Positions 1 through 64,000 of a stretch of 64,000 nt of DNA are shown here, piece by piece (within the stretch, counting starts at the first letter, position 1; the number at the start of each line of letters is the position of its first letter). Below the pieces are notes generated by a model. The model did not search any database. It was not told where the DNA came from and saw nothing but the letters and a program-made list of their open reading frames with translations. Location of the stretch: the NCBI GenBank assembly GCA_963825575.1, contig CAWGUB010000018.1, forward strand, positions 179,419 through 243,418, given 5' to 3'. Made by a program: the position numbers and the translations under genes. Source of the DNA: an uncultured delta proteobacterium. GTDB taxonomy: Bacteria; Desulfobacterota; Desulfuromonadia; Desulfuromonadales; BM103.

Positions 1-11
1 GTTTTTTCTGG

Positions 12-39
12 TTGATTTTAGCCCGGCTTCCGCTACAAT
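12..39 (+). promoter_or_regulatory. candidate sigma70-type promoter TTGATT-N16-TACAAT upstream of the small zinc-ribbon ORF
   Basis: TTGATT at 12-17 and TACAAT at 34-39 with a 16-nt spacer, about 45 nt upstream of the ATG at 86. Confidence 0.4.
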
Positions 40-85
40 GAGTTCAAATGTGAAACTTTTAATAGTCCTGTGCGGAGGTGACATC

Positions 86-292
86 ATGAAATGTCCTGTG
101 TGTAAGAGCCATCAAGCGCATACCGAGATTCAGGTGCACGCCAACGGTTTCGACGAGGATCTCTATCAATGTGAGGTCTGCGGCTCAACCTGGTCCGTCA
201 ACCACGGGCTGGTAGATGTTGTCAAGGACACCCAGAAAAGATCCTTTCTGGAGTCGAACACGGAATCCGTGGATGGCGCTGATAACAGCTAG
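86..292 (+). CDS. small zinc-ribbon protein (two CxxC pairs), function unknown
   Basis: Part of ORF 38-292. The internal ATG at 86 has GGAGG 8 nt upstream. The product starts MKCPVCK and later has CEVCG, resembling a YgiT/MqsA-type N-terminal zinc ribbon, but no HTH domain follows. Confidence 0.55.
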   Translation: MKCPVCKSHQAHTEIQVHANGFDEDLYQCEVCGSTWSVNHGLVDVVKDTQKRSFLESNTESVDGADNS

Positions 293-337
293 GGCGGGGG
301 CTGGATGGAGGCTGGAGGCTGGAGGCTGGAGGCTGGT
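293..337. repeat. G-rich tract with GGAGGCT heptamer tandem repeat (4 copies, 307-334)
   Basis: Direct reading gives GGGCGGGGGCTGGATGGAGGCTGGAGGCTGGAGGCTGGAGGCTGG immediately after the stop codon at 290-292. Confidence 0.85.
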
Positions 338-360
338 TAAAACATAAACCTTAAAAGAGC

Positions 361-388
361 AAGGCCGACAGGGAAACCTGTCGGCCTT
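361..388. terminator. bidirectional Rho-independent terminator between convergent genes
   Basis: AAGGCCGACAGG-GAAA-CCTGTCGGCCTT forms a perfect 12-bp stem with a GAAA loop. T-rich tails are present on both strands (GTGTTTCGTTTT on +, GCTCTTTTAAGG on -). Confidence 0.7.
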
Positions 389-412
389 GTGTTTCGTTTT
401 AATTATTGGGTT

Positions 413-497
413 GGTTCCAGCCTTAGCCAGCCCCCAAACCCCAGCCTCTGCGAGCCGCCTTTAACCAGCCCCCAGTCCCTAGTCTCCAGCCCCTGCC
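413..497. repeat. C-rich CCAGCC-word tract, approximate reverse complement of 293-337
   Basis: The tract contains CCAGCC, CCAGCCCCC, CCCCAGCCTC, CCAGCCCCCAG and CTCCAGCCCCTGCC. Its reverse complement is built of the same GGCTGG/GGGGCTGG words as the left tract. Confidence 0.6.
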
Positions 498-498
498 T

Positions 499-3372
499 TT
501 AAAGTACATCCTGCAGGTAGGCTGCTGTCGTCGCCCGCTTCTCGGCTTCAATCGCCTTCGGATCAACTTCGACGAATTTCTCGTCGGGAGTCACCTTGAA
601 AATCGGCTGCCCTTTCTGAACGATCACGCCGTCGCCGCCCTCGATCAGGATCTTGTCGACAGTGCCGGAGAAGGGGGCCGGGACCTTGTTGAACATCTTC
701 ATGACTTCGAGGATGAACAGCGGCTGGCCTTTTTCAAAGTGGTCGCCTTCATTGGCGAACTTCGGCATCCCGGGAGCTTCCTGGGCATAGTACATGCCTC
801 CTCCCGGAGTGACGATCTCGTCGGCCCTGGTTGCCGGCGGCGGCACCAGAATCTTCTTCATGGCCGCCTGCAGGTCCGGATCGTTGAGATAGTCGGGGAT
901 GGTGACTTCGAGATCGGCTTCGACCTTGAAATCGAAGAAATCGGTCCGGTCAGCGATCAGGAACAGCATACCGAACAGTTCGTTGCCGACCTCGTAGCCA
1001 AGATGGGCCTCCTGAATCTTCGCCCAGGTTTCCTTGTCAAAGCCACCCTGCGGCTTCTCTTTGCCGAGGATGTCGTTGAGTTTGAGGAACTCGCCCTTCT
1101 CGAGACCGAATTTGCCTCGCAGTTCGGCATAGAAATCCAGGGCATTCTGCAGCAGGTCGCGGTCATGGGTCCAGATCACTTCGGCCGCCGGGGCGTCTTC
1201 GCGCCAGGTCATGTTGAGGTACTCGTAGGTTTCCTCGAGGATGACCAGAGGGTTACGCAGCCAGATCAGCTTGCCGTTCTCGAACTTGAAGTTCTTGCGG
1301 TTGATGCTGAGCCACCCGGAAAGCAGGTGCGGGTCAGCCAACAGAAATTCCATCGGCCGGGTCAGCAGGGTCCCCTTGCGATCAAGGGTCTCGGAAATGG
1401 CCGACTTGATCTCCGGGTCATCACCGTAGACCGTGCCGAAATGCTTCTTCATCGCCAGGAACGCGAAAACCACGTCGAGTTTGCTGGCCTCTTCTTTCAG
1501 CTTGCCAACCAGGGTCAGGTAGGGGACCACGAAACGGGTGGTCGGCTTGGCCATGACGTTCTGGCCAAGGAACCAGTTGACCAGGCCATAGTGGAATTCC
1601 AGGTTGGTCGCCAGGTTGCTGCCACGCAGAACCGTACTGCGCAAAACCTTGGAAAGATGCTCATAGCTGTCGAGACGGTCCTCTCCCTTGGTCAGCAACA
1701 GGGCGATATTCGAATCGTAGGCACCGGCCAGGTGGTAGCGCATGAACTGGTTGGTGTCCGGGTTCTTGATGCAGATCCCCTGGTCATCACGGATCTCACC
1801 TTCGATCGGCGCCGACCAGTAGCGGACATAGCCGCCGGCACTCGGTGACAGAGAGCAGTCGGTCGCATTGAGCCGGGCTTCAGCACCGGCGCCGAAGCGC
1901 TGCAGGCGCTCAGGACGCGGCAGGCGCTCTTTGTGCCTGGCCAACAGGGCCATCGCCTCGACCAGCGACTCGACGATAAAGAAGTCTTTCTTGTTCTTCG
2001 GATTGGTGAACTTCAGCTTGTAGACCAGCTCGGTAACGCGATGCTCGACCTGGATGCGGGTGTTGACTTCCATGAAGTAATGGCGATCACGGTCAACGAT
2101 ACATTCGAAGGTCGACGCCGAGTCAAGCCCGACGGCGATACCGAAGCGCTCAGACTCGTCTTCCATCCGCTTCAGCACCTTGAGGTCCGTCTCCAGGGCC
2201 GCGGCCTGGGCCTTGAGCCCGGCTTGCTTGGCCTTCTTGATTTCTTCGGCCAGGGCTTCCTGGGTGACAGAGACTTCCAGCAATTTCTGCTCATGCATCT
2301 GCAGGGAGCAGTCACGGCCGCCAAGGGCGATGGTCCACTCACCATTACCGAGCAGCTGAATTTCGTTGTGGCGGGTCTGTTCGATATTCAGCTCGACCAG
2401 CACGTTCTTGTTGTCACCGACCCCGTTTGCCTTGACTTCAAGCAGGACTTCGCGGACCATTTCCGGTGCCGTCGAGGCAGCCTTCTTGATCTCGGCATCG
2501 GTCGGGTTCTTCTTGGTCAGCAGGGAGGCCCCGAGGATACGCTGGCCCTTGCCGCCGCCGCCGCCGATCGCCTTGAGGCGGATCCGGGCGCCGGGATAGT
2601 TCTTGAACATGTCGAAACACTCTTTTTCGACCTGTGCACCGAGCTCGTCCATGGAAAAGAGGTCGACCCCCTTGCCGTAGGACGCCATCAGGATATGATC
2701 GGCCAAATCTTCCAGCGCGAGGGTTTTGTCGTCGAGCACCTGCTTGTCGCACTTGAGCCCTTCAGCCTTGACGACGGCCAGCAGAGCCGCGCGGCTTGGA
2801 TGCTTGGTGACCAGGGTGCGGGACGTCGCGTTGTCGATACCCGGCGTGACCGAGACATTGACGCTCAGCGCGGTCCGCTTGGCCTCGTCCTTCTTGCCGG
2901 CACCACGCTGGGTGGCGGCACAGGGGCCGATGAACTTGAGGCCGGCATCCTCGATAGCCTGGACAAACTCGTCGTCCTCGGCCATGAATCCGTAACCGGC
3001 GAAGATCGAGTCATAGCCGTTATCATGGGCAATCTGGATGATCTGGCCGATCCGCTCGACGCGCTCTTCCTTGGAGGCCCCGGTGTAATCCGGCACGCGG
3101 TGCACGCGACTGTTGTCGGTCAACATGCGCAGCTCGGGAGAGAGTGCATTCGGATAAACGATCGTATCCTTCTCGGAGAGCAGGATGCCGTAATGGCTGA
3201 TGCCCATCTCTTCGTAGACGGTCATTGCCTCAAGGCGGATCGGACCGCGACAGACGATCAGTGGTTTGAGGTCTTCGCAAGAGAAGGAACGGACCCACTC
3301 GGAGTCGGACTTGCCCAAGCGGCGATCGCGATGAATCAGTGGATTGTTCGTGTAATTATCATTTTGTGCCAT
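499..3372 (-). CDS. large biotin carboxylase (ATP-grasp) fused to a C-terminal biotin carboxyl carrier domain; subunit of a biotin-dependent acyl-CoA carboxylase of unknown substrate
   Basis: 957-aa ORF. It has a divergent BC N-terminus (KPLIVCRGPIRLEAM), a GGGGKG glycine loop and HYFMEVNTRIQVEH. The C-terminal biotinylation motif is LEVMKMFNKV. Confidence 0.75.
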   Translation of the reverse strand: MAQNDNYTNNPLIHRDRRLGKSDSEWVRSFSCEDLKPLIVCRGPIRLEAMTVYEEMGISHYGILLSEKDTIVYPNALSPELRMLTDNSRVHRVPDYTGASKEERVERIGQIIQIAHDNGYDSIFAGYGFMAEDDEFVQAIEDAGLKFIGPCAATQRGAGKKDEAKRTALSVNVSVTPGIDNATSRTLVTKHPSRAALLAVVKAEGLKCDKQVLDDKTLALEDLADHILMASYGKGVDLFSMDELGAQVEKECFDMFKNYPGARIRLKAIGGGGGKGQRILGASLLTKKNPTDAEIKKAASTAPEMVREVLLEVKANGVGDNKNVLVELNIEQTRHNEIQLLGNGEWTIALGGRDCSLQMHEQKLLEVSVTQEALAEEIKKAKQAGLKAQAAALETDLKVLKRMEDESERFGIAVGLDSASTFECIVDRDRHYFMEVNTRIQVEHRVTELVYKLKFTNPKNKKDFFIVESLVEAMALLARHKERLPRPERLQRFGAGAEARLNATDCSLSPSAGGYVRYWSAPIEGEIRDDQGICIKNPDTNQFMRYHLAGAYDSNIALLLTKGEDRLDSYEHLSKVLRSTVLRGSNLATNLEFHYGLVNWFLGQNVMAKPTTRFVVPYLTLVGKLKEEASKLDVVFAFLAMKKHFGTVYGDDPEIKSAISETLDRKGTLLTRPMEFLLADPHLLSGWLSINRKNFKFENGKLIWLRNPLVILEETYEYLNMTWREDAPAAEVIWTHDRDLLQNALDFYAELRGKFGLEKGEFLKLNDILGKEKPQGGFDKETWAKIQEAHLGYEVGNELFGMLFLIADRTDFFDFKVEADLEVTIPDYLNDPDLQAAMKKILVPPPATRADEIVTPGGGMYYAQEAPGMPKFANEGDHFEKGQPLFILEVMKMFNKVPAPFSGTVDKILIEGGDGVIVQKGQPIFKVTPDEKFVEVDPKAIEAEKRATTAAYLQDVL

Positions 3373-3428
3373 TGGTTATCTCCAAATCGAAACCTTGATT
3401 CGCTTAATGATCAATTAAATTCGCTCTG

Positions 3429-5153
3429 TTAATGGAACTCGCGCTGGACGTCCTGCCAGGTTGACGGCTGATAGTGCCGCAGCAGGAAGTTCATGTTTTC
3501 ACCGAGGACCTTGCGCAGATCGGTCGGCATAACCAGCGAGGAGATCGAACCAAGGGCCAGACCTTCTTTCGGGTTCATCAGTTCTTTTTCGTAGCGCAGG
3601 TTGAGTGCTGCTTCCTGGTTCTTCAGCCATTCTGCCGCTTCGGCTTCGGCATCTCTTTTTGCCTCGGCCCCTTCCACACCAGCCTTGATGCGCGCCTGGG
3701 TCCCTTCGGCCACCATCTGCTTGATGGCGCCGCGGATCTTGCGCAATTCAGTCTTGTAGACGAACTCCTTGCCGGCCGGTCCCATAACCGCAAGGCGCGT
3801 GGTCGGCAAAGCGAGGACCAGGTCTGCGCCGGTCGGGTAGTTGTTGAAGGAAGCATAGGCGCCGCCGTAGGCGTTGCGCAGAATCAGCAGGATCCGCGGG
3901 GTGCGCACATCGACGATCGAATCGAGCATCGAGCGACCGGCCTGGACAATGCCGCGGGCTTCCTGCTCGCGCCCAGGGAGGAAGCCGGTGGTGTCTTCCA
4001 TGAAGATCAGCGGAATATTGTAGATGTTGCAGAACCGCACGAAGCGGGCAATCTTGACTGCCGAGTCGCAGTCGATCTGACCGGAGGACACGGAACTGTT
4101 GTTGGCGACGAAGCCGACCACGTTGCCGCCGAGACGACCGAAGGCGGTGATTGCTTCGCGGGAGCGCTCTGGCTGAATTTCAAAATAGTCGCCATGATCG
4201 CAGATCTGCTGGATGATGATCGAAACATCAAACGGGGTGTTGAAGCCGGTCGGGGAGTTGAAAGCTTTTTTCAGCAGGGTGTTGATCTCCCAGGTCTTGC
4301 GATCAAGCGGATCGCTGGTCTCCTGGAAAGGCGCCATGCTGAAGTTATTGTCAGGAAGATAGCTGACCAGTCGTGACGCGGTCCGCAAGGCGGCTGTCTC
4401 ATCAGCGACGGTCAGGTCGGCGACACCGGAGGCGCCGTGCACCTTGGGGCCACCCAGTTCTTCCGGGGTGATGTCTTCGCCGAGCACGGACTTGACGACG
4501 CCCGGGCCGGTCAGACCGAAAAAGGTATCGTTCGGCTGGATAACGAAACTGCCCTGGCGCGGCAGGTAGGAGCCGCCACCGGCATTGAAACCGAACATGC
4601 ACATGACGGTCGGCACCACGCCGCTGATCTTGCGCAGGGCGGTAAAGGCCTCCGCATAACCGTCGAGACCACCGACCCCGGCAGGGACAAACGCACCGGC
4701 CGAGTCGTTCATGCCGATCAGGGGCAGGCCCTTCTCACCGCACATATAGAACATACGCGCCAGTTTGTTGCCGTTGGTTGCATCGATGGAACCGGCGCGG
4801 ACCGTGAAGTCGTGGCCATAGACGCCGACATCACGGCCATTGATATTGAGAATCCCGGTCACCAGCGAGGCGCCGTCGAGGTTCTTACCCCAGTTCTGGT
4901 AAAGCACATTCGGCTCTTCCTGGGTCAGGACCTTGATCCGTTCCCAGACGGTCATGCGCTTCTTGAAGTGCTGCTTTTCAATCTGGCCGACGGCAACGGA
5001 TTTGATCGGGCGCTGGATCAGGTCGTAACCTTCCTGCATAACCTCTTCGTAGCCGCCGCGGACCCCGGCAACTTCACCAGGGATGGTGAACTCGACTTGT
5101 TCCGGTGGAGCAAATGGATTCTTCAGTGACGGTTTAATCGCTTTTTTGGCCAT
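3429..5153 (-). CDS. acyl-CoA carboxyltransferase (propionyl-CoA carboxylase beta / GcdA-like single-chain CT)
   Basis: 574-aa ORF with two CT halves (MNDSAGA..., [11 protein letters not shown]...). It lies directly upstream of the BC-BCCP gene on the same strand. Confidence 0.8.
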
Positions 5154-5549
5154 CTTTGATTCCTCTGTTCGCTAGAGTTTTTCAACTGGCCGGGCCAGGG
5201 CCCTGCCGGTTGACAGCTATATGAAAATCCACAACGACTGATTCGCTATAAGGAAGTGAGAATGTTCCGAAGCAGCCCATAGTAAAATAGGGTTTTATCC
5301 ACCGCATGGGTATAGCCCATGTTACCAGTGAAGTCAATCATAAATTTATTTTAGATAAAACCTGTTTACTTATAATAAACACCCGTTTAGGAGCCCTTTT
5401 TAATTTTTCATAACGACTTTCTGCGTAGCCCTCCAAAGTGGGGTACATACGCGAAATTACTGCGTTGCATCATAAAAATCCACAGGCTCGTTACTGTTGA
5501 CTTCGTCAAGAGGATTGCCGCATCATGAGGAATACAGTATGATCAGTCA

Positions 5550-6659
5550 TTGCCTGATTGTACAGAGAGAGCGAGGGTTTCATTGTCAGATGTTTTTTCA
5601 AATTTTCCTGTCGGTGTGCAGCTGTGGCCGCAGGCCAAGCGGCGCTCACGGCACCTGCAGGAAGGCTACAACTTTTCCCTGCTGGAAAACTCCAGCGATA
5701 CCTATCACTTTTCTATTCTTGCCCGGCCTGAAAAGATCCAGGCTGCATTCAAGGATTTTGCCTACAGCATCCCCGACGAAGCTTTCTTCATTCTCGAGTT
5801 TTACACCACGGAACCAAACGCCGACGACCAGGATTCTCCGGCCCCGACAATTCACTATTCACCCTACATGCCGGTTAACGAAATCATTGCTGCCATCGCT
5901 CCATACTGGGACCGCCTGATGCATGATGGTTTCGTCGGCTTCGGCCTGGCCAATAACCGTTCCAGCCAGGAGATGTTCTTCTCGGAAGAGAAGATCCTGA
6001 CTTTTTTCTCCGACAACCACCTGAAGTTGACGCACCTGCTCAGCAAAGCCGGAATTAGCCATCGACCTGACCTGCTTCTGCATACGGAACTCGGTCACGA
6101 TCATCTGTCCCTGCTCTGCCTGGAGCGGGAGAACCTGCCCCTCTGTCTGCAGGACTACAGTGACCGCGACCTTGACTACGCCTACTTCTGCCAGGAGCTG
6201 GTCGACGAGCTCGGCATGTACCCGGTCGAAGAGAGCCTGTCCTTCTTCTTCTCCCGGAATGAACAGAAACTGATCGATGAGATCCTCACCCAGCACCCGG
6301 GTTATGATGAAATCGCCGGTGACGATTTCGGCAGCCTGCTCCTTGACTGGAATGATTTTGTCCAGGAGTGCTGCAGCGGTTTCGAAGGCGACCTGTGGGA
6401 GTACCGCATGGGGCTGCAGCTGCGCGATGTGCTGCATCAGGTCACGTCATCCTGTGAAGATCCTCTCAAGGGCCGGATCATGGATGTCCTCAAAGAACCT
6501 GACGAAAAGTTCCGTCAGCTTCTGATCGACCAGCGGAAACGGCTGGACAGCCCATGCAGAACCTTTGCGGAAGAACATTTCTGGTACAACGGCGTGATCG
6601 GCAATGCCGGTTATGAACTCCGCCGGGACCTGATCCGTCACGGATGGTATAAACCTTAA
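5550..6659 (+). CDS. acidic hypothetical protein, no recognised domain
   Basis: 369-codon ORF that reads as plausible protein from about residue 40 onward. No in-frame ATG lies near the 5' end, so the start is TTG at 5550 (or TTG/GTG slightly downstream); start is uncertain. Confidence 0.55.
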   Translation: MPDCTERARVSLSDVFSNFPVGVQLWPQAKRRSRHLQEGYNFSLLENSSDTYHFSILARPEKIQAAFKDFAYSIPDEAFFILEFYTTEPNADDQDSPAPTIHYSPYMPVNEIIAAIAPYWDRLMHDGFVGFGLANNRSSQEMFFSEEKILTFFSDNHLKLTHLLSKAGISHRPDLLLHTELGHDHLSLLCLERENLPLCLQDYSDRDLDYAYFCQELVDELGMYPVEESLSFFFSRNEQKLIDEILTQHPGYDEIAGDDFGSLLLDWNDFVQECCSGFEGDLWEYRMGLQLRDVLHQVTSSCEDPLKGRIMDVLKEPDEKFRQLLIDQRKRLDSPCRTFAEEHFWYNGVIGNAGYELRRDLIRHGWYKP

Positions 6660-6663
6660 GAGC

Positions 6664-6741
6664 GGGGGCTGGGGGCTGGAGGTCAGCGACTGGAAAATCC
6701 AGGTCATTACCCCCCAGCCCCCAGCCCCCAGCCCCCGACCC
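6664..6741. repeat. palindromic element: GGGGGCT x2 + GGAGG arm, small central hairpin, CCCCCAG x3.5 arm
   Basis: GGGGGCTGGGGGCTGGAGG lies at 6664-6682 and CTGGA-AAA-TCCAG at about 6690-6702. The CCCCCAG heptamers lie at 6711-6736. The right arm ends 1-2 nt before the mqnB ATG at 6743. Confidence 0.85.
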
Positions 6742-6742
6742 T

Positions 6743-7474
6743 ATGATTGCCCTTCTCGCTGCTGTTGCCGAAGAAACTGCCCTGATCAGAGACACCCTTG
6801 AGGGTTCCGCCCAGGAATCTGTCCACGGCATGGTCATGCTGACGGGGCGTATTCATGGTCAAAACGTCTGTCTGACCCATGGCGGCATTGGCAAGGCTGC
6901 AGCGGCCGCCGCAGCAATGACCCTGTTGCACTATTGTCGGCCAGAGGCGCTCCTGCTGTTCGGCTGCGGCGGGGCCTACCCGAAATCGGGCCTGGAAATC
7001 GGCGACCTGGCGCTCGCCAACAGAGAGATTTTCGGCGACGAGGGTGTTCTCACAACCCATGGCTTTGATGATCTCGCCGCCATGGGACTACCGATGCGCC
7101 AGGGAGACGAATCTTTTTTCAATAGCTGGCCAACAGATGAACCCCTCCGGGAGCGGTCAAGACCGACGCTTCTCGTCCTGACAGATGAACAGGGAATAAA
7201 GCTGGCGACGGGCTCCTTCGTCACGGTCTCCACCTGCACCGGGACCACGGCCAGAGCCATTGAAATCGAACAGCGTACCGGCGGCATCTGTGAAAACATG
7301 GAAGGCGCCGCGGTCGCCCTCGCCTGCCGGCAATTCTCCGTCCCGCTTCTTGAAATACGGGGCATTTCCAATCTGGTGGAAGATCGCGACACCGCTCGTT
7401 GGGACTTGGTGGCCGGCATGACGGTCGCCCAGGAAGCGGTCATCCACCTGCTCGAGAAATGGCCGGGACAATAG
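6743..7474 (+). CDS. mqnB: futalosine hydrolase (nucleoside phosphorylase superfamily)
   Basis: 243 aa with PNP_UDP_1-like motifs (GIGKAAAAAAA, ENMEGAAVA). It ends 2 nt before mqnD. The alternative call of a generic MTA/SAH nucleosidase is not excluded. Confidence 0.7.
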   Translation: MIALLAAVAEETALIRDTLEGSAQESVHGMVMLTGRIHGQNVCLTHGGIGKAAAAAAAMTLLHYCRPEALLLFGCGGAYPKSGLEIGDLALANREIFGDEGVLTTHGFDDLAAMGLPMRQGDESFFNSWPTDEPLRERSRPTLLVLTDEQGIKLATGSFVTVSTCTGTTARAIEIEQRTGGICENMEGAAVALACRQFSVPLLEIRGISNLVEDRDTARWDLVAGMTVAQEAVIHLLEKWPGQ

Positions 7475-7475
7475 C

Positions 7476-8309
7476 ATGAAAACCCTGAGCCTCGGCTACT
7501 CCCCCTGTCCCAACGATACCTATATCTTTTACGCTCTGACGCATGGCAAAATTGACATGCCCGGTTTTTCCATCGTCGAGCGCCTGGAGGATGTCGAAAC
7601 CCTCAATCAACTTGCCTTGGGCGGCCAACTCGACCTGACGAAAATTTCCTATCATGCCTTCGGTCATCTGCGCGACCGATATGCACTGTTGCGCAGTGGC
7701 GGTGCCCTCGGTCGCGGCTGCGGCCCCCTCGTCATAGCGCCGGAAGCAACCGGCATGCATGCCCTGCGTGGCAGACGCATTGCAGTTCCCGGCAAGCTGA
7801 CGACGGCGAACCTGCTGTTGCAGCTTTACGGCGCCGGCTACGACAATCTGCTTGTGGTTCCGTTCGATCAGATCATGCCGGCGCTCAAACGCGGCGAGGC
7901 TGACGCCGGGGTGATTATCCACGAATCCCGTTTCACCTACCGTGAAGCGGGATTTCACGAGGTGCTTGACCTGGGGGCCTGGTGGGAAACAGACACCGGC
8001 CTGCCGATTCCGCTCGGCGGGATCCTCGCCCGGCGAGATCTCGGCAGCAAGACGATCCAGGCCGCCGACCGGGCCATACAGTCCAGCCTTGAATATGCCC
8101 GGCAGAATCCACAGGAGCCGCGCAGCTACATCAGGGAACACGCCCAGGAGTTGGATGACCGGGTGATCGATGCACACATCAACCTCTACGTGAATGATTT
8201 CTCTCTGGACCTTGGAGAGGAGGGTGTTGCTGCGGTGGAGACCTTGATGGCCAGGGCGGAAGCGCGGGGTTTGATTCCGAAAAGCGTCGAACCGCTTTTT
8301 TTCGACTGA
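7476..8309 (+). CDS. mqnD: 1,4-dihydroxy-6-naphthoate synthase
   Basis: 277 aa. The N-terminus LSLGYSPCPNDTYIFYALTHGKID matches the MqnD hallmark (SPCPNDT) rather than the MqnA type. Confidence 0.75.
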   Translation: MKTLSLGYSPCPNDTYIFYALTHGKIDMPGFSIVERLEDVETLNQLALGGQLDLTKISYHAFGHLRDRYALLRSGGALGRGCGPLVIAPEATGMHALRGRRIAVPGKLTTANLLLQLYGAGYDNLLVVPFDQIMPALKRGEADAGVIIHESRFTYREAGFHEVLDLGAWWETDTGLPIPLGGILARRDLGSKTIQAADRAIQSSLEYARQNPQEPRSYIREHAQELDDRVIDAHINLYVNDFSLDLGEEGVAAVETLMARAEARGLIPKSVEPLFFD

Positions 8310-8358
8310 TTACAACCATTGCGCAAGCAAGCCGTTGCAAGCGGATTTTTTTAGAGAC

Positions 8359-9447
8359 TTACAGACGACTTGGTCTCGATCTCAGTGAGGCCCAGGTCAA
8401 GTGGTTGGAAGAATTGTAACTTAGTATCTGGTTGTAGATCTCATCGGCTACGGCTTCGTGTCCGCGCTCTTTCAAATGGATCAGATCATTCCGGAAAAAA
8501 GTCTTCAGGGAAGAGTTTAGCCGCGTGAGATATCCCTGCATGTCGACCAAAATCGCTTTGTGGTCCTTTGCCACTCGGGCCGTAACCTCGGCGTAAGCTT
8601 TGTGAGTCTGCGGTATATCCTTAATCTCCTCGGTCGTCATGCGATAATATTCCCGATAAAACTGAAACGCCCACCTCGGTATGCCTTTGTCGGCATACCC
8701 GGCTGGCGCGGCAATCAGAATCGGGATTACCCGATTGGCGCGAAGCTGTTCGACCATCGCCGTCAGGTTGTCCTGATAGTCGTCCAAAGGAACACGATAA
8801 TCACGGACATCAATCGCCCGGGCCCAGAGGATTTTGGCGAGTTGGACCAACTTGAAGCTGTGGATCAGGTCATAATGGAACTGGTCGCTGTACCCGGACG
8901 GCAATATCCAGTGGTCGTTCCAGCCAAAATAGATACAAGCGTAATGAGGCTGGTATTCCAGCAACCGCTCCAGGATTTTCCTGCCCTGGAAGCTGGTATA
9001 GCCAGGCACTGAGGCATTGATGACCTCAAATGGGGTCTCCGGGAAGTCGCGGGAGAGCTTGTCGTGCAGGACGTCCGCGTACAACGTTCTGCCGAGAAAA
9101 GAGCACGAATCGCCCAGGATCAGAATTCGGATCGCTTGTTTGCCGTTGTCTACGGCAATATCCTGCGACCCCCGAAAGCCCTGGGCATTGGTAAATTCGG
9201 TATTCGGAATCGGTTTCCAAAACAGACTGTCGTCAGGCTGGAACAATTTAATCTTGACCGGTCGGGCTTCTTCCAGGATACCGTCCTCATCCCAGACCGG
9301 GACCCCGGTGGAATAGCCGAATTGCAAATAATCACTGGTCGACCGCTGAGGGGACCAAGCCATCGCGACCAGAATGATTTCACAGGCCACCATGGCAACA
9401 GTCAGGCTCAACAACACGGTAAGAAGATTTAGCAGGACTTTCTTCAT
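8359..9447 (-). CDS. membrane-anchored SGNH/GDSL-family hydrolase
   Basis: ORF 8359-9483. The likely start is the ATG at 9447 (MKKVLLNLLTVLL signal anchor). It has GDS block ILILGDSCSF and block GWNDH. Confidence 0.7.
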   Translation of the reverse strand: MKKVLLNLLTVLLSLTVAMVACEIILVAMAWSPQRSTSDYLQFGYSTGVPVWDEDGILEEARPVKIKLFQPDDSLFWKPIPNTEFTNAQGFRGSQDIAVDNGKQAIRILILGDSCSFLGRTLYADVLHDKLSRDFPETPFEVINASVPGYTSFQGRKILERLLEYQPHYACIYFGWNDHWILPSGYSDQFHYDLIHSFKLVQLAKILWARAIDVRDYRVPLDDYQDNLTAMVEQLRANRVIPILIAAPAGYADKGIPRWAFQFYREYYRMTTEEIKDIPQTHKAYAEVTARVAKDHKAILVDMQGYLTRLNSSLKTFFRNDLIHLKERGHEAVADEIYNQILSYNSSNHLTWASLRSRPSRL

Positions 9448-9734
9448 AAAAATATCAGAGACATTCCTAGCGATCAGAAACACAGTAAAACAGGCCCAGT
9501 GTCAACCGGACATCACCAGCCTGCATATCGGGGAATTACTGTAACAAAAGTACGGGTATTTGAGAACATCTTATAATTTTGTGGTCACGGTGAGTCCTTT
9601 GGGTTAATTATTAATGTAATCACTCATGAATTTTATCGAAAATCCGTTGCGCGAACCTGCCGGGTTTTTCTGTGGACGGCTGTGCAAGCCCCGCGAAGCC
9701 GGTAAGTTCTGTTACCCTGCAACCCTGACGTTTG

Positions 9735-11631
9735 ATGGCCATGGCAAAAAACCCCTCCCGATTTGCAGGACCTTCCGTGTCCGCGACCCGTCTCAAGGGC
9801 GCGTGGCCTTATGTCGCCATCTTCCTGTTCGCCCTGGCAATCCGTCTTGTCTATCTCTATGAGATCAGCGACCAACCGATCGTTACGATCCTGCTCGGAG
9901 ACGCTGAGAGCTATGATACCTGGGCCCAGGAAATCGTCCTGAAAGGCTGGATCGGCGACCGTACTTTTTATCAAGCCCCTTTCTACCCCTATTTCCTGGC
10001 ACTGGTTTACACAATCGGCGCCCGGGACTTTATTCTGGTGCGCCTGGTCCAAATCCTGATCGGATCGGCCTCCTGCGTGCTTCTGGCTTTCGCGGGGACG
10101 AGATTTTTCAACAAAAAAACCGGCCTGGTCGCCGGATGTCTGCTGGCCCTTTATGCCCCTGCCATCTTTTTCGACCTCTTGGTGCAGAAGGCCGTCCTGG
10201 GCATGTTCTTCATGTGCCTGCTGCTGTTTCTCATCAGCAGGACAACCGGTCAGCCGGGCAATCAACGCCAACCCGGCACATGGGTTCTGATCGGCGTCTG
10301 CCTCGCCTGTTTTGCACTGGTCCGTGAAAACGCCCTGATCCTCATCCCGGCCGTAGGAGCCTGGATGATCATTGGCCTCCGGAGCGACGGCTGGCAGCGG
10401 ATCCTGGTCAAAGGCCTCTTCCTGGGCATCGGGTTATGCCTTATCTTCCTCCCGGTAACCCTGCGCAATTATGTCGTTGGGGGAGAATTCGTGCTGACGA
10501 CTTCACAGCTTGGCCCCAACTTTTACATCGGCAACAACAGGGATGCCACAGGCTTTTACGAACCTCTGGTCGAGGGCCACAGCGATTGGAAATTTGAGCG
10601 CTCGGACGCAAAGGAGCTTGCAGAGGCCGCGCTTGGCCAGGAGCTGACACCGAATCAGATTTCAGATTACTGGCTGGATAAAGCGGTTAACGACATTCGG
10701 GATAACCCGCTAGGCTGGCTCAGACTGATGGGCAAAAAGTGGTTGCTGGTCCTGGAATTCGACCGAAACCAGCGATTCGGAAAGCATCTATGCGCACTAT
10801 CGCTTTTCCAGGCTTCTCAGCCTCCTCGGGCAGGTTTTTCAATTTGGCATTCTCATGCCGATCGCGATTCTCGGCATCTGCTTGAGCTGGCCGAACCGCA
10901 AACATGTTTGGGGTCTGGTTTGGCTCTGGTTGTGCTTCGCAGGCAGCGTGGCCCTGTTTTTCGTCTTTGCCCGCTACAGGCATCCGATGAACGCGATCAT
11001 GCTGCTTTTTGCAGCGACCGGCCTGACCTGTGCTTTTCATCTGATCACCGAGAAACGTTTCAAACCCCTGGCCCTCGGGGTTTTGACCGCAATACCTTTT
11101 GCCGTCTACGCCAACTGGCCGCTCGTGTCCAGGGCCAAGATGGAGGCTCCCACACATTTTAATATTGGCTACGAAATGGAACGGCGCGAGGAACTGGACA
11201 CGGCAAAGGAGGCCTACCTGCTGTCTGTGGCGATCGACAGCAATACGCTGGCATACAATAACCTCGGCATGGTGGCGATGAAGCAGGGCCAACCGGAGGA
11301 TGCGATCCTTTACTTCAGTGAAGCGGTGAAAGCCAAGCCGGAGAACTGGAATGCGAGGATAAACCTGGGGATCGTCCTGTCGCAGATGGGGCGAAAAGTT
11401 GAAGCGATTGAACAATACAGGGAAGTTGTCAGAAACAAACCAGACTACAATCCGTCCCTGTATTACAACATTGCCTGCTATTATGCCGTAGAAGGGCAAT
11501 TGAGCCGGGGAATGGAATGGTTGGAAAAGGCCGTTTCGCACGGCTATGACAACTGGGAACTGATTAGAACAGACCCCGACCTGCAAAACCTCCGGAAGTT
11601 GCCGGAGTACCGGGATTTAATCTCACGGTAG
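9735..11631 (+). pseudogene. ArnT/PMT-like (GT39/GT83-type) membrane glycosyltransferase with C-terminal TPR repeats, interrupted by an apparent 1-nt frameshift near 10750-10757
   Basis: ORF 9732-11162 reads as a multi-TM protein up to ...MGKKWLLVL and then becomes Arg-rich nonsense. The +1 frame continues sensibly from 10756 (NSTETSDSESIYAHYRFSRLL..., more TM helices, then TPR repeats) to 11631. Confidence 0.65.
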
Positions 11632-11668
11632 GAATCTTTCCCCGACTAGCGCTTTTCCCGACGGCACA

Positions 11669-12778
11669 TCACTCCATGGCCTTTTGCGACTTTTGCGAGA
11701 AAACCAGATTCCTGCGACCGAGAAAGTTCAGACTGAGAGCAATCGCCGACGCGCTGAGCTTAGCAAGCCATGCCGACGTACCGCCGGCAATCAGGACCCT
11801 GGTGACCTGCATGTCAACCAGGGCAACGGCCACAACGAGACCGACATAAACCAGCATCTCGACAGGACCGGCCCAACGCGAACGGCGCTTGAACAGGAGA
11901 GTGACGCATAACAGGTAGTTCACCCCGGCCGCCGCAATAAAAGCGAGCAGCGCCGAGGCTGTCACGCCAAGCCCCATGCTCAACATGACCAGGAACAGGA
12001 ACAGATTGGCCAGCGCCGCAGTCCCGCCGATGAACAGGTAAACGAGAAATTGCATGGGTAGAGGTAATGCGGGGGCATTGTATCGGACTACACAGTAAAG
12101 CGCTCTGAAACCGTCGCGCCAGCCGATCTTTTTCCCCTCCGCATAAGTCCTGCCATTATACGAAATTCCCATTTCGTATATCGCCAGTTTTCTTTGCGCG
12201 AGTTTGGCGGTAATCTCCGGCTCGAAGCCGAACCGGTTCTCCTCGATGACAATATCCTGAATGATCTCGCGCCTGAAAACCTTATAACAGGTTTCCATGT
12301 CGGTCAGATTGAGGTCTGTGAACATGTTGGAAAGAAACGTCAGACACTTATTCCCCAGGTAATGCCAAAAGTACAGAACCCGATGCGGTCGCCCCCCCAG
12401 GAACCGTGAGCCATAGACCACATCGGCCCGGCCGTCGACCAGTGGGACGAGCAGTTCCAGGATGTCGCGCGGGTCGTACTCAAGGTCAGCGTCCTGAACG
12501 ACAACAAAATCTCCGGAGGCTTCTTTGAACCCGGTACGAAGAGCAGCCCCTTTGCCCTGGTTGGATTTATGTCGGACGACTTTTATCTCCGACGCGGCTT
12601 GTGCCAGCCCCTGGGCGATTTCTGGGCTGCTGTCTGAAGAGGCATCATCGACAATGATGATCTCCAGAGCAACCCCCTCATCCCGCAAACCAAGGACTTT
12701 CTCGATACACACCTGAAGTGTAGCCGCCTCGTTGAAGCAGGGCACAACAACTGAGAGCGAAATGGCGCTTGAAGACAT
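11669..12778 (-). CDS. family-2 glycosyltransferase (polyprenyl-phosphate sugar transferase type) fused to a GtrA-like membrane domain
   Basis: 369 aa with [14 protein letters not shown] and QDADLEYDP motifs. The C-terminal ~120 aa form 4 TM helices. Confidence 0.8.
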
Positions 12779-12915
12779 TTGGCATTAGCTCCTGGATATT
12801 GCTACAGCACGCAAGAGGAAGAAACTCAACGGTTTAAAATGCTCCGGAACTACCTCTCCTGTCAATCCGCAATCAAAGACAGCGCTGTCCTTAAATGAAG
12901 GAAAGCGCAACAAGC

Positions 12916-14514
12916 TCATGGATAAAGGTTTAAATGCACCGCCCTGACGAATCGCGCGCCGACCGCTTCATTCAACCTTGCCACAATCGCTGCATCAATC
13001 GGTGAGTCGACGGAAAGAACCACCATCGCCTCGCCTCCCTTACCCCGACGGCCGAGATTCATGGCACCAATATTGACTTCGGCCTCACCCAGGATCGTGC
13101 CGATCCTGCCGATCAGGCCCGGACGGTCTTCGTAGGTCATCACCAGCATGTGTTCCTCAGGGGTGAAATCGGTATCGAAATCGCGCATTCTGACAATCTT
13201 CGGCGTCCCTTCGAAAAGGGTCCCGGCGATCGTGCGTTTGCCTTGCGGCGTCTCCAGGTTCAGCGTGATCAGGTTGGAGAAAAACTCCGATTCAGTGGAT
13301 CGACTCTGCTCGACAACCAGGCCGCGGCGTTCTGCCACCAGGTTGGCGTTGACCATGTTGACCTCCTGGTCCGTGCAGCGGTTGAGCAGCGCGGCAAGAC
13401 CTGTGACCGTTATCGGCATGCAGTCATAGGCGGCGAGTTTGCCGGTGTAGCTGAAAGACACCTTGCCAGGATTCTCCGGCGCCAGCTGCGAGATGAAGTC
13501 GCCCAACACTGCAGCGAGGGTCATGAAGGGCCGCATCTGTGCCATAAGGTCCGGATCGAAACGGGCGATATTCACAGCATTCTCCACTGGCTTGCCATCC
13601 AGGAGGTTGAGGATTTCACGGCTGACATCAACCGCCACATTGGTTTGGGCTTCAAAGGTGTTGGCGCCAAGGTGAGGCGTGACCACCATGCGTGGATGGG
13701 CAATCAGCTTCTTCAGCGTCTCATTGTTGGGCGGTTCCTCGCTCCAGACGTCGAAGGCCGCCCCGGCCACCTTGCCACTCTCGAGCGCCTCCAGCATCGC
13801 CGTTTCACTGATAATACCACCCCTGGCACAGTTGACGATCAGGACACCGTCTTTCATGCGGGCGAAATGCTCTGCGGTCACCAGGTCACGGGTTTCGTCA
13901 TTCAGAGGGGTATGTACAGAGATAACATCCGCTGAAGCGACAAGTTCTTCCAGCGACACCAGCCGGGTGCCGAAATCGGTCGCCCGCTTTTCGCTGATGT
14001 AAGGGTCGTAAACGACGACATCCATCTCGAAAGACCGGGCCCGCAGCGCCACGCGACCACCGACCTTGCCGAGGCCGACAATACCCATCGTCCGGTATCG
14101 AAGCTCATGACCGGTAAAAGGGGCCCTCTGCCATTGACCGCTCTTCAGGCTGGCATTGGCAGCCGGGACATTGCGGCACATGGACAACAGGAGGGCCATG
14201 GAATGTTCTGCCGCCGAGTTGGTGTTGCCGAACGGCGCGTTGACGACAATGATGCCGCGCTCACTGGCCGCCGGCACATCGACATTGTCAATGCCGACCC
14301 CGGCCCGGGCGATCATTTTCAGGTTTTTTGCATGGGCCAGAAGCTCCGCATCAACCTGGGTTCCTGAGCGGGTGATGATGGCATCGTAGCCGCCAATGAT
14401 CTGGTGGAGTTCGGCTTTACCCAGTCCGAGCCGCACATCCAACTCTACCCGCGGTTCGTTCTGCAGAAGCTCGAGGCCCCTCTCGGAAATTTCGTCGGTA
14501 ACAATGACTTTCAT
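12916..14514 (-). CDS. serA: D-3-phosphoglycerate dehydrogenase, long form (ASB + ACT domains)
   Basis: 532 aa with GLGKVG NAD motif, NCARGG and TPHLGANTFEAQ. The C-terminus is ACT-like. Confidence 0.9.
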   Translation of the reverse strand: MKVIVTDEISERGLELLQNEPRVELDVRLGLGKAELHQIIGGYDAIITRSGTQVDAELLAHAKNLKMIARAGVGIDNVDVPAASERGIIVVNAPFGNTNSAAEHSMALLLSMCRNVPAANASLKSGQWQRAPFTGHELRYRTMGIVGLGKVGGRVALRARSFEMDVVVYDPYISEKRATDFGTRLVSLEELVASADVISVHTPLNDETRDLVTAEHFARMKDGVLIVNCARGGIISETAMLEALESGKVAGAAFDVWSEEPPNNETLKKLIAHPRMVVTPHLGANTFEAQTNVAVDVSREILNLLDGKPVENAVNIARFDPDLMAQMRPFMTLAAVLGDFISQLAPENPGKVSFSYTGKLAAYDCMPITVTGLAALLNRCTDQEVNMVNANLVAERRGLVVEQSRSTESEFFSNLITLNLETPQGKRTIAGTLFEGTPKIVRMRDFDTDFTPEEHMLVMTYEDRPGLIGRIGTILGEAEVNIGAMNLGRRGKGGEAMVVLSVDSPIDAAIVARLNEAVGARFVRAVHLNLYP

Positions 14515-14627
14515 AGCTGGATATCCTTCTTGGGAATTAAACCTTTACCATTCTAACGCAAAGGGGCAAAGGGCGCAGAGCAATATAATTATGTCGAGAT
14601 GTTCTCCGCGAACTCCGGACCGATGCG

Positions 14628-15110
14628 TTACCCGTTGGCCTTGCTATGCTTTTCGAGAGCTTGTGCATTGATCTTGATGCAAAGGCATTCACCGGTGGCG
14701 TAGAGCGCGCCATCCAGGCTGCAGACTTCACCATGGACCATAACCTTGCGGCCCTGTACGGAAACAATTCGCGTAGTCACCTGCACCACGGTCTTGATCG
14801 GCAGCAGATTGCGGAAGTTGACATTCAGGTTTCCGACCACGACCTGATGTCCCGCCGCCCAGGCGGCCAGGCCGAGAACTTCATCAAGGACCGCAGCGAT
14901 ACTGCCGCCGTGCGCGTGTGCAGGAGGGCCCTCGGTGACCGGGCCGAACCAGACCCGCGCGACCAGATGGCTTTCCTGGTCACGGAAGTATTTGATCCGG
15001 AAACGATTGCCGGTCTGGTCTCCCGAGACGAATCGCAAGGTTTCTCCAACCAGGGCAGGCGCATCGAAAAGCGCCCATCCGGGTTCACCATTGAGCTCCT
15101 GGTCAGTCAC
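14628..15110 (-). CDS. PaaI/hotdog-fold thioesterase family protein
   Basis: ORF 14628-15176. A GTG at 15110 has GAGGAG 6 nt upstream and is the preferred start. The motif HGGSIAAVLDEVLG is present. Confidence 0.6.
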   Translation of the reverse strand: MTDQELNGEPGWALFDAPALVGETLRFVSGDQTGNRFRIKYFRDQESHLVARVWFGPVTEGPPAHAHGGSIAAVLDEVLGLAAWAAGHQVVVGNLNVNFRNLLPIKTVVQVTTRIVSVQGRKVMVHGEVCSLDGALYATGECLCIKINAQALEKHSKANG

Positions 15111-15228
15111 GTTGTTCTCCTCAATGAAAAAAGGACACTTCCTCTGGAAGTGTCCCAGATTGTTGACAAACCCCACACGTGATGCGGGTTTTGTTTTTTA
15201 CCTGGCAGGTGGAGGTATCATGAATCTT

Positions 15229-15753
15229 AGGGCAACAGAGGGTTCATCTGTTGCCCTTGCTTATTGTACTCCGCTTAAAGACAAAAGCAGAACCCGGGGG
15301 TTGCGCCCGCCCGACTGCGCCATACTCTTTTCCGGCCCAAAAGAGTAAGCAGAAAAGGGCCTTCGCTGCGTAGGGCATGTCTGGCTCGTCAGGCTTTAAC
15401 CTCAATACAGATTGCTCTTATCGATCAAGAGCCTACGCTTCCCCCGCAGGTGTCGAGGCTCTTGTGAGCCTCTACTTCTCTGGATGATTGCTTCTGTAGT
15501 CATACTTTTCAGGCTTTTCTCCTGTAAGTGTCACTGCAAGGAAGGCCCCCCTGTGGAACGGGCCGGCTTATGTAAGCTCCGTCCTATTGGATTCCTCAGA
15601 AATCCGGCAAAGGAGATGCCCTCCGCAAGGAGCAGGCACTTTTGCATACTTTTGTTGCCGGACAAAAGTATGGCGTTGGGCGGGACGCGACCCGCCGGTT
15701 TTGCCTTTAAACAGTCAATGGATGAGGGCAGCAGATGAACCACCTGTTGCCCT
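15229..15753 (+). mobile_element. MITE-like structured repeat, copy A (outer hairpins 15229-15257 and 15725-15753; core 15275-15710)
   Basis: Closely similar by eye to copies at 32436-32964 and 55038-55570. It has nested inverted repeats and no conserved ORF. Confidence 0.7.
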
Positions 15754-15823
15754 CTCTCTCTTGAAGTCTGATTGAACCTTGCCAGAAGTCTGGGACACTT
15801 CTTTGCAAAAGCGCCCCTGATCA

Positions 15824-16912
15824 TCAACCGTTCTTGCTCTCGAACTCCTTCATGAATCCGGCCAGGGTCTCAACACCGGCCAGTGGCATGGCGTTGTAGA
15901 TCGAAGCACGGATACCTCCGACATTGCGATGCCCTTTGAGGGCATAGAGGCCCAGGGCACCCGCTTCCTTGAGGAACTTCTCCTCCAGTTCGGGGGTCGC
16001 CAGATTAAAGCTCACATTCATGGTCCCGCGGAACTCGGGCAATATCACGCCACGGAAATAGTCGCCACCATCGATCAGGTCATAAAGGATCCTGGCCTTC
16101 TGCTCGTTCACCTTTTCAATCGCTGCAATGCCACCTTGCTCCTGCAGCCACTCCAGGACCAGGCCAGTTACATAGATGGCAAAGGTATTGGCCGTGTTGG
16201 TCAATGAATTGTCGGCAGCACAATCTTTGTAGTTGAGCAGGGTCGGAGTCTGCGATGAAGCATATTCAAGCAGGTCTTCACGGATCACCACGATAGCGGT
16301 TCCGGCCGGCCCGAGGTTCTTCTGCAGACCGGCGTAGACGCAGCCGAATTTGCTGAGATCAAGAACCCTCGAAAGCATTTCAGATGTCTGGTCAACGATC
16401 AGCGGCACATTTCCGGTCTCCGGGAATGTCTGCCAGCGTGATCCGTACAGGGTGTTGTTGCCGGTCACGTGCAGGTAAGCAGCGTCCTGGTCGATCATCT
16501 CTGGAGTAACAACCGGGATGCGGTCGTAGTTGGTGTCGGCGCTGCTGGCAATCACCCGAATGTCCCCGAACGGCTTGGCATCCTTGTGCGCCAACTTGGC
16601 GAAGTTGCCGGTCTCGACGTAGAGACACTTGTTCGACGATGAACGGCCGGCAAGATTCATCGGCAGAGCCGAGAACTGCATGCGTGCCCCACCATGCACG
16701 AAGAGGATCTTGTAATTGTCCGGCAGGTTGGTCAACTGGCGAAAACGTTCCTGGGCATCGACCAGAACTTTTTCGAACTGCTTGGCACGATGGCTGACTT
16801 CGATGACCGAAACACCGAGCCCCTGGAAATCGAACCATTCCTTCTGAATCCGTTCCATGACCGGGACTGGCAGCATCGCCGGACCGGCACCGAAATTATA
16901 AACCTGGGACAT
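15824..16912 (-). CDS. serC: phosphoserine aminotransferase
   Basis: 362 aa. The N-terminus is YNFGAGPAMLP and the overall SerC pattern is present. Confidence 0.9.
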   Translation of the reverse strand: MSQVYNFGAGPAMLPVPVMERIQKEWFDFQGLGVSVIEVSHRAKQFEKVLVDAQERFRQLTNLPDNYKILFVHGGARMQFSALPMNLAGRSSSNKCLYVETGNFAKLAHKDAKPFGDIRVIASSADTNYDRIPVVTPEMIDQDAAYLHVTGNNTLYGSRWQTFPETGNVPLIVDQTSEMLSRVLDLSKFGCVYAGLQKNLGPAGTAIVVIREDLLEYASSQTPTLLNYKDCAADNSLTNTANTFAIYVTGLVLEWLQEQGGIAAIEKVNEQKARILYDLIDGGDYFRGVILPEFRGTMNVSFNLATPELEEKFLKEAGALGLYALKGHRNVGGIRASIYNAMPLAGVETLAGFMKEFESKNG

Positions 16913-17011
16913 TGTATCCTCCTGTTATCCTTATATGAATGTGTCGAAATTATTCAGCACTATACTGTTTGGATTTCCAGGAAATCCAGTATTCTGGTTC
17001 TGGATTCCCTT

Positions 17012-18181
17012 TTAAAGAGTCCGCACCTTGATGACCCCATCGATATCTTCCAGGGCCTGGATCAGCTCGGGGGTCGGTTCCTGCTCGATATCGATAATAT
17101 TGTACGCAGCGTCACCACGGCTCTTGTTGATCATGTCGATCACGTTTATGTTGCGATCGGCCAGAACCGAGAGAACCTGGTTAAGCATTTTAGGTACGTT
17201 CCGGTTGGAGAACGCCAGCCGGAAACCACCATTACGTTCAAGGGTGATGCTGGGGAAATTAACCGAATGCTTGATGTTGCCATTCTCCAGAAAATCAATC
17301 AACTGGTCGGCAACCATGATGGCGCAGTTTTCCTCAGCCTCTTCGGTGCTGGCACCAAGATGCGGAATCGAGACCACTTTATCGTGGCCCATCATCTCCA
17401 TGACCGGGAAGTCTGTGATGTATTTGCCGATCCGGCCATTATCAAGGCCCTTCAGGATAGCATCCGTATCGACAACCTTCTCGCGGGAAAGGTTGATGAG
17501 GGTCGCCCCGGGCCTGAAGCTGTCGATCAGGTCCTTGTTGATCAGGTTCCGGGTGGCTTCTAGAACCGGCAGATGCAGGGTGACGATGTCAGATTTGGCC
17601 AACAGCGACTGCATGTTTTCCATGCGTTCAACCTCACGCGACAGACGCCAGGCCGCTTCGACCGAGAGCGCCGGATCGTAGCCCAGCACCTTCATGCCGA
17701 GCATCAGACCGGTTTCGGCAACCTTGGAGCCGATGGCACCAAGACCGACGACGCCGAGGGTCTTGCCTTTCAGTTCGGTCCCGCCATAAGTCTTCTTGCC
17801 GCCTTCGACAAGCTTGTGGAGCTCTTCGGCGGTTTTGCCTGGGCCCTCATTCCTGACGAAGTCTATTGCACCGACAATGTCACGCGTCGAGAGCAACATT
17901 GCGGCAAGCGCGAGCTCCTTGACCGCATTGGCATTGGCGCCCGGTGCATTGAAAACCACAATGCCGCGTTCGGTGCAGTTATCAACCGGAATATTGTTGA
18001 CTCCGGCACCGGCTCGGCCGATCGCCTTGACCGAGGTTTCGATATCTTCCGGCTGCAGCACGTGGCTGCGCAGCATAATCGCATCAGGGGTGCCTATTTC
18101 GCTGGCAATTTCATATTTATCGAGAGAAAACTTCTCCAGACCTTTGACGGAAATCTTGTTGTAGGTACGAACCTTGTTCAT
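17012..18181 (-). CDS. serA: D-3-phosphoglycerate dehydrogenase, short form with C-terminal ACT domain
   Basis: ORF 17012-18280. The ATG at 18181 (MNKVRTYNKI) has GGAG 8 nt upstream. It has GLGAIGS, SRE and HLGASTEEAEEN motifs and lies directly upstream of serC. Confidence 0.8.
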   Translation of the reverse strand: MNKVRTYNKISVKGLEKFSLDKYEIASEIGTPDAIMLRSHVLQPEDIETSVKAIGRAGAGVNNIPVDNCTERGIVVFNAPGANANAVKELALAAMLLSTRDIVGAIDFVRNEGPGKTAEELHKLVEGGKKTYGGTELKGKTLGVVGLGAIGSKVAETGLMLGMKVLGYDPALSVEAAWRLSREVERMENMQSLLAKSDIVTLHLPVLEATRNLINKDLIDSFRPGATLINLSREKVVDTDAILKGLDNGRIGKYITDFPVMEMMGHDKVVSIPHLGASTEEAEENCAIMVADQLIDFLENGNIKHSVNFPSITLERNGGFRLAFSNRNVPKMLNQVLSVLADRNINVIDMINKSRGDAAYNIIDIEQEPTPELIQALEDIDGVIKVRTL

Positions 18182-18332
18182 CACGGGCTCCAGGAAACAA
18201 AAAAGGGTTAAAAAGAAAACGCCGCCCCACCCACAAGGGTTTTCATGGTCGGCGATTTCTGCTGTCAGCAGGTTGTGCATAAACCTACTGGAAGGCCGTT
18301 TTTACACCTTTTCCGGTAGGTTGTCAATGGGC

Positions 18333-19670
18333 TCAGCGGGTAATCCTGCGTGCCTCCAGGTAGAAGCGTTTTTCGTCCGCCTCGCCCATGGAAAAAGTCT
18401 TTCGCGGCAGAGCCCCGTCACGCACGATGGTGCGAAAAAGATCGTGCTTCGAAATCGACGGCAGGTAGAAACCGATATTACCGTTCTGGCTACCTAGACG
18501 AGTGACCGCCTCGTCGCCATGAATGTAGTCAATGCGTGATTTCGGTTGTTTTTTCAGGTAGTTATCAAGGAAACTCTGCAGGGTCGCAACTTCGAGAGTC
18601 AGGGTCGGATGGTCAATCCGCAGGAGACCGAAGCCATCAGCGCTGACAAAGACGATGGCGTGAGCCACACCGGCCGCTTCAGCGGCGACGGTCGCCTCTT
18701 CAAGACCGGGGTATTTTTCCACGCTGCAGGGAGTTCCGGCCTTGCGGTAATACTCGTCAGCCTTTGCAAGCAGATCATCGACACTGACATCAAACACCAC
18801 CCGGTGGATTGCCTCGAACTCAAGGCCGGGGTCATGCACGTTTACCAGTTCGACCAGTGCATAGCGGGCCGGGTGGTCCATGACTTCTGCCGGATCCGCT
18901 GCCTCGGACTTAAGCTGCTCCCAGATCGCCTTTGCGGTCGCAAAGCTGTGGTTGCCATCGCCCATTGCGTAGAGCATCACCTCATCATCTTCAACGTCAT
19001 AGCGTTGCTGGAAACGTGCTTTATCGGCAAGAGCGGCCAGGGCGTTGGCAACCTCAGCGAGCAGCGCCGGTTGATCAACTCTCCAACCCCGGAGGGCCCC
19101 GCTACCCTGCATCAGGTCGAAGTCGTACACCTTCTCGAGGGCGGCTTCAAACAACGGCTCGATGACTGTCTGCTCCGGGTCATCGATCAGCACCATGATA
19201 TGCGGCAGTTCAATGGCAGCGTTTTCACGCACGCGGATCCGCGGCGGTAGCCGGTCGACTATCGTCCCTTCGGTGGCCCGGATCATCGTTTTGGTGCCCG
19301 GCCGGTAATCGTAGGCTTCGAGGTCGAGTGCTACTACCAGACCCTTGCGTGAAGCGACATGACTGGTTTTGCGATCGACCAGGACGAACCCCCGGCCCTG
19401 AGAAACCAGTGCGCCGTCTGCAAGGTATTGATTCATGCTGGCGTTGATCCTGGCAATCCGCGCGTCACCGTCGTCGTCCTCCAGGTAAACTTCCGGGAAG
19501 ACCAGGCGCAAAGTTGACGGTTGATCGGCAACCAGTCGGTCGACGGCTGCCCAGTATTCCGGCTCCGAAGTATATTGATCACAGGCAATCACAGCCCAGC
19601 AATGCAGGTCAACGCCCTGCCCGGGCAAGAGGATTTCCGGGACTTCCATGGCAAGCTTCACAAAGTTCAT
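18333..19670 (-). CDS. DUF1015-like protein of unknown function
   Basis: 445 aa. GDGNHSFATA resembles the ADGHHR motif of DUF1015 and the N-terminal IACDQYTSEPEYW resembles its PPYDV region. The assignment is from memory of the family, not from a search. Confidence 0.5.
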   Translation of the reverse strand: MNFVKLAMEVPEILLPGQGVDLHCWAVIACDQYTSEPEYWAAVDRLVADQPSTLRLVFPEVYLEDDDGDARIARINASMNQYLADGALVSQGRGFVLVDRKTSHVASRKGLVVALDLEAYDYRPGTKTMIRATEGTIVDRLPPRIRVRENAAIELPHIMVLIDDPEQTVIEPLFEAALEKVYDFDLMQGSGALRGWRVDQPALLAEVANALAALADKARFQQRYDVEDDEVMLYAMGDGNHSFATAKAIWEQLKSEAADPAEVMDHPARYALVELVNVHDPGLEFEAIHRVVFDVSVDDLLAKADEYYRKAGTPCSVEKYPGLEEATVAAEAAGVAHAIVFVSADGFGLLRIDHPTLTLEVATLQSFLDNYLKKQPKSRIDYIHGDEAVTRLGSQNGNIGFYLPSISKHDLFRTIVRDGALPRKTFSMGEADEKRFYLEARRITR

Positions 19671-19714
19671 TATCGTTTTTCCTGTACTTGAGAGTTGTGT
19701 GTACGAATCGAAAG

Positions 19715-19984
19715 TTATTTGACAATTCTCAGATGTGACGGACCAGGTCCGTCGCCGTCAGGCTTGTCGGGTGGATCCCCTTCCGCAGCATCACGCAGAA
19801 CGGCCATGGTCGGCAAGGTCCCCGTGGCAACCATCTGTTGAATGCCGTTCGCCACGGACAGGCATTGCTTCGTACAAACCTTGCGCACCGGGCACATGGT
19901 GCAGTCAGCTTCTCCACCAGCGGCACGCAATGCATGAATCACCAGGTCAACACTTTCAATCTGGTTCAACGGGATTAGGAACAT
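19715..19984 (-). CDS. small Cys-containing hypothetical protein
   Basis: ORF 19715-19990. The ATG at 19984 has AGGAG 6 nt upstream. It contains a CTMCPVRKVCTKQC cluster and an acidic/Pro-rich tail. Confidence 0.45.
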   Translation of the reverse strand: MFLIPLNQIESVDLVIHALRAAGGEADCTMCPVRKVCTKQCLSVANGIQQMVATGTLPTMAVLRDAAEGDPPDKPDGDGPGPSHLRIVK

Positions 19985-20120
19985 ATCCACTCCTGATAAT
20001 TAACGCAAAGACGCGAAGGGAACAACAAAAGCGCAAAAGAAATGCCTATGGGTTTTCTTTGTGTGATTGCGTTTAAAATGTTTTTTCGCGCGACTCATCC
20101 CGCGCCACGCGTTCCTTGTC

Positions 20121-21140
20121 TTAAAGTTTTTTCCCCGCCACTTTGGCGAACTCGGCGAGTTTCACCATCATCTTCTGAAACTCGGCAGGACGCAGTGATT
20201 GCGGGCCATCACTTGCTGCGGTTTCCGGGTGGGGGTGGACTTCGACGATCAGGCCGTCGCAACCGGCAGCCACGGAAGCGTAGCACATACTCGGCACCAG
20301 AGAAGCGTGACCGGTCGCATGCGAAGGATCGATAATAATCGGCAAGTGGGTCTGCTCTTGCAGAACCGGAATTGCAGAGATATCCAGAGTGTTACGGGTC
20401 GCTGTTTCAAAGGTACGGATACCACGTTCGCAGAGGATCACCCGCTGGTTGCCTTCGGAGAGGATATACTCCGCGCTCATGAGGAATTCCTGGATGGTCG
20501 TCGCCATGCCTCTTTTGAGCAGAATCGGTTTGTCGAGCGTACCCAGCATTTTGAGCAGGGCAAAGTTCTGGGTATTACGCGCTCCGACCTGCATCACATC
20601 AGCATACTTTGCAACCAGATCGACATCCCGAGGGTTAACAACCTCAGTTACAATTGGCAACCCGGTCGCTTCGCGAGCCATAGCCAACAACTTGAGACCA
20701 TCTTCCTCCATGCCCTGAAAAGAGTAGGGACTGGAGCGCGGCTTGAATGCGCCACCGCGCAGAACTGTGGCTCCGGCGGCCTTAACGGCATGAGCCGTTT
20801 CAAGGATCTGTTCCTCGCTCTCCACCGAACAGGGCCCGGCCATGACAATAAGCCGATCACCACCAACCGCTATGCCGGGAGCAATTTCAACAGATGTTCG
20901 CTCCAGCTTGACTTCCTTGCTTGCCAACTTGTAAGGCTTGAGAATCGGCACCACATTTTCCACGCCTGGCATCGATTCGATTGATTGCAGGACCGCCTTG
21001 CCGCGCTCATCGCCAACTGCGCCAACCACGTTGCGGGTTTCGCCGTGGATAACGTGGGGTTTATAACCCAGGTCCTTGATGCGCTGTTTGACATCGGCCA
21101 GTTCATGTTTGCTGGCGCCTTTTTTCATTACAATAATCAT
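20121..21140 (-). CDS. aroF: 3-deoxy-7-phosphoheptulonate (DAHP) synthase, type I-beta with N-terminal ferredoxin-like regulatory domain
   Basis: 339 aa with a Thermotoga-type N-terminal domain ([21 protein letters not shown]). The core has [27 protein letters not shown] and [16 protein letters not shown] lies 7 nt upstream of the ATG. Confidence 0.9.
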
Positions 21141-21225
21141 TGGATCGCTCCTTCAGGAAAGTTCCGGTCAAAGGTAAAGGCCGACAGGGCTAACCCGGCG
21201 GCCTTCTATCGTTTACTTCCCCGAA

Positions 21226-21270
21226 ACGAAAAAACCACCGGCGCCCCTGATCGAGCCTGCCCGTGGTTTC
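21226..21270 (-). terminator. terminator-like hairpin + T6 in the aroF 5' leader (candidate attenuator)
   Basis: The minus strand reads AAACCACGGGC-16 nt-GCCGGTGGTTT followed by TTTTTTCGTTTCGG. The stem is about 10 bp with one G-G mismatch. It lies between the leader ORF stop (21295) and the aroF start (21140). Confidence 0.5.
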
Positions 21271-21294
21271 GGTAGTTCTATCGACAGTTCATTG

Positions 21295-21381
21295 TCAACA
21301 GACTTCACCCCGGCCAGGCAGCCCAAAAAAACTGCTGAACCAAAAGGAAAAACCTGCAAACGACCAGCCTTGATATTTCAT
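21295..21381 (-). CDS. candidate aromatic-rich leader peptide MKYQGWSFAGFSFWFSSFFGLPGRGEVC
   Basis: The ATG at 21381 has GAAGGTGG 9 nt upstream. The 28 codons include 6 Phe, 2 Trp and 1 Tyr. It forms the 3' part of track ORF 21295-21654. Confidence 0.55.
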   Translation of the reverse strand: MKYQGWSFAGFSFWFSSFFGLPGRGEVC

Positions 21382-21471
21382 CCCGATGCCACCTTCATAA
21401 TATGTTACGGTGCTTCTTGGTATCAAAAAGCACAACGGAAAGCAAGCAAAGAATCGCCCACTGCTTTTTTC

Positions 21472-21500
21472 TTGACATAAACTGTGCTTTTCGTTACAAA
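21472..21500 (+). promoter_or_regulatory. candidate promoter for tRNA-Phe (TTGACA-N17-TACAAA)
   Basis: TTGACA at 21472-21477 and TACAAA at 21495-21500. The tRNA starts at 21511. Confidence 0.45.
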
Positions 21501-21510
21501 ACGTTCTTCC

Positions 21511-21586
<76 letters not shown>

Positions 21587-21596
21587 CTAGATAGAA

Positions 21597-21626
21597 GCCC
21601 CCACGATACCGACCGTGGGGGCTTTT
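21597..21626 (+). terminator. Rho-independent terminator after tRNA-Phe
   Basis: GCCCCCACG-ATACCGA-CGTGGGGGC followed by TTTTT. Confidence 0.75.
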
Positions 21627-21999
21627 TCTTTGCCATTTTACCGGCCTTTTTCACCTGTAAAATTCTCCGCCGCTTTTACCGTTTATGGTATTTATTGCAT
21701 AAGATGCTGGTAATTAAGGGTTTTTATGTTGCGCGTCATTGTCAGTTTTTTTATGATCAACCATGCCATACTGCTCTCCATGGCGCCCATCCGAGGCATA
21801 TTCGGACACACCAGGCGACCGCGGCCAAAGCAGATCGATCTTTTCGGGCCACTGTATTCACGGCCCTGATAATAGTGCGCCAGGAAGCTTTGCCAGCCCG
21901 GCAACCCCCCTGGTGAATTAGCTTCATCGTCATCCCTTGTCGGGGCTTCGGTCTCTGTTTCGGTGCCCCAACCAAGCCTGCGCTGGAGAGGAGGTCATT

Positions 22000-22263
22000 A
22001 TGGCACTGGTACTCTGTCCGGAATGTGGAGAAGAAACCCTCGATCGACTGACGAATTGTCCGCTTTGTGACAAGCCTCTAGCAGAGGAACGACAGCAGGC
22101 CAGCGAAGCGACCAAGCTCCTGATATATGGAGTATTGTTCCTGTGCGGCCTGACTGCGGCGACGCTCTGCAACGCCCTGGGTTACACGAGAATGGCCATC
22201 AGCCTCAGCATCGTCGGAATTGCCAGCATTGTGGTGGTGATCCTGAAGTTAGGCAAGAACTGA
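22000..22263 (+). CDS. small zinc-ribbon membrane protein (CPxCG...CPLC, two TM helices)
   Basis: Part of ORF 21937-22263. The ATG at 22000 is preceded by GGAGAGGAGG. The product starts MALVLCPECGEE...NCPLCDK and continues with hydrophobic segments. Confidence 0.55.
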   Translation: MALVLCPECGEETLDRLTNCPLCDKPLAEERQQASEATKLLIYGVLFLCGLTAATLCNALGYTRMAISLSIVGIASIVVVILKLGKN

Positions 22264-22326
22264 CGACAGCGGCAAAAACGTTCGAGAAGCATAGCCCAAA
22301 GATTGTCCCGGCCCTGTTAACTAAAC

Positions 22327-22359
22327 AAGCGGACACCTCTGCGAAAGAAGTGTCCGCTT
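22327..22359. terminator. hairpin between convergent genes (probable bidirectional terminator)
   Basis: AAGCGGACAC-13 nt-GTGTCCGCTT forms a 10-bp stem. The T-rich tails are only modest. Confidence 0.5.
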
Positions 22360-22390
22360 AACTGTTTGCGATCGTAAATTCGCCGCCAAG

Positions 22391-22960
22391 CTATGTGTGC
22401 TTGAATTCCACCTTGACGTCCTGCCGGTGTTCCGGATCAATTTGCCACAGGGTTCGCTTGGCAAAGTTGAAGAGTTGGGCAACGATCACATCGGGGAACT
22501 GTTCGACCCGGATATTATATAGATTGACCGACTCGTTGAGGAATTCACGGCGGTCCGCGATCTGATCTTCAAGTTCGGTAATCCGGTATCCGAGCTGCTG
22601 GAAAGACTTGTCCGCCTTGAGATCCGGATATCGTTCAACCACCATGAACAACGATTTAAGGGTATCGGTCAGCATGTTCTGGGCCTGGACTTTCTGTTCA
22701 TCGGTCTGGGCCTGGTTGGCCATGGAGCGGGCCTTGATGACGGCCTCCAGGGTCTTCTGCTCGTGTTGCATGTACCCCTCGCAGACCTTGATCAGTTTGG
22801 GTAGTTCGTCGTAACGCTGCTTGAGCAGGACATCAATATTGCTCCAGTTCCGCTCGATGTTGTTCTTCAGAGCCACAAAACCATTGTAGATCGTGATGAC
22901 GTAGACAACCAACGCAGCAAGGATAAAAACCAGGGCGCCGAGAACTATCCAACCTGTCAT
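22391..22960 (-). CDS. lemA: LemA family protein
   Basis: ORF 22391-23035; the likely start is the ATG at 22960 (MTGWIVLGALVF... TM anchor). It has the typical LemA core NNIERNWSNIDVLLKQRYDELPKL. Confidence 0.85.
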   Translation of the reverse strand: MTGWIVLGALVFILAALVVYVITIYNGFVALKNNIERNWSNIDVLLKQRYDELPKLIKVCEGYMQHEQKTLEAVIKARSMANQAQTDEQKVQAQNMLTDTLKSLFMVVERYPDLKADKSFQQLGYRITELEDQIADRREFLNESVNLYNIRVEQFPDVIVAQLFNFAKRTLWQIDPEHRQDVKVEFKHT

Positions 22961-22985
22961 GTTGATACCTCCAAACGTTGCAATG

Positions 22986-24791
22986 TTAAACGCCGATAAA
23001 CTCCAGGAAACAGTAAAGGGCCAGGCCGGCGACACAGAGTCCTGCCAGCAGAAGGGGAATACTGGCCAGCCAGTAGTTGCGGGTCAGATTTGCTTCGCTA
23101 AGGGTTTCGGCGACAACAAAAGGTATGCCGCGCTGTGGCGCCCGGGTGATAATGACATGGCTCGCAAGGCGCCTGCCACCGGCCCCTTCTGCCAGGTGCT
23201 CCCTGAGGGCCTTCTGCTCCGCATCGCTTCTGGCGACATCCCACTCACCGTCATTGATCCGACCGTCTCCGTCTGTATCGTAGCGGTGTAAAGCGTGACG
23301 GTCAAGCTTGAGATCACGCAATGTTTCCGTGGTCCGCTCTCGCAGGCTTTTCCGCTGTTGCCGCATCGGCCGGGCGAAACCGAGGACATAGACTGTCGTC
23401 CCCTCGTAAATCACATTCTCGACCCATTTTTCACTGATGTCGTCCTCGCTCAGGCTGACCCCGTGAAAAGCCAGCGTCGCCTCTCCCGGAATCCCCGAGT
23501 GACTGATCCTGGCTTTGACGTTTGCCTGCATGGGATCAACGGTGATCACCCCGGTGCCGTCATCAACCAGGAAAGGGACATGATTACTGTTTATGTCGCT
23601 GGTCAGCTTCCATTGGTTGCGACTGTCTTTCCTGTACTTGCGAACCCGGTAATAAATACAGGGAGACTCGCTCATTGGTGAAACCAGGGCGTACTTGCGA
23701 AGGCCCCGGCCATGCACTTCCACCAATCCCATGGCAATCGAACGAATCCGACTGGTAGGGGTGTTCTCGATTTTGCGTTTGAGGCGGATGAAATAGAATC
23801 CCGCCCAGAACAACCCAAAAGAAGCCATGGCAGGCACAAGTCCGGCCTTCGTCGCGTAACGCCCCGCTGCGCGTAACATCTCCATATTACCCACATCAAG
23901 TAAAGTGAACGATGCGGCAAACAGGGCAGTTCCGAGCATGGAGGCAAACATGCCTGTCGTCAGTTTTTTTGCCGGACGATCAGGCGGCGAAGGCAGCCAC
24001 TGTTCGGCAGATGCCTCATCTTCCCTCTCCTCCGGCTGCGCTACGGCAGCCTTGATCTCCTCGACAACTTCACCCAACCCGGGAACCGCTTGCGCATCTG
24101 CCGAAGCGATTGCGGCGGCCAGGGCCGGCTGGCCGACGGCAACGGCGACAGCGGCCAGAGCCGGGTCGATATCATCCCTTGCCTTTTCGGAGCGGTCCTG
24201 TTCAAGGTCGCACATCAACCAGCCGTACCGGGTCATCCGTTGCAGGATCTTATCCTGAGCGAGGAACTGTCCGTCAAGGCTTTTAATCTGACAATCCGGG
24301 ATACGGCCGAGGCCAAAATCCGTATGCAGAGAGAAACGGCCAGCGTACTCCTCTGCCAGTTTAACGATCGCCTTAAGATTGCGCGTTGCACTCAAAGTCA
24401 TTCTATCGCCCAACCCCTTGGCGTTAAACCGGGCCGGGAAAACCCGTACGACATCTCCAGGCTGCGCCTGGGCATCGAGGAGATACAAGTCGAGCACAGG
24501 TGTTCCTTTGAGGACGGAGTCGAGCATTTTTTCATCGGCCATGGCCGTGACATGCCTGGCATCCTTGTATCGCCTCTGTATCGTATGTCGTCTGAGAGTA
24601 CGCTCTTCGAGCTTTCCGGAGACATCGGCCAGAACGGCGACAATCGATGCTCCGCGCGATAAACCAACGGTCTTCTCACGGCAGACCAACTCGACCACGT
24701 CTGACTTGACAACCAGTTCACGCAATCTCAAGGGGGGCGATATCTCCTCGGTCCGTTGAATCACCCAGCATTCATAACCGTTGCTGCGCAA
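22986..24791 (-). CDS. membrane protein with C-terminal GIDE domain plus EF-hand loop and a ~270-aa N-terminal domain of unknown function
   Basis: 601-codon ORF with a TTG start. The GIDE-like core is GLVEVHGRG...SPMSESPCIYYRV...VPFLVDDGTGVITVDP and the EF-hand loop is DTDGDGRINDGE. TM segments flank the GIDE domain. The 5' end may extend to about 24988 through a frameshift (see findings). Confidence 0.65.
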   Translation of the reverse strand: MRSNGYECWVIQRTEEISPPLRLRELVVKSDVVELVCREKTVGLSRGASIVAVLADVSGKLEERTLRRHTIQRRYKDARHVTAMADEKMLDSVLKGTPVLDLYLLDAQAQPGDVVRVFPARFNAKGLGDRMTLSATRNLKAIVKLAEEYAGRFSLHTDFGLGRIPDCQIKSLDGQFLAQDKILQRMTRYGWLMCDLEQDRSEKARDDIDPALAAVAVAVGQPALAAAIASADAQAVPGLGEVVEEIKAAVAQPEEREDEASAEQWLPSPPDRPAKKLTTGMFASMLGTALFAASFTLLDVGNMEMLRAAGRYATKAGLVPAMASFGLFWAGFYFIRLKRKIENTPTSRIRSIAMGLVEVHGRGLRKYALVSPMSESPCIYYRVRKYRKDSRNQWKLTSDINSNHVPFLVDDGTGVITVDPMQANVKARISHSGIPGEATLAFHGVSLSEDDISEKWVENVIYEGTTVYVLGFARPMRQQRKSLRERTTETLRDLKLDRHALHRYDTDGDGRINDGEWDVARSDAEQKALREHLAEGAGGRRLASHVIITRAPQRGIPFVVAETLSEANLTRNYWLASIPLLLAGLCVAGLALYCFLEFIGV

Positions 24792-25065
24792 CAGTTCGGC
24801 AAGCGCTCTGTTTTCTCGCGGCTGCCCAATCCGAACAGAGCCTTGCCGGAACCGGTCAAGCGGGTTCTGGCTGCGTAGGCGTCCAGGCCATAATCACTCA
24901 TCAAAACACGCAGGAGGTTTTCCAGGCCGGGCTTGGATGCCGGCCTCTGGGAGGCAATCAGTTGGCAGGTTTTTGATTCTTCGGCCATAGGAGAAGTGTC
25001 GGGCAAAAGGCTTTGTCTCTGCAAGAGGCAATCTCAGCTTATGCTATCGGGATTTTCACATGGAA

Positions 25066-26208
25066 TCAACGGCCCAGCTTTTCGCAGGCCTTTCGATGGG
25101 CGCCATGCACAGGCAAAGCAGCCAATTCATCGTCTCCGAACCAGGTGAAACCGCTACTTTCAGCAATCAGACCAGGGGGGTCAACAGCGACCATATAAAC
25201 GGCCAATTCCAGCTTGAAGTGACTGTATGCATGGCGAACATCGCAAAGCCTGCCGGGAACGCCTTGCCAACCCAGGTCAGCGAGCAAACGAGATGCGACC
25301 TGATCCGGGGACAGGTTATCTGGCATGTCCGCTGATGGAAGCTCCCAAAGCCCTCCAAGGAAACCCTCGGCAGGGCGCTGTCTCAGCATCACGTTGTGTT
25401 CTCTTTTGATGATCAGGGCAACCTGTCGACGAACCGGGACCTGCACCCGCTTGCGCGGCGAGGGCAGCGCTGTCGCCAGGCCTCTTGCACAGGCCAGGCA
25501 GATTTTTCGCAAAGGGCAGATTTCACAATCAGGGCCGCGAGGCGTACAAACTGTCGCGCCCAAATCCATGATGGCCTGGGCGTAGTCGTGCGGCCTGTCC
25601 CGGGGAGTCAGGGCTTCAGCCCAAGCCCAGAGTTGTTTTTCCGCGCTCTTGCCGCGCGGATCGTCCATCCAGGCAAAGAGACGAACCAGTACCCGCCGGA
25701 CATTGCCATCGAGAATCGGTACCGGCTGAGCAAAAGCAATGGAAAGGATGGCGCCGGCCGTGGAACGCCCGATGCCCGGTAACGCGACCAGCCCATCGAG
25801 GGAATTCGGCAAAACCCCTCCGGAGTCCGCGACAATCTTTCCGGCGGCGCTGTGCAGGTTACGGGCCCTCGAATAATAGCCCAGCCCAGCCCACAGGGTG
25901 ATGACATCATTCAGAGGCGCCAAAGCTAGACTTTCTACGGTCGGGAACTGTTGGATAAAACGCTTGTAGTAAGGGATGACGGCAGCAACCGTGGTCTGCT
26001 GCAGCATTATCTCGGAGATCCAGATACGGTAAGGGTCGCGGGTTTGCCGCCACGGCAGATCACGCCCTGCTCTGCCGTACCAGGCAAGCAGCCGCCGGGA
26101 AACTTCGGCAGGATCAAAAGGCAGAGCCTGGTCAGGGGCAAGAGGTGAGAGGCGAGAGGACGCCGCCTCTTTCCTCTGACCACTTTCCTCTTTCCTGCTT
26201 CTGGTCAA
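25066..26208 (-). CDS. mutY: A/G-specific adenine DNA glycosylase
   Basis: It has [33 protein letters not shown], the HhH-GPD region, a 4-Cys cluster ([17 protein letters not shown]) and a C-terminal NUDIX-like domain. The start is uncertain: it is a TTG at 26208 and the first ~25 codons lie in a repeat. Confidence 0.85.
26135..26197. repeat. purine-tract/pyrimidine-tract hairpin repeat (family with 28416-28486)
   Basis: GGGGCAAGAGGTGAGAGGCGAGAGGA-CGCCGCC-TCTTTCCTCTGACCACTTTCCTCTTTCC. The right half matches the reverse complement of 28420-28447 at about 21/25 positions. Confidence 0.7.
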
Positions 26209-27248
26209 CCTATCTCCCGCAGCGCTGTCAAAGTCTTTTCCATTTCTTCACGAGTCCCGATGGAAATGCGCAAGCCATGCGCCAGGGCCGGGTCACTAAA
26301 ATAACGGACCAGGATCTTGCGCTGGTAAAGAGCATCATAAACCCGCTGGCCATGTCGATCAGGGGGGCTGGTGAAAAGGTAGTTCGCGCTGGAGGGCAGC
26401 ACAGCATAGCCAAGCTTGGTCAGCTCATCCTTGAACCAGTCACGGGTGGCGCAGATGCGCGCAACACACTCCTTGAAATACTCCTGGTCTCTGAGTGCGG
26501 CAACCACGGCCACCTGGGCCAGACGGTCAAGGTTATAGTGGTCGCGGATCTTGTCGAGCGCTGCGATGACCTCCGGTCTGGCGATCGCCAGGCCGAGCCG
26601 CATCCCCGCGAGAGAGTAACTCTTGGAGAGAGTCCTGACCACCACGACATTCTGCTTCTCTTTCACCAGGGCAAGGCAGTTGCTCGCTGAAAAGTCTGCA
26701 TAAGCTTCATCGACCACCAGTAGGCCGTCGCAGCGGTCCGCCAGGGCAGCAACTTCGGCAGGAGACCAGGTCAGGCCAAGGGGCGCGTTCGGACTGGTGA
26801 GAAAGAACAGCGGGCCCGGATATCGCGCAGGGAGCCCGATGATCTCTTTCTCTTCGGTCAGTCGGAAGGTTTTGACAACTGTATCCTGCACCCGGGCCAA
26901 AGTCGCATAGTAGGAGTAGGACGGGTGCAGGTAGGCAACCTCCTGACCTTCGCCGACACAAGCCCTGATCAGGTTGTTGAGGAGCTCATCGGAGCCATTG
27001 GCCATGATCACCCAGTCAACCGGGTAGCCATACAGCTCCGCAGCGGCCTTGCGCCCATCCCGGCAGGCAGCGTCCGGGTATTTACGCAGGTCATCACCGG
27101 TCGCCTGCCGGATCGCCTCGATCACCTGCGGTGACGGTGGGTACGGGTTCTCGTTGGTGTTGAGTTTGACCCATCCTGCCTCGTCGGGCGGCTGGAAGCC
27201 GGGCACGTAACCGGCCATATCGGCGATGTTTTTACGAATGTAAGACAT
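26205..27248 (-). CDS. hisC: histidinol-phosphate aminotransferase
   Basis: 347 aa with [26 protein letters not shown] and [14 protein letters not shown] (PLP Lys). Confidence 0.9.
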
Positions 27249-27263
27249 GTGGCCTTCCTTTCA

Positions 27264-27337
27264 GCCGCCAAGACACCAAGACACAAAAACAACTCCATAA
27301 ACCCGATCTTCTCTTCGTGCCTTCGTGACTTTGTGGC
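27264..27337. repeat. imperfect long hairpin made of CCAAGACA-type words
   Basis: GCCGCCAAGACACCAAGACACA can pair at about 16/22 positions with TCTTCGTGCCTTCGTGACTTTGTGGC. It fills the mqnC-hisC gap. Confidence 0.55.
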
Positions 27338-28404
27338 TAATACATTTCCAGGGTGGCATAAGTCGTCGTTCGCCGCACCGGCTGGAACCCGGCAGTTCTG
27401 GCGAGTTCGATGATCTCATCCTGAGACATGCGGAAATCAACCCCGGCGGCGGCAACAACATTCTCCTCCAGCATCGTCCCCCCCAGGTCGTTGGCACCAA
27501 AATACAAGGCGATCTGCGCCATGCGCGCCCCCTGGGTGACCCAGCTGGCCTGGATGTTCGGTACATTGTCGAGAATCACCCTTGAGAGTGCAAGCACTTT
27601 CAGATATTCGACACCGCTCGCCTGCTCGCCACCCAACGCGGTGTTACCTGGCTGATAACTCCAGGGGATAAAGGCTGTGAAACCGCTCTTTTCGTTTTGC
27701 AGATCACGCACACGGAAAAGATGCTCGACGATGTCTTCGGGCTTCTCCCCGGCACCGAACATCATGGTTGCCGTGGTCGGCATTCCCAGGTGATGAGCCT
27801 CTCGCATCACGTCGGCCCACTCCTGCCAGCCGATCTTGTTCGGCGAAATCTGCTGGCGCACCTCATCCACCAGAATCTCCGCACCCCCACCAGGCAGTGA
27901 CTGCAACCCTGCCCGATGCAGACGGCCCAGACATTCCACCATTGAGATGTTCGAAAGTTTGGCAATATGTACAATCTCGGCAGGGGACAGGGAGTGAATC
28001 TGTACTGCCGGGAAACGCTGCCTCAACTGGCGAAAAAGCTCCTCGAACCAGTCGATCTGCAAATCCGGGTGGAGGCCACCCTGCATCAGCAGCTGCGTCC
28101 CACCGTGTTCAACCAACTCCTGGACCTTGCTGAAAATCTCCGCGTAGCCAAGGACATAAGCCTCCAGATGGGCTTCATCACGGTAAAATGCGCAAAATCT
28201 GCATTGTGTGGTGCAGATGTTGGTGTAGTTGACGTTGCGGTCGACAACAAACGAGACCCGCCGACCGGGATGTATCTGACACCGCAAATTGTCGGCCAGC
28301 CTCCCCAGTCCAAGCAGATCGGCTTCAGTCAGCAGCCAAAGGGCTTCCGCTCTGTCGAGAGGCGTTGCAGATGCGAGTTTTTGCGTAATCGTATTCAGCA
28401 TCAT
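27337..28404 (-). CDS. mqnC: radical-SAM cyclic dehypoxanthinyl futalosine synthase
   Basis: 355 aa with VDRNVNYTNICTTQCRFCAFYR (CxxxCxxC). The MqnC versus MqnE assignment rests on remembered motif and length differences only. Confidence 0.6.
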   Translation of the reverse strand: MMLNTITQKLASATPLDRAEALWLLTEADLLGLGRLADNLRCQIHPGRRVSFVVDRNVNYTNICTTQCRFCAFYRDEAHLEAYVLGYAEIFSKVQELVEHGGTQLLMQGGLHPDLQIDWFEELFRQLRQRFPAVQIHSLSPAEIVHIAKLSNISMVECLGRLHRAGLQSLPGGGAEILVDEVRQQISPNKIGWQEWADVMREAHHLGMPTTATMMFGAGEKPEDIVEHLFRVRDLQNEKSGFTAFIPWSYQPGNTALGGEQASGVEYLKVLALSRVILDNVPNIQASWVTQGARMAQIALYFGANDLGGTMLEENVVAAAGVDFRMSQDEIIELARTAGFQPVRRTTTYATLEMY

Positions 28405-28415
28405 CGAGCCAAATC

Positions 28416-28486
28416 GGAGGTGGGAGGAAAGAGGTCAGTGGAAAGAAAATCTCTCCCCTTCTTTCCACTTTCTTCTTACCCCTTTG
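28416..28486. repeat. purine-tract/pyrimidine-tract hairpin repeat (family with 26135-26197)
   Basis: GGAGGTGGGAGGAAAGAGGTCAGTGGAAAGAA-AATCTCTCCCC-TTCTTTCCACTTTCTTCTTACCCC. The core stem is GTGGAAAGAA (28438-28447) with TTCTTTCCAC (28459-28468). Confidence 0.7.
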
Positions 28487-28488
28487 CT

Positions 28489-29646
28489 TTAAAATGTTCT
28501 GATTTCGTTATACAACGTATCCCGCTCCACCGGCTGTTTCCCGGCTTTACGAATCAGTTCAACCAGCTGGTCCTTGCTCACCTGCTGGGGCGAATCAGCC
28601 CCGGCATCGTGGCCGATCTGCTCTTCGACAACGGTGCCGTCGAGATCGTTGACACCGAAGGCAAGGGCAACCTGGGCGACTTTTAACCCCAGCATGACCC
28701 AGTAAGCCTTGATGTGTCGGAAATTATCGAGATAGATTCTGCTGACAGCCAAAGTCTTGAGCGCATCAACACCGCCGACCCCCCTGGCGGCAGGCACCCG
28801 GGTGTTATCCGGCTGAAAAGCCAGAGGGATGAACGCCTGGAAGCCGCCGGTCCGATCTTGCAGTTCGCGCAGCCTGGCCAGATGATCGACCCGGTCGGCA
28901 AAATTTTCAACATGGCCGAACAGCATTGTGGCATTGGTCTTCAGCCCGCCGATGTGCACCTGCTCCGTCACCTCCAGCCAACGCTCACCGCTGATTTTTT
29001 CCGGGCAGATCTGCTTGCGCACTTCCGGGGCAAAAATTTCCGCCCCACCCCCGGGCATGGAGTCGAGGCCGGCCACCTTCAACTCGGCAACGACCTCGGC
29101 AGGTGACTGCTGCGTCAGCCGGGCAAAATAGTCAATCTCAACCGCCGTGAAGGCTTTGATGTGCAGTTGCGGATTGTCCGCCTTCATCGCGGCCAGGATC
29201 TCGAGGTAGAAGTCAAAGGGCAAATCGGGGTGCAACCCCCCGACCATATGGATTTCTGTCGCTCCTGCATCACTGGCCTCGGCGGCACGTTCGAGAATGT
29301 CGTTAAGTGCCAGGGTGTAGCTACCGTCATCGTTTTCGTCTTCACGGCTGAAAGCGCAGAACGTGCAACGGTTGACACAGATATTGGTGTAATTGATGTG
29401 ACGATTGATATTGAAATAAACCTTGTCGCCATTGATTTGCTGGTTGGCCAGGGCCGCCAGCTCGCCGATCGCTAGCAGATCGTCAGACTCGAAAAGCGCA
29501 AGGGCTTCGTCGTTGGAGACGCGGGCACCGTTTTCAATCTTGGTCCGGATATTCTGAAACAAGTTCACCACTTTATTTATATCCTGAAAAAGGCCATGGC
29601 AGACATGCAGAAGGATTTCTGCCGTTAGCCCTTTTCCTCTCCCCAC
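28489..29646 (-). CDS. mqnE: radical-SAM aminofutalosine synthase
   Basis: 385-codon ORF with a GTG start that overlaps the ubiX-like stop by 22 nt. A later GTG at about 29571 is also possible. It has FNINRHINYTNICVNRCTFCAFSRE. Confidence 0.6.
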   Translation of the reverse strand: MGRGKGLTAEILLHVCHGLFQDINKVVNLFQNIRTKIENGARVSNDEALALFESDDLLAIGELAALANQQINGDKVYFNINRHINYTNICVNRCTFCAFSREDENDDGSYTLALNDILERAAEASDAGATEIHMVGGLHPDLPFDFYLEILAAMKADNPQLHIKAFTAVEIDYFARLTQQSPAEVVAELKVAGLDSMPGGGAEIFAPEVRKQICPEKISGERWLEVTEQVHIGGLKTNATMLFGHVENFADRVDHLARLRELQDRTGGFQAFIPLAFQPDNTRVPAARGVGGVDALKTLAVSRIYLDNFRHIKAYWVMLGLKVAQVALAFGVNDLDGTVVEEQIGHDAGADSPQQVSKDQLVELIRKAGKQPVERDTLYNEIRTF

Positions 29647-30248
29647 CGGGCAAAAAGGTCATGGTCAATGCCGAGCTGATCGAGAACCTTGCCGACAACA
29701 AAATCAACCAGGTCAGAGATCTTTTCCGGGCCATGGTAGAAGCCCGGCATCGCCGGCAGAATGACAGCACCCGCCTGCGAGAGACGCAACAGGTTTTCGA
29801 GATGAATCGTATTGAATGGCGTTTCTCTCGGCACCATGATCAACGGGCGGCGCTCCTTGAGCATCACGTCCGCGGCCCGTTCCAGCAGGTTGCTGCTCAA
29901 GCCCGCAGCAACCCTGCCGGCGGTACCCATCGAACAGGGCATGACGATCATGGCATCGGCGGGGTTCGAACCGCTGGCAGAGCCTGCCCAGAAATCATCT
30001 ATATCCAGGCAATCGACGGCGATACTGGCAAAATGTTCCTGTACCTGGTGGCGCTGAGGTTTGCTCTCTGCCGACCAGTCAAGCCCGACCTCATGCTTCA
30101 GGACCTGGCGACCCGCCGCAGTCAGAATCAGGCTGACCCGACATCCCGCCCGCAATAATTCGCTGACCAGGCCGAGGCCATAGATCGAACCTGAGGCGCC
30201 GGTGATAGCGACGACAAAATGCCGTATATCGTGATTGTCCGTCGACAT
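29625..30248 (-). CDS. ubiX: UbiX-family flavin prenyltransferase (MqnL-like role plausible)
   Basis: 207 aa with VVAITGASGSIYGL and MVPRETP motifs. Confidence 0.85.
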   Translation of the reverse strand: MSTDNHDIRHFVVAITGASGSIYGLGLVSELLRAGCRVSLILTAAGRQVLKHEVGLDWSAESKPQRHQVQEHFASIAVDCLDIDDFWAGSASGSNPADAMIVMPCSMGTAGRVAAGLSSNLLERAADVMLKERRPLIMVPRETPFNTIHLENLLRLSQAGAVILPAMPGFYHGPEKISDLVDFVVGKVLDQLGIDHDLFARWGEEKG

Positions 30249-30260
30249 GATTATCCCGTT

Positions 30261-31145
30261 CTAGACAAGTGCATCCACAAGGGTAAAAAGGAAGATTGTC
30301 ACGCTGATGTAACCGTTCATATTGAAAAAGGCCGCGTCCAGGCGCGACAGATCATCAGGTCGCACCAGTAGATGTTCGTAGATCAGCAATCCGGTCACCA
30401 CCATGACACCGACAAGGTAAATAGCCCCCAGCCCCTTGCTGAACACCAGCGCCAACAGCAGGATCACCATCACCAGATGGAATATGCGCACAATCAGGAA
30501 CGAGCGCTCGATGCCGAAGCGTGAAGGGATCGAAAAGAGCCCCTTGTCGCGATCGTATTGGTAATCCTGCAGCGCGTAGAAGATATCAAAACCAGCCACC
30601 CAGAAAAGCACCGCAAAACCGAGGACCATGACCGGCCAGCCAACGTCTCCGCGCAACGCGATCCAGGCTCCAATCGGCGCAGCCGCGAGGCAAATCCCGA
30701 GGACAAGGTGGGCCATGGCGGTAAACCGCTTGCAGAAGCTGTAGAGGGCCAGGAAGAAGATCGCCACCGGTGCCAGCTTCAGGCAAAGCGGGTTGAGCAT
30801 CCACGCGGCAACCAACAAAAGCGCAAAAGCGCCAAGCACCAGCAGCCATGCTTCAACTGGATGGACTTTGCCTGCCGGGAGGTGGCGCTCGGCAGTCCGA
30901 GGGTTCTCCGCATCGATGCGCGCGTCAATAATGCGGTTCAACCCCATGGCCCCGGTCCGGGCCCCGACCATGGCCAGGCAGACCCAGAAGACCTGGCCAA
31001 ACGACGGTGCGCTGCCGCTTGCCAATGAGGCAAGCACCACGCCCATCAGGGCAAAGGGAAAAGCAAAAACCGTGTGGGAGAACTTGATCATCTCCAGCAA
31101 GGTCGTCAGCTTGGCCAAAAGGCTATTTGTGATTGTCGTATCCAT
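30261..31145 (-). CDS. UbiA-family aromatic prenyltransferase (MqnP-like)
   Basis: 294 aa, polytopic. It has NRIIDARIDAENPRT and a YALQDYQYD second Asp-rich motif. It is adjacent to the ubiX-like gene and mqnE/C. Confidence 0.8.
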   Translation of the reverse strand: MDTTITNSLLAKLTTLLEMIKFSHTVFAFPFALMGVVLASLASGSAPSFGQVFWVCLAMVGARTGAMGLNRIIDARIDAENPRTAERHLPAGKVHPVEAWLLVLGAFALLLVAAWMLNPLCLKLAPVAIFFLALYSFCKRFTAMAHLVLGICLAAAPIGAWIALRGDVGWPVMVLGFAVLFWVAGFDIFYALQDYQYDRDKGLFSIPSRFGIERSFLIVRIFHLVMVILLLALVFSKGLGAIYLVGVMVVTGLLIYEHLLVRPDDLSRLDAAFFNMNGYISVTIFLFTLVDALV

Positions 31146-31311
31146 AGTTGAATTAAGCAGTCAGTTTACAACGCCCCTATCACAGGTTCAAGCAAACCCG
31201 ACAGAAAGGGCAAAAAGATTGCGTGCCGTGTTCAATGAAAAAAGCATAGCAAGGAACTTTGGATTAACAGATTGAAAAACCGTTTAACGCAAAGGCGCCA
31301 AGATTGCCAAC

Positions 31312-32223
31312 TTATAAGTTAAACTCGGCCCAGACCGGGGCGTGATCGGAGGGTTTCTCCATGGCCCGGATATCGTAATCAATGCCTGCTGAGACACAAC
31401 GTCCGGCAAGGCTCGCACTGGCCAGGATCAGGTCGATCCGCAAGCCGCGCGGCGGGTCTGCCTCGAAACCGCGACTGCGATAATCGAACCAGCTGAACCA
31501 GTCGTCCACTTCCGGATGGCATTTGCGAAAAGTATCCGTCAAACCCCATCCGCAGAGACGTTGCAACCACTCCCTCTCCTGTGGCAGGAAGCTGCATTTT
31601 CCGGTACGTAGCCAACGTCTGGCGTTCTCCTCGCCGATGCCGATATCCTGGTTTTCCGGAGCTACGTTCATGTCGCCAACCACCAGCAGCCTCTCTTCGG
31701 GGTTCCGCCGAGAGGTCAGGTCGTTGAACAGGTCAGCATAAAAACGCGCCTTGTTCGGGAATTTAACCGGATGGTCTTGGCTTTCACCCTGCGGGAAGTA
31801 GCCGTTGACGACCCGCAAGGCCCCCCCCTGCAACGGGTAACTTGCGGCGATCAGACGCCTCTGTGCCTCATCACCGTCACCGGCAAAACCGAATTGTGCA
31901 TCAAATGGAGCACTGCGACTCAACAGAGCCACACCGTAATGAGTCTTCTGCCCGAACCAGAGCGCCCGGTATCCCATGGCCTCGATATCAGACTGCGGAA
32001 AGTCCTGGTCCTGGACCTTGGTTTCCTGGAGGGCAATGATTTCCGGCTGGTGCTTTTCGATGACAGCCGCAAGCTGGTGTAGGCGGGTGCGAATACTGTT
32101 GACGTTGAAAGAAACAATTTTCAGGTTTTGAGCTGCCTTTTCGCTGTTCTCAGTCAGATGTGTCGTTGCATAGCTCGGGAAGAACTCATCTGCTTTGACC
32201 GGTTCTGTCGGCGCGTGCGGCAA
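31312..32223 (-). CDS. xthA: exodeoxyribonuclease III
   Basis: It has [19 protein letters not shown] and [10 protein letters not shown]. The start is a TTG giving a ~35-aa N-terminal extension with no in-frame ATG, so the start is uncertain. Confidence 0.85.
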
Positions 32224-32435
32224 TTTCCGGAGTTGGATCGACCTGACTTTTACTTTGCACAGACATTCGATTTTTCATGCAGGAACAAAAACTGCTCAGG
32301 TCGTTCGAGCCTTCGACTTCTCCAATCCGTGTTCAAATTAATCATACCTGTACGGCACAAACAAAGAAAGCCCGGTCATAAATGGCCGATGCCTTGCAGA
32401 CTGCTGACAAAGTTCAGTCAGGTTTTATGATTAGA

Positions 32436-32964
32436 GAAGGAACCGAGGGTTAATCTGTTGCCCTCTTGTGTTTCTACTCTGAAAGTCAAAAACAAGACAA
32501 AAGAACCCGGGGGTTGCGCCCCCCGACAGCGCCTTACTCTTTTGCTGGCCCAAAAGAGTAAGCAGAAAAGGGCCTGCGCTGCGCTGGGCATGTCTGGCTC
32601 GTCAAGGCGGCAACCTCAACTCAGATCAGTGAGCACGATTACATCGCTACACTTCCCCCGCAGGAGCCGAGGCTCTTGTGAGCCTCTCCTTCTGTGGAGG
32701 ATTGTCATCGGTCAGGTGCTTTAGGCTTTTCCCTGTAGACCACACTGGAAAGGTCAGGCCCTTTGAACGGGCCGGATCTTCATTACAGCTCGGTCGTCTA
32801 TTGATGACTCAGACAACCGGCAGAGGAGATGCCCTCCGCAAGGAGAAGGCACTTTTGCATACTTTTGTTGCCGGACAAAAGTATGGCGTCCGGCGGGACG
32901 CGACCCGCCGGTTCTGGTTTTAAACATAAAGGAATTAGAGCAACAGATGATCTCCTGTTGCCCT
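32436..32964 (+). mobile_element. MITE-like structured repeat, copy B (degenerate left outer hairpin; right hairpin 32937-32964; core ~32493-32923)
   Basis: Aligns along its length with copies A and C. Its 5' core terminus is degenerate. Confidence 0.7.
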
Positions 32965-32971
32965 AAGCTGC

Positions 32972-33001
32972 AAAGCCCCGGTCATAAATGACCGGGGCTT
33001 T
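32972..33001 (-). terminator. nuo operon terminator (palindromic, could act on both strands)
   Basis: AAA-GCCCCGGTCAT-AA-ATGACCGGGGC-TTT, lying 27 nt beyond the nuoN stop. Confidence 0.7.
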
Positions 33002-33027
33002 GAGATAACTCGCGAGAGGTGTTGAAG

Positions 33028-34491
33028 CTAGAATACGGCGAGTTTCGCCAGCTCCATAACGTCACCAGGAATAATCCCGAGGTAGAACACACCGATGATC
33101 GCAATCACGATCGAGATGGCCACTGTTGCCGGCAGGGAAACCCAGGCAAAGTCTTCAGTCGGATCGCGGAAGTACATGTAAACCATGACCCTCAGGTAGT
33201 AGTAAAGCGACACAGCCGAGTTGAGCACGCCGATTATGGCCAGCCAGATATAACCGGCCTTGATAGCACCGGCAAAGATATAGAACTTGCCTGCAAAACC
33301 GGCGGTGGGCGGCAACCCCATCAGCGAAAAGAGGAAAATCGTCATGGCAACGCCGAGGAAAGGCCGCTTGTAACCGAATCCGGAGAAGCCTTCCAGTGTC
33401 AGGTTCTCCTCACCCTTTTTGCCTGCCAGGACCAGGATGGCAAATGCACCGATGTTCATGAATGTGTAAGCCAGCATGTAGAAGAGGATACCCGAGTAGC
33501 CGATCTCGTTCGCAGCAACCATCCCGACCATTGCGTAGCCGGCGTGCGCTATCGACGAGTAGGCCAGCATCCGCTTGACGTTGGTCTGGCTGATGGCAAT
33601 CACATTGCCAACGACCATTGTCAACACCGCAAGGACCCACAGCATGGCGGTCCATTCCGGTTTCAGGCTGAAGAAGCAGTATTCCATGATACGCAGGAAC
33701 GCAGCAAAGGCCGCTGCTTTGGGCCCGGCACTCATGAAAGCTGTGATCGGAGTCGGAGCGCCCTCATAGACGTCCGGCGTCCACATGTGGAAAGGCGCAG
33801 CAGCAATCTTGAAGAGGAAACCGATCGAAAGCAGGACTAACCCGGCAAGAGTCATCGGGTTCTCAAGCAGAGAGCCGTGTGCGTTAAGATAAATGCCAAT
33901 TTCCGTCAGCTTGGTGGACCCGGTGACGCCATAGATCAGCGCCATACCGTACAAAAGGAAGCCGGTGGAGAACGCACCTAGCAGGAAGTATTTCAGGCCT
34001 GCTTCGTTTGACTTAACCTGGCCGCGGAAGAATCCGGCCAGAACATACAGGCAGATCGACATGACTTCCAGACCAAGGAAGATCGTCATCATGTCGGTTC
34101 CGGAGGCCATCCACATGGCGCCTGCAGTAGCAAACAGAATCAGGGGGTAATATTCACTGACAGGGTAACCTTCGCGCGTCAGATAATCGTCTGACATCAG
34201 GATCGTCAACCCGGCGGCGAAAAGAAAGGTGATACTGAAGAACGCGGCATAATTGTCCATCGCGACAGCATCATTGAATCCATATTGAGGATTCCCCCAG
34301 CCGGTTATGACAAAGAATCCCGTGACCACCAAGCCGATCAGGCTGATCCAGACAGCATGCCGCGTGGTGCCACGAGGCAGGAATACGTTGATCAGCAGCA
34401 GTCCCATGCCGAAGCAGGTCAGTATGAGAGACGGCAATATGGCCGCCATATTGACGTTCTGCAGGGCAATTTGCACCAGGTTGTTATCCAT
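33028..34491 (-). CDS. nuoN: NADH-quinone oxidoreductase subunit N
   Basis: Polytopic antiporter-like subunit. The ATG at 34491 has GAGGAG 8 nt upstream (the track ORF starts at a TTG at 34506). Assignment also follows from gene order. Confidence 0.9.
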   Translation of the reverse strand: MDNNLVQIALQNVNMAAILPSLILTCFGMGLLLINVFLPRGTTRHAVWISLIGLVVTGFFVITGWGNPQYGFNDAVAMDNYAAFFSITFLFAAGLTILMSDDYLTREGYPVSEYYPLILFATAGAMWMASGTDMMTIFLGLEVMSICLYVLAGFFRGQVKSNEAGLKYFLLGAFSTGFLLYGMALIYGVTGSTKLTEIGIYLNAHGSLLENPMTLAGLVLLSIGFLFKIAAAPFHMWTPDVYEGAPTPITAFMSAGPKAAAFAAFLRIMEYCFFSLKPEWTAMLWVLAVLTMVVGNVIAISQTNVKRMLAYSSIAHAGYAMVGMVAANEIGYSGILFYMLAYTFMNIGAFAILVLAGKKGEENLTLEGFSGFGYKRPFLGVAMTIFLFSLMGLPPTAGFAGKFYIFAGAIKAGYIWLAIIGVLNSAVSLYYYLRVMVYMYFRDPTEDFAWVSLPATVAISIVIAIIGVFYLGIIPGDVMELAKLAVF

Positions 34492-34523
34492 TGAATGGCT
34501 CCTCAAACGCTATGGAATCTAAT

Positions 34524-36092
34524 TTATTCGTTAACGATAACTTTTGTCACTGATTGATCCAGGTTTTCAACCATCATGGCGACATGCTGTTTCTCTTTGA
34601 CCTGGTTGATCAGGTTGTCAACAGATGGGTTCATCTTCTCGAGGAAGGTGTTCGGGTAAAAACCGATCCAGAAGATGAACAGTACCAATGGCAGCATAAC
34701 GGCCAATTCTCGCGCTGACAGGTCTTTCAGGTTCTCGTTCTTCGGATTGGTGACCTTGCCCATCATGACGCGCTGGAACACCCAGAGCATATAGACTGCA
34801 GCCAGGATGACACCGGTGGTCGCAAACACGGTAAAGATTCGCAGTTCACTTTCAAAAGCACCGACCAGGATCAGGAACTCGCCAACAAAACCGTTTGTCC
34901 CGGGCAACCCGATTGAAGAGAAGGTCACGATCATGAAGATCGTGGCGAACACCGGCATGACCTTGCTCAGACCACCGAAATCTGCAATCAGACGGGTATG
35001 GCGACGCTCGTAGATGAACCCGACGATGAGGAAGAGCGCGCCGGTCGAAATACCGTGGTTGATCATCTGCAGTATGCCACCGGACATGCCCTGCAGGTTC
35101 ATGGCAAAGATCCCCAGCATGACAAAGCCAAGATGGGATACCGATGAATAGGCGACCAGCTTCTTGACGTCATCCTGCATCATGGCGACCAGCGCCCCGT
35201 AAATAATGCCGATCACCGCCAACAGTGCCAGGAACGGGGTGAATTTCAGCGTCGCGACCGGGAACAGCGGGATAGCGAAACGGATAAAGCCGTAGGTCCC
35301 CATCTTCAGCAGGATGGCAGCAAGGATAACCGAGCCGGCCGTCGGTGCTTCGGTATGTGCATCGGGCAACCAGGTATGGACCGGGAACATCGGCACCTTG
35401 ATGGCAAAGCTGAAGGCAAATGCGGCGAACAGCCAGGTCTGCAGGTGTGCCGGGATATCCAGTTGGGAGAAATGGGCCACGCTGAAGCCGTTTTCAAATG
35501 GAACGCCGGCTTTGATCGAGAAATAGTAAACGTAGATGATCGCAACCAGCATCAGGAGCGAACCGACCGCAGTGAAGAGGAAGAACTTGATCGCGGCATA
35601 AACCCGGTTCTTGCCACCCCAGATACCGATCAGGAAATACATCGGCACCAGCATCAATTCCCAGAAAACGTAGAAGAGGAACAGGTCCAGTGAGATGAAG
35701 GCTCCAAGCATACCGGTTTCCAGCAGCAGCAACAGTGCCATGAACCCTTTTGTGTTGCGCTCCACGGCATGCCAGGTGGACAGCACGGTGAGCGGCATGA
35801 TGAAGGTCGTCAGAAGTACCAGCCAGAGGCTGATACCGTCAATTCCGACGTGGTAATTCATCTGGAAGTACTTGCCGATGCTGATCCATTTGGCAAATTC
35901 AGTGTAATGCATGGCCGACGAGCCGATGAAGACGTCGTCAAAGCCGAGCGGCAGGCTGATCAGGAAAATGATGATCGTAAAGATCAACGTAACTGACTTG
36001 ATCAGGCGGTCGGCCTCCCGGGGCAGGAAAAGAACTACCAGCATTCCTACCAGCGGGAAAAAGGTCATCAGGCTAAGAAGATGGTCTGTCAT
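34524..36092 (-). CDS. nuoM: NADH-quinone oxidoreductase subunit M
   Basis: 522 aa, antiporter-like, with an AAGGAG SD. Assignment also follows from gene order. Confidence 0.9.
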   Translation of the reverse strand: MTDHLLSLMTFFPLVGMLVVLFLPREADRLIKSVTLIFTIIIFLISLPLGFDDVFIGSSAMHYTEFAKWISIGKYFQMNYHVGIDGISLWLVLLTTFIMPLTVLSTWHAVERNTKGFMALLLLLETGMLGAFISLDLFLFYVFWELMLVPMYFLIGIWGGKNRVYAAIKFFLFTAVGSLLMLVAIIYVYYFSIKAGVPFENGFSVAHFSQLDIPAHLQTWLFAAFAFSFAIKVPMFPVHTWLPDAHTEAPTAGSVILAAILLKMGTYGFIRFAIPLFPVATLKFTPFLALLAVIGIIYGALVAMMQDDVKKLVAYSSVSHLGFVMLGIFAMNLQGMSGGILQMINHGISTGALFLIVGFIYERRHTRLIADFGGLSKVMPVFATIFMIVTFSSIGLPGTNGFVGEFLILVGAFESELRIFTVFATTGVILAAVYMLWVFQRVMMGKVTNPKNENLKDLSARELAVMLPLVLFIFWIGFYPNTFLEKMNPSVDNLINQVKEKQHVAMMVENLDQSVTKVIVNE

Positions 36093-36129
36093 GGATCCTT
36101 GCTCCTTATATCAACGCTTAACGTTCTAC

Positions 36130-38121
36130 TTAGTTGAGGATAAAAATGGCCAACATGACCACCGTGCCGAAAACCATTGTCAGGGCATAATTATGGAATA
36201 GACCGGTTTGAGTGTGACGCAGTGCCGTGGATATCGCGCCGACCAGCTTGGCGAGTCCGTTGACAATGCCGTCGATCACCTTGACATCGAACCCTCTCCA
36301 GCAGAAGAGGCCGAGTTTCTTGGTACTGTTGACAAACAGCACATCGTAGGCTTCATCAACGTACCACTTGTTGAAAACCCAGCGATGCAGCTTTGAAAAT
36401 TTTGCCGTAAACTTCGCAGGCATATCCGGATTCTTCAGATACATCATCGTCGCGACCCCGATCCCGGCCAGAGCTACCACGACCGAGAAGATCATCAACA
36501 TGATTTCGGTGCTGGCCGTGCCGTGGGCTTCGATGTTGTGCAGTTGCTGGGAGTGATGGAAAACCGGTGCAAGGAAATGCTCCAGCTTGTTGCCGATGTG
36601 AGCAACATCAATCGCGTGCGGGATGCCGACAAAACCGCCAACAGTGGCAAGGCCGGCCAGAACAACCAGGGGCAGGGTAATCACCCAGGGCGACTCGTGA
36701 ACGTGATCCTTTGCTTTCGGGTTGGTTTTCTGCTCACCGTAGAAGGTCATGTAGAGGCAGCGGAACATGTAGAATGCCGTCATGAACGCTGCAACCACGA
36801 CGATGACCCAGACGACTTTGTTGCCTCGGGTCGAGGCAAACGCCCACCACAGGATCTCATCCTTGGAGAAGAAACCGGAGAAGAACGGCAGGCCGGAGAT
36901 CGCCAGGCATGAGATACCGAAGGTTGCCCAGGTAATCGGCATCTTCTTGCGCAGGCCACCCATGTTGCGCATATCCTGCGCATCATCATCCAGGTGAGCA
37001 TGATGCAGGGCATGGTGCATGGCATGGATGACTGAACCGGAACCGAGGAACAGACAGGCCTTGAAGAAGGCGTGAGTCATAAGATGAAAGATCCCGGCGG
37101 TAAAGGCGCCGACACCCATGGCGACGAACATGAAGCCGAGCTGGGAGACGGTCGAGTAGGCCAGGACGCGCTTGATGTCGTTCTGAGCGAAACCGATGGT
37201 GGCGGCAAAGATCGCCGTCAGGGCACCGACCAGCGCAACCACCGACATGGTCAGCGGGCTCATGGCGAAGAGCACGTTCATACGACCGATCATGTAGACA
37301 CCGGCAGTGACCATGGTCGCTGCATGGATCAGGGCCGAGACCGGGGTCGGGCCCTCCATGGCGTCAGGCAGCCAGGTAAAGAGTGGCAGCTGGGCGGATT
37401 TGCCGGTTGCGCCGAGGAAGAAGCAAAGGGTCGCAACCGTCGTCACGCCAAGCCCGAGCATCATGTCACCGGAGAGCAGGTGCGCATTCTCGCTGATTTC
37501 AACAAAGTTGATCGTCCAGACACCATGCTTGCTGCCAAGGGTCCAGAAGATGGTAAACAGGCCGAGCAGGAAACCGAAGTCGCCAACACGGTTCATGACG
37601 AACGCCTTCTTGGCGGCATCGCCGGCACTCTGCTTTTCAAAGTAATACCCGATCAACAGGTAGGAGCAGAGACCGACACCTTCCCAGCCGACGAACATGA
37701 CCAGGGCGTTGCTGCCCAGCACCAGCATGAGCATGGAGAAGGCGAACAGGTTCATGTAGCAGAAGAAGCGATAGAAGCCCTCCTCACCATGCATGTAACC
37801 GATCGAGTAGAGATGGATCAGGGTGCCGACCCCGCAAACCACCATGAGCATGATGGCTGAAAGTGGATCGAGCAGGAACCCCCAGTCGACCTGCAGGTTG
37901 CCAACCGACATCCACGACGCCACGACCGTCTCGTGAATCTTTACGGAGTCGTTAACCAGTTGGTAAAAGAACTTGCAGGAGACCAGGAACGAAAGGAATA
38001 TAGCACCGGTACCGATGGCGCCAATGACCTTTTCGTTCTTGATGAACCGCTTGCCAAGCAACCCGTTGATGATCGAACCGAGCAACGGGAAGAAGGGTAT
38101 AAGCCACAGTTTATCGTACAT
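36130..38121 (-). CDS. nuoL: NADH-quinone oxidoreductase subunit L
   Basis: 663 aa and the longest antiporter-like subunit, with a C-terminal lateral helix region and a GGAGGAG SD. Confidence 0.9.
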   Translation of the reverse strand: MYDKLWLIPFFPLLGSIINGLLGKRFIKNEKVIGAIGTGAIFLSFLVSCKFFYQLVNDSVKIHETVVASWMSVGNLQVDWGFLLDPLSAIMLMVVCGVGTLIHLYSIGYMHGEEGFYRFFCYMNLFAFSMLMLVLGSNALVMFVGWEGVGLCSYLLIGYYFEKQSAGDAAKKAFVMNRVGDFGFLLGLFTIFWTLGSKHGVWTINFVEISENAHLLSGDMMLGLGVTTVATLCFFLGATGKSAQLPLFTWLPDAMEGPTPVSALIHAATMVTAGVYMIGRMNVLFAMSPLTMSVVALVGALTAIFAATIGFAQNDIKRVLAYSTVSQLGFMFVAMGVGAFTAGIFHLMTHAFFKACLFLGSGSVIHAMHHALHHAHLDDDAQDMRNMGGLRKKMPITWATFGISCLAISGLPFFSGFFSKDEILWWAFASTRGNKVVWVIVVVAAFMTAFYMFRCLYMTFYGEQKTNPKAKDHVHESPWVITLPLVVLAGLATVGGFVGIPHAIDVAHIGNKLEHFLAPVFHHSQQLHNIEAHGTASTEIMLMIFSVVVALAGIGVATMMYLKNPDMPAKFTAKFSKLHRWVFNKWYVDEAYDVLFVNSTKKLGLFCWRGFDVKVIDGIVNGLAKLVGAISTALRHTQTGLFHNYALTMVFGTVVMLAIFILN

Positions 38122-38174
38122 CTATCTCTCCTCCGAACGAAGTAAGCTTCTTAGGAAAAGTGGGCGTAAGGCGC

Positions 38175-38477
38175 TCACCATTTCAGCATATTGATATTTT
38201 GTACGTCGATCGAATCCCGATTCCTGTAAAAAGCAATCATCAGGGCAAGACCAACGGCTGCCTCGGCAGCGGCGACCGCCATTACAAAGAAGACGAAGAT
38301 CTGGCCGTCTATATTTTGTAAGTGACTCGACAGTGAAATAAAAGTCAGGTTGACCGAGTTAAGCATCAGTTCAACGCACATGAAGATGACAATTGCATTC
38401 CGTCGGGTCAAAACACCATAGGTGCCCATGGCAAAGAGAATCGCGGCAACGCTCATGTAGTGGTAAACGCTAATCAT
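38175..38477 (-). CDS. nuoK: NADH-quinone oxidoreductase subunit K
   Basis: The ATG at 38477 gives 100 aa (MISVYHYMSVAAILF...). The upstream part of track ORF 38175-38609 overlaps nuoJ and reads as nonsense. Confidence 0.9.
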   Translation of the reverse strand: MISVYHYMSVAAILFAMGTYGVLTRRNAIVIFMCVELMLNSVNLTFISLSSHLQNIDGQIFVFFVMAVAAAEAAVGLALMIAFYRNRDSIDVQNINMLKW

Positions 38478-38502
38478 TATTATGTCTCCCGTAGTCCTCT
38501 TC

Positions 38503-39006
38503 TTAAACTTCTTTTTTGGCGAGTACGACCGCCCCGACAATCGCAACCAGCAGGAGGATGGATGCAATTTCAAAGGGCAGGAGGAACTCGGTGAACATGG
38601 CCTTGCCAATCAGCTCTACATGACCGACGCTTTCAACCTGGAAGGCAGTGAGATCTCCCTCGGCGCCCGTTACCCGGCCACGTTTGATGAAGTAAATCAC
38701 GTTGAAGAGCACCAGGAGACTGGCGAGGGCTGACCAGACAATCCCGTTGGTGTAGCGCTGGCGCGCTTCCGTACCGAGATTGAGCAGCATGATGACGAAC
38801 AGGATCAGCACCATAATCGCGCCGGCATAAACCATGATCTGGATCGCTGCCATGAACGGCGCGTGCAACATGACATAGAATATTGCCAGGCAGAAGAAGG
38901 TGTTGACCAGGCCCAGAGCACTGTTGACCGGACTTTGGCAGCGAATCACCAGGAAACCCGAGAGTACAGCAACCAGTGCGACCGAATAAAATAACAAAAT
39001 CTCCAT
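38503..39006 (-). CDS. nuoJ: NADH-quinone oxidoreductase subunit J
   Basis: 167 aa hydrophobic protein. Assignment follows from gene order. Confidence 0.9.
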   Translation of the reverse strand: MEILLFYSVALVAVLSGFLVIRCQSPVNSALGLVNTFFCLAIFYVMLHAPFMAAIQIMVYAGAIMVLILFVIMLLNLGTEARQRYTNGIVWSALASLLVLFNVIYFIKRGRVTGAEGDLTAFQVESVGHVELIGKAMFTEFLLPFEIASILLLVAIVGAVVLAKKEV

Positions 39007-39027
39007 GAGTTCTACGCTCCTCCTGGC

Positions 39028-39423
39028 TTATTTCAGCAGCCGCTGCTTGGTGAATTCAAAATCTTCACGCTTGTAATTGGCCAGTTCGTAGGCCCCCGTC
39101 ATTTCAATGGCCTCAACCGGGCAGGCTTCCACGCAATAACCGCAGAAGATACAGCGCAGCAGATCTATCGTGTAAACTTTCGGGTACTTCTCACCCTGTT
39201 CATTCTCGGCCGACTCTACCGTGATGCACTTGGCGGGACAGACAGTCGGACAGAGATAGCAGGCGACGCACTTTTCGCGGTCCTGGGCAGGGACCAGGCG
39301 ATGCAGTCCACGGAAACGATCGGACGGCGTGAGCTTGACTTTCGGGTACTGCACGGTAGTCGAATGACCCGGCAGCATGTGTTTGAAGGTGATGCTCAGC
39401 CCTTTGGCAAATTCTTTGAACAT
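39028..39423 (-). CDS. nuoI: NADH-quinone oxidoreductase subunit I (2x[4Fe-4S])
   Basis: 131 aa with CVACYLCPTVCP and CIFCGYCVEACP. Confidence 0.9.
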   Translation of the reverse strand: MFKEFAKGLSITFKHMLPGHSTTVQYPKVKLTPSDRFRGLHRLVPAQDREKCVACYLCPTVCPAKCITVESAENEQGEKYPKVYTIDLLRCIFCGYCVEACPVEAIEMTGAYELANYKREDFEFTKQRLLK

Positions 39424-39458
39424 GATCTAGACCTCTTAAAAGACTCAAAGGTAACGGG

Positions 39459-40526
39459 TTATTGCAGGACCACGACCACAAGGCCGGTAACCACGACATT
39501 GGCCAGGGCCAGGGGCAGGAGAACTTTCCAGCCCATGCGCATCAACTGGTCATAGCGGACGCGGGGGAAGGTCGCACGCAGCCACATGAAACAGAACATC
39601 AGGAAATAAATCTTCGCCAGCAACCAGATGAAACCGGGGATCATGTTAAGGGGCCCCCAGTTGAGCGGTGCGCTCCAGCCGCCGAGGAACAGCGTAACGG
39701 CAATCGCCGAGATGACGATCATATTGGCGTATTCCGCCATGAAGAAGAGTGCATACTTCATCGAGGAATATTCAGTACAGAAACCGGAGACCAGCTCGCT
39801 CTCAGCTTCAGGCATATCGAAGGGGGTCCGGTTGATCTCTGCCAGTCCCGTTATGATGAAGAGCCCGAAAGCCAGCGGTTGGGTGAAAACGTACCAGTTC
39901 GGAACAAAGGAACAGACACCCCAGAGAGGCTTCTGCTGCAGAGCAACGATTTCGCGCAGGCTCAAGGTTTCCGAGAGCATGAAAACGGCAATAATCGTCA
40001 GGCCAGCGGCCAGTTCGTAAGAAATCATCTGGGCCGACGCACGGACGCCGCCGAGCAGGGAGTACTTGCTGTTCGATGCCCAGCCTGCCAGAACGATGCC
40101 ATAGATACCGAGGCCGGCGAAGGCCAGGATGTAAAGAACGCCGATATTGAGATCGGTGATCTGCTGGGGAACCATGAAACCGAACAATTTCAGGTCGGGA
40201 CCGAACGGAATGACAGCAACCGTAATCAACGCCGGAACCAGGATCATCGCTGGCGCCAGCAGGAACGGCACGATTGTCGCCTGAGTCGGGATGATCTCCT
40301 CCTTGAAAAACAGCTTGATGCCATCGGCAAACGGCTGCAGGAGACCATGCCAACCGGTGCGCATCGGTCCAAGGCGGGTCTGCATGTGGCCGATGATCTT
40401 GCGCTCCCACCAGGTTGCGTAAGCAACTGACAGCATCACGACCGTAAAGACCACCAGGATTTTCACCAACATGATCCCGATAAAAATTCCGGGACTGTTT
40501 GAGAGGCTCAACATTTCAGGCGTCAT
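39459..40526 (-). CDS. nuoH: NADH-quinone oxidoreductase subunit H
   Basis: 355 aa with WWERKIIGHMQTRLGP and EAESELVSGF motifs. Confidence 0.9.
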   Translation of the reverse strand: MTPEMLSLSNSPGIFIGIMLVKILVVFTVVMLSVAYATWWERKIIGHMQTRLGPMRTGWHGLLQPFADGIKLFFKEEIIPTQATIVPFLLAPAMILVPALITVAVIPFGPDLKLFGFMVPQQITDLNIGVLYILAFAGLGIYGIVLAGWASNSKYSLLGGVRASAQMISYELAAGLTIIAVFMLSETLSLREIVALQQKPLWGVCSFVPNWYVFTQPLAFGLFIITGLAEINRTPFDMPEAESELVSGFCTEYSSMKYALFFMAEYANMIVISAIAVTLFLGGWSAPLNWGPLNMIPGFIWLLAKIYFLMFCFMWLRATFPRVRYDQLMRMGWKVLLPLALANVVVTGLVVVVLQ

Positions 40527-40619
40527 GATCTTCCTCTTCCTCTTATCGGATTAATCTTGCTCTGCGAAATTTATTCACGCCCCGGGTAGAACTTGATCTC
40601 CCGCAGGGTTGCTCGAATA

Positions 40620-43100
40620 CTACTTGGTCAATTTGACCGAAATAACGGCTTCGCCCTTGTAGAGACGATTAACCTGCGCCTCGGCAAAGTGGTAGGGGGC
40701 GAAAACGACCCCCTTAGGCAGACGGTTGCCGACTTTTACTTTCAGCTTCAGTTCTGCGCCGTTGCCGCTCACCTTGATCAGATCACCGTCTGCGACCTGC
40801 AGTCCTGCAGCATCTTCGCGGCAGAGTTCAAGATAAGCTTCGGACAGAACCGCCATCGGACCCTTGGCCCGGGTGGATACCGTACCGCTGTGGTACAGCG
40901 CGCTGCCGGTGACCAGCTTGAAGTCTCCATCGGCGGCGACACCGCCAGCGACCGCAACCAGTGTACGGCTGGCCGGCTGCAGGGTCTCGCCTCCCCAGAC
41001 AACTCCCTGGGGGCCGATTTCGTTGTAATTGAATTCTGCGTAAGCCGGGACTTGCTTGCCAATTTCAGCAAAGATCGCTGCCGGACCGGTAAAGACGAGA
41101 CTGCTGCCCAGCTTGCCTGCCAGGGCGGTCAAAATCGCACCGTCGCTGCGGGCTTCGCCGGGGCTCTTGATCCCGGGGCGGACTCTCTGGATGCGGCGCT
41201 CAGCATTCGTAAACGTGCCATCCTTTTCGGCGAACGACGCTGCAGGGAGAACCACGTCTGCCTGCTCGGCGGTCGGCGACAGGAACAGGTCCTGAACGAC
41301 CAGGAAGGGTACTTGTTCAAGCGCCTTGGCGATACTGTCACGGTCCGGGTAGCTGCTCAACGGATCTTCGGCGACCACGTACAGTGCGTCCAGCTTGCCA
41401 GCGGCGGCAGCGGCCAGCATCGCCTGGGCACCCAACCCCTTGCCTTGCGGCAGAATCCCGAGGTCGATAGCGCCCTGGCTGTTGGCCTTCTCGCCGCAGA
41501 GATACAGGCCGCTGCCTGCTCTGCCGGCAATTCCGGCCAGCATCGCCAGATTGGCCGCTGCAGTTGCCAGTTCCTTGTTCAGCCCCTGATAGGGCAAACC
41601 GTACGCCAGCAGGATGGCGGCATTACCGGCGCCGGCCAGTTGCCTGGCCGCAGCCTGCAGGGCTGCTGCATCCACACCGGTCCGCTTGGCAACCTGGGCA
41701 GGATCGAAGTCGGCCAGAGTAGCTTTCAATTCCTCGACACCGTCAACACCGTCTGTTTTTGCCAGCCCTTCATCAAGCAGGACCTTGCACATCGCGTTGA
41801 CAACATCCAGTTCCAGGCCGGGCTGGCTCAAGAGGGTTTTCGCTCTCGGCAGCTTGCTCAGTTTGCCTTTCTTGTCGGCAACGACCAGGAGCTGTGCTTC
41901 ATTCCGGCGAATCGCCTGGTTGACCACCATGCCGACCACCGGGTGTGTTTCATAGAAATCGGAGCGGATCGCCAGGATGACGTCAGCATTCTCGATCTGC
42001 GGGAAGGTGCCGGTAGAGGCTGTAACACCGAGCGTCTCCTTGAGACCTTCGGTGACGCCCTTGTAGCACTCGCCGCCCGAGTTATCGAGATTTTCAGTGC
42101 CCAGGGTTTTGGCAACCTGCTTAAGCATGAAAAGCTCTTCGTTGGTCAGGCGGGCACCGGACAGGATCCCCGCGCCTTGTCCCTGCTGAGCCTTGGCAAG
42201 GCCGTCGGCTGCAACCTGCAGAGCTTCATCCCACTCAACCTCAACCAGCTGACCGTCTTTGCGTACCAGAGGCTTGGTCAGGCGATCCTCATGGTTGACA
42301 TAGGAATAACCGAAGCGTCCGCGGATACAGAGGTTGCCATCATTGACACCGATCTCATCGTTGAAGCGGATGGTTTCAACCTTATTGTCCTTGACGCCAA
42401 GGGTCACTGTGCAGCCGTTACCGCAGTAACCACAGACGGAGTTGACTTCCTTGATCTGCCATGGCCGCGCCTTGAACTTGAACGGCCGCGGCAGGATCGC
42501 CCCGACCGGGCACAAGGACACGCACTGGCCGCAGAATTCACAGCTCAGGCCGCGGTCATATGCAGTAGCAATCTTGGTTTCAAAGCCACGGTTGATGAAC
42601 GAGTAGGAACCATATCCGACCACCTCGTCGCAAACCCGTACGCAGCGCCCGCAGAGCACGCAGCGGTTCATGTTGCGTTCGATCAGGGGGTTGATCTCGT
42701 CGGTCGGCAGGTCAAATTTCTCACCTTCGAAACGATTGCTGGTCGAACCGAACTCATAGGCCAGGTCCTGCAGGTCACATTCACCGCCCTTGTCGCAGAC
42801 CGGGCAGTCGAGCACGTGATTGACCAGCAGGAATTCCATGACCGTCTTGCGAACTTTCTCGATCTCTTCAGAGGTGGTCGTCACAACCATCCCTTCGCTG
42901 ACCGGCGTGGTGCAGGCTGGGATGAGGCGGCCCTTCATCTGCTCGACCTGCACCAGGCAGAACCGGCAGGCGCCGTAGGGCAGCAACTTCTTGGCGTAGC
43001 AGAGCACCGGGATTTTGATCCCGATTTCCTTGGCCGCTTCGTAGATTGTGGCCGTCTTGCTGACTGTGACCTGTGTACCGTCGATTGTCAGGTTAACCAT
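40620..43100 (-). CDS. nuoG: NADH-quinone oxidoreductase subunit G (molybdopterin-fold, long form)
   Basis: 826 aa with an N-terminal 2Fe-2S fold (MVNLTIDG...CRFCLV), a CPVCDKGGECDLQ motif and 4Fe-4S motifs. Confidence 0.9.
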   Translation of the reverse strand: MVNLTIDGTQVTVSKTATIYEAAKEIGIKIPVLCYAKKLLPYGACRFCLVQVEQMKGRLIPACTTPVSEGMVVTTTSEEIEKVRKTVMEFLLVNHVLDCPVCDKGGECDLQDLAYEFGSTSNRFEGEKFDLPTDEINPLIERNMNRCVLCGRCVRVCDEVVGYGSYSFINRGFETKIATAYDRGLSCEFCGQCVSLCPVGAILPRPFKFKARPWQIKEVNSVCGYCGNGCTVTLGVKDNKVETIRFNDEIGVNDGNLCIRGRFGYSYVNHEDRLTKPLVRKDGQLVEVEWDEALQVAADGLAKAQQGQGAGILSGARLTNEELFMLKQVAKTLGTENLDNSGGECYKGVTEGLKETLGVTASTGTFPQIENADVILAIRSDFYETHPVVGMVVNQAIRRNEAQLLVVADKKGKLSKLPRAKTLLSQPGLELDVVNAMCKVLLDEGLAKTDGVDGVEELKATLADFDPAQVAKRTGVDAAALQAAARQLAGAGNAAILLAYGLPYQGLNKELATAAANLAMLAGIAGRAGSGLYLCGEKANSQGAIDLGILPQGKGLGAQAMLAAAAAGKLDALYVVAEDPLSSYPDRDSIAKALEQVPFLVVQDLFLSPTAEQADVVLPAASFAEKDGTFTNAERRIQRVRPGIKSPGEARSDGAILTALAGKLGSSLVFTGPAAIFAEIGKQVPAYAEFNYNEIGPQGVVWGGETLQPASRTLVAVAGGVAADGDFKLVTGSALYHSGTVSTRAKGPMAVLSEAYLELCREDAAGLQVADGDLIKVSGNGAELKLKVKVGNRLPKGVVFAPYHFAEAQVNRLYKGEAVISVKLTK

Positions 43101-43138
43101 CGTGTCCTCGTATCGTCAGTGAATATCTTTGGTAATTA

Positions 43139-44920
43139 CTATTCAATTGCCATGAAACGGCAGGCGTCGTAACAGGAAGTACACTCGGTGCACACCTCGC
43201 GGTCGATAACGGCCACCTGGCCCTTTTCCCACGTGATGCAGTCTACCGGGCAGACCTTCGGACAAATGCCGCACTTCTTGCATTTCTCTTCGATAACCTT
43301 GAAATGCAGCAGTGGTTTGCAGCTGTGCGATGGGCACTCCTGCTCCTTGATATGCGTTTCGTACTCATGGCGGAAATAACGGATCGTCGAGAGAACCGGG
43401 TTCGGAGCCGTCTGGCCCAGACCACAGAGTGAACTCTTCTTGATGTCGTAGGCCATGTCTTCCAGCAATTCGATGTCACCTTCCTGGCCTTTGCCCTGCG
43501 TGATCCGCTCGAGAATTTCGAGCATGATCTTCAGGCCGATCCGGCAGGGAATACATTTGCCGCATGATTCCACGCGGGTAAAGTTGAGGAAAAAGCGGGC
43601 GATATCGACCATGCAGGTCGTCTCGTCCATGACCACCAGGCCCCCGGAACCCATCATGGCTCCAGCCTTGATCAGGGAGTCGTAATCAACTTCGGCATCC
43701 AGAGCTTCTGCCGGCAGACAACCACCCGACGGGCCACCGGCCTGAACCGCCTTGAACTTGCGGTTATTCAGAATCCCGCCACAGACGTCGTAGATGACTT
43801 CCTTCATGGTGGTTCCGGCAGGGACTTCGACCAGGCCGGTATGCTTGACCTTGCCGGTCAGGGCGAAGATCTTGGTGCCCTTGGTGCCTTCGGTGCCGAT
43901 CGAACTGAACCAGTCGGCGCCGTTGTAGAAGATGTAGGAAACGTTGGCAAACGTCTCAACGTTGTTGATGTTGGTCGGCTTGCCCCAGAGGCCGCGCACT
44001 GCCGGGAATGGCGGACGGGGACGGGACATGCCGCGCTCACCTTCAATCGATGCCATCAGCGCAGTTTCTTCACCGCAGACGAAAGCGCCGGCACCGGCCT
44101 TGATTCGCATATCGAACTTGAAGCCGAGGCCCATGCAGTTGTCACCGAGAATGCCCTTTTCATGGCAGGTGTCGATCGCTTTCTGCAAACGCTTGATGGC
44201 CAGCGGGTATTCCGCGCGGCAGTAGACGTAACCGTAATCACAGCCGATTGCGTAGGCGGCGATCATCATCCCCTCGATCACTCCGTAGGGATCGCCTTCG
44301 AGAACCGAGCGGTCCATGAAAGCGCCTGGGTCGCCCTCGTCAGCATTGCAGATCAGGTATTTGTGATCGCCCGGTGTCGCTTTACAGAAGGACCACTTGA
44401 CACCGGTCGGGAAACCACCGCCGCCCCGACCACGCAGACCGGACTTCTTGACTTCCTCGATGACTTCCTCGGGAGCCATGGTCACAGCCTTCTTGATGCC
44501 TGAGAACCCCTTGTGCGCCAGGAAATCGTCAAGGCTTTCCGCGTCGATGGTGCCGCAGCGAGAGAAGATGATGCGTTGCTGTTTTTCAAGGAACTGGTTG
44601 TAATATTTGCCGGCGACTTTCTTTTCCACAGCCTCGTTCTTGAGCATGTGCTCTTCAACGATCTGCGGCACCAGTTCAGCGGTCACAAAATCGTAGGTCA
44701 CAGCTTCCTGACCGGGCAGTATGACGTCAACCAGAACGTCATTGGCACACAACCCGCGGCAACCGGTCTTCTTGATATCGCAGCGCTTGCCAATCTTGGC
44801 TTCAACACCTTGCTTCGCAAATTCTGACTCAAAGGCATCGATGACGCCCTGGGCTCCGGAGGCGAAGCCACCGGTTCCGGTACAGACAAGTACTTGGATA
44901 TTTTCAGCTGTTTCGGCCAT
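43139..44920 (-). CDS. nuoF: NADH-quinone oxidoreductase subunit F, extended HndC/HydB-like form
   Basis: 593 aa. It has an extra N-terminal thioredoxin-like Cys domain (LVCTGTG...CRGLCAND) and the NuoF core (GRGGGGFPTG, ESCGKCIPCR). An extra C-terminal 2x[4Fe-4S] ferredoxin is present (CKKCGICPKVCP, CTECTSCYDAC). Confidence 0.85.
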   Translation of the reverse strand: MAETAENIQVLVCTGTGGFASGAQGVIDAFESEFAKQGVEAKIGKRCDIKKTGCRGLCANDVLVDVILPGQEAVTYDFVTAELVPQIVEEHMLKNEAVEKKVAGKYYNQFLEKQQRIIFSRCGTIDAESLDDFLAHKGFSGIKKAVTMAPEEVIEEVKKSGLRGRGGGGFPTGVKWSFCKATPGDHKYLICNADEGDPGAFMDRSVLEGDPYGVIEGMMIAAYAIGCDYGYVYCRAEYPLAIKRLQKAIDTCHEKGILGDNCMGLGFKFDMRIKAGAGAFVCGEETALMASIEGERGMSRPRPPFPAVRGLWGKPTNINNVETFANVSYIFYNGADWFSSIGTEGTKGTKIFALTGKVKHTGLVEVPAGTTMKEVIYDVCGGILNNRKFKAVQAGGPSGGCLPAEALDAEVDYDSLIKAGAMMGSGGLVVMDETTCMVDIARFFLNFTRVESCGKCIPCRIGLKIMLEILERITQGKGQEGDIELLEDMAYDIKKSSLCGLGQTAPNPVLSTIRYFRHEYETHIKEQECPSHSCKPLLHFKVIEEKCKKCGICPKVCPVDCITWEKGQVAVIDREVCTECTSCYDACRFMAIE

Positions 44921-44938
44921 AAAATCCTCGATCAGTTA

Positions 44939-45439
44939 TCAATCCATCTGCTGGTATTTTTTAATGACTTCGTCGGTTTTCTGGACGGTCAATGAACCGT
45001 AGGTCCCGTCGCCGACCATGATGACCGGCGCCATACCACAGGCACCGATGCAGGCTACGTATTCGGCGGTGAACTTGAGATCTTCCGTGGTTTCGGCATG
45101 GCCGACGCCCAGGCGTTCCTTGATCGTGTCGGCGATCCGGCCGGCGCCCTTGACGTGACAGGCGGTTCCCATACAGACGCGGATGATGTATTTGCCACGC
45201 GGCTGCAGGTGGAACTGCGCATAAAAGGTCAGTACGCCATAAATCTGGCTTGCGTAGATGTTCAGACGTTCGGCGGTAAGATGTACCGTCGGCTCGGGGA
45301 TGTAGCCGTAAAACTCCTGAATCTCCTGCAGCGCCGGCATCAGGGCACCAGGGAAATCGACATACTTGTCGAGAATCTGGTTCGCTCCGGTCAGGTCGAC
45401 GTCCTGCTCTTCTACTGTGGTTTCGACTGCTTCACTCAT
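44939..45439 (-). CDS. nuoE: NADH-quinone oxidoreductase subunit E
   Basis: 166 aa, thioredoxin-like 2Fe-2S (VCMGTACHVKG...CIGACGMAP). Confidence 0.9.
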   Translation of the reverse strand: MSEAVETTVEEQDVDLTGANQILDKYVDFPGALMPALQEIQEFYGYIPEPTVHLTAERLNIYASQIYGVLTFYAQFHLQPRGKYIIRVCMGTACHVKGAGRIADTIKERLGVGHAETTEDLKFTAEYVACIGACGMAPVIMVGDGTYGSLTVQKTDEVIKKYQQMD

Positions 45440-45466
45440 AAGCTGATTCCTTATCCTCGCGGCAGA

Positions 45467-46645
45467 TTAGCGGTCGATCTCGCCCAGAACGATATCGAGC
45501 GTTCCGATAACCGCGACAACGTCTGCGATCATCGAACCTTCGACCATCTTGGGCAAGGCCTGGAGGTTAATGAATGAGGCCGGACGGATCTTCATGCGAT
45601 ACGGCCGGGGCGATCCGTCGGAAACCAGATAAAAGCCGACTTCGCCTTTGGGGTTCTCGACACCGACATAAACTTCACCAGCGTCGGGCTTGAAGCCCTC
45701 ACTGATAATCTTGAAGTGATGGATCAGGCCTTCGATGGAGTTGACGGTATCCTGCTTGGACGGCAGGACAACTTTCGGTACGTCAGCCAGGATCGGGCCG
45801 GGCTTGAGCTTGTCCAGCGCCTGGTGGATCAGCTTGCACGACTCGCGCATTTCCTTGAGCCGGCAGTGATAGCGGGCCCAGGTATCGCAACCGTCATCGA
45901 CAATCACATCGAAATCATAGTCTTCATAACCTGAGTAAGGCTGGTCGCGACGCAGGTCCCAGTCAACGCCCGAGGCGCGCAGGCAGGGGCCGGTAACTCC
46001 CAGGTCGATGGCATCTTCAGCGCTGAGCATGCCAACGCCCATGATACGCTTCTGCCAGATCTTGTTGCCGGTCAGCAGCCCTTCATAGGAATCGATATAT
46101 CCAGGCATGGTGTTGACAAAATCGCGAATCTCCTTATCCAGACCGGCGGGGAGATCTGCCGAAAGGCCACCAACACGGAAATAGTTGGAGGTCATACGAG
46201 CACCGGAAATCTTCTCGTAGATGTCCATGATGTGCTCACGCTCGCGGAAGCAGTAGATGAACACGGTCATGGCGCCGATATCGAGAGCGTGACACGCCAG
46301 CCACACCAGGTGGCTCTTGAGTCGTGTCAACTCGGCGAGCAGAACACGCACCACCTGGGCACGCTCGGGAATCTGATCGGTGATCCCAAGCAGCTTCTCC
46401 ACGGCCAGCACGTAGCCGAGATTGTTGTGCATGGGGGCCAGATAGTCGAGCCGATCAGTCAACGGCAGGATCTGGTGGTAGGTCCTGTGTTCGGAAAGCT
46501 TCTCAATACCACGGTGCAAATAACCGATATGAGGGGTCGCCTTGCGAACAATTTCGCCGTCCAGCTCCAGAACCAGCCGCAACACCCCGTGCGTCGAAGG
46601 ATGCTGGGGGCCCATGTTGATGGTCATGGTTTCAAAATTCGCCAT
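45467..46645 (-). CDS. nuoD: NADH-quinone oxidoreductase subunit D
   Basis: 392 aa with MTINMGPQHPSTHGVLRL and a C-terminal DIVLGEIDR. Confidence 0.9.
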   Translation of the reverse strand: MANFETMTINMGPQHPSTHGVLRLVLELDGEIVRKATPHIGYLHRGIEKLSEHRTYHQILPLTDRLDYLAPMHNNLGYVLAVEKLLGITDQIPERAQVVRVLLAELTRLKSHLVWLACHALDIGAMTVFIYCFREREHIMDIYEKISGARMTSNYFRVGGLSADLPAGLDKEIRDFVNTMPGYIDSYEGLLTGNKIWQKRIMGVGMLSAEDAIDLGVTGPCLRASGVDWDLRRDQPYSGYEDYDFDVIVDDGCDTWARYHCRLKEMRESCKLIHQALDKLKPGPILADVPKVVLPSKQDTVNSIEGLIHHFKIISEGFKPDAGEVYVGVENPKGEVGFYLVSDGSPRPYRMKIRPASFINLQALPKMVEGSMIADVVAVIGTLDIVLGEIDR

Positions 46646-46700
46646 ATTTCTGCCTCGTCTATATTCAGGAGATACTTGAATTTGTAAAAATAAGGGCTCT

Positions 46701-47180
46701 TTATTCCAGCCGATCCTGGTAGGGCTCGCGGTCGGGGCCCTGCACCGGATAATCCTTGCGCAGCGGGTGACCGACCCAGTCGTCGGGCATCAGGATGCGA
46801 CGCGGGTCAGGATGGTTGTTGAAGGTAATCCCCATCAGGTCCCAGGTCTCGCGCTCCTGCCAGTTCGCCGTCGACCAGACACCGCTCACGGTATCAATCC
46901 GGGCGTCATTCTCTTCAACCGGGGCCTTGATACGCAAACGGGTGTGTGTGCCAATGTTATAGAGGTGATAAACCACCATGAAGCGAGGGGCCTGCCCCAT
47001 GTAATCGACACCACAGAGATCGGTCAGGAAGTTAAAACCAAGCTCTTCCTTCAGGAAAGCGCAAACAGCGACAATATCCTCTTTCTTGACAACCACGGTG
47101 GTTTCACCACGAAATTCGATGGTTTCGAGTACCGTATCGCCGAACTTGTCCTTCAGTTTGTCAGCAGCCTGTACACTCAT
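46701..47180 (-). CDS. nuoC: NADH-quinone oxidoreductase subunit C
   Basis: 159 aa with WQERETWDLMGI and HPLRKDYP. Confidence 0.9.
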   Translation of the reverse strand: MSVQAADKLKDKFGDTVLETIEFRGETTVVVKKEDIVAVCAFLKEELGFNFLTDLCGVDYMGQAPRFMVVYHLYNIGTHTRLRIKAPVEENDARIDTVSGVWSTANWQERETWDLMGITFNNHPDPRRILMPDDWVGHPLRKDYPVQGPDREPYQDRLE

Positions 47181-47223
47181 AAGGTTGTATCCTGTCTATC
47201 TGGGTTAAAGTTGTTGATCGCAA

Positions 47224-47730
47224 TCAACCGTTGATCCGCTCACCAACGCCGATACTGGCGCCGAAGGAATTCTTCTCCTTCATGATCTTTTCCTGCAGCT
47301 TCATCAGGCCGTAGAGCAGGCCTTCCGGGCGGGGCGGGCAACCGGGGATGTAAACGTCGACCGGCAGCGACTCGTCGATCCCCTGGACCGTGCTGTAAGT
47401 GTCGAAGATCCCCCCCGAGCACGCACAGGCGCCCATGGCGATTACGTAACGCGGTTCCGGCATCTGCTCGTAAACCGTTTCGATAACCGGCAGCATCTTC
47501 TTGGTTACGGTTCCGGCGATAACGATAAGGTCGGCCTGTCGCGGTGACGCGCGGAAAAGTACACCAAAGCGGTCCAGGTCAAAACGGGCGGCACCGGTCG
47601 CCATCATCTCAATAGCGCAGCAGGCGAGACCGAAAGTCAGCGGCCAGAGAGATTTAGAGCGAGACCAGTTGACGACCTTGTCAAGCGACGTGGTAATAAT
47701 GTTATTACCCAGAGTTTCCTCTACTCCCAT
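47224..47730 (-). CDS. nuoB: NADH-quinone oxidoreductase subunit B
   Basis: The ATG at 47730 overlaps the nuoA stop (GAATGGGAGTAG). It has [19 protein letters not shown] and PGCPPRPE. Confidence 0.9.
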
Positions 47731-48077
47731 TCCAGAGCTCCTTTTTTCCAAACGTATGCGTAACCAACGAGAAGAATCAGAATAAAGACCCCCATCTCAA
47801 CAAAGCCGAACAGGCCGAGACGCTTGAACATGACGGCCCAGGGGTACATGAATACCACCTCGATATCGAAAACGATGAAGAGCATGGCGATGATGTAGAA
47901 CTTGATGGAGAACCGCTCACGGGCCGAACCGACGGGCGGCATGCCGCACTCGTATGGAGCCAATTTAACCGCTGACGGTTTTTTTTCGCCGACCAGCCGG
48001 GACAGAATGGCCGCTCCGAACGAAAAACATAATGCGATAATGATCAGGGTGAGAATCGGTAGATATCTATCCAGCAT
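47721..48077 (-). CDS. nuoA: NADH-quinone oxidoreductase subunit A
   Basis: The ATG at 48077 (MLDRYLPIL...) gives 118 aa with YECGM and FDIEVVF. Confidence 0.9.
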
Positions 48078-48154
48078 TGATAGGGTCCTCCTGCCAGGTG
48101 AGTGCAAAATTTCAATGGCCGCAACTATAGCGAAACGGCATTTTGGCCGACTGC

Positions 48155-48183
48155 AAGTTAGGATAAATACGGGGCTTTGTCAA
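48155..48183 (-). promoter_or_regulatory. candidate nuo promoter TTGACA-N17-TAACTT (minus strand)
   Basis: -35 at 48183-48178 and -10 at 48160-48155, about 70 nt upstream of nuoA. The tandem ATACAGT x2 at 48191-48204 lies just upstream of the -35. Confidence 0.4.
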
Positions 48184-48364
48184 GCGAAAAATACAGTATA
48201 CAGTATGCAATCCGAATGCTTGCAAACGCCCATCTTTCGGTACTTTATGATTATTTTAGTCAGGAACTTAAAAAGATAAAAAAGCTTTGGCAATTAGCTG
48301 TCTTAGAGTAGATTAATCCCTTGTTCAGGCAGGCAGGATAAAGGATTAAGAGAGGTGGGGTTAT

Positions 48365-48958
48365 TTAGTCGCGACGTGCGTCAAACTTGTTCATTGCAGC
48401 CAACAAAAGGCCCATGGCGATAAAAGCGCCCGGGGGCAGGATCATCAACAACAGGGGCTGGTAACTCGGCCCGAAGACAGAATAACCGAGCAGGGAGCCC
48501 GAACCGAAGAGTTCACGGACCGAACCGAGGACAAAAAGCGCGAGTGTGAAACCGAGCCCCATACCCACCCCGTCGACAACCGCTGGGGCCAGTCGGTTCT
48601 TCGATGCAAACGCTTCGGCGCGACCGAGGATCAGGCAGTTCACGACAATCAGCGGAATGAAAATCCCCAGCGCCTTGTACAGATCATAGAAGTAGGCTTC
48701 CATGCACAACTGTACAACGGTGACAAAAGAGGCGATGACCACGATAAAGGACGGAATCCGCACTTTTGCCGGGATTAGCTTGCGCAGAGACGACACAACG
48801 ATGTTCGAACACACCAGAACGAATGTCGTAGCCAGCCCCATACCAAGACCGTTTTCGGCACTGGTGGTGACCGCCAGCGCCGGACAGAGGCCAAGCAGCA
48901 GACGGAACACGGCATTGTGCTGCCAGAAGCCTTTACGAAATTCCTGGCCGAGGGTCAT
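48365..48958 (-). CDS. rnfE: Rnf electron transport complex subunit E
   Basis: 197 aa with LLLGLCPALAVTTSAENGLGMGLATTFVL. It is the last gene of the A-B-C-D-G-E order and has a 4-nt overlap with rnfG. Confidence 0.85.
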   Translation of the reverse strand: MTLGQEFRKGFWQHNAVFRLLLGLCPALAVTTSAENGLGMGLATTFVLVCSNIVVSSLRKLIPAKVRIPSFIVVIASFVTVVQLCMEAYFYDLYKALGIFIPLIVVNCLILGRAEAFASKNRLAPAVVDGVGMGLGFTLALFVLGSVRELFGSGSLLGYSVFGPSYQPLLLMILPPGAFIAMGLLLAAMNKFDARRD

Positions 48959-49563
48959 GGCTTGCCTCCCTGGTTTTCAGCAAGGGCTTCGTCCCGATGA
49001 TCACGATAGAACTCCAACCCCTTGCGCACGGCACCGACCACAGCCCGGGGTGAGATGGTCGCACCGGTGATCTGATCAAACTCACCACCATCCTTCTTGA
49101 CCCGCCAATCAGCGTTCCCGAGGTTTTTGCCGGCGAAAATTGCCTTGAATGCCGGCAAGGCAATCTTGTCGCCCAGGCCGGGGGTTTCAGTATGGCTGAG
49201 GATCTCAATCCCGGCAATCGTGCCGTCCGGATCAATGCCGACCATAACTTCAATATTGCCGCTGTAACCATCGGGCGCTACGACTTTGAATGCGATCCCG
49301 CTCAGCGTACCGTCCTGCCTGCCACGGTAAAAAGTCCGCAGCACATCCCGACCGCGCTTGTCCTTGCCCGTGACGAGTTGCTGCGTGTCCTCGTCAGGCG
49401 AATTATTCGATTGCGGCAGGACCGCCTGCAGGGCACGCAAGGTTTCCAGACGACGCTGCTCGGCAATCGGTTCACGGGTCACTGCCTCGACCAGGGAAAG
49501 GATCAGGCCGGCGCCGGCAGTAATCAGCGTCAGGACCAGGATCAGACGTGGCATGCTGTTCAT
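48955..49563 (-). CDS. rnfG: Rnf complex subunit G (FMN-binding)
   Basis: 202 aa with an N-terminal anchor and the SGATISPRAV flavinylation-type motif. Confidence 0.85.
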   Translation of the reverse strand: MNSMPRLILVLTLITAGAGLILSLVEAVTREPIAEQRRLETLRALQAVLPQSNNSPDEDTQQLVTGKDKRGRDVLRTFYRGRQDGTLSGIAFKVVAPDGYSGNIEVMVGIDPDGTIAGIEILSHTETPGLGDKIALPAFKAIFAGKNLGNADWRVKKDGGEFDQITGATISPRAVVGAVRKGLEFYRDHRDEALAENQGGKP

Positions 49564-50555
49564 ACCCTGCCCCCTTGACGTAAGGAGCCGAAGGTTCTCG
49601 GTTTCGTGTAACGGTCAATCAGAGGCGTCGCAGCATTCATTAGAAGAATCGCAAACGAAACTCCTTCAGGATATCCGCCGAACAAACGAATCAGGACGGT
49701 CAACACACCGCAGCCCATGCCAAAGAATAGCATGCCCCGAGTCGACACCGGCGTGGTCACCATGTCAGTGGCCATGTAGAAAGCCCCCAGGACCAGTCCG
49801 CCGGTCACCAGGTGAAAAACCGGGCTGGGGTACCTGGCGGGATTGATCAGCCAGAACACGCCGGAAAGCAGGACCACCGTGCCGACGTAGGTCGCCGGGA
49901 TATGCCAGGTCAGAATTCGACGATAAAGGAGATAGGCCGCACCGAGCAACAGAGCCAGAGCTGATACTTCACCGATACAGCCGGGCATATTCCCCAGGAA
50001 ATAACCGGCCATGCTGCCCTGCATTGCGGCGGGCATTTCGCCGGTGAGCATGACGGCATTTTTCCATTCACCCAGAGGGGTTGCCGTTGTCACCAGGTCA
50101 AGTCCGGAACCCAGTGGCGCCGGTGCAGACCAGGTGGTCATCTGTACCGGAAAGGAGATCAGCAGCACGACCCGGGCAACCAGGGCAGGATTGAAAGGAT
50201 TGGAGCCAAGGCCTCCGTAGACCTGCTTGCCAACGGCAATCGCGATCACCGCACCCAGCAACGTCAACCACCACGGGCTGGTCGGCGGTAGGTTGAGGGC
50301 CAGAAGCACTCCTGTAATAGCAGCGCTGCCATCAGCAATCGTCACCGGCTGTCTCATCAGGCGTTGGCAGACAACTTCTGTCGCCAGACAGCCAAGAGTT
50401 GCAATCAGTAGAACGCTCAGAGCGGACGGGCCAAAGAAGTAGATCGCAACAATACAGGCTGGCATCAGACTATACAGCACAGCACGCATGACACTGGAGG
50501 TAGTCTCCCCGGCATGAACGTGAGGCGATGATGACAGATAAAATTGCTGGCTCAT
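49560..50555 (-). CDS. rnfD: Rnf complex subunit D
   Basis: 331 aa, polytopic NqrB/RnfD type (SSSPHVH...). Its start overlaps the rnfC stop (TAATG). Confidence 0.85.
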   Translation of the reverse strand: MSQQFYLSSSPHVHAGETTSSVMRAVLYSLMPACIVAIYFFGPSALSVLLIATLGCLATEVVCQRLMRQPVTIADGSAAITGVLLALNLPPTSPWWLTLLGAVIAIAVGKQVYGGLGSNPFNPALVARVVLLISFPVQMTTWSAPAPLGSGLDLVTTATPLGEWKNAVMLTGEMPAAMQGSMAGYFLGNMPGCIGEVSALALLLGAAYLLYRRILTWHIPATYVGTVVLLSGVFWLINPARYPSPVFHLVTGGLVLGAFYMATDMVTTPVSTRGMLFFGMGCGVLTVLIRLFGGYPEGVSFAILLMNAATPLIDRYTKPRTFGSLRQGGRV

Positions 50556-51883
50556 TATAACAGTGCTTTTCTCTTCTTGGCGAGCACGGCAGCTTTGCCG
50601 TGCCGGATCGCCTGCACCAGCGGAATGCTTGCCGGACAGACATAACCGCAGCTACCGCATTCGATACAATCCATGACGCAATACTCTTCAGTTTCTACAA
50701 CCAGGTCTCGCCGCGCATAAGCGGCAATTGTGGTTGGCAGTAAATTCATTGGACAAGCCTGCACACAGCGCGCACACCTAATACACGGCCCTTCAGGGCT
50801 TTTCGCAACATCTTCTTCACGCAACAATAACAACCCTGAGGTGCCGCGAACAACCGGGACATCAAACCCTACCTGGGTAAATCCCATCATCGGGCCACCG
50901 AGGATAATTTTGCTCGTTTCTTCAACCAAACCGCCACAAACCTCCACCAGGTGCGAAAGAGGCATGCCGATGCGGACACGTAAGTTCTTAGGTTCCTTGA
51001 TCGCCGGACCGGTTACCGTGCAGACCCGTTCAATCAGTGGCCGACCCAACATGACGGCATCGGTCACAGCGGCTGCGGTCGAAACATTATGCACTGCAAC
51101 ACCGACATCCATAGGCAAGCCTCCCGAAGGGACTTCTCTGCCGGTGACTGCGGCTATCAATTGTTTCTCTGCACCTTGCGGGTACTTGACCTCCAACGGC
51201 AGGATCTCAATCGGAGCATCGGCAGATTGTTTCTTCAGTAGGGCAATGGCATCCGGTTTGTTGGCCTCAATGCCGATCACCACGCGCTCCGCACCGTACA
51301 CATACTGAAGCAGTGCAACGCCTTGCAACACCCGCTCCGACTCCTCGAGCATCATGCGGTGGTCAGCGGTCAGGTAAGGCTCACACTCGACCCCGTTGAA
51401 GATCAGGGTGCGGATTGGTTTTTCAGGTGGCGGCAACATCTTGACATGAGCAGGAAAAGCCGCGCCTCCCATACCGACCACACCAGCCTGACGAACCTTC
51501 TCAATCACCTCTTCGGACGTAAGCGACCCAGGGTCGGTAAACTGCAAATTGCACAACCAGCTGTCTTCACCGTCGGGCTTTATGACGACGGCAGGCATAG
51601 ACCTTCCGAAAGGATGAGGACGATTCTCGATCGCAACGACTTCACCGGACGTCGATGCATGTACGGGGACCGAGACGAAACCTTTGGCAGAGCCGACTTC
51701 CTGCCCTTTGGCCACATGCTGACCAAGCTCCACGCAGGCAACTGACGGAGCGCCAATATGCTGCGACAAAGGCACAACCAGTTCGTCCGGCAACGGGCAA
51801 TCCTCGATGGCCTTATGCGACGTCCATTGTTTGTTGTCCGGGGGGTGAATCCCGCCTTTGAAGGTTCTCAGCTTCATTACCAA
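50555..51883 (-). CDS. rnfC: Rnf complex subunit C
   Basis: 442 aa with FKGGIHPP, GMGGAAFP and 2x[4Fe-4S] (CIRCARCVQACP, CIECGSCGYVCP). Confidence 0.9.
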   Translation of the reverse strand: MVMKLRTFKGGIHPPDNKQWTSHKAIEDCPLPDELVVPLSQHIGAPSVACVELGQHVAKGQEVGSAKGFVSVPVHASTSGEVVAIENRPHPFGRSMPAVVIKPDGEDSWLCNLQFTDPGSLTSEEVIEKVRQAGVVGMGGAAFPAHVKMLPPPEKPIRTLIFNGVECEPYLTADHRMMLEESERVLQGVALLQYVYGAERVVIGIEANKPDAIALLKKQSADAPIEILPLEVKYPQGAEKQLIAAVTGREVPSGGLPMDVGVAVHNVSTAAAVTDAVMLGRPLIERVCTVTGPAIKEPKNLRVRIGMPLSHLVEVCGGLVEETSKIILGGPMMGFTQVGFDVPVVRGTSGLLLLREEDVAKSPEGPCIRCARCVQACPMNLLPTTIAAYARRDLVVETEEYCVMDCIECGSCGYVCPASIPLVQAIRHGKAAVLAKKRKALL

Positions 51884-51906
51884 CCGCTACCTAATCAGCC
51901 GCCACA

Positions 51907-52749
51907 TCAGGCCGCATCCGAATTATCATTATTGAGAGGCAAAAAGGTACTGCCCTCCGGGTAACCCTCGTTAAAATCGCGAATACACTTGGTCGGGCAC
52001 TTGGCAATCGCCTCAAACGCTTCCGCATCCTGTTCATAAACAACGGTCGCCAGAAAGTCTTCTACCTTGTATGCGTCAGGGACAGTCTTGTGGCAGATGT
52101 GGCAACCGATGCAACCGATCTGGCAATACTTGCGCACGGCCGCACCCTTATCATGGCTGTTGCACATCACGTGGATACTCGATTCGTAAGGGGTCATGCG
52201 AATCACATCACGAGGACAGACAGCAACACACTTTCGGCAGCCAGTGCATTTTTCTCGGCTGATCACGGCCAAACCATCCGCAGTCATTTCAATTGCATCA
52301 AAGGGGCAGGCCCGTTGACAAGAGGCTAGGCCGAGGCACCCTCCCGGGCAGGCCTTTGGTCCGCCGGCGATCCGTTGCGCCGCATTGCAGTCTTCCAACC
52401 CCAGGTAACGAAACCTGAGCTGTGCTTTTCTGTTATCGCCCTGACACAGGACGACCGCTGTTTGCCGGGCCACAGCGATTGCCTCGACACCCAGGATTCG
52501 GGCCAGTTTTGTCACCAGCTCCGCACCTCCCGGGGGACACAGGTTGGGGTCAGCTTTTCCAGCAATCAGGGCTTTGGCATATCCAGCGCAACCGGGAAAC
52601 CCGCAGGCACCGCAGTTGACTCCGGGCAAAACTTCCATTGCAGCCAGCTCGCGCGGATCAACCTCAACAGCGAATTTCTTTGCTGCGATGCCGAGCGCGA
52701 TAGCGGCGATCATACCGATGCATCCGAGACTCAATATAGCTGCAAGCAT
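51907..52749 (-). CDS. rnfB: Rnf complex subunit B (polyferredoxin)
   Basis: The ATG at 52749 (MLAAILSLG...) lies just after the rnfA stop. It has CGACGFPGCAGYA and several CxxCxxCxxxCP motifs. Confidence 0.85.
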   Translation of the reverse strand: MLAAILSLGCIGMIAAIALGIAAKKFAVEVDPRELAAMEVLPGVNCGACGFPGCAGYAKALIAGKADPNLCPPGGAELVTKLARILGVEAIAVARQTAVVLCQGDNRKAQLRFRYLGLEDCNAAQRIAGGPKACPGGCLGLASCQRACPFDAIEMTADGLAVISREKCTGCRKCVAVCPRDVIRMTPYESSIHVMCNSHDKGAAVRKYCQIGCIGCHICHKTVPDAYKVEDFLATVVYEQDAEAFEAIAKCPTKCIRDFNEGYPEGSTFLPLNNDNSDAA

Positions 52750-52753
52750 CTCA

Positions 52754-53335
52754 TCAACCCTTAACCAGCCCGGCAAAGCCCATAAAAGCCAGTGACAGTA
52801 GTCCAGCTGTCACCAGGGCGACAGCTGTCCCGCGAAAGCTTTTGGGCACTGCACAGAGTTCAAGGCGTTCGCGCAGGCCGGCAAAGAGAACCAGCGCCAG
52901 GGTAAAACCGAGGGCCGCCCCGATGGCGAATACGATCCCTTCCAGAAAGGTATAATCCTTCTGGATATTGAGGACAGCGAGGCCGAGGACCGCACAGTTG
53001 GTCGTAATCAGCGGCAGAAAGATTCCGAGCGACTGGTAGAGCACCGGGCTGACCTTCTGGACCACCATCTCCACCAGCTGCACCAGCGAAGCGATGACCA
53101 GGATAAAGGCGATAGTCTGCAGGTATTCAATACCGAAAGGAATCAGGATGAAGTATTGGACAAACCAGGTCACAACCGTAGCCACGGTCATGACGAAAGT
53201 CACCGCCATCCCCATGCCGAGAGCCGTTTCGACTTTCTTGGAGACCCCGAGAAACGGGCATATCCCAAGGAACCGCGCCAGGACAAAGTTATTGACAAAA
53301 ATGGCGCTTACCAGAATGACGAGCAGATCAGCCAT
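52754..53335 (-). CDS. rnfA: Rnf complex subunit A
   Basis: 193 aa. [37 protein letters not shown] closely resembles E. coli RsxA. Confidence 0.9.
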
Positions 53336-53367
53336 GCACCCTACCTTGTAAATTGGTCAGACCAGCG

Positions 53368-53396
53368 GTTATAAATCAGATGTCGACCAAAGTCAA
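53368..53396 (-). promoter_or_regulatory. candidate rnf promoter TTGACT-N17-TATAAC (minus strand)
   Basis: -35 at 53396-53391 and -10 at 53373-53368, about 30 nt upstream of the rnfA ATG. Confidence 0.45.
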
Positions 53397-53719
53397 ACGC
53401 TATACAATGAAAACTTTTTAGCTTTACTTCAAAAAGGGGCAACCGCTTAGCGGACTTGTCGGACGAGAGGAAAACCTTACCGCAATCATGACTTACTTAC
53501 AAAAAGCAAAGGGGAGATACAGTTAAAGTTTTAGTTTAGCTAAAACATGCTGCGAATAAACGCCCCGCACACGGAGCCTTCTGCAGGCCATACAGCTCCT
53601 TGACAGGCTTCTGCTGCTATGTTAACAGACGGACAGCAAATTCATACTGATTTTCATGAGGCTACATCGACTCAAACACAAGGTGCAATGTACAGCCCGA
53701 AATTACTCAAGGAGCCACT

Positions 53720-55003
53720 ATGAACCACCAGCAGTCCGCCGAACTTTTTCTCAAAGCCAAACAGGTCATTCCGGGTGGCGTCAACAGCCCGGTCCGTGCA
53801 TTTAAATCCGTCGGTTGCGACCCGATCTTCATCGCTCGCGCCGCAGGATCGAAGATCTTCGACGCGGACGGCAACAGCTATATCGATTACGTCGGCTCCT
53901 GGGGCCCGATGATCCTCGGCCATTGTCACCCCAAGGTCGTTGAAGCCATTCAACAGACCGCGGCAACCGGGGCCTCCTTCGGCGCTCCGACCGCTCGCGA
54001 GACCCAGTTGGCCGAGATGGTTTGCGCAGCCTACCCGAATATTGAAAAAGTCCGCATGGTATCCTCGGGGACCGAAGCGACCATGAGCGCCATCCGTCTG
54101 GCGCGCGGCTATACCGGGCGCGACAAGATTATCAAGTTTGACGGCTGCTACCATGGCCATGCCGACTCGCTTCTGGTCAAGGCCGGCAGCGGCCTGGCAA
54201 CCTTTGGCGTCCCAACCTCTCCCGGCGTACCGGCTGACTTTGCCAAGCTCACCCTCACCGCCACCTACAACAACCTGGAAGAAGTCAGGGAAATAGTTAC
54301 GGTCAATCAGGGTGAAGTCGCCTGTATCATCCTTGAACCGATTGCCGGCAACATGGGTTGTGTCGCGCCCAGGCCGGGCTTCCTCGAAGGGTTGCGCCAG
54401 CTCTGCGACGCCGAAGGAATCATCCTGATCATCGACGAAGTCATGACCGGCTTCCGGGTCGCCTACGGCGGCGCCCAGGAGCGGTTTGGCGTTTATGGCG
54501 ACCTGGTCTGCCTCGGCAAGATTATCGGCGGCGGTCTGCCGGTCGGCGCTTTCGGCGGCAAGCGGGAGATCATGGAGGCCCTTTCTCCCGAGGGTGGTGT
54601 CTACCAGGCCGGGACCCTCTCCGGCAACCCGCTGGCCATGAGTGCCGGCATTGCCACCCTGGAACTGCTCCAGGAAAACGGCTTTTACGAAACCATCGAG
54701 GAAAAGAGCGCTTACCTCTGCAAGGGCCTTCAGGATGCCGCGGCAGAAGCGAAGATCCCTACTTCCCTGCAGCGGGTAGGCGGCATGTTCTGCACCTACT
54801 TCCAGCCGGAAGAGGTCTTCTGCTTCAGCGACGTCAGACCGGAAGCCCCACAAGTCTTCGCCAAATTCTTTCGCAGCATGCTCGATCAGGGGATCAACCT
54901 GGCGCCTTCACAGTACGAGGCCGGCTTCATGAGTGTCGCGCATTCGCAGGACGATCTCGACCGGACGATTGAGGCGGCTCGCAAGGCGTTCAAGGGGATT
55001 TAA
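53720..55003 (+). CDS. hemL: glutamate-1-semialdehyde 2,1-aminomutase
   Basis: 427 aa with [20 protein letters not shown] and [15 protein letters not shown]. Confidence 0.95.
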
Positions 55004-55037
55004 GCAGATATCAAATCTATTTGCAGTGAACAAACTA

Positions 55038-55570
55038 AGGGCAATGGGTGGTTAATCTGTTGCCCTTAGTTTGTTGTGCTCTGGGATTTAAAGACAAAAG
55101 CAAAACCCGGGGGTTGCGCCCCCCGACTGCGCCTTACTCTTTTGCTGGCCCAAAAGAGTAAGCAGAAAAAGGCCTGCGCTGCGCTGGGCATGTCTGGTTC
55201 GTCAAGGCGGCAACCTCAATCCGGATGGTTCTTATCGATCAAGAGCCCAGCTTTCCCCCGCAGGAGCCGAGGCTCTTGAGAGCCTCTCCTGCAGTGGAGA
55301 CTTGCGTTGATAGAGCTTGTTTTGGCTTTCCCCTGGTAAATTACACGGCAAGGTCAGGCCCTTTGACACAGGGCCGGATCCTTATCACAGCAGGTTCTTG
55401 AAGTCACAGAAATCCGGCAAAGGAGATGCCCTCCGCAAGGAGAAGGCACTTTTGCATACTTTTGTTGCCGGACAAAAGTATGGCGTCGGGCGGGACGCGA
55501 CCCGCCGGTTTTGCTTTTGTCTTTAACTTCCAAAGTCTAATAAAAAGGGCAACGGGTTAACCCGCCTTTG
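55038..55570 (+). mobile_element. MITE-like structured repeat, copy C (best-preserved termini; core 55088-55526)
   Basis: The core ends are perfect 14-nt inverted repeats TTAAAGACAAAAGC / GCTTTTGTCTTTAA. The left outer hairpin lies at 55038-55066 and is extended by CAAACTA/TAGTTTG. The right outer hairpin is degenerate (55544-55569). Confidence 0.75.
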
Positions 55571-55600
55571 CACTTGTGGGTTGAATCAACGAGAGCTGAA

Positions 55601-55637
55601 AGCCACGCACTTAATAAATTTGTGTGCGGGGCTTTTT
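55601..55637 (+). terminator. terminator-like hairpin downstream of copy C (possibly the displaced hemL terminator)
   Basis: AGCCACGCAC-13 nt-GTGCGGGGCT pairs at 9 of 10 positions and is followed by TTTTT. Confidence 0.45.
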
Positions 55638-55761
55638 GCATGCACATAGAGTCTGTCAGAATGCCCCGCGCAAGACTAACCTCTGTTCAAAATACACAAA
55701 CAAGCTTATCATCCGTGGTGTTGTATACTTATGGGACATCCCGACATCAAGGAGAAGATTG

Positions 55762-57267
55762 ATGGACATCAAAATCCGCAAAACATCCCCGCTGCAAATA
55801 AAGACCCCATGCATGGTGATCGGTGTCTGCGAGAAGGATTTTTCAAAACCTCTATTAAAAGAACTTGATCAGAAGCTCGGCGGTCTGCTCCGCAAGGCGC
55901 AGCGCAATGGAGAATTTTCCGCCAAGGCGGATGAACAGATTCTTTTCCAACCCGCCGGACACCTTCCGGCAGAGCGTGTTCTCCTCATCGGCCTCGGCCG
56001 GGCAGAAAAGATCACAACCGAGAAGATCCGTCGTGCGGCCGGTCAAGCAATACAGCTGGTTGCAGAAAGAAAGTTTGGCTCGATGGCATTTGCCTTGCCG
56101 CCCGGCACCGGCGGAAGTGATTATGCCGCTCAGGTCCAGGCTGCAGCAGAAGGACTTCTTCTGGCCAGCTACCGCTACGACCTGTTTCTCGGCGGAAAAG
56201 CTAAAGGTTCACGCAAACTGCCGAAAGCTGTAACCCTGATGGTCGAAGCTGAACATGACAAGAAAGGCTGCGAGGCTACCGTTGAAAAGGCGCAAAAACT
56301 CTGCCGAGCCGTGATCTTGGCCCGTGATCTCGTCAATACGCCAGGGAACATAAAATCGCCTGCCTTCCTCGCAGAACAGGCACAGGCGGCGGCAGGTGAA
56401 AGCACATTGAAATGCACGGTTCTCGGCCAGAAACAATTAGTCAAGGAAGGTTGCAGCGCCCTGCTCAGCGTGGCCCAGGGCAGCGCACGAGAGCCCCGGC
56501 TGATTATCCTGGAACATCATGGCGGCGGCAAAGGCGAGGCGCCAGTCGCCCTGATCGGCAAAGGCGTCACTTTTGATTCCGGCGGCATATCGTTGAAATC
56601 GCCCGAGAAGATGGATGAGATGAAGATGGACATGGGCGGTGGCGCAGCGGTTATCGGCACCATGCTGGCGGCCTCACTGCTAGAATTGCCGGTCAACCTG
56701 GTCGGCATCATACCCGCAGTGGAGAATATGCCCTCGGGAACGGCCTATCGGCCGGGCGACATATTGACCAGCCTCTCCGGCCAGACGATCGAGGTCCTCA
56801 ACACCGATGCCGAAGGCCGCCTGATCCTTGCCGACGCCCTGACTTATGCAAAACGTTACGAGCCAAGACTGGTCATTGATCTGGCGACCCTGACCGGGGC
56901 CTGCATCATCGCCTTGGGTCATCAGGCCACGGCCGTCCTGGGCAACGACCAGAAGCTTGTCCAGTCGCTTTTGAACGCCGGGGAGAAAAGCGGTGAGCGT
57001 CTCTGGCAACTACCGCTCTGGGAAGAGTATGATCAGCTGATCAAAAGCAGTGTTGCCGACGTCAAAAACACCGGCGGCCGGCCGGCCGGCACAATCACCG
57101 CAGCAGCCTTCCTGAAGAAGTTTGCGAATGATTTCCACTGGGCCCACCTGGACATCGCCGGCACGGCCTGGCGCGACCAGGATCAGCCTTACACACCGAA
57201 AGGCGGGACCGGAGTCGGCGTGCGACTGCTGATTGAATTTTTGCACGACCTGGCTGCCGCAGAATAA
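55762..57267 (+). CDS. pepA: leucyl aminopeptidase (M17)
   Basis: The ATG at 55762 has AAGGAGAAG upstream. It has the NTDAEGRL signature and VALIGKGVTFDSGG. Confidence 0.9.
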   Translation: MDIKIRKTSPLQIKTPCMVIGVCEKDFSKPLLKELDQKLGGLLRKAQRNGEFSAKADEQILFQPAGHLPAERVLLIGLGRAEKITTEKIRRAAGQAIQLVAERKFGSMAFALPPGTGGSDYAAQVQAAAEGLLLASYRYDLFLGGKAKGSRKLPKAVTLMVEAEHDKKGCEATVEKAQKLCRAVILARDLVNTPGNIKSPAFLAEQAQAAAGESTLKCTVLGQKQLVKEGCSALLSVAQGSAREPRLIILEHHGGGKGEAPVALIGKGVTFDSGGISLKSPEKMDEMKMDMGGGAAVIGTMLAASLLELPVNLVGIIPAVENMPSGTAYRPGDILTSLSGQTIEVLNTDAEGRLILADALTYAKRYEPRLVIDLATLTGACIIALGHQATAVLGNDQKLVQSLLNAGEKSGERLWQLPLWEEYDQLIKSSVADVKNTGGRPAGTITAAAFLKKFANDFHWAHLDIAGTAWRDQDQPYTPKGGTGVGVRLLIEFLHDLAAAE

Positions 57268-57390
57268 CCACGGTTCAACGGCCTGACATGCCGGCCTTTC
57301 GCCTTGACAGGTGAAATGCCGGTTGCTAGGTTACTGTGTTCGGGTATAAATAATTACAGCGACACATCAATCTATTCTGTGACGGGTTCT

Positions 57391-58977
57391 ATGATGAAGG
57401 TACTGGTTTCTGATAAATTCCCCACTGAAGGACTCCACGTGCTGGAACAGGCCGAAGGTGTCGAGCTGGATTATCAACCAGGCCTGTCCACTGAGCAGCT
57501 GCTGAAAGCGGTGGCCGATGCCGATGCGCTGATTGTCCGCAGCGGCACCCTGGTCACAGAAGAGGTCTTTCAGGCGGCCACATGCCTCAAGGTCGTCGGT
57601 CGCGCCGGCGTCGGCACCAGCAACCTCGACCTCGATGCGGCGAACCGCAAGGGCGTCGTCATCATGCATACCCCCTTCGGCAGCACAACCACGACTGCCG
57701 AGCACACGATAGCGATGATTTTCTCCCTGGCCAGACAGATCCCTAGAGCCAGCCAATCGACCAAAAGCGGTCACTGGAATGCGGAGGACTTTCTCGGCAT
57801 CGAAGTAGCCGGCAAGACCCTTGGAGTCATGGGCGCAGGTAAAATTGGTCGGCTGGTCATTGAACGGGCCCTCGCCTTGAAAATGAAACCGATTGTCTAC
57901 GACCCCTACCTGACCGAAGACACATTGCGCCTGCTGGGAGCCGAGCAGGTTGAATTTGATGAGTTGCTGAGCCGCTCCGACTTTTTGACCCTGCACACAC
58001 CACGCAACGCCGAAACCGCCAATATCCTGAACCGGGAAACCTTGGCGAAAGCCAAGCCTGGATGCCATATCATCAACTGTGCAACGGGCGGGCTGATCGA
58101 TGAGCTTGCCCTGGCTGAAGCGATACGCGGAGGACACATTGCGGGTGCGGCGATTGACGTCTTTGATAAAGAGCCCCCGGCAAAAGACAACCCGCTCCTC
58201 GGGCTCGATCAGGTCATCTGCACTCCTCACCTGCGCACGGCCACCCGTGACGCCCAGGTGAACGTGACAGTACAGATTGCCAACCAGGTTGTGGAGTTTC
58301 TGCAGCGTGGCATTATCGTCAATGCAGTGAATGTTCCCTCGATCAGCGCGGACCTGCTGGCCACGCTACGACCACATCTGGAGCTGGCCGAACGCCTTGG
58401 TTCATTCCAGGCCCAGCTCTACGGCAAAGGCCTCGAGGAGGTTCGTCTGGAGTATGCCGGAACCGTCACCAACAACCCGACCGAACCATTAACCATGGCG
58501 GCGCTAAAAGGCCTTCTGGAGCCGATGATCGGCCCTGAGGCCAACTATATCAACGCTCCTCACCTGGCCAGGGAGCGCCGTATCCGGGTAACGGAAACCC
58601 GCAGCCAGTCGGGCCGCGGGTTCTCCAGCATGATTCGCCTGACAGTTGTCGGTACGGATGGAGAACATGCAGTATGTGGCGCGATGTTCGGCGAAGGGGA
58701 TTACCGCATTGTCCGCGTTAACGGCTGCAATGTTGAAGCTATACCCAGGGGCCATCTGCTGGTGTTGTTCAACGAGGACCGCCCCGGCATCATCGGCTTT
58801 ATCGGACAAGTGCTTGGCGACGCGGAAATCAACATTGCCGGCATGAACCTGACACGACAATCAACCGACGGGAAAGCGGTCTCCCTGATCAATGTTGATA
58901 GTTGCATTCCTGACGAAACTCTGGAAAAATTGCGTGCCCACCCCCACATCGTGGCAGCAAACCAGATCGTATTATAG
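57391..58977 (+). CDS. divergent long-form SerA-like D-2-hydroxyacid dehydrogenase (ASB + ACT domains) lacking the conserved catalytic Arg
   Basis: Start is MMKVLVSDKF within ORF 57304-58977. GAGKIGR is present. NCATGG replaces the N-x-[AS]-R-G motif, with Thr codon ACG at 58084-58086. HLRTATRDAQ replaces HLGA[SN]TxEAQ. Confidence 0.75.
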   Translation: MMKVLVSDKFPTEGLHVLEQAEGVELDYQPGLSTEQLLKAVADADALIVRSGTLVTEEVFQAATCLKVVGRAGVGTSNLDLDAANRKGVVIMHTPFGSTTTTAEHTIAMIFSLARQIPRASQSTKSGHWNAEDFLGIEVAGKTLGVMGAGKIGRLVIERALALKMKPIVYDPYLTEDTLRLLGAEQVEFDELLSRSDFLTLHTPRNAETANILNRETLAKAKPGCHIINCATGGLIDELALAEAIRGGHIAGAAIDVFDKEPPAKDNPLLGLDQVICTPHLRTATRDAQVNVTVQIANQVVEFLQRGIIVNAVNVPSISADLLATLRPHLELAERLGSFQAQLYGKGLEEVRLEYAGTVTNNPTEPLTMAALKGLLEPMIGPEANYINAPHLARERRIRVTETRSQSGRGFSSMIRLTVVGTDGEHAVCGAMFGEGDYRIVRVNGCNVEAIPRGHLLVLFNEDRPGIIGFIGQVLGDAEINIAGMNLTRQSTDGKAVSLINVDSCIPDETLEKLRAHPHIVAANQIVL

Positions 58978-58989
58978 AAAGACTCGATT

Positions 58990-60267
58990 GTGTCGAACAT
59001 CATAGAAACCCGCCTGCCTACCGGTATGAAAGATTTCCTACCGGTTAAAGCAGCCAAGCTTGACTATCTGCAAAACAGCCTGCGCAGCATCTACCGCTCC
59101 TGGGGCTTTCGCCCTGTGGCACCGGCCATTCTGGAGGATCTCTCGGTCCTCGAACTCGGGCTGGGAGCCGACCTGCGGGAAAAGACCTTTCGTTTCGACG
59201 ACCGTCAGACCGGACGCCTGGTCGCTTTCCCGCCCGACATCACTCCCCAGGTCGCGCGGATTGCCGCAACCCGCATGCGTGACATGCCGCTCCCTTTCCG
59301 CCTCTGCTATAACGGCTGCGTGCTGCGCCATACTGAGCAACAGCTCGGCAAGGATCGGCAGATCTATCAATCCGGGGTGGAACTGATCGGCCTGAGCGGT
59401 CCCGAAGCCGACGCTGAAATGATCGCCATGGCGGTCAAATGTCTGCAGGCCGTCGGCGCGACCGAGTTCACCATCGACATCGGCCAGGTTGAATTTCTGC
59501 GCGGCATCCTCGACGACCTGCCGCTCGATTCGACACAATCCCGTGAGGTCAGAACGGCCATCGCCGCCAAGGACGTCTCCGGCCTGCAGCGGAGGCTCAA
59601 AGACCTGCCGCTGACCGACCAGCAGCGCGCCGAACTGCTTGCCCTGCCCAGGCTTTACGGCGGCCGCGAGACCCTTGTTCAGGCTCGGCGGGTAATCACC
59701 AATCCCGCATCACAGCAGGCTTTGGATAACCTGGAAAGAATCCTGGAAGTCCTCACGGTTTACGGCGTCGAGGAGCACATTACTTTAGACCTTGGTGAAA
59801 TGCGCGGTTTCGATTACCATAGCGGGCTGATATTCCAGGGCTTCATGTCCGGCTTCGGCAGGGCGGTCTGCGCCGGCGGCCGTTATGACGGTCTGACCGA
59901 GCGATACGGATTCGCAGCTCCGGCTACCGGTTTTGCCTTTAACCTGTACAACCTGCTCTTCGCCCTCGACAGCGTTCTCGACGAGCGCGCCGAAGAGGGG
60001 ACCGACATCCTGCTCTTCTCGTCAGGATCGGACAAGGCCCCGGCCCAGCGCCTGGCCGCAGCCCTGCGAGAACAGGGGTACTCGGTGGCCCGTGACATTA
60101 TCGGGCGCGACCAGGCGGCCAGCCTCGACTACGCCCGGCGCATGCATTACCGTTACCTGCTGGTCATTGACTCGGCACAAGCAGAACTGATTCTGATCCG
60201 CACTGCGGACGGTGAAAATACCTGCGTGACACGCGCAGCGATCGAATCCGGGCAATTCCGGATTTAG
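58990..60267 (+). CDS. hisZ: ATP phosphoribosyltransferase regulatory subunit (HisRS paralogue)
   Basis: 425 aa with a GTG start. It has LPTGMKDFLP and a class-II aaRS-like core, and shows the hisZ-purA adjacency typical of proteobacteria. A true HisS is not formally excluded. Confidence 0.75.
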   Translation: MSNIIETRLPTGMKDFLPVKAAKLDYLQNSLRSIYRSWGFRPVAPAILEDLSVLELGLGADLREKTFRFDDRQTGRLVAFPPDITPQVARIAATRMRDMPLPFRLCYNGCVLRHTEQQLGKDRQIYQSGVELIGLSGPEADAEMIAMAVKCLQAVGATEFTIDIGQVEFLRGILDDLPLDSTQSREVRTAIAAKDVSGLQRRLKDLPLTDQQRAELLALPRLYGGRETLVQARRVITNPASQQALDNLERILEVLTVYGVEEHITLDLGEMRGFDYHSGLIFQGFMSGFGRAVCAGGRYDGLTERYGFAAPATGFAFNLYNLLFALDSVLDERAEEGTDILLFSSGSDKAPAQRLAAALREQGYSVARDIIGRDQAASLDYARRMHYRYLLVIDSAQAELILIRTADGENTCVTRAAIESGQFRI

Positions 60268-61566
<1,299 letters not shown>

Positions 61567-61596
61567 TTGTTAGTTAACTAAATTGGCTATTGTCAA

Positions 61597-62269
61597 AGGG
61601 CAACAGATGGTTAATCTGTTGCCCTTAATTTTTTCTTTAAATTCTTAAAAGAAAAACCGGCGGATCGTGCCCACCTGTGCCTTACTTTATTTGTTTGCAA
61701 CGGAAAGATTTTTACGTTGATTCACTAAGCACGATGCAATTAAAGGCCACCGGGTCAAGAAAGCAGTACCGTGAGGCCCCCTGCAACGGGCCGGCTCCCG
61801 TACACAAAAGCTATTACAAATCACAGAAATCATGCCGACGTCTATGCCCAGCGCAGCGCAGGCCCTTTTCTGCTTACTCTTTTAGGCCAGAAAAAGAGTA
61901 AGGCGCCGTCGGGGGGCGCGACCCCCGGGTTCTGGCTTTTGTTTTGTCTTTAGAATTTTGGAGGACAAAAAACAACACCGGCGGGTCGCGTCCCGCCAGA
62001 CGCCATACTTTTGTCCGGCAACAAAAGTATGAAGGGCCTTCTCCTAGCGGAGGGCTATAGACGTTCGCGAAGGGGATATGGCTTTCAGGAACAACAGAGG
62101 AGAAGAGCCGGCCCGTTTACAGGGGGCCTTACCGTAGTGCTGTCAATATGGGGCGGCAAGATCATGCTGATGAGACCAATTGCACCCGCAGGGACAGAAC
62201 TAAAAACCCTTCTTCTTTGCAGTCCAGAAGACAATGAAAAAGGGCAATAGATGAATTATCTGTTGCCCT
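61597..62269 (-). mobile_element. MITE-like repeat locus D: two divergent/truncated cores (about 61635-61953 and 61962-62225) in inverted orientation between one pair of outer hairpins
   Basis: Outer hairpins lie at 61597-61625 and 62241-62269. The internal modules are reverse complements of the copy A-C modules (for example 61863-61900 and 61978-62030). Confidence 0.65.
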
Positions 62270-62324
62270 ACGAAGCATCAAAACGTAGCTGTACTAAACC
62301 ACGGTTTAATTATTAACCACCTCT

Positions 62325-62765
62325 CTACTGCTGTATGAAGTAACCGGCAACCTTCCACTCATCACCTTCGAGCATCACGGTCACATATTCCGAGACTTGG
62401 CCGACCTTCTGGAAATCGGACTCATAGATCAACATGATATATTCACCCTCGGGGCTGTCCATCGCCTCGGTTGAATAGCTTGCGCTTTTCCGGACCCGCT
62501 GGACCAGCTCGCCGGAGAGGTTACGGGCTTTGCCGAGCTTTTCTACCCAGTCATTTTGCGCGATCGTCTCCTGCATCAGACGCGCCGAGGACTGCCAACT
62601 CTCGGCATATTTGCCGCCATCGACCAACATCAGGAACTCCATGCCAATGGGCTCGGCCTGTTCGACCTTCTCACTGTCCGGGCTCTGGTTGTAGAGCGGG
62701 ATCAGAATCATAAACAGGGCGGCAACAATCAGAACAGCGTGAATGCGCAAATGCTTCGGTATCAA
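62325..62765 (-). CDS. DUF4019-like secreted/anchored protein
   Basis: 146 aa with a TTG start and GGAGG 7 nt upstream. It has an N-terminal anchor plus LVDGGKYAESWQSS...WKVAGYFI, the pattern typical of DUF4019. Confidence 0.6.
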   Translation of the reverse strand: MIPKHLRIHAVLIVAALFMILIPLYNQSPDSEKVEQAEPIGMEFLMLVDGGKYAESWQSSARLMQETIAQNDWVEKLGKARNLSGELVQRVRKSASYSTEAMDSPEGEYIMLIYESDFQKVGQVSEYVTVMLEGDEWKVAGYFIQQ

Positions 62766-62870
62766 AACATCCTCCGGTAGACTTGAAATTTCTATCGCTT
62801 TTTACTACGGAAAGGTCAGGAGGTCTAGACATTTTGAAAACCTGACCCGCAGCTTGCATGTCGTTTTGCG

Positions 62871-64000
62871 TTACGCATCCTGCCCGAAGCGACGGAAGGC
62901 TGCCAGCACATCGTTCTGGTTGAGAATGCCGACCAGCTTTTGCGGATCATCCGAATCGACCACCGGGAAATAACTGACATTGCGATGCAGCTGCAGGATT
63001 TTCAGCGCCTCGCGCAAGGGTTGGTCCGGCCGCAGGCAGTAGGATGCCGTTGTCGTCAGATCGCCGGCGACCACCAGCGGCACCAGGGCCGGTTCAAAGA
63101 GCAGGTTACGAATTTCCGTGTAATCGATGACCCCTATAAACTTGTTGTGGTCGTCAACCACCGGGAACCGGTCGTAGCGACTGTGGGCAATATGTTTGAG
63201 CAACGCATAGTAAGGCGTGCTGTGCAAAACAGTATCCACGTTCTGGCGCATGACGTGCCGCACCAGGATATCTCCGGGATCCTTAAGGTCGTGGCCGACC
63301 GGCACGCCAAGAGAGCTGCGGAAGTGATGGACCACGTTGTGCAGTCCCTCCAGGGCTCCCACCGGAGCTTTCTTCTGTAGCAACGCCAGGATCGGCACTT
63401 CACCGGAACGCACCAGCCCGTGCCTTACGGCAAGCGGGCCGACCAGTTCAAAGACGACCACCGCCCCGAGCACGATCGTTTCCAGCAATTTACCGCCGGC
63501 CGGCCAATGGTGCGCCAGTTGACTGGCCAGGCCGATGGCGACGCCCGCCTGAGCCATCAGGGTTAGACCGATGTAGGCCTTCTCCGAATCGCCGAAGGCC
63601 CCGAGGCGAGCACCGATAGCCGCCCCAAGCCACTTGCCGAGGGTGCGAGCGAAAACGTAGGTGACGCCAAGCAGCCCGATGTGCGCCAAAGATTCGATAT
63701 GCAGGTTAGCGCCTGCCAGGACAAAGAAGATCACGTAAAGGAGATAGTCGACCTGGCGGATGTCCTGCTGCAGACGGTTCCAGCGCGAGCAGCTGTTAGC
63801 GAGGACCATCCCAAGAACCAGGCTGGCCAGGAGGGGGTCAATCTCCAGCCCTCGGCAGATAGCCACATTAACGGCAATCCCGCCCAGCATGAGAATCTTG
63901 TTCTCGCTCGGCAGCTCGAGACGCTGGGCCCACACCGACATGAAAAAACCGATGCTGGCGCCGACCACGACTGGACCGGCCATGCGCATCATCAGCACCG
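62871..64000 (-). CDS. cation/proton antiporter-type membrane protein with C-terminal CBS-domain pair (5' end outside window)
   Basis: The reading frame is open to the window edge. It has TM helices followed by two CBS-like repeats (VRHVMRQNVDTV..., FPVVDDHNKFIGVI..., YFPVVDSDDPQKLVGIL). Confidence 0.7.
   Translation of the reverse strand, partial: VLMMRMAGPVVVGASIGFFMSVWAQRLELPSENKILMLGGIAVNVAICRGLEIDPLLASLVLGMVLANSCSRWNRLQQDIRQVDYLLYVIFFVLAGANLHIESLAHIGLLGVTYVFARTLGKWLGAAIGARLGAFGDSEKAYIGLTLMAQAGVAIGLASQLAHHWPAGGKLLETIVLGAVVVFELVGPLAVRHGLVRSGEVPILALLQKKAPVGALEGLHNVVHHFRSSLGVPVGHDLKDPGDILVRHVMRQNVDTVLHSTPYYALLKHIAHSRYDRFPVVDDHNKFIGVIDYTEIRNLLFEPALVPLVVAGDLTTTASYCLRPDQPLREALKILQLHRNVSYFPVVDSDDPQKLVGILNQNDVLAAFRRFGQDA

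Follow-up and report, generated by a model that had tools for sequence, protein, structure and literature searches.

The aroF-type DAHP synthase gene in the window (the whole stretch of DNA that was analysed, 64,000 nucleotides) is preceded by an element that we consider, with a probability of roughly 85%, to be a classical ribosome-mediated leader-peptide transcription attenuator. The first-pass annotation of this DNA had proposed attenuation of the pheL/trpL type upstream of the gene, and this proposal was supported by the conservation of the leader ORF and by a covarying, mutually exclusive antiterminator. What was computed here comprises the parts of the element and how far they are conserved, the fact that the helices exclude one another, and the covariation of helices 2:3, 3:4 and 5:6. 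The comparison covered the orthologous loci with at least 300 nt of upstream sequence (75), which came from several Desulfuromonadia families with Geobacter proper outside the sample; the statistics on the leader structure were based on 74 related leaders and the clade-level tests on 31 clades.

The leader ORF and its locus

Read in the minus-strand direction, the locus begins with a promoter and an SD, continues with an ORF of 28 codons, the terminator T1 and a terminator-like hairpin, T2, and leads into the gene for a class Iβ DAHP synthase. The features that frame the leader are:

21417..21445, minus strand: conserved promoter, with the -35 element TTGCTT at 21445-21440, a 17-nt spacer and the extended -10 element TGaTACCAA at 21425-21417
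21389..21396, minus strand: SD of the leader ORF, GAAGGUGG, read from the sequence, 7 nt before the AUG
21295..21381, minus strand: leader peptide ORF of 28 codons, MKYQGWSFAGFSFWFSSFFGLPGRGEVC, assigned from the sequence and its conservation in 73/75 loci
21337..21351, minus strand: core regulatory codons 11-15, F-S-F-W-F, at which the codon entropy within the ORF is lowest
20121..21154 including the SD (CDS 21140-20121), minus strand: aroF-type class Iβ DAHP synthase with an N-terminal regulatory domain (NF006421, 1RZM)
21511-21586, plus strand: tRNA-Phe(GAA), neighbour of the aroF leader

The aroF gene begins where it had been annotated, with its ATG at 21140 and its SD at 21154-21148, and its product matched NF006421 with 501 bits and the Thermotoga maritima DAH7PS 1RZM over the full length. 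The tRNA-Phe(GAA) gene, which had been pointed out as the divergent neighbour from 21511, was also found in place. Its position next to the leader is a conserved synteny (42/60 loci), and we saw in it synteny only, with no sign of a role in the attenuation mechanism.

The promoter motif CTTGC(C/T)-N17-TGnTAnnnA recurs across the clades, 35-50 nt 5' of the leader ATG, and a transcription start near 21410 is predicted from it. A simple consensus scan had offered a TTGATA-18-TATTAT promoter, which was rejected because it lacks conservation, the extended -10 promoter being the one conserved across clades instead. An SD-like motif and the ATG start of the leader ORF were retained in most loci.

The ORF itself, described earlier as an SD-preceded reading frame at 21381-21295 with nine aromatic residues among its 28, was found at that position and ends with UGA at 21297-21295. 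Its aromatic residues are Y3, W6, F8, F11, F13, W14, F15, F18 and F19, which makes it the most aromatic of the 419 ATG-started ORFs of 20-40 aa in the six frames of the whole window. Across the family, the aromatic content of the leaders is 35% compared with 4% in AroF, with a mean of 6.9 Phe per leader, Trp in 72/74 leaders and Tyr in 56/74, and UUU accounts for 79% of the Phe codons in the leaders compared with 39% in aroF. Alignment of the regions upstream of the aroF orthologs, a check that the first-pass annotation had suggested, showed that an F/W-rich mini-ORF with its aromatic codons was kept in 73 of the 75 loci in addition to the window; two loci have no leader, and the ORF is degenerate in one further locus. 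The ORF, T1 and T2 all recur at the orthologous loci. The element is also carried by a cultured bacterium, Malonomonas rubra DSM 5091 (locus L074). A second small ORF rich in aromatic codons (16935-17015, plus strand) was rejected as an attenuator, as it has neither an SD nor a terminator and lies antisense between two minus-strand genes.

The family consensus of the core codons is F-x-F-W-[F/Y/C]. The entropy of the leader codons at positions 1, 2 and 3 was 0.78, 0.97 and 0.76, i.e., there is no third-position wobble, and codons 12 and 15 behave as U-N-C. Because of this lack of wobble the ORF, as judged from the aligned codons, is conserved as RNA and as a codon class, not as a protein. The invariant UGG could be kept for a role in pairing instead of for the sensing of Trp.

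The probable switch between the antiterminator and terminator T1

The RNA structures between the core codons and the end of T1 are:

21312..21341, minus strand: hairpin 1:2, the putative anti-antiterminator, assigned from per-sequence folds and a clade-level own-vs-cross test
21307..21319, minus strand: region 2, the antiterminator 5' strand, GCCUGGCCGGGGU, spanning leader codons 21-25
21274..21304, minus strand: hairpin B, which includes the stop codon of the leader and lies inside the antiterminator helix
21255..21267, minus strand: region 3, which is both the T1 5' arm and the antiterminator 3' strand, ACCACGGGCAGGC, 91.4% paired
21224..21270, minus strand: intrinsic terminator T1, with its stem at 21270-21232 and a six-U run at 21234-21229, then CGUUU

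A GC-rich hairpin with a U-tract had been reported about 25 nt past the ORF (21270-21226), which agrees with T1 as mapped here, beginning 24 nt past the leader stop. T1 folds with -22.3 kcal/mol (z = -2.7 against dinucleotide shuffles), or with -21.8 kcal/mol in the energy comparison of the helices, and the first three U of its six-U run are paired within the stem. Among the 74 leaders it is 96.5% paired, and the 9 nt that follow the stem include 6.9 U on average.

Inspection by eye had yielded no convincing antiterminator, and this part of the earlier annotation did not stand, since the helix 21319-21307 : 21267-21255 exists and covaries. Region 2 is the best partner for the T1 5' arm within the entire leader transcript, and RNAalifold predicts the 2:3 helix when the T1 3' arm is left out of the input; the antiterminator and T1 are mutually exclusive because both use the T1 5' arm. 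The alternative structure whose prediction had been proposed as a check was recovered by RNAalifold and by covariation. The 2:3 helix is 91.4% paired in the 74 leaders compared with 25-53% in slid controls, and seven of its eight pairs change on both sides in a compensatory manner, a count reached by 0/500 shuffles. Of five measures of its covariation, four were reached by 0/500 shuffles and the fifth (further pair types) by 6/500. At the key pair 78:165, UA is found in 34 sequences and CG in 31 others. Moreover, the leaders L070, L071 and L080 have a wholly different region 2, CAUCGACCCG, that is matched by CGGGUUGAUG in T1. In the window, the 2:3 duplex has -21.6 kcal/mol (p about 0.007 against shuffles). 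A second GUCUG copy near the leader stop (columns 94-99 : 161-166) was considered as an alternative region 2 and was rejected, as it is lost in the RPSARG clades.

The predicted hairpin 1:2 contains the conserved Trp codon together with region 2 and is mutually exclusive with the antiterminator. In its outer stem, GGUU from codons W14-F15 is joined to GGCC from region 2; its inner stem is GCAGUUU:GGGCUGC, and its loop includes the Phe codons 18-19. It is possibly also a pause hairpin. In the window it has -10.8 kcal/mol, and 71/74 leaders fold to -7 kcal/mol or lower with a mean z of -3.7. These values and the hairpin as drawn come from per-sequence folds alone, because the register varies between clades; a fixed-register 1:2 helix (A1 columns 51-56 : 72-77) was only 64% paired, no better than shuffles.

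In the own-vs-cross duplex test on the 31 clades, every pairing of consecutive segments was significant (1:2, p = 0.001; 2:3 and 3:4, p < 0.0001; 4:5, p = 0.0002; 5:6, p = 0.006), while none of ten non-consecutive control pairings was (p = 0.17-0.94). Region 2 with the T2 3' arm and the other non-consecutive segment pairs, which were considered as candidates, were rejected for this lack of an own-vs-cross advantage.

The distance from codon 15 to region 2 has a median of 20 nt (range 17-28), and the stop follows region 2 after a median of 10 nt. This spacing fits the established footprint sizes of the ribosome, by which segment 2 would be left free by a stall at the core but not by a ribosome that terminates. 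The Phe codons 18-19 are too near to region 2 for a stall there to free it. At the stop, a ribosome would reach no further back than the 3' end of region 2, so that repression must also need either the re-forming of 1:2 or the timing of polymerase and ribosome.

Translation of the leader, stalling, the amino acids that are sensed and actual termination are what we infer from this arrangement. In the proposed mechanism, transcription would start at the conserved promoter near 21410, and a ribosome would translate the 28-codon leader. With ample charged tRNA-Phe (probably also tRNA-Trp and tRNA-Tyr), the ribosome would pass codons 21-25 to the stop, which lies 10 nt beyond, and, because it had moved through region 2, this region would either lie under the ribosome or be drawn back into 1:2; T1 (3:4) would then form, and transcription would end at the U-run, at about 21229, before aroF. 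With low charging, the ribosome would stall on the F-x-F-W-F core, codons 11-15, and would keep the 5' strand of 1:2, but region 2, which is ~20 nt downstream, would stay free. Region 2 would pair with the T1 5' arm once it is made (2:3), T1 would be blocked and the polymerase would read into aroF.

The leader peptide consensus, F.FW.G.FF.P..RG, is conserved past the aromatic codons, as could be expected if the mini-ORF were a nascent-peptide arrest sensor of the TnaC/SecM type whose W...P..RG motif stalls on free aromatic amino acids, and Trp and Pro are typical of arrest peptides. We consider this highly unlikely. The codons of the conserved non-aromatic residues coincide exactly with the antiterminator strand and the 1:2 stems, which explains their conservation at the RNA level, and both the absence of third-position wobble (0.78/0.97/0.76) and the U-N-C behaviour of codons 12 and 15 speak against an arrest peptide. 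Additionally, L070, L071 and L080 differ in the C-terminal peptide and keep the pairing, and a biosynthetic gene needs induction by scarcity, not by excess.

It is extremely unlikely, in our estimate, that the ORF stands apart as a small gene whose product is a hydrophobic micropeptide, with T1 as its own terminator and with aroF transcribed independently. Leader peptides can act in trans, as peTrpL does in Sinorhizobium (PMC7298713), and the peptide here is both hydrophobic and conserved. However, a consensus scan found no promoter-like site between T1/T2 and aroF, where T2 is separated from the aroF SD by ~25 nt, the substitution pattern is not protein-like, the linkage between the ORF and aroF is kept in 73/75 loci and a covarying antiterminator would have no role in a simple small gene.

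The second hairpin and a possible relay

Two further structures involve the T1 3' arm or the sequence between it and aroF:

21168..21206 (hairpin 21206-21176), minus strand: terminator-like hairpin T2 with the U-rich tail UUACCUUUGA, assigned from its fold and the pairing in the family
21195..21241, minus strand: proposed 4:5 hairpin, in which the T1 3' arm and U-tract pair with the segment that runs through the T2 5' arm

A second hairpin had been noticed at 21205-21177, and our folds place it at 21206-21176. It is likely a terminator by nature: it has -18.8 kcal/mol (z = -3.0 against dinucleotide shuffles), its style is that of an ordinary terminator at 361-388 in the window, and a stable T2 was found in 62/74 leaders, with 5 or more U among the 9 nt past the stem in 48 of these 62. 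In the family T2 is 86% paired, and in T1 and T2 taken together 14/20 pairs show double changes (0/500 shuffles). The idea that T2 serves as a dedicated binding site or belongs to a repeat was rejected, as hairpins of a similar AAGGCCG...CGGCCTT form act as ordinary terminators at other places in the window.

Pairing of the freed T1 3' arm with the T2 5' arm (4:5) is partly supported by the sequence comparison. The 4:5 hairpin has -23.9 kcal/mol in the window (z = -3.35), a small middle hairpin, UCGUUU:AAACGA, forms its tip, and it is pairable to 84.8% across the family compared with 37-62% in slid controls. It would permit a six-segment relay in which one stalling event disables two successive intrinsic terminators, a tentative reading to which we give somewhat less than an even chance. 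In the OFF state, 1:2, 3:4 (T1) and 5:6 (T2) would form, and a polymerase that leaks past T1 would be stopped at T2, so that the leak rates of the two terminators would multiply to give the basal expression. When the switch is ON, 2:3 would free segment 4, which together with the U-tract would zip onto segment 5 before segment 6 is transcribed; the zipping would start at the small U-tract hairpin, and neither terminator would form. If the relay is true, it represents a compact natural design with less basal leak and the induced output kept, which would be of interest to RNA engineers. Our literature search on one leader peptide controlling tandem terminators found nothing.

The chance is about even that T2 is uncoupled from the leader, being a terminator that acts constitutively as a back-up or to reduce leak, a 5' hairpin that stabilises the mRNA, or a site of processing, with the 4:5 complementarity arising incidentally from the GC-rich and conserved arms of the two terminators; the attenuator itself is accepted in this alternative. 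Robust covariation of 4:5 was at chance (6 double-change pairs compared with 5.7 in shuffles), and the T1 3' arm against the T2 5' arm alone reached only p = 0.03 at the clade level. With more of the downstream sequence included, the window folds at equilibrium back into T2 and a long-range helix. T2 also has the generic terminator style of this genome, and 12/74 leaders have no stable T2. Under a forced antiterminator T2 was still formed in 24/74 leaders, but this compares with 56/74 in the OFF state, which favours coupling. Similarly, T2 forms in 39% of the folds with the native T1 3' arm compared with 96% with composition-matched shuffles, and in 37 sequences the native arm alone abolishes T2 where the shuffles do not, the reverse occurring in none. 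The high pairability of 4:5 (85% compared with 37-62% in slid controls) and the mimicry of the T1 5' arm (GGGCAGA) by the apical bases of T2 (GGGAGA) in several clades point in the same direction. Since there is no room for a promoter of aroF's own, T2 must be passable on induction, which also speaks against an uncoupled T2. A translational tier, in which a long-range helix adjacent to the aroF SD would hide this SD only in the OFF state, was rejected, the predicted accessibility of the SD being 0.22 in OFF and 0.24 in ON (p = 0.79).

Relation to known regulatory systems

The leader strand of the window had no match in Rfam, including Phe_leader, Trp_leader, the amino-acid leaders and T-box, at E up to 10, and six diverse relatives had none at E up to 1, T-box models included. 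This bears on the suggestion that termination at T1/T2 is set by an RNA-binding trans factor, such as a TRAP-like protein or an uncharged tRNA acting on a T-box, or by a small-molecule aptamer, with the aromatic ORF incidental. T-boxes have been reported in Geobacter (PMC3766115), and the conserved structure exceeds a minimal attenuator (hairpin B, the middle hairpin and the long-range helix). Even so, a trans factor is very hard to credit, as neither T-box, riboswitch nor known leader models matched the window leader or the six relatives, and leaders with 35% aromatic residues, conserved translation signals and a geometry that fits ribosome footprints would be left unexplained.

The leader is a familiar type of regulator and not a new principle. 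Our search of the literature on Geobacter, Desulfuromonas and the delta-proteobacteria found no paper describing the element, and a comparative survey of regulatory RNAs states that it leaves the delta-proteobacterial lineage out of its analysis (PMC3766115). The element adds a well-supported cis-regulatory RNA family to the Desulfuromonadia, a group of metal reducers and electroactive bacteria that surveys have mostly omitted. Entry into the aromatic pathway would be under two controls, one allosteric, through the N-terminal regulatory domain of AroF, and one transcriptional, through tRNA charging. The element can also be used for annotating aroF leaders in MAGs and for interpreting aroF expression in transcriptomes.

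Leader-peptide attenuation of a DAHP synthase operon is already known from the aroR leader of Corynebacterium. According to one report, which summarises Neshat et al. (2014), the aroR leader before the aroF operon of Corynebacterium glutamicum has Phe-Tyr-Phe codons, and read-through goes up when Phe is limiting (PMC11802643). Both are leader peptides with aromatic codons that attenuate a DAHP synthase operon, a likeness in function only. Unlike aroR, which belongs to the Actinomycetota, the Desulfuromonadia leader is far richer in aromatic codons and has a second terminator-like hairpin; the two, compared by description and not by sequence, are likely of independent origin.

The pheL-pheA and pheM-pheST systems of E. 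coli combine a Phe-rich leader ORF, the 1:2/2:3/3:4 logic and an intrinsic terminator (PMC3082878). The aroF leader shares with pheL/pheM (Rfam Phe_leader) the ORF with Phe codons, a predicted three-helix logic of this kind and the intrinsic terminator, but it has no Rfam match, it regulates the DAHP synthase of the common pathway instead of pheA or pheST, its codons are a mixture of Phe, Trp and Tyr and it occurs in Desulfuromonadia. As in trpL of E. coli and Salmonella, the proposed switch has four segments, a stalled ribosome would mask segment 1 and a terminating one would reach segment 2. However, in trpL the stop precedes segment 2, whereas the ORF of the aroF leader spans it, with the stop a median of 10 nt past.

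In the his attenuator of Salmonella and E. coli, each of the segments A-F pairs with either neighbour and stalling is passed down the chain. The proposed relay resembles it in having a chain of more than four segments along which one stalling event is relayed, but his has a single terminator (E:F), and the chain of the aroF leader would end in two, 3:4 and 5:6, as is partly supported here. Two terminators in series before one gene are also found in tandem riboswitches and T-boxes, in which there is one sensor per terminator, whereas the aroF leader has a single sensor, the leader ORF.

Layout of the aroF leader and its neighbourhood

The attenuator-like layout that the first-pass annotation had described upstream of aroF, i.e., an SD, a 28-codon aromatic ORF, a first hairpin (T1), a second hairpin (T2), the SD and ATG of aroF and a divergent tRNA-Phe gene, was confirmed in the sequence in every detail. 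These features and the conserved promoter are as follows.

Features of the aroF leader in the window
21445-21440 and 21425-21417, minus strand: -35 element and extended -10 element of the conserved promoter, placed by a cross-clade motif
21396-21389, minus strand: SD of the leader ORF, GAAGGUGG, read from the sequence
21381-21295, minus strand: leader ORF, 28 codons, MKYQGWSFAGFSFWFSSFFGLPGRGEVC, with nine aromatic residues
21270-21224, minus strand: T1, a GC-rich hairpin with an A-tract 5' and UUUUUUCGUUU 3', starting 24 nt past the leader ORF
21206-21176, minus strand: T2, the second hairpin, with a weaker U-rich tail
21154-21148 and 21140, minus strand: SD and ATG of aroF (339-aa product)
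21511-21586, plus strand: tRNA-Phe(GAA), divergent from the leader and aroF

The product of aroF is a 3-deoxy-7-phosphoheptulonate (DAHP) synthase (NF006421, score 501 bits), which aligned over its full length, N-terminal regulatory domain included, with the class Iβ enzyme of Thermotoga maritima (1RZM). The six frames of the window contain 419 ATG-started ORFs of 20-40 aa, of which the leader ORF is the richest in aromatic residues. The runner-up among these small ORFs (16935-17015, plus strand, MNVSKLFSTILFGFPGNPVFWFWIPF) has neither an SD nor a terminator; it is antisense, in a hairpin-rich gap that separates two minus-strand genes, and is probably not a gene. Compared with dinucleotide shuffles, both hairpins of the window were unusually stable: the folding energy is -22.3 kcal/mol (z -2.7) for T1 and -18.8 kcal/mol (z -3.0) for T2.

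The promoter was kept across clades 35-50 nt 5' of the leader ATG and consists of a -35 element CTTGC(C/T) and, after a 17-nt spacer, an extended -10 element. A TTGATA/TATTAT match from a simple scan was rejected as it was not conserved across clades. In the window and in 42 of the 60 loci scanned, the leader and aroF adjoin the divergent tRNA-Phe(GAA) gene. About 70 nt must accommodate the promoters of both the tRNA and the leader, back to back. Directly 3' of this tRNA, a hairpin followed by a U-run (21593-21634, plus strand, GCCCCCACGAUACCGACCGUGGGGGCUUUUUCUUU) is most simply the terminator of the tRNA-Phe gene, and it accounts for the weak sub-threshold Rfam hits at this site (ctRNA_p42d, trpB motif and others).

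Conservation of the leader and the antiterminator

Scanning the AroF protein against one genome per GTDB species yielded 80 aroF loci with 77-96% protein identity, nearly all of them from Desulfuromonadales MAGs. Malonomonas rubra DSM 5091 is represented, as are MAGs labelled Trichloromonas, Geoalkalibacter and Desulfuromonas and one Pelovirga MAG, assigned by NCBI to the Geobacterales. In three contigs, from MAGs labelled Pedobacter, Vibrio and Chloroflexota (L071, L066 and L077), the aroF is of the Desulfuromonadia type (77-79% identity) and is preceded by the same leader; these contigs are probably mis-binned or mislabelled. Upstream sequence of 300 nt or more was available for 75 loci, and in 73 of these the aromatic-rich mini-ORF was found, ending 140-245 nt 5' of aroF and starting with GTG or TTG in a few loci, and its consensus peptide is M-x(6)-F-x-x-F-x-F-W-F-G-x-F-F-R-P-S-A-R-G. 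In the alignment of 74 leaders, T1 was 96.5% and T2 86% paired, with double changes in 14 of the 20 pairs of both hairpins together (reached by 0/500 shuffles). The F/W-rich mini-ORF and the terminator are thus both conserved in aroF orthologues. The two loci that lack the leader both retain tRNA-Phe beside aroF: in L045 (1360-1500) a remnant of region 2, the 5' strand of the antiterminator, is fused straight to the T1 U-tract, which amounts to a natural deletion of T1, while in L039 (1306-1500) the leader is lost and the aroF SD is poor. Together with L033 (900-1230), where the promoter, T1 and T2 are retained and the ORF is degenerate (19 codons), they look like natural decay variants.

The first-pass annotation had found no convincing antiterminator pairing by eye. 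RNAalifold, run on the part of the alignment that is transcribed before the T1 3' arm, with the Phe codons excluded, predicted a helix of leader columns 77-86 with columns 158-166 of the T1 5' arm (pairing 2:3), which excludes the terminator; on the full alignment, T1 and T2 were predicted in its place. In the window, this antiterminator is as follows.

21319-21307 with 21267-21255, minus strand: antiterminator, GCCUGGCCGGGGU (codons 21-25) paired with ACCACGGGCAGGC

Its 8-bp core was paired in 91.4% of the cells, compared with 25-53% when the partner strand was slid, and seven of its eight pairs showed compensatory, both-sided changes (shuffles 2.3 ± 1.1; 0/500 reach seven). Pair 78:165, for example, occurs as U-A (34 sequences), C-G (31) and U-G (eight), and in L070, L071 and L080 a wholly different region 2 strand, CAUCGACCCG, stands opposite CGGGUUGAUG in T1. 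In the window, no other segment of the leader transcript pairs as well with the T1 5' arm as region 2; the duplex reaches -21.6 kcal/mol (shuffles -13.4 ± 2.8; p about 0.007) and the whole antiterminator conformation -31.9 kcal/mol (z -3.8).

An upstream hairpin (1:2) folded at -7 kcal/mol or below in 71 of the 74 leaders (mean z -3.7, per-sequence folds). The loop of its inner stem holds the two downstream Phe codons, and in the outer stem the conserved Trp codon (UGG) and the U after it pair with GCC of region 2. Because its 3' strand (21324-21312) overlaps region 2, 1:2 and 2:3 are mutually exclusive. A single column-wise register was 64% paired, no better than shuffles, since the register varies between clades; the support for 1:2 is per-sequence evidence only. 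The median distance from the first base of codon 15 to region 2 is 20 nt (range 17-28), and a stalled ribosome protects about 12-13 nt 3' of the A site. If translation stalled on the F-x-F-W-F core, the ribosome would occupy segment 1, and region 2 would stay accessible. The median distance from region 2 to the stop codon 3' of it is 10 nt, so that a ribosome terminating there would overlap the 3' end of region 2.

The leaders are 35% aromatic, compared with 4% for AroF, and contain a mean of 6.9 Phe codons, with Trp in 72/74 and Tyr in 56/74. The wobble-read UUU makes up 79% of their Phe codons, compared with 39% in aroF. AroF itself is nearly devoid of tryptophan: the 74 genes, of 339 codons each, contain two Trp codons in all, so an enzyme that supplies the aromatic pathway contains little of what the pathway makes. 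A functional micropeptide or an arrest peptide could also be proposed as the main cause of the conservation. Both are argued against by the absence of third-position wobble in codons 8-25 (column entropy of 0.78, 0.97 and 0.76 at codon positions 1, 2 and 3), by the U-N-C pattern of codons 12 and 15, i.e., F, S, Y or C, and by the conserved P-S-A-R-G being encoded by the antiterminator strand itself.

The second hairpin and a possible relay

Stable T2 hairpins were present in 62/74 leaders, 48 of these 62 with at least five U in the 9 nt past the stem. An ordinary intrinsic terminator elsewhere in the window (361-400, plus strand; hairpin 361-388, AAGGCCGACAGG-GAAA-CCUGUCGGCCUU then GUGUUUCGUUUU) resembles T2 in its sequence style, and its UUUCGUUU tail resembles that after T1. 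A consensus scan found no promoter-like site in the approximately 25 nt between T2 and the aroF SD, and transcription of aroF must therefore pass T2. When the 74 leaders were folded up to the T2 tail, T2 formed in 56 in the OFF state, in which the ribosome has moved past and T1 is allowed, compared with 24 when the antiterminator was forced (ON state). In 50/74 of the forced folds, the freed T1 3' arm and U-tract paired instead with the T2 5' arm (4:5), a hairpin that in the window reaches -23.9 kcal/mol (z -3.35), compared with -18.8 for T2. The effect of the native T1 3' arm is sequence-specific: T2 appeared in 39% of the ON-state folds with the native arm and in 96% with composition-matched shuffles, and the native arm abolished T2 in 37/62 sequences where the shuffles did not, the reverse occurring in none.

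With one representative for each of 31 clades, segments preferred their own neighbour over those of other clades in all five consecutive pairs (1:2, p = 0.001; 2:3 and T1, p < 0.0001; 4:5, p = 0.0002; T2, p = 0.006) and the ten non-consecutive pairs showed no such preference (p = 0.17-0.94). Column-wise, 4:5 was 84.8% paired, compared with 37-62% in slid controls. A relay that uses a single stalling event to disarm both terminators is plausible rather than established, and we rate it at slightly under an even chance, because the bulk of the 4:5 signal is a small hairpin of the U-tract with the segment just 5' of T2 (p = 0.0003), because the pairing of the T1 3' arm with the T2 5' arm, although a complementarity of about -11 kcal/mol is kept in all clades, reached an own-versus-cross p of only 0.03, and because the column-wise count in the aligned leaders showed no excess of compensatory pairs.

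Moreover, a long-range helix encloses T2, joining 21223-21215 (CGGGGAAGU, just past the T1 U-tract) with 21162-21154 (ACUUUCCUG, just 5' of the aroF SD). It was 81% paired with double changes in seven of eight pairs, both strands being aligned in only about half of the sequences, and 0/500 shuffles reached the observed number of doubly changed cells. The ON and OFF states showed no difference in the predicted accessibility of the aroF SD.

Comparison with known attenuators

Transcription attenuation of aroF by a leader peptide, as suggested by the first-pass annotation, is supported: the leader is a predicted ribosome-mediated attenuator and, apart from 1:2, for which the evidence is per-sequence, has the defining structural features of one. 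The families of Rfam 15 (Phe_leader, Trp_leader, T-box and riboswitches) did not match the window leader at E up to 10, nor did Rfam 15 families match the leaders of six diverse relatives at E up to 1. A limited literature search found no account of this element in Desulfuromonadia, which is absence of evidence, and one large survey states that it did not analyse the delta-proteobacterial lineage (PMC3766115). In Corynebacterium glutamicum, the aroR leader peptide (Phe-Tyr-Phe) has been shown to attenuate a DAHP synthase operon (PMC11802643, citing Neshat et al. 2014), and the present leader is alike in placing a leader-peptide ORF upstream of DAHP synthase. The functional class of the aroF leader is classical, and the tandem-terminator relay, if true, would be the sole feature setting it apart from known attenuators as a variant.

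Follow-up and report, generated by a model that had tools for sequence, protein, structure and literature searches.

Four intergenic loci in the window, the 64,000-nucleotide stretch of DNA analysed here, carry members of one repeat family which, with a probability of roughly 60%, is a nested, non-autonomous family of mobile elements of the Desulfuromonadales that lives in intrinsic terminators and imitates them. The sequence-only reading had described these loci as a single MITE-like family of nested inverted repeats with no transposase in sight. Both parts of that description stand, since the four loci were recovered as members of one family by repeat search and four-way alignment, and no transposase was found either in the 64-kb window or among the repeats of the genome. 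What it missed are the outer arms, the duplication of a host hairpin and the flipping and swapping of the inner cassette. The elements also reach further than the 29-nt hairpins it took as their ends: beyond these come conserved arms, termed X and Y, and a host terminator hairpin present in duplicate.

The source genome is a Desulfuromonadales MAG of 3.22 Mb, in which further copies, on whose existence the first reading had staked the family, are plentiful: nhmmer returns 276 matches, 65 of which cover more than 400 model positions and thus represent near-full copies. This abundance is far above chance, and no pair of copies looks like assembly redundancy. The family was also found in 36 of 41 relatives. 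A sample of 201 genomes from 72 genera across the class contains it in 54 and 31 of these, respectively, several carriers being single-contig genomes, and all matches fall within one order. Searches of plasmid and phage collections were negative, none of the family motifs looked for turned up in supplementary files published with the Pelobacter carbinolicus genome, and articles on Geobacter genomes describe, in their main texts, different repeat families. Several MAG contigs end within family copies.

The full unit of about 635 bp is built of four layers, namely the X/Y arms, a pair of HP palindromes, the core and the duplicated host hairpin. The two arms are otherwise unlike each other and have in common a 17-bp outer terminal inverted repeat, TCAGryTGyTGACAAA. 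HP is a 29-bp palindrome (12-5-12) present twice per unit in mutually inverted orientation. Its hairpin AGGGCAACAG-N9-CTGTTGCCCT with loops that are reverse-complementary within a pair was found as first described, and ATGGTTAAT and ATTAACCAT occur 21 and 17 times, respectively, in the whole genome. The two HP units are not adjacent to each other, and the pairs enclose about 470–525 bp. Inside them lies the 440-bp core, consisting of an L module, a unique centre and an R module, with end modules of about 110 nt; there is a single core family, with L/L2 variants. The imperfect inverted repetition of the core ends noted earlier is reproduced by reverse self-matches with 70–76% identity over about 150 nt. 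Each core end runs from an AT-rich hairpin through a GC hairpin to an outward-reading T-run, while HP together with its own T-run reads inward and the X arm harbors a terminator-like hairpin of its own. All hairpins named in the first reading are present, and the core boundaries it gave were located in copy C; two points need correction, as the spacers it called non-conserved are moderately conserved and copy C has a degenerate hairpin on its right side. The features of the four copies are listed in the table; the true span of copy A is 15133–15833, and its left host hairpin, which keeps the T-run on the minus strand, is the terminator following serC. Open reading frames inside the listed copies do not exceed 79 amino acids and show no conservation of frame in an alignment rich in indels, and no long open reading frame was found inside the elements of relatives.

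Table. Coordinates of the repeat units and their flanking hairpins within the window.
Copy	Feature	Position	Strand	Remarks
A	Left host terminator hairpin	15133-15155		GGACACTTCC-TCT-GGAAGTGTCC
A	X arm	15156-15228	+	Outer repeat CAGATTGTTGACAAAC; conserved terminator-like hairpin with T-run; also CCTGGCAGGTGGAG..ATGAATCTT
A	Left HP	15229-15257		T-rich tail follows; reads as inward-facing terminator-like site; fold z = -4.0
A	Core (L module, unique centre, R module)	15275-15710	+	
A	Right HP	15725-15753		Loop inverted relative to left HP
A	Y arm, somewhat decayed	15754-15808	-	Reverse complement CAGACTTCTGGCAAGGTTCAATCAGACTTCAAGAGAGAG
A	Right host hairpin, decayed	15809-15833		GGACACTTCTTTGCAAAAGCGCCCC; matches H2 of G002 and of G001
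B	Left nuo terminator hairpin, decayed	32367-32395		Direct repeat of 32972-33004
B	Y arm	32397-32435	+	CAGACTGCTGACAAAGTTCAGTCAGG...
B	HP, core, HP'	32436-32964	+	Core orientation relative to X/Y opposite to copy A
B	X-arm remnant, 7 nt	32965-32971		AAGCTGC; remainder of arm deleted
B	Right nuo terminator hairpin, intact	32972-33004		AAAGCCCCGGTCATAAATGACCGGGGCTTT
C	Left HP	55038-55066		
C	Core	55088-55526	+	Perfect TTAAAGACAAAAGC / GCTTTTGTCTTTAA ends; L module ~55088-55200, R module ~55405-55526
C	Right HP, degenerate	55546-55574		
C	Decayed X-like arm (probable assignment), then host terminator hairpin	55575-55640		GCCACGCAC...GTGTGCGGGGC + T-run
D	Two partial cores joined R-to-L in one HP pair	61597-62269	-	HP at 61597-61625 and 62241-62269

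The core is also seen without X/Y, in R-L junctions and in head-to-tail arrays. Such arrays, present in this genome at C26 and in relative G029 with five units of about 505 bp, are all built of the family's own core unit. A bare X-HP-Y shell lacking the core was found neither in the source genome nor in the fetched loci, which counts against the mobile-element reading.

Each unit adjoins the foot of the terminator stem-loop of a gene, and a locus-specific host stem-loop of 19–36 bp is present on both of its flanks. Such similar, locus-specific flanking hairpins are found in 19 of the 25 X..Y copies, with local scores of 24–62 compared to at most 22 for mismatched loci, the cut-off being our own and set just above this control maximum of 22. 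By the same kind of cut, five of eight copies in relatives are flanked by similar hairpins (controls at most 16). Throughout the genome, which holds 1186 perfect hairpins, every similar pair 81–1300 nt apart involves the family, and none was found away from it. The empty sites that the first reading suggested looking for in related genomes exist: at the serC site the outgroup G006 has one related hairpin and no element, and a single hairpin is likewise present at unoccupied sites in the comparisons of this genome's C26 with L098 and C24 with L014. Insertion therefore appears to duplicate the stem-loop, and the apparent target-site duplication is the whole stem-loop with a length that varies from site to site and a loop that is flipped in some cases, not the short duplication of fixed length by which MITEs are recognised. 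Since a variable-length target duplication equal to a whole hairpin is, to our knowledge, not a feature of any transposon family, a staggered cut is a mechanism that we only infer. Some loci fit less well. For some flanking pairs the inverted alignment is better than the direct one, which counts against the mobile-element reading, as it calls for a later flip of the loop or some other mechanism. In G002 and G004 the element at the C17 locus comes without the left hairpin and the outer X arm; this also counts against that reading and requires either two deletions that arose independently or an addition made afterwards in this genome. For the C9 copy, whose flank is not conserved in relatives, no empty site was found.

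Presence and absence of the units differ between close relatives, as expected for mobile DNA in the first reading. Copy A is missing in the closest relative, G002, where two related hairpins and a 14-nt spacer remain, and is present with an inverted core in the more distant G001; conversely, for six elements seen in relatives the corresponding site of this genome lacks a counterpart core. Relative to X/Y the core takes both orientations almost equally often (20 versus 22 by our own count), and at syntenic sites it is in the same orientation in ten cases and inverted in five, these data comparing species and loci only. At the two loci where the breakpoints of inversion could be resolved, L097/C27 and locus D, they coincide with HP; at locus D it is a part that is inverted in G002. 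At matching sites of related species the cassette is flipped or else replaced by a different family member: among about 80 ranked matches to the core of the relative, the syntenic copy comes no higher than 14th and as low as 62nd. An earlier interpretation of our own, in which elements evolving faster than their flanks were taken as a sign of neutrality, was withdrawn because syntenic cores are not orthologous.

No autonomous copy with the same termini, as envisaged in the first reading, was found among 41 genomes and four enzyme families. Neither Y1_Tnp nor DDE_3 (IS630), DEDD (IS110) or Y2 (IS91) tracks the family across the 41 relatives, which counts against the mobile-element reading. Y1_Tnp (PF01797) was not detected in this genome nor in G001 and G003, though all three have many copies, IS91-type Y2 is absent from this genome, IS630-type DDE from the whole genus and IS110-type DEDD from G001, G002, G004 and G011. 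No L..R or X..Y pair encloses a gene, end modules lying 0.6–3 kb apart gave no parent IS, and comparison of the genome with itself yielded no IS-like repeats, only contig-end overlaps and ordinary genes. Two X-like pairs of 1845 bp, considered as a parent IS, proved to be the duplicated pilO/P/Q region at overlapping contig ends. The Y end presumably resembles mariner-type ends (CAGG.TG.CTGA.AAGT); a mariner-type origin was rejected, as IS630-type genes are absent. A class C group II intron was rejected as well, there being neither a domain V nor another Rfam match and the ends not fitting, and the AAC/GTT core resemblance to integron attC sites is only superficial.

Under the mobile-element reading, an enzyme supplied in trans would recognise terminator stem-loops by their structure, either as an extruded cruciform or as a single-stranded hairpin, and would cut at both feet of the hairpin, whereupon repair would duplicate the whole stem-loop as target-site duplication. 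Recombination at the HP palindromes, be it site-specific or homologous, would flip or exchange the inner cassette, and the built-in terminators of the element would replace those disturbed by insertion. Such a replacement would keep insertions nearly harmless and could explain both the high copy number and the long persistence of the family. A more far-reaching version is offered tentatively, as a possibility that we regard as rather unlikely: an unrecognised structure-guided machinery would target any Rho-independent terminator stem-loop, probably as a cruciform or single-stranded hairpin, cut both feet and duplicate the hairpin whatever its length, while HP would be the site of a dedicated recombinase that flips and exchanges tens of terminator-bearing cassettes, a genome-wide swappable set; the enzyme or enzymes would be chromosomal and belong to none of the Y1, Y2, IS630 and IS110 types.

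The strongest alternative concerns the R module, which across the order (432 distinct rows from 124 sources) has kept all three of its hairpins by compensatory changes. The capped stem CTCC/GGAG is replaced by CACC/GGTG, CGCC/GGCG or CTCT/AGAG, with at least four stem variants. The AT hairpin occurs in 148 variants at 95% Watson-Crick pairing, six of its eleven pairs having at least two Watson-Crick types, as do four of the six pairs of the GC hairpin; with shifted partners as controls the pairing collapses. Compensatory pairing changes, for which the sequence-only reading had proposed a test, are seen in the end modules. Furthermore, the R module folds better than shuffled sequences (z = -3.5), and between genera and families it is 85–91% identical, compared to about 70% for the centre of the same copies and 77–81% for serC coding DNA, a conservation that could reflect an RNA or protein-binding function and not a transposition signal. 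Together with the resemblance of both core ends to outward-facing intrinsic terminators, these observations would suit a structured non-coding RNA gene, or a divergent pair of small RNAs ending in the terminal modules, that is spread by DNA mobility and has the R module, with its GNRA-type capped stem, AU-rich hairpin, GC terminator hairpin and U-run, as functional 3' domain. However, compensatory changes in the end modules are equally expected for single-stranded DNA hairpins, and the symmetry of the ends, L and R being inverted repeats, fits transposon termini just as well. The signature of RNA pairing is not seen within the genus, where G-U does not exceed A-C (178 versus 223); for the AT hairpin order-wide the numbers are 46 versus 27, and a single inherited column accounts for the excess of G-U in the GC stem. 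The only Rfam match in the window is a tRNA, matches with E-values up to 10 are at chance level only, and the loci of four relatives gave none. A simple scan for promoters of the sigma-70-like type was negative in copies A and C, the central part folds no better than shuffles (z = -1.0), and the core points either way relative to its neighbours. An RNA as the primary nature of the conserved part is considered unlikely.

Less probable still is a BIME- or NIME-like mosaic repeat of intergenic regions, maintained by the host and spread and homogenised by recombination or gene conversion instead of transposition, in which HP would be a binding or recombination site of a chromosomal protein and the units may be bidirectional terminators, insulators or recombination hot spots. 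Its mixture of palindromic units with fixed motifs, the terminators facing inward at HP and outward at the core ends, and the finding that syntenic cores have closer relatives elsewhere, which conversion or cassette exchange would produce, agree with this explanation, and NIMEs likewise have short inverted repeats around exchangeable units and dynamic syntenic arrays (PMC1797815). The surroundings of copy C also speak for it: a tract of about 820 bp (55017 to 55840) is 99.5–100% identical to G002 against a background of about 90%. The 99.5% identity of copy C to G002 might suggest purifying selection, a reading that was rejected, as the identical tract continues past the element and is therefore a recombination import. 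Gene conversion, however, can neither place copies at fresh loci nor double a hairpin specific to its locus; close species differ by gains and losses of sites, and the copies, at a median pairwise identity of 81%, are far from homogeneous. Very improbable, finally, is a chance nesting of independent MITEs (core in HP element, HP element in X/Y element) moved by different ordinary transposases next to pre-existing tandem terminators, for although some cores without X/Y adjoin a different palindrome, GGGACACAAT..ATTGTGTCCC, the copy-A site of G002 has two hairpins and no element, and an IS110-family IS inserted into a core on C20 demonstrates that nesting occurs here, the missing bare shell, the restriction of similar hairpin pairs to the family, the one hairpin at outgroup sites and the failure to find a matching IS all stand against it.

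Should the whole-hairpin duplication of the mobile-element reading be the true signature of insertion, the target would be chosen by DNA structure and not by sequence, pointing to an as yet undiscovered enzyme. Many intergenic regions are occupied by the family in an order of environmental importance (relatives of Geobacter and Desulfuromonas), and it breaks MAG assemblies; as it probably supplies or replaces terminators of housekeeping operons, it matters for annotation, operon prediction and engineering. Its strongly conserved end module of 100 nt may be either a recombination signal or a small RNA domain.

Among known systems, the NIMEs consist of RS units with the 20-bp inverted repeat dRS3 on either side and form arrays that differ between strains at syntenic positions; it has been proposed that a site-specific recombinase acts on their palindrome, and IS and other repeats insert there opportunistically (PMC1797815). 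Short palindromic inverted repeats bracketing exchangeable non-coding units, as well as syntenic loci with differing content, are common to both. In contrast to the more than 100 unrelated interior families of 50–150 bp of NIMEs, the present family has one conserved family of 440-bp cores, its HP sequence is unrelated to dRS3, and outer arms and host-hairpin duplication have not been described for NIMEs. REP, BIME and REPIN sequences with their RAYT (Y1) resemble it in inverted palindromic pairs with fixed motifs that lie after genes and are presumably moved in trans, whereas the source genome and two genus mates lack a Y1_Tnp gene, HP has no GTAG head, and the unit described here is ten times larger and comes with a target duplication. 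Stem-loop-guided targeting at gene ends is known from IS1397/ISKpn1 and IS110/IS1111-family IS, which insert in REP sequences, and from class C group II introns, which insert after terminators. Elements of these types bring an enzyme of their own and are not known to duplicate the hairpin; here no group II intron domain was detected, and the distribution of IS110-type genes does not follow that of the family. Like the present family, invertons and recombinase-mediated cassette exchange involve inverted palindromes that bracket a segment in two orientations; here the resolved breakpoints lie in those palindromes. They differ in that the present family has tens of dispersed copies; a simple scan of the segment in copies A and C showed no sigma-70-like promoter, and an unsystematic look beside the copies examined revealed no invertase.

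A further likeness is to prokaryotic MITEs such as Correia/CREE of Neisseria, Chunjie of Geobacter uraniireducens and SPRITE, BOX and RUP of Streptococcus pneumoniae, which are gene-less and intergenic as well, have terminal inverted repeats and stable predicted folds, and show high copy numbers and presence/absence polymorphism. SPRITE resembles a Rho-independent terminator and is located at the 3' ends of genes, and the pneumococcal repeats insert into each other (PMC3184786, PMC10969869). Chunjie, with 178–235 bp, 21-bp inverted repeats, 9-bp direct repeats and AT-rich sequence, is unrelated in form. While MITEs duplicate a fixed 2–9 bp of their target, the duplication found here comprises an entire terminator stem-loop; moreover, the unit has three nested layers around a flippable interior and structured ends of about 110 nt that are conserved across an order, and its parent IS was not found.

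The loci of the window represent a real, abundant, nested mobile repeat, the unusual signature of which is the duplication of a whole target hairpin combined with an inner cassette that can be flipped or exchanged. The sequence-only reading, which had described MITE-like elements, was right in kind but incomplete, as it lacked the outer arms, the hairpin duplication and the flippable, exchangeable cassette.

All four loci belong to one family, as had been proposed: a repeat search finds each of them, three in one orientation and the composite inverted, the loci align, and in copy C the hairpins that had been named can be seen, together with core ends TTAAAGACAAAAGC...GCTTTTGTCTTTAA. The window corresponds to C18:179419-243418 of the assembly. 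With a profile of copies A-C the expected further copies emerge, with 276 matches in the 3.22-Mb genome (37 contigs, about 54% G+C), of which 65 span more than 400 model positions; no assembly redundancy is found among these near-full copies. Of 104 occurrences of the 29-nt hairpin motif, 87 lie within 100 bp of an element match; the motif is thus part of the family, which rules it out as an independent REP. Records sharing a 29-nt family motif are MAGs of the Desulfuromonadales/Geobacteraceae. The family is present in 36 of 41 relatives, and the end module in 54 of the 201 genomes sampled from the class and in 31 of their 72 genera, all matches belonging to the same order and to at least 16 families. 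Copies also interrupt the assembly, several contigs terminating inside one. Many contig ends (e.g. C7/C23, C29/C30, C24/C25 and C8/C13) overlap other contigs by 5-12 kb at 96-99.7% identity, which points to heterogeneous strains in the MAG or to overlaps left unmerged, and several of these breaks are located within element copies.

The anatomy of the unit was derived from a 66-copy consensus and the flanks of each copy. The hairpins and core ends described earlier are retained, and additional layers that had been overlooked surround them. From outside to inside the order is host hairpin H, X arm, 29-bp palindrome HP, spacer and core, followed by spacer, HP', Y arm and again a host hairpin, the outermost layer H being locus-specific and present at both ends. 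The X arm is composed of TCAGATTGTTGACAAAC, a CCCCGCA..TGCGGGG hairpin, a T-run and CCTGGCAGGTGGAGTTTCTATGAAGCTT, the Y arm reads ...TCTCTATCATGAAGTCTGGCTGAACTTTGTCAGCAGCCTGA, and a 17-bp outer inverted repeat is the sole sequence common to both. HP is a 12-5-12 palindrome (AGGGCAACAGAT-GGTTA-ATCTGTTGCCCT), HP' carries the loop inverted relative to HP, and in the core of about 440 bp a unique centre lies between an L and an R module. Both arms are kept in about 25 copies, mostly 612-650 bp long; other copies are without one arm. About 14 copies possess neither HP nor X/Y, and at least four of these have another palindrome, GGGACACAAT..ATTGTGTCCC, whose distance from the R end is constant.

Copies of the repeat family in the window (window coordinates)
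Copy	Approximate locus	Complete unit	State
A	15229-15753	15133-15833	complete
B	32436-32964		most of X lost
C	55038-55570		arms decayed
D	61597-62269		two partial cores, joined R-to-L

A similar, locus-specific hairpin is found in both 60-nt flanks of 19 of the 25 X..Y copies, with local alignment scores of 24-62 as compared to at most 22 for paired flanks of different loci, this control maximum serving as our own cut-off. In relatives, 5 of 8 copies show similar hairpins on both sides by the same kind of cut (controls at most 16). As read directly from the sequence, the left hairpin copy keeps its A-rich leader and abuts the CAG of the element, and the right one comes after the element's CTG and keeps its T-run; hence the repeated unit is the stem-loop itself. 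In a genome-wide control of 1186 perfect hairpins (stem length 8 bp or more), all similar pairs 81-1300 nt apart involve this repeat family and none lies outside it, four similar pairs being host hairpins that flank X..Y copies. Unoccupied sites contain one hairpin, namely the serC site of the other-genus relative G006 as well as C26 and C24 of the studied genome, the corresponding loci L098 and L014 having two hairpins around an element. Discriminable pairs are mostly direct repeats (e.g. copy B, C17, L014 and L079), and those at C9:183341, C6:195172 and L009 match better inverted, from which we infer later loop flips. At G000:C5:1899-2003, the only such place in the genome, a pair of similar GGGGACAC..GTGTCCCC hairpins, 40 nt apart, has no element in between and may be the footprint of a lost copy.

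Matching sites in relatives display presence/absence polymorphism. Copy A (15157-15791) is missing in the closest relative G002, where flanks of about 90% identity enclose two related hairpins 14 nt apart, and the more distant genus mate G001 carries an element at this site with the same X..Y orientation and an inverted core. The simplest history would start from one hairpin, as in G006, and proceed by insertion with duplication to a loss in G002, both hairpins remaining there. Of the elements in relatives' loci, 10 have the same orientation as in the studied genome and 5 are inverted; for 6 elements the studied genome has no counterpart core at the matching site. Two of these six, L014/C24 and L086/C18, were read through. 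At the former the studied genome has a single hairpin against two in the relative; at the latter one hairpin is clear in the studied genome, the relative having no more than a decayed left copy. A simple insertion history is complicated by the C17 locus (L160, 1002-1829, versus L164 and L165): G002 and G004 have the element with its Y arm and the host hairpin on the right, and the left hairpin and outer X arm are missing there but present in the studied genome, whose two hairpin copies are identical at 22/22 positions.

Next to copy A, a plus-strand ORF (14646-15182) crosses the host hairpin on the left and enters the X arm. When compared with G006 and G002, the site suggests a minus-strand gene as the true neighbour, starting near 15113 with a GAGGAG ribosome-binding site upstream, in which case the plus-strand ORF would be an insertion artefact. 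Elsewhere in the window, 8309-12929 (4.6 kb) corresponds to about 0.85 kb in G002 (C1:75409-76260), which includes at 75436-76032 a D-like composite element matching window 61689-62272 in reverse at 82%.

The interior bounded by HP varies in orientation. At L097/C27 the overlap between the inverted block and the forward flanks is, at either end, precisely the 29-nt HP, the inverted part of locus D likewise has HP as its boundaries, and by our count core orientation relative to X-to-Y is 20 versus 22 across loci. When the genome's own copies (about 80) are ranked by match to the relative's central region, the syntenic copy comes only 14th to 62nd in 13 of 14 syntenic pairs, the best matches (83-96%) being copies at other loci. 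The interior therefore behaves as an exchangeable cassette, and the syntenic 'flips' are at least partly swaps, so that syntenic core identity cannot be used to gauge constraint. Copy C departs from this pattern, being 99.5% identical to G002. It lies in an ~820-bp tract (55017-55840) that reaches past it into the start of the next gene; this tract is 99.5-100% identical to the sister species against a background of about 90%, and looks like a recent recombination import.

Cores also occur in other arrangements. Centre-less R-L junctions are present at no fewer than eight loci, C26:51236-52406 contains three head-to-tail cores, and G029, a genome from another bacterial family, has cores in arrays of as many as five, repeating every 505 bp or so, with neither HP nor X/Y. 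In one five-unit head-to-tail array (L128, G029:C7:134500-139000, at 1065-3570) alternate units are 94-98% identical and neighbours only about 62%, a pattern that duplication of a dimer could produce.

The absence of a transposase is borne out: no copy encloses a gene, and the genome is without IS-like repeats. Y1_Tnp, IS630-type DDE, IS110-type DEDD and IS91-type Y2 genes are missing from element-rich genomes, and the plasmid and phage collections gave no match to the family. One element copy (L155 on C20) is itself interrupted at 284-1622 by a 1339-bp IS110-family insertion sequence (minus-strand ORF 464-1549, 361 aa), inserted precisely at the junction of ...GGCCCTTTTCT and GCTTACTCTTTTGG, where the AT hairpin of the L module has its foot. 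The genome has another IS110-type gene, at C19:81632, which lies outside any element.

The alternative of an expressed structured RNA was weighed on the end modules. Each core end carries, in outward direction, an AT-rich hairpin, a GC hairpin and GGTTTTGCTTTT, a terminator-like arrangement; HP with its T-rich tail reads inward, and the X arm has a terminator-like hairpin of its own. In a set of 432 distinct end modules, drawn from 124 sources, the AT hairpin occurs in 148 sequence variants, yet is 95% Watson-Crick paired; the GC hairpin and a small capped stem also show compensatory pair changes, and shifted-partner controls collapse. Relative to shuffled sequences, folding is more stable for the R module (z = -3.5) but not for the centre (z = -1.0). 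Between genera and families the R module is 85-91% identical, as compared to about 70% for the centre of the same copies and 77-81% for serC DNA. The compensatory hairpins agree with an RNA, but no convincing excess of G-U over A-C is found in them, and no sigma-70-like promoter in copies A or C. Compensatory pairing without G-U excess indicates that the hairpins matter in a single-stranded nucleic acid, which could be either DNA or RNA, and the conserved end module may be an RNA element.

For the nested mobile repeat, structure-guided cutting at both feet of the target hairpin would account for insertion, recombination at HP would act on the cassette, and the built-in terminators may spare host fitness. 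Among the many 'multicopy nucleotide sequences' of the Geobacter and Pelobacter genome papers no match to the family was found, and Chunjie, itself a MITE, is smaller and distinct. In habit, SPRITE-like terminator mimics and the neisserial NIME/dRS3 mosaics come closest among described elements.
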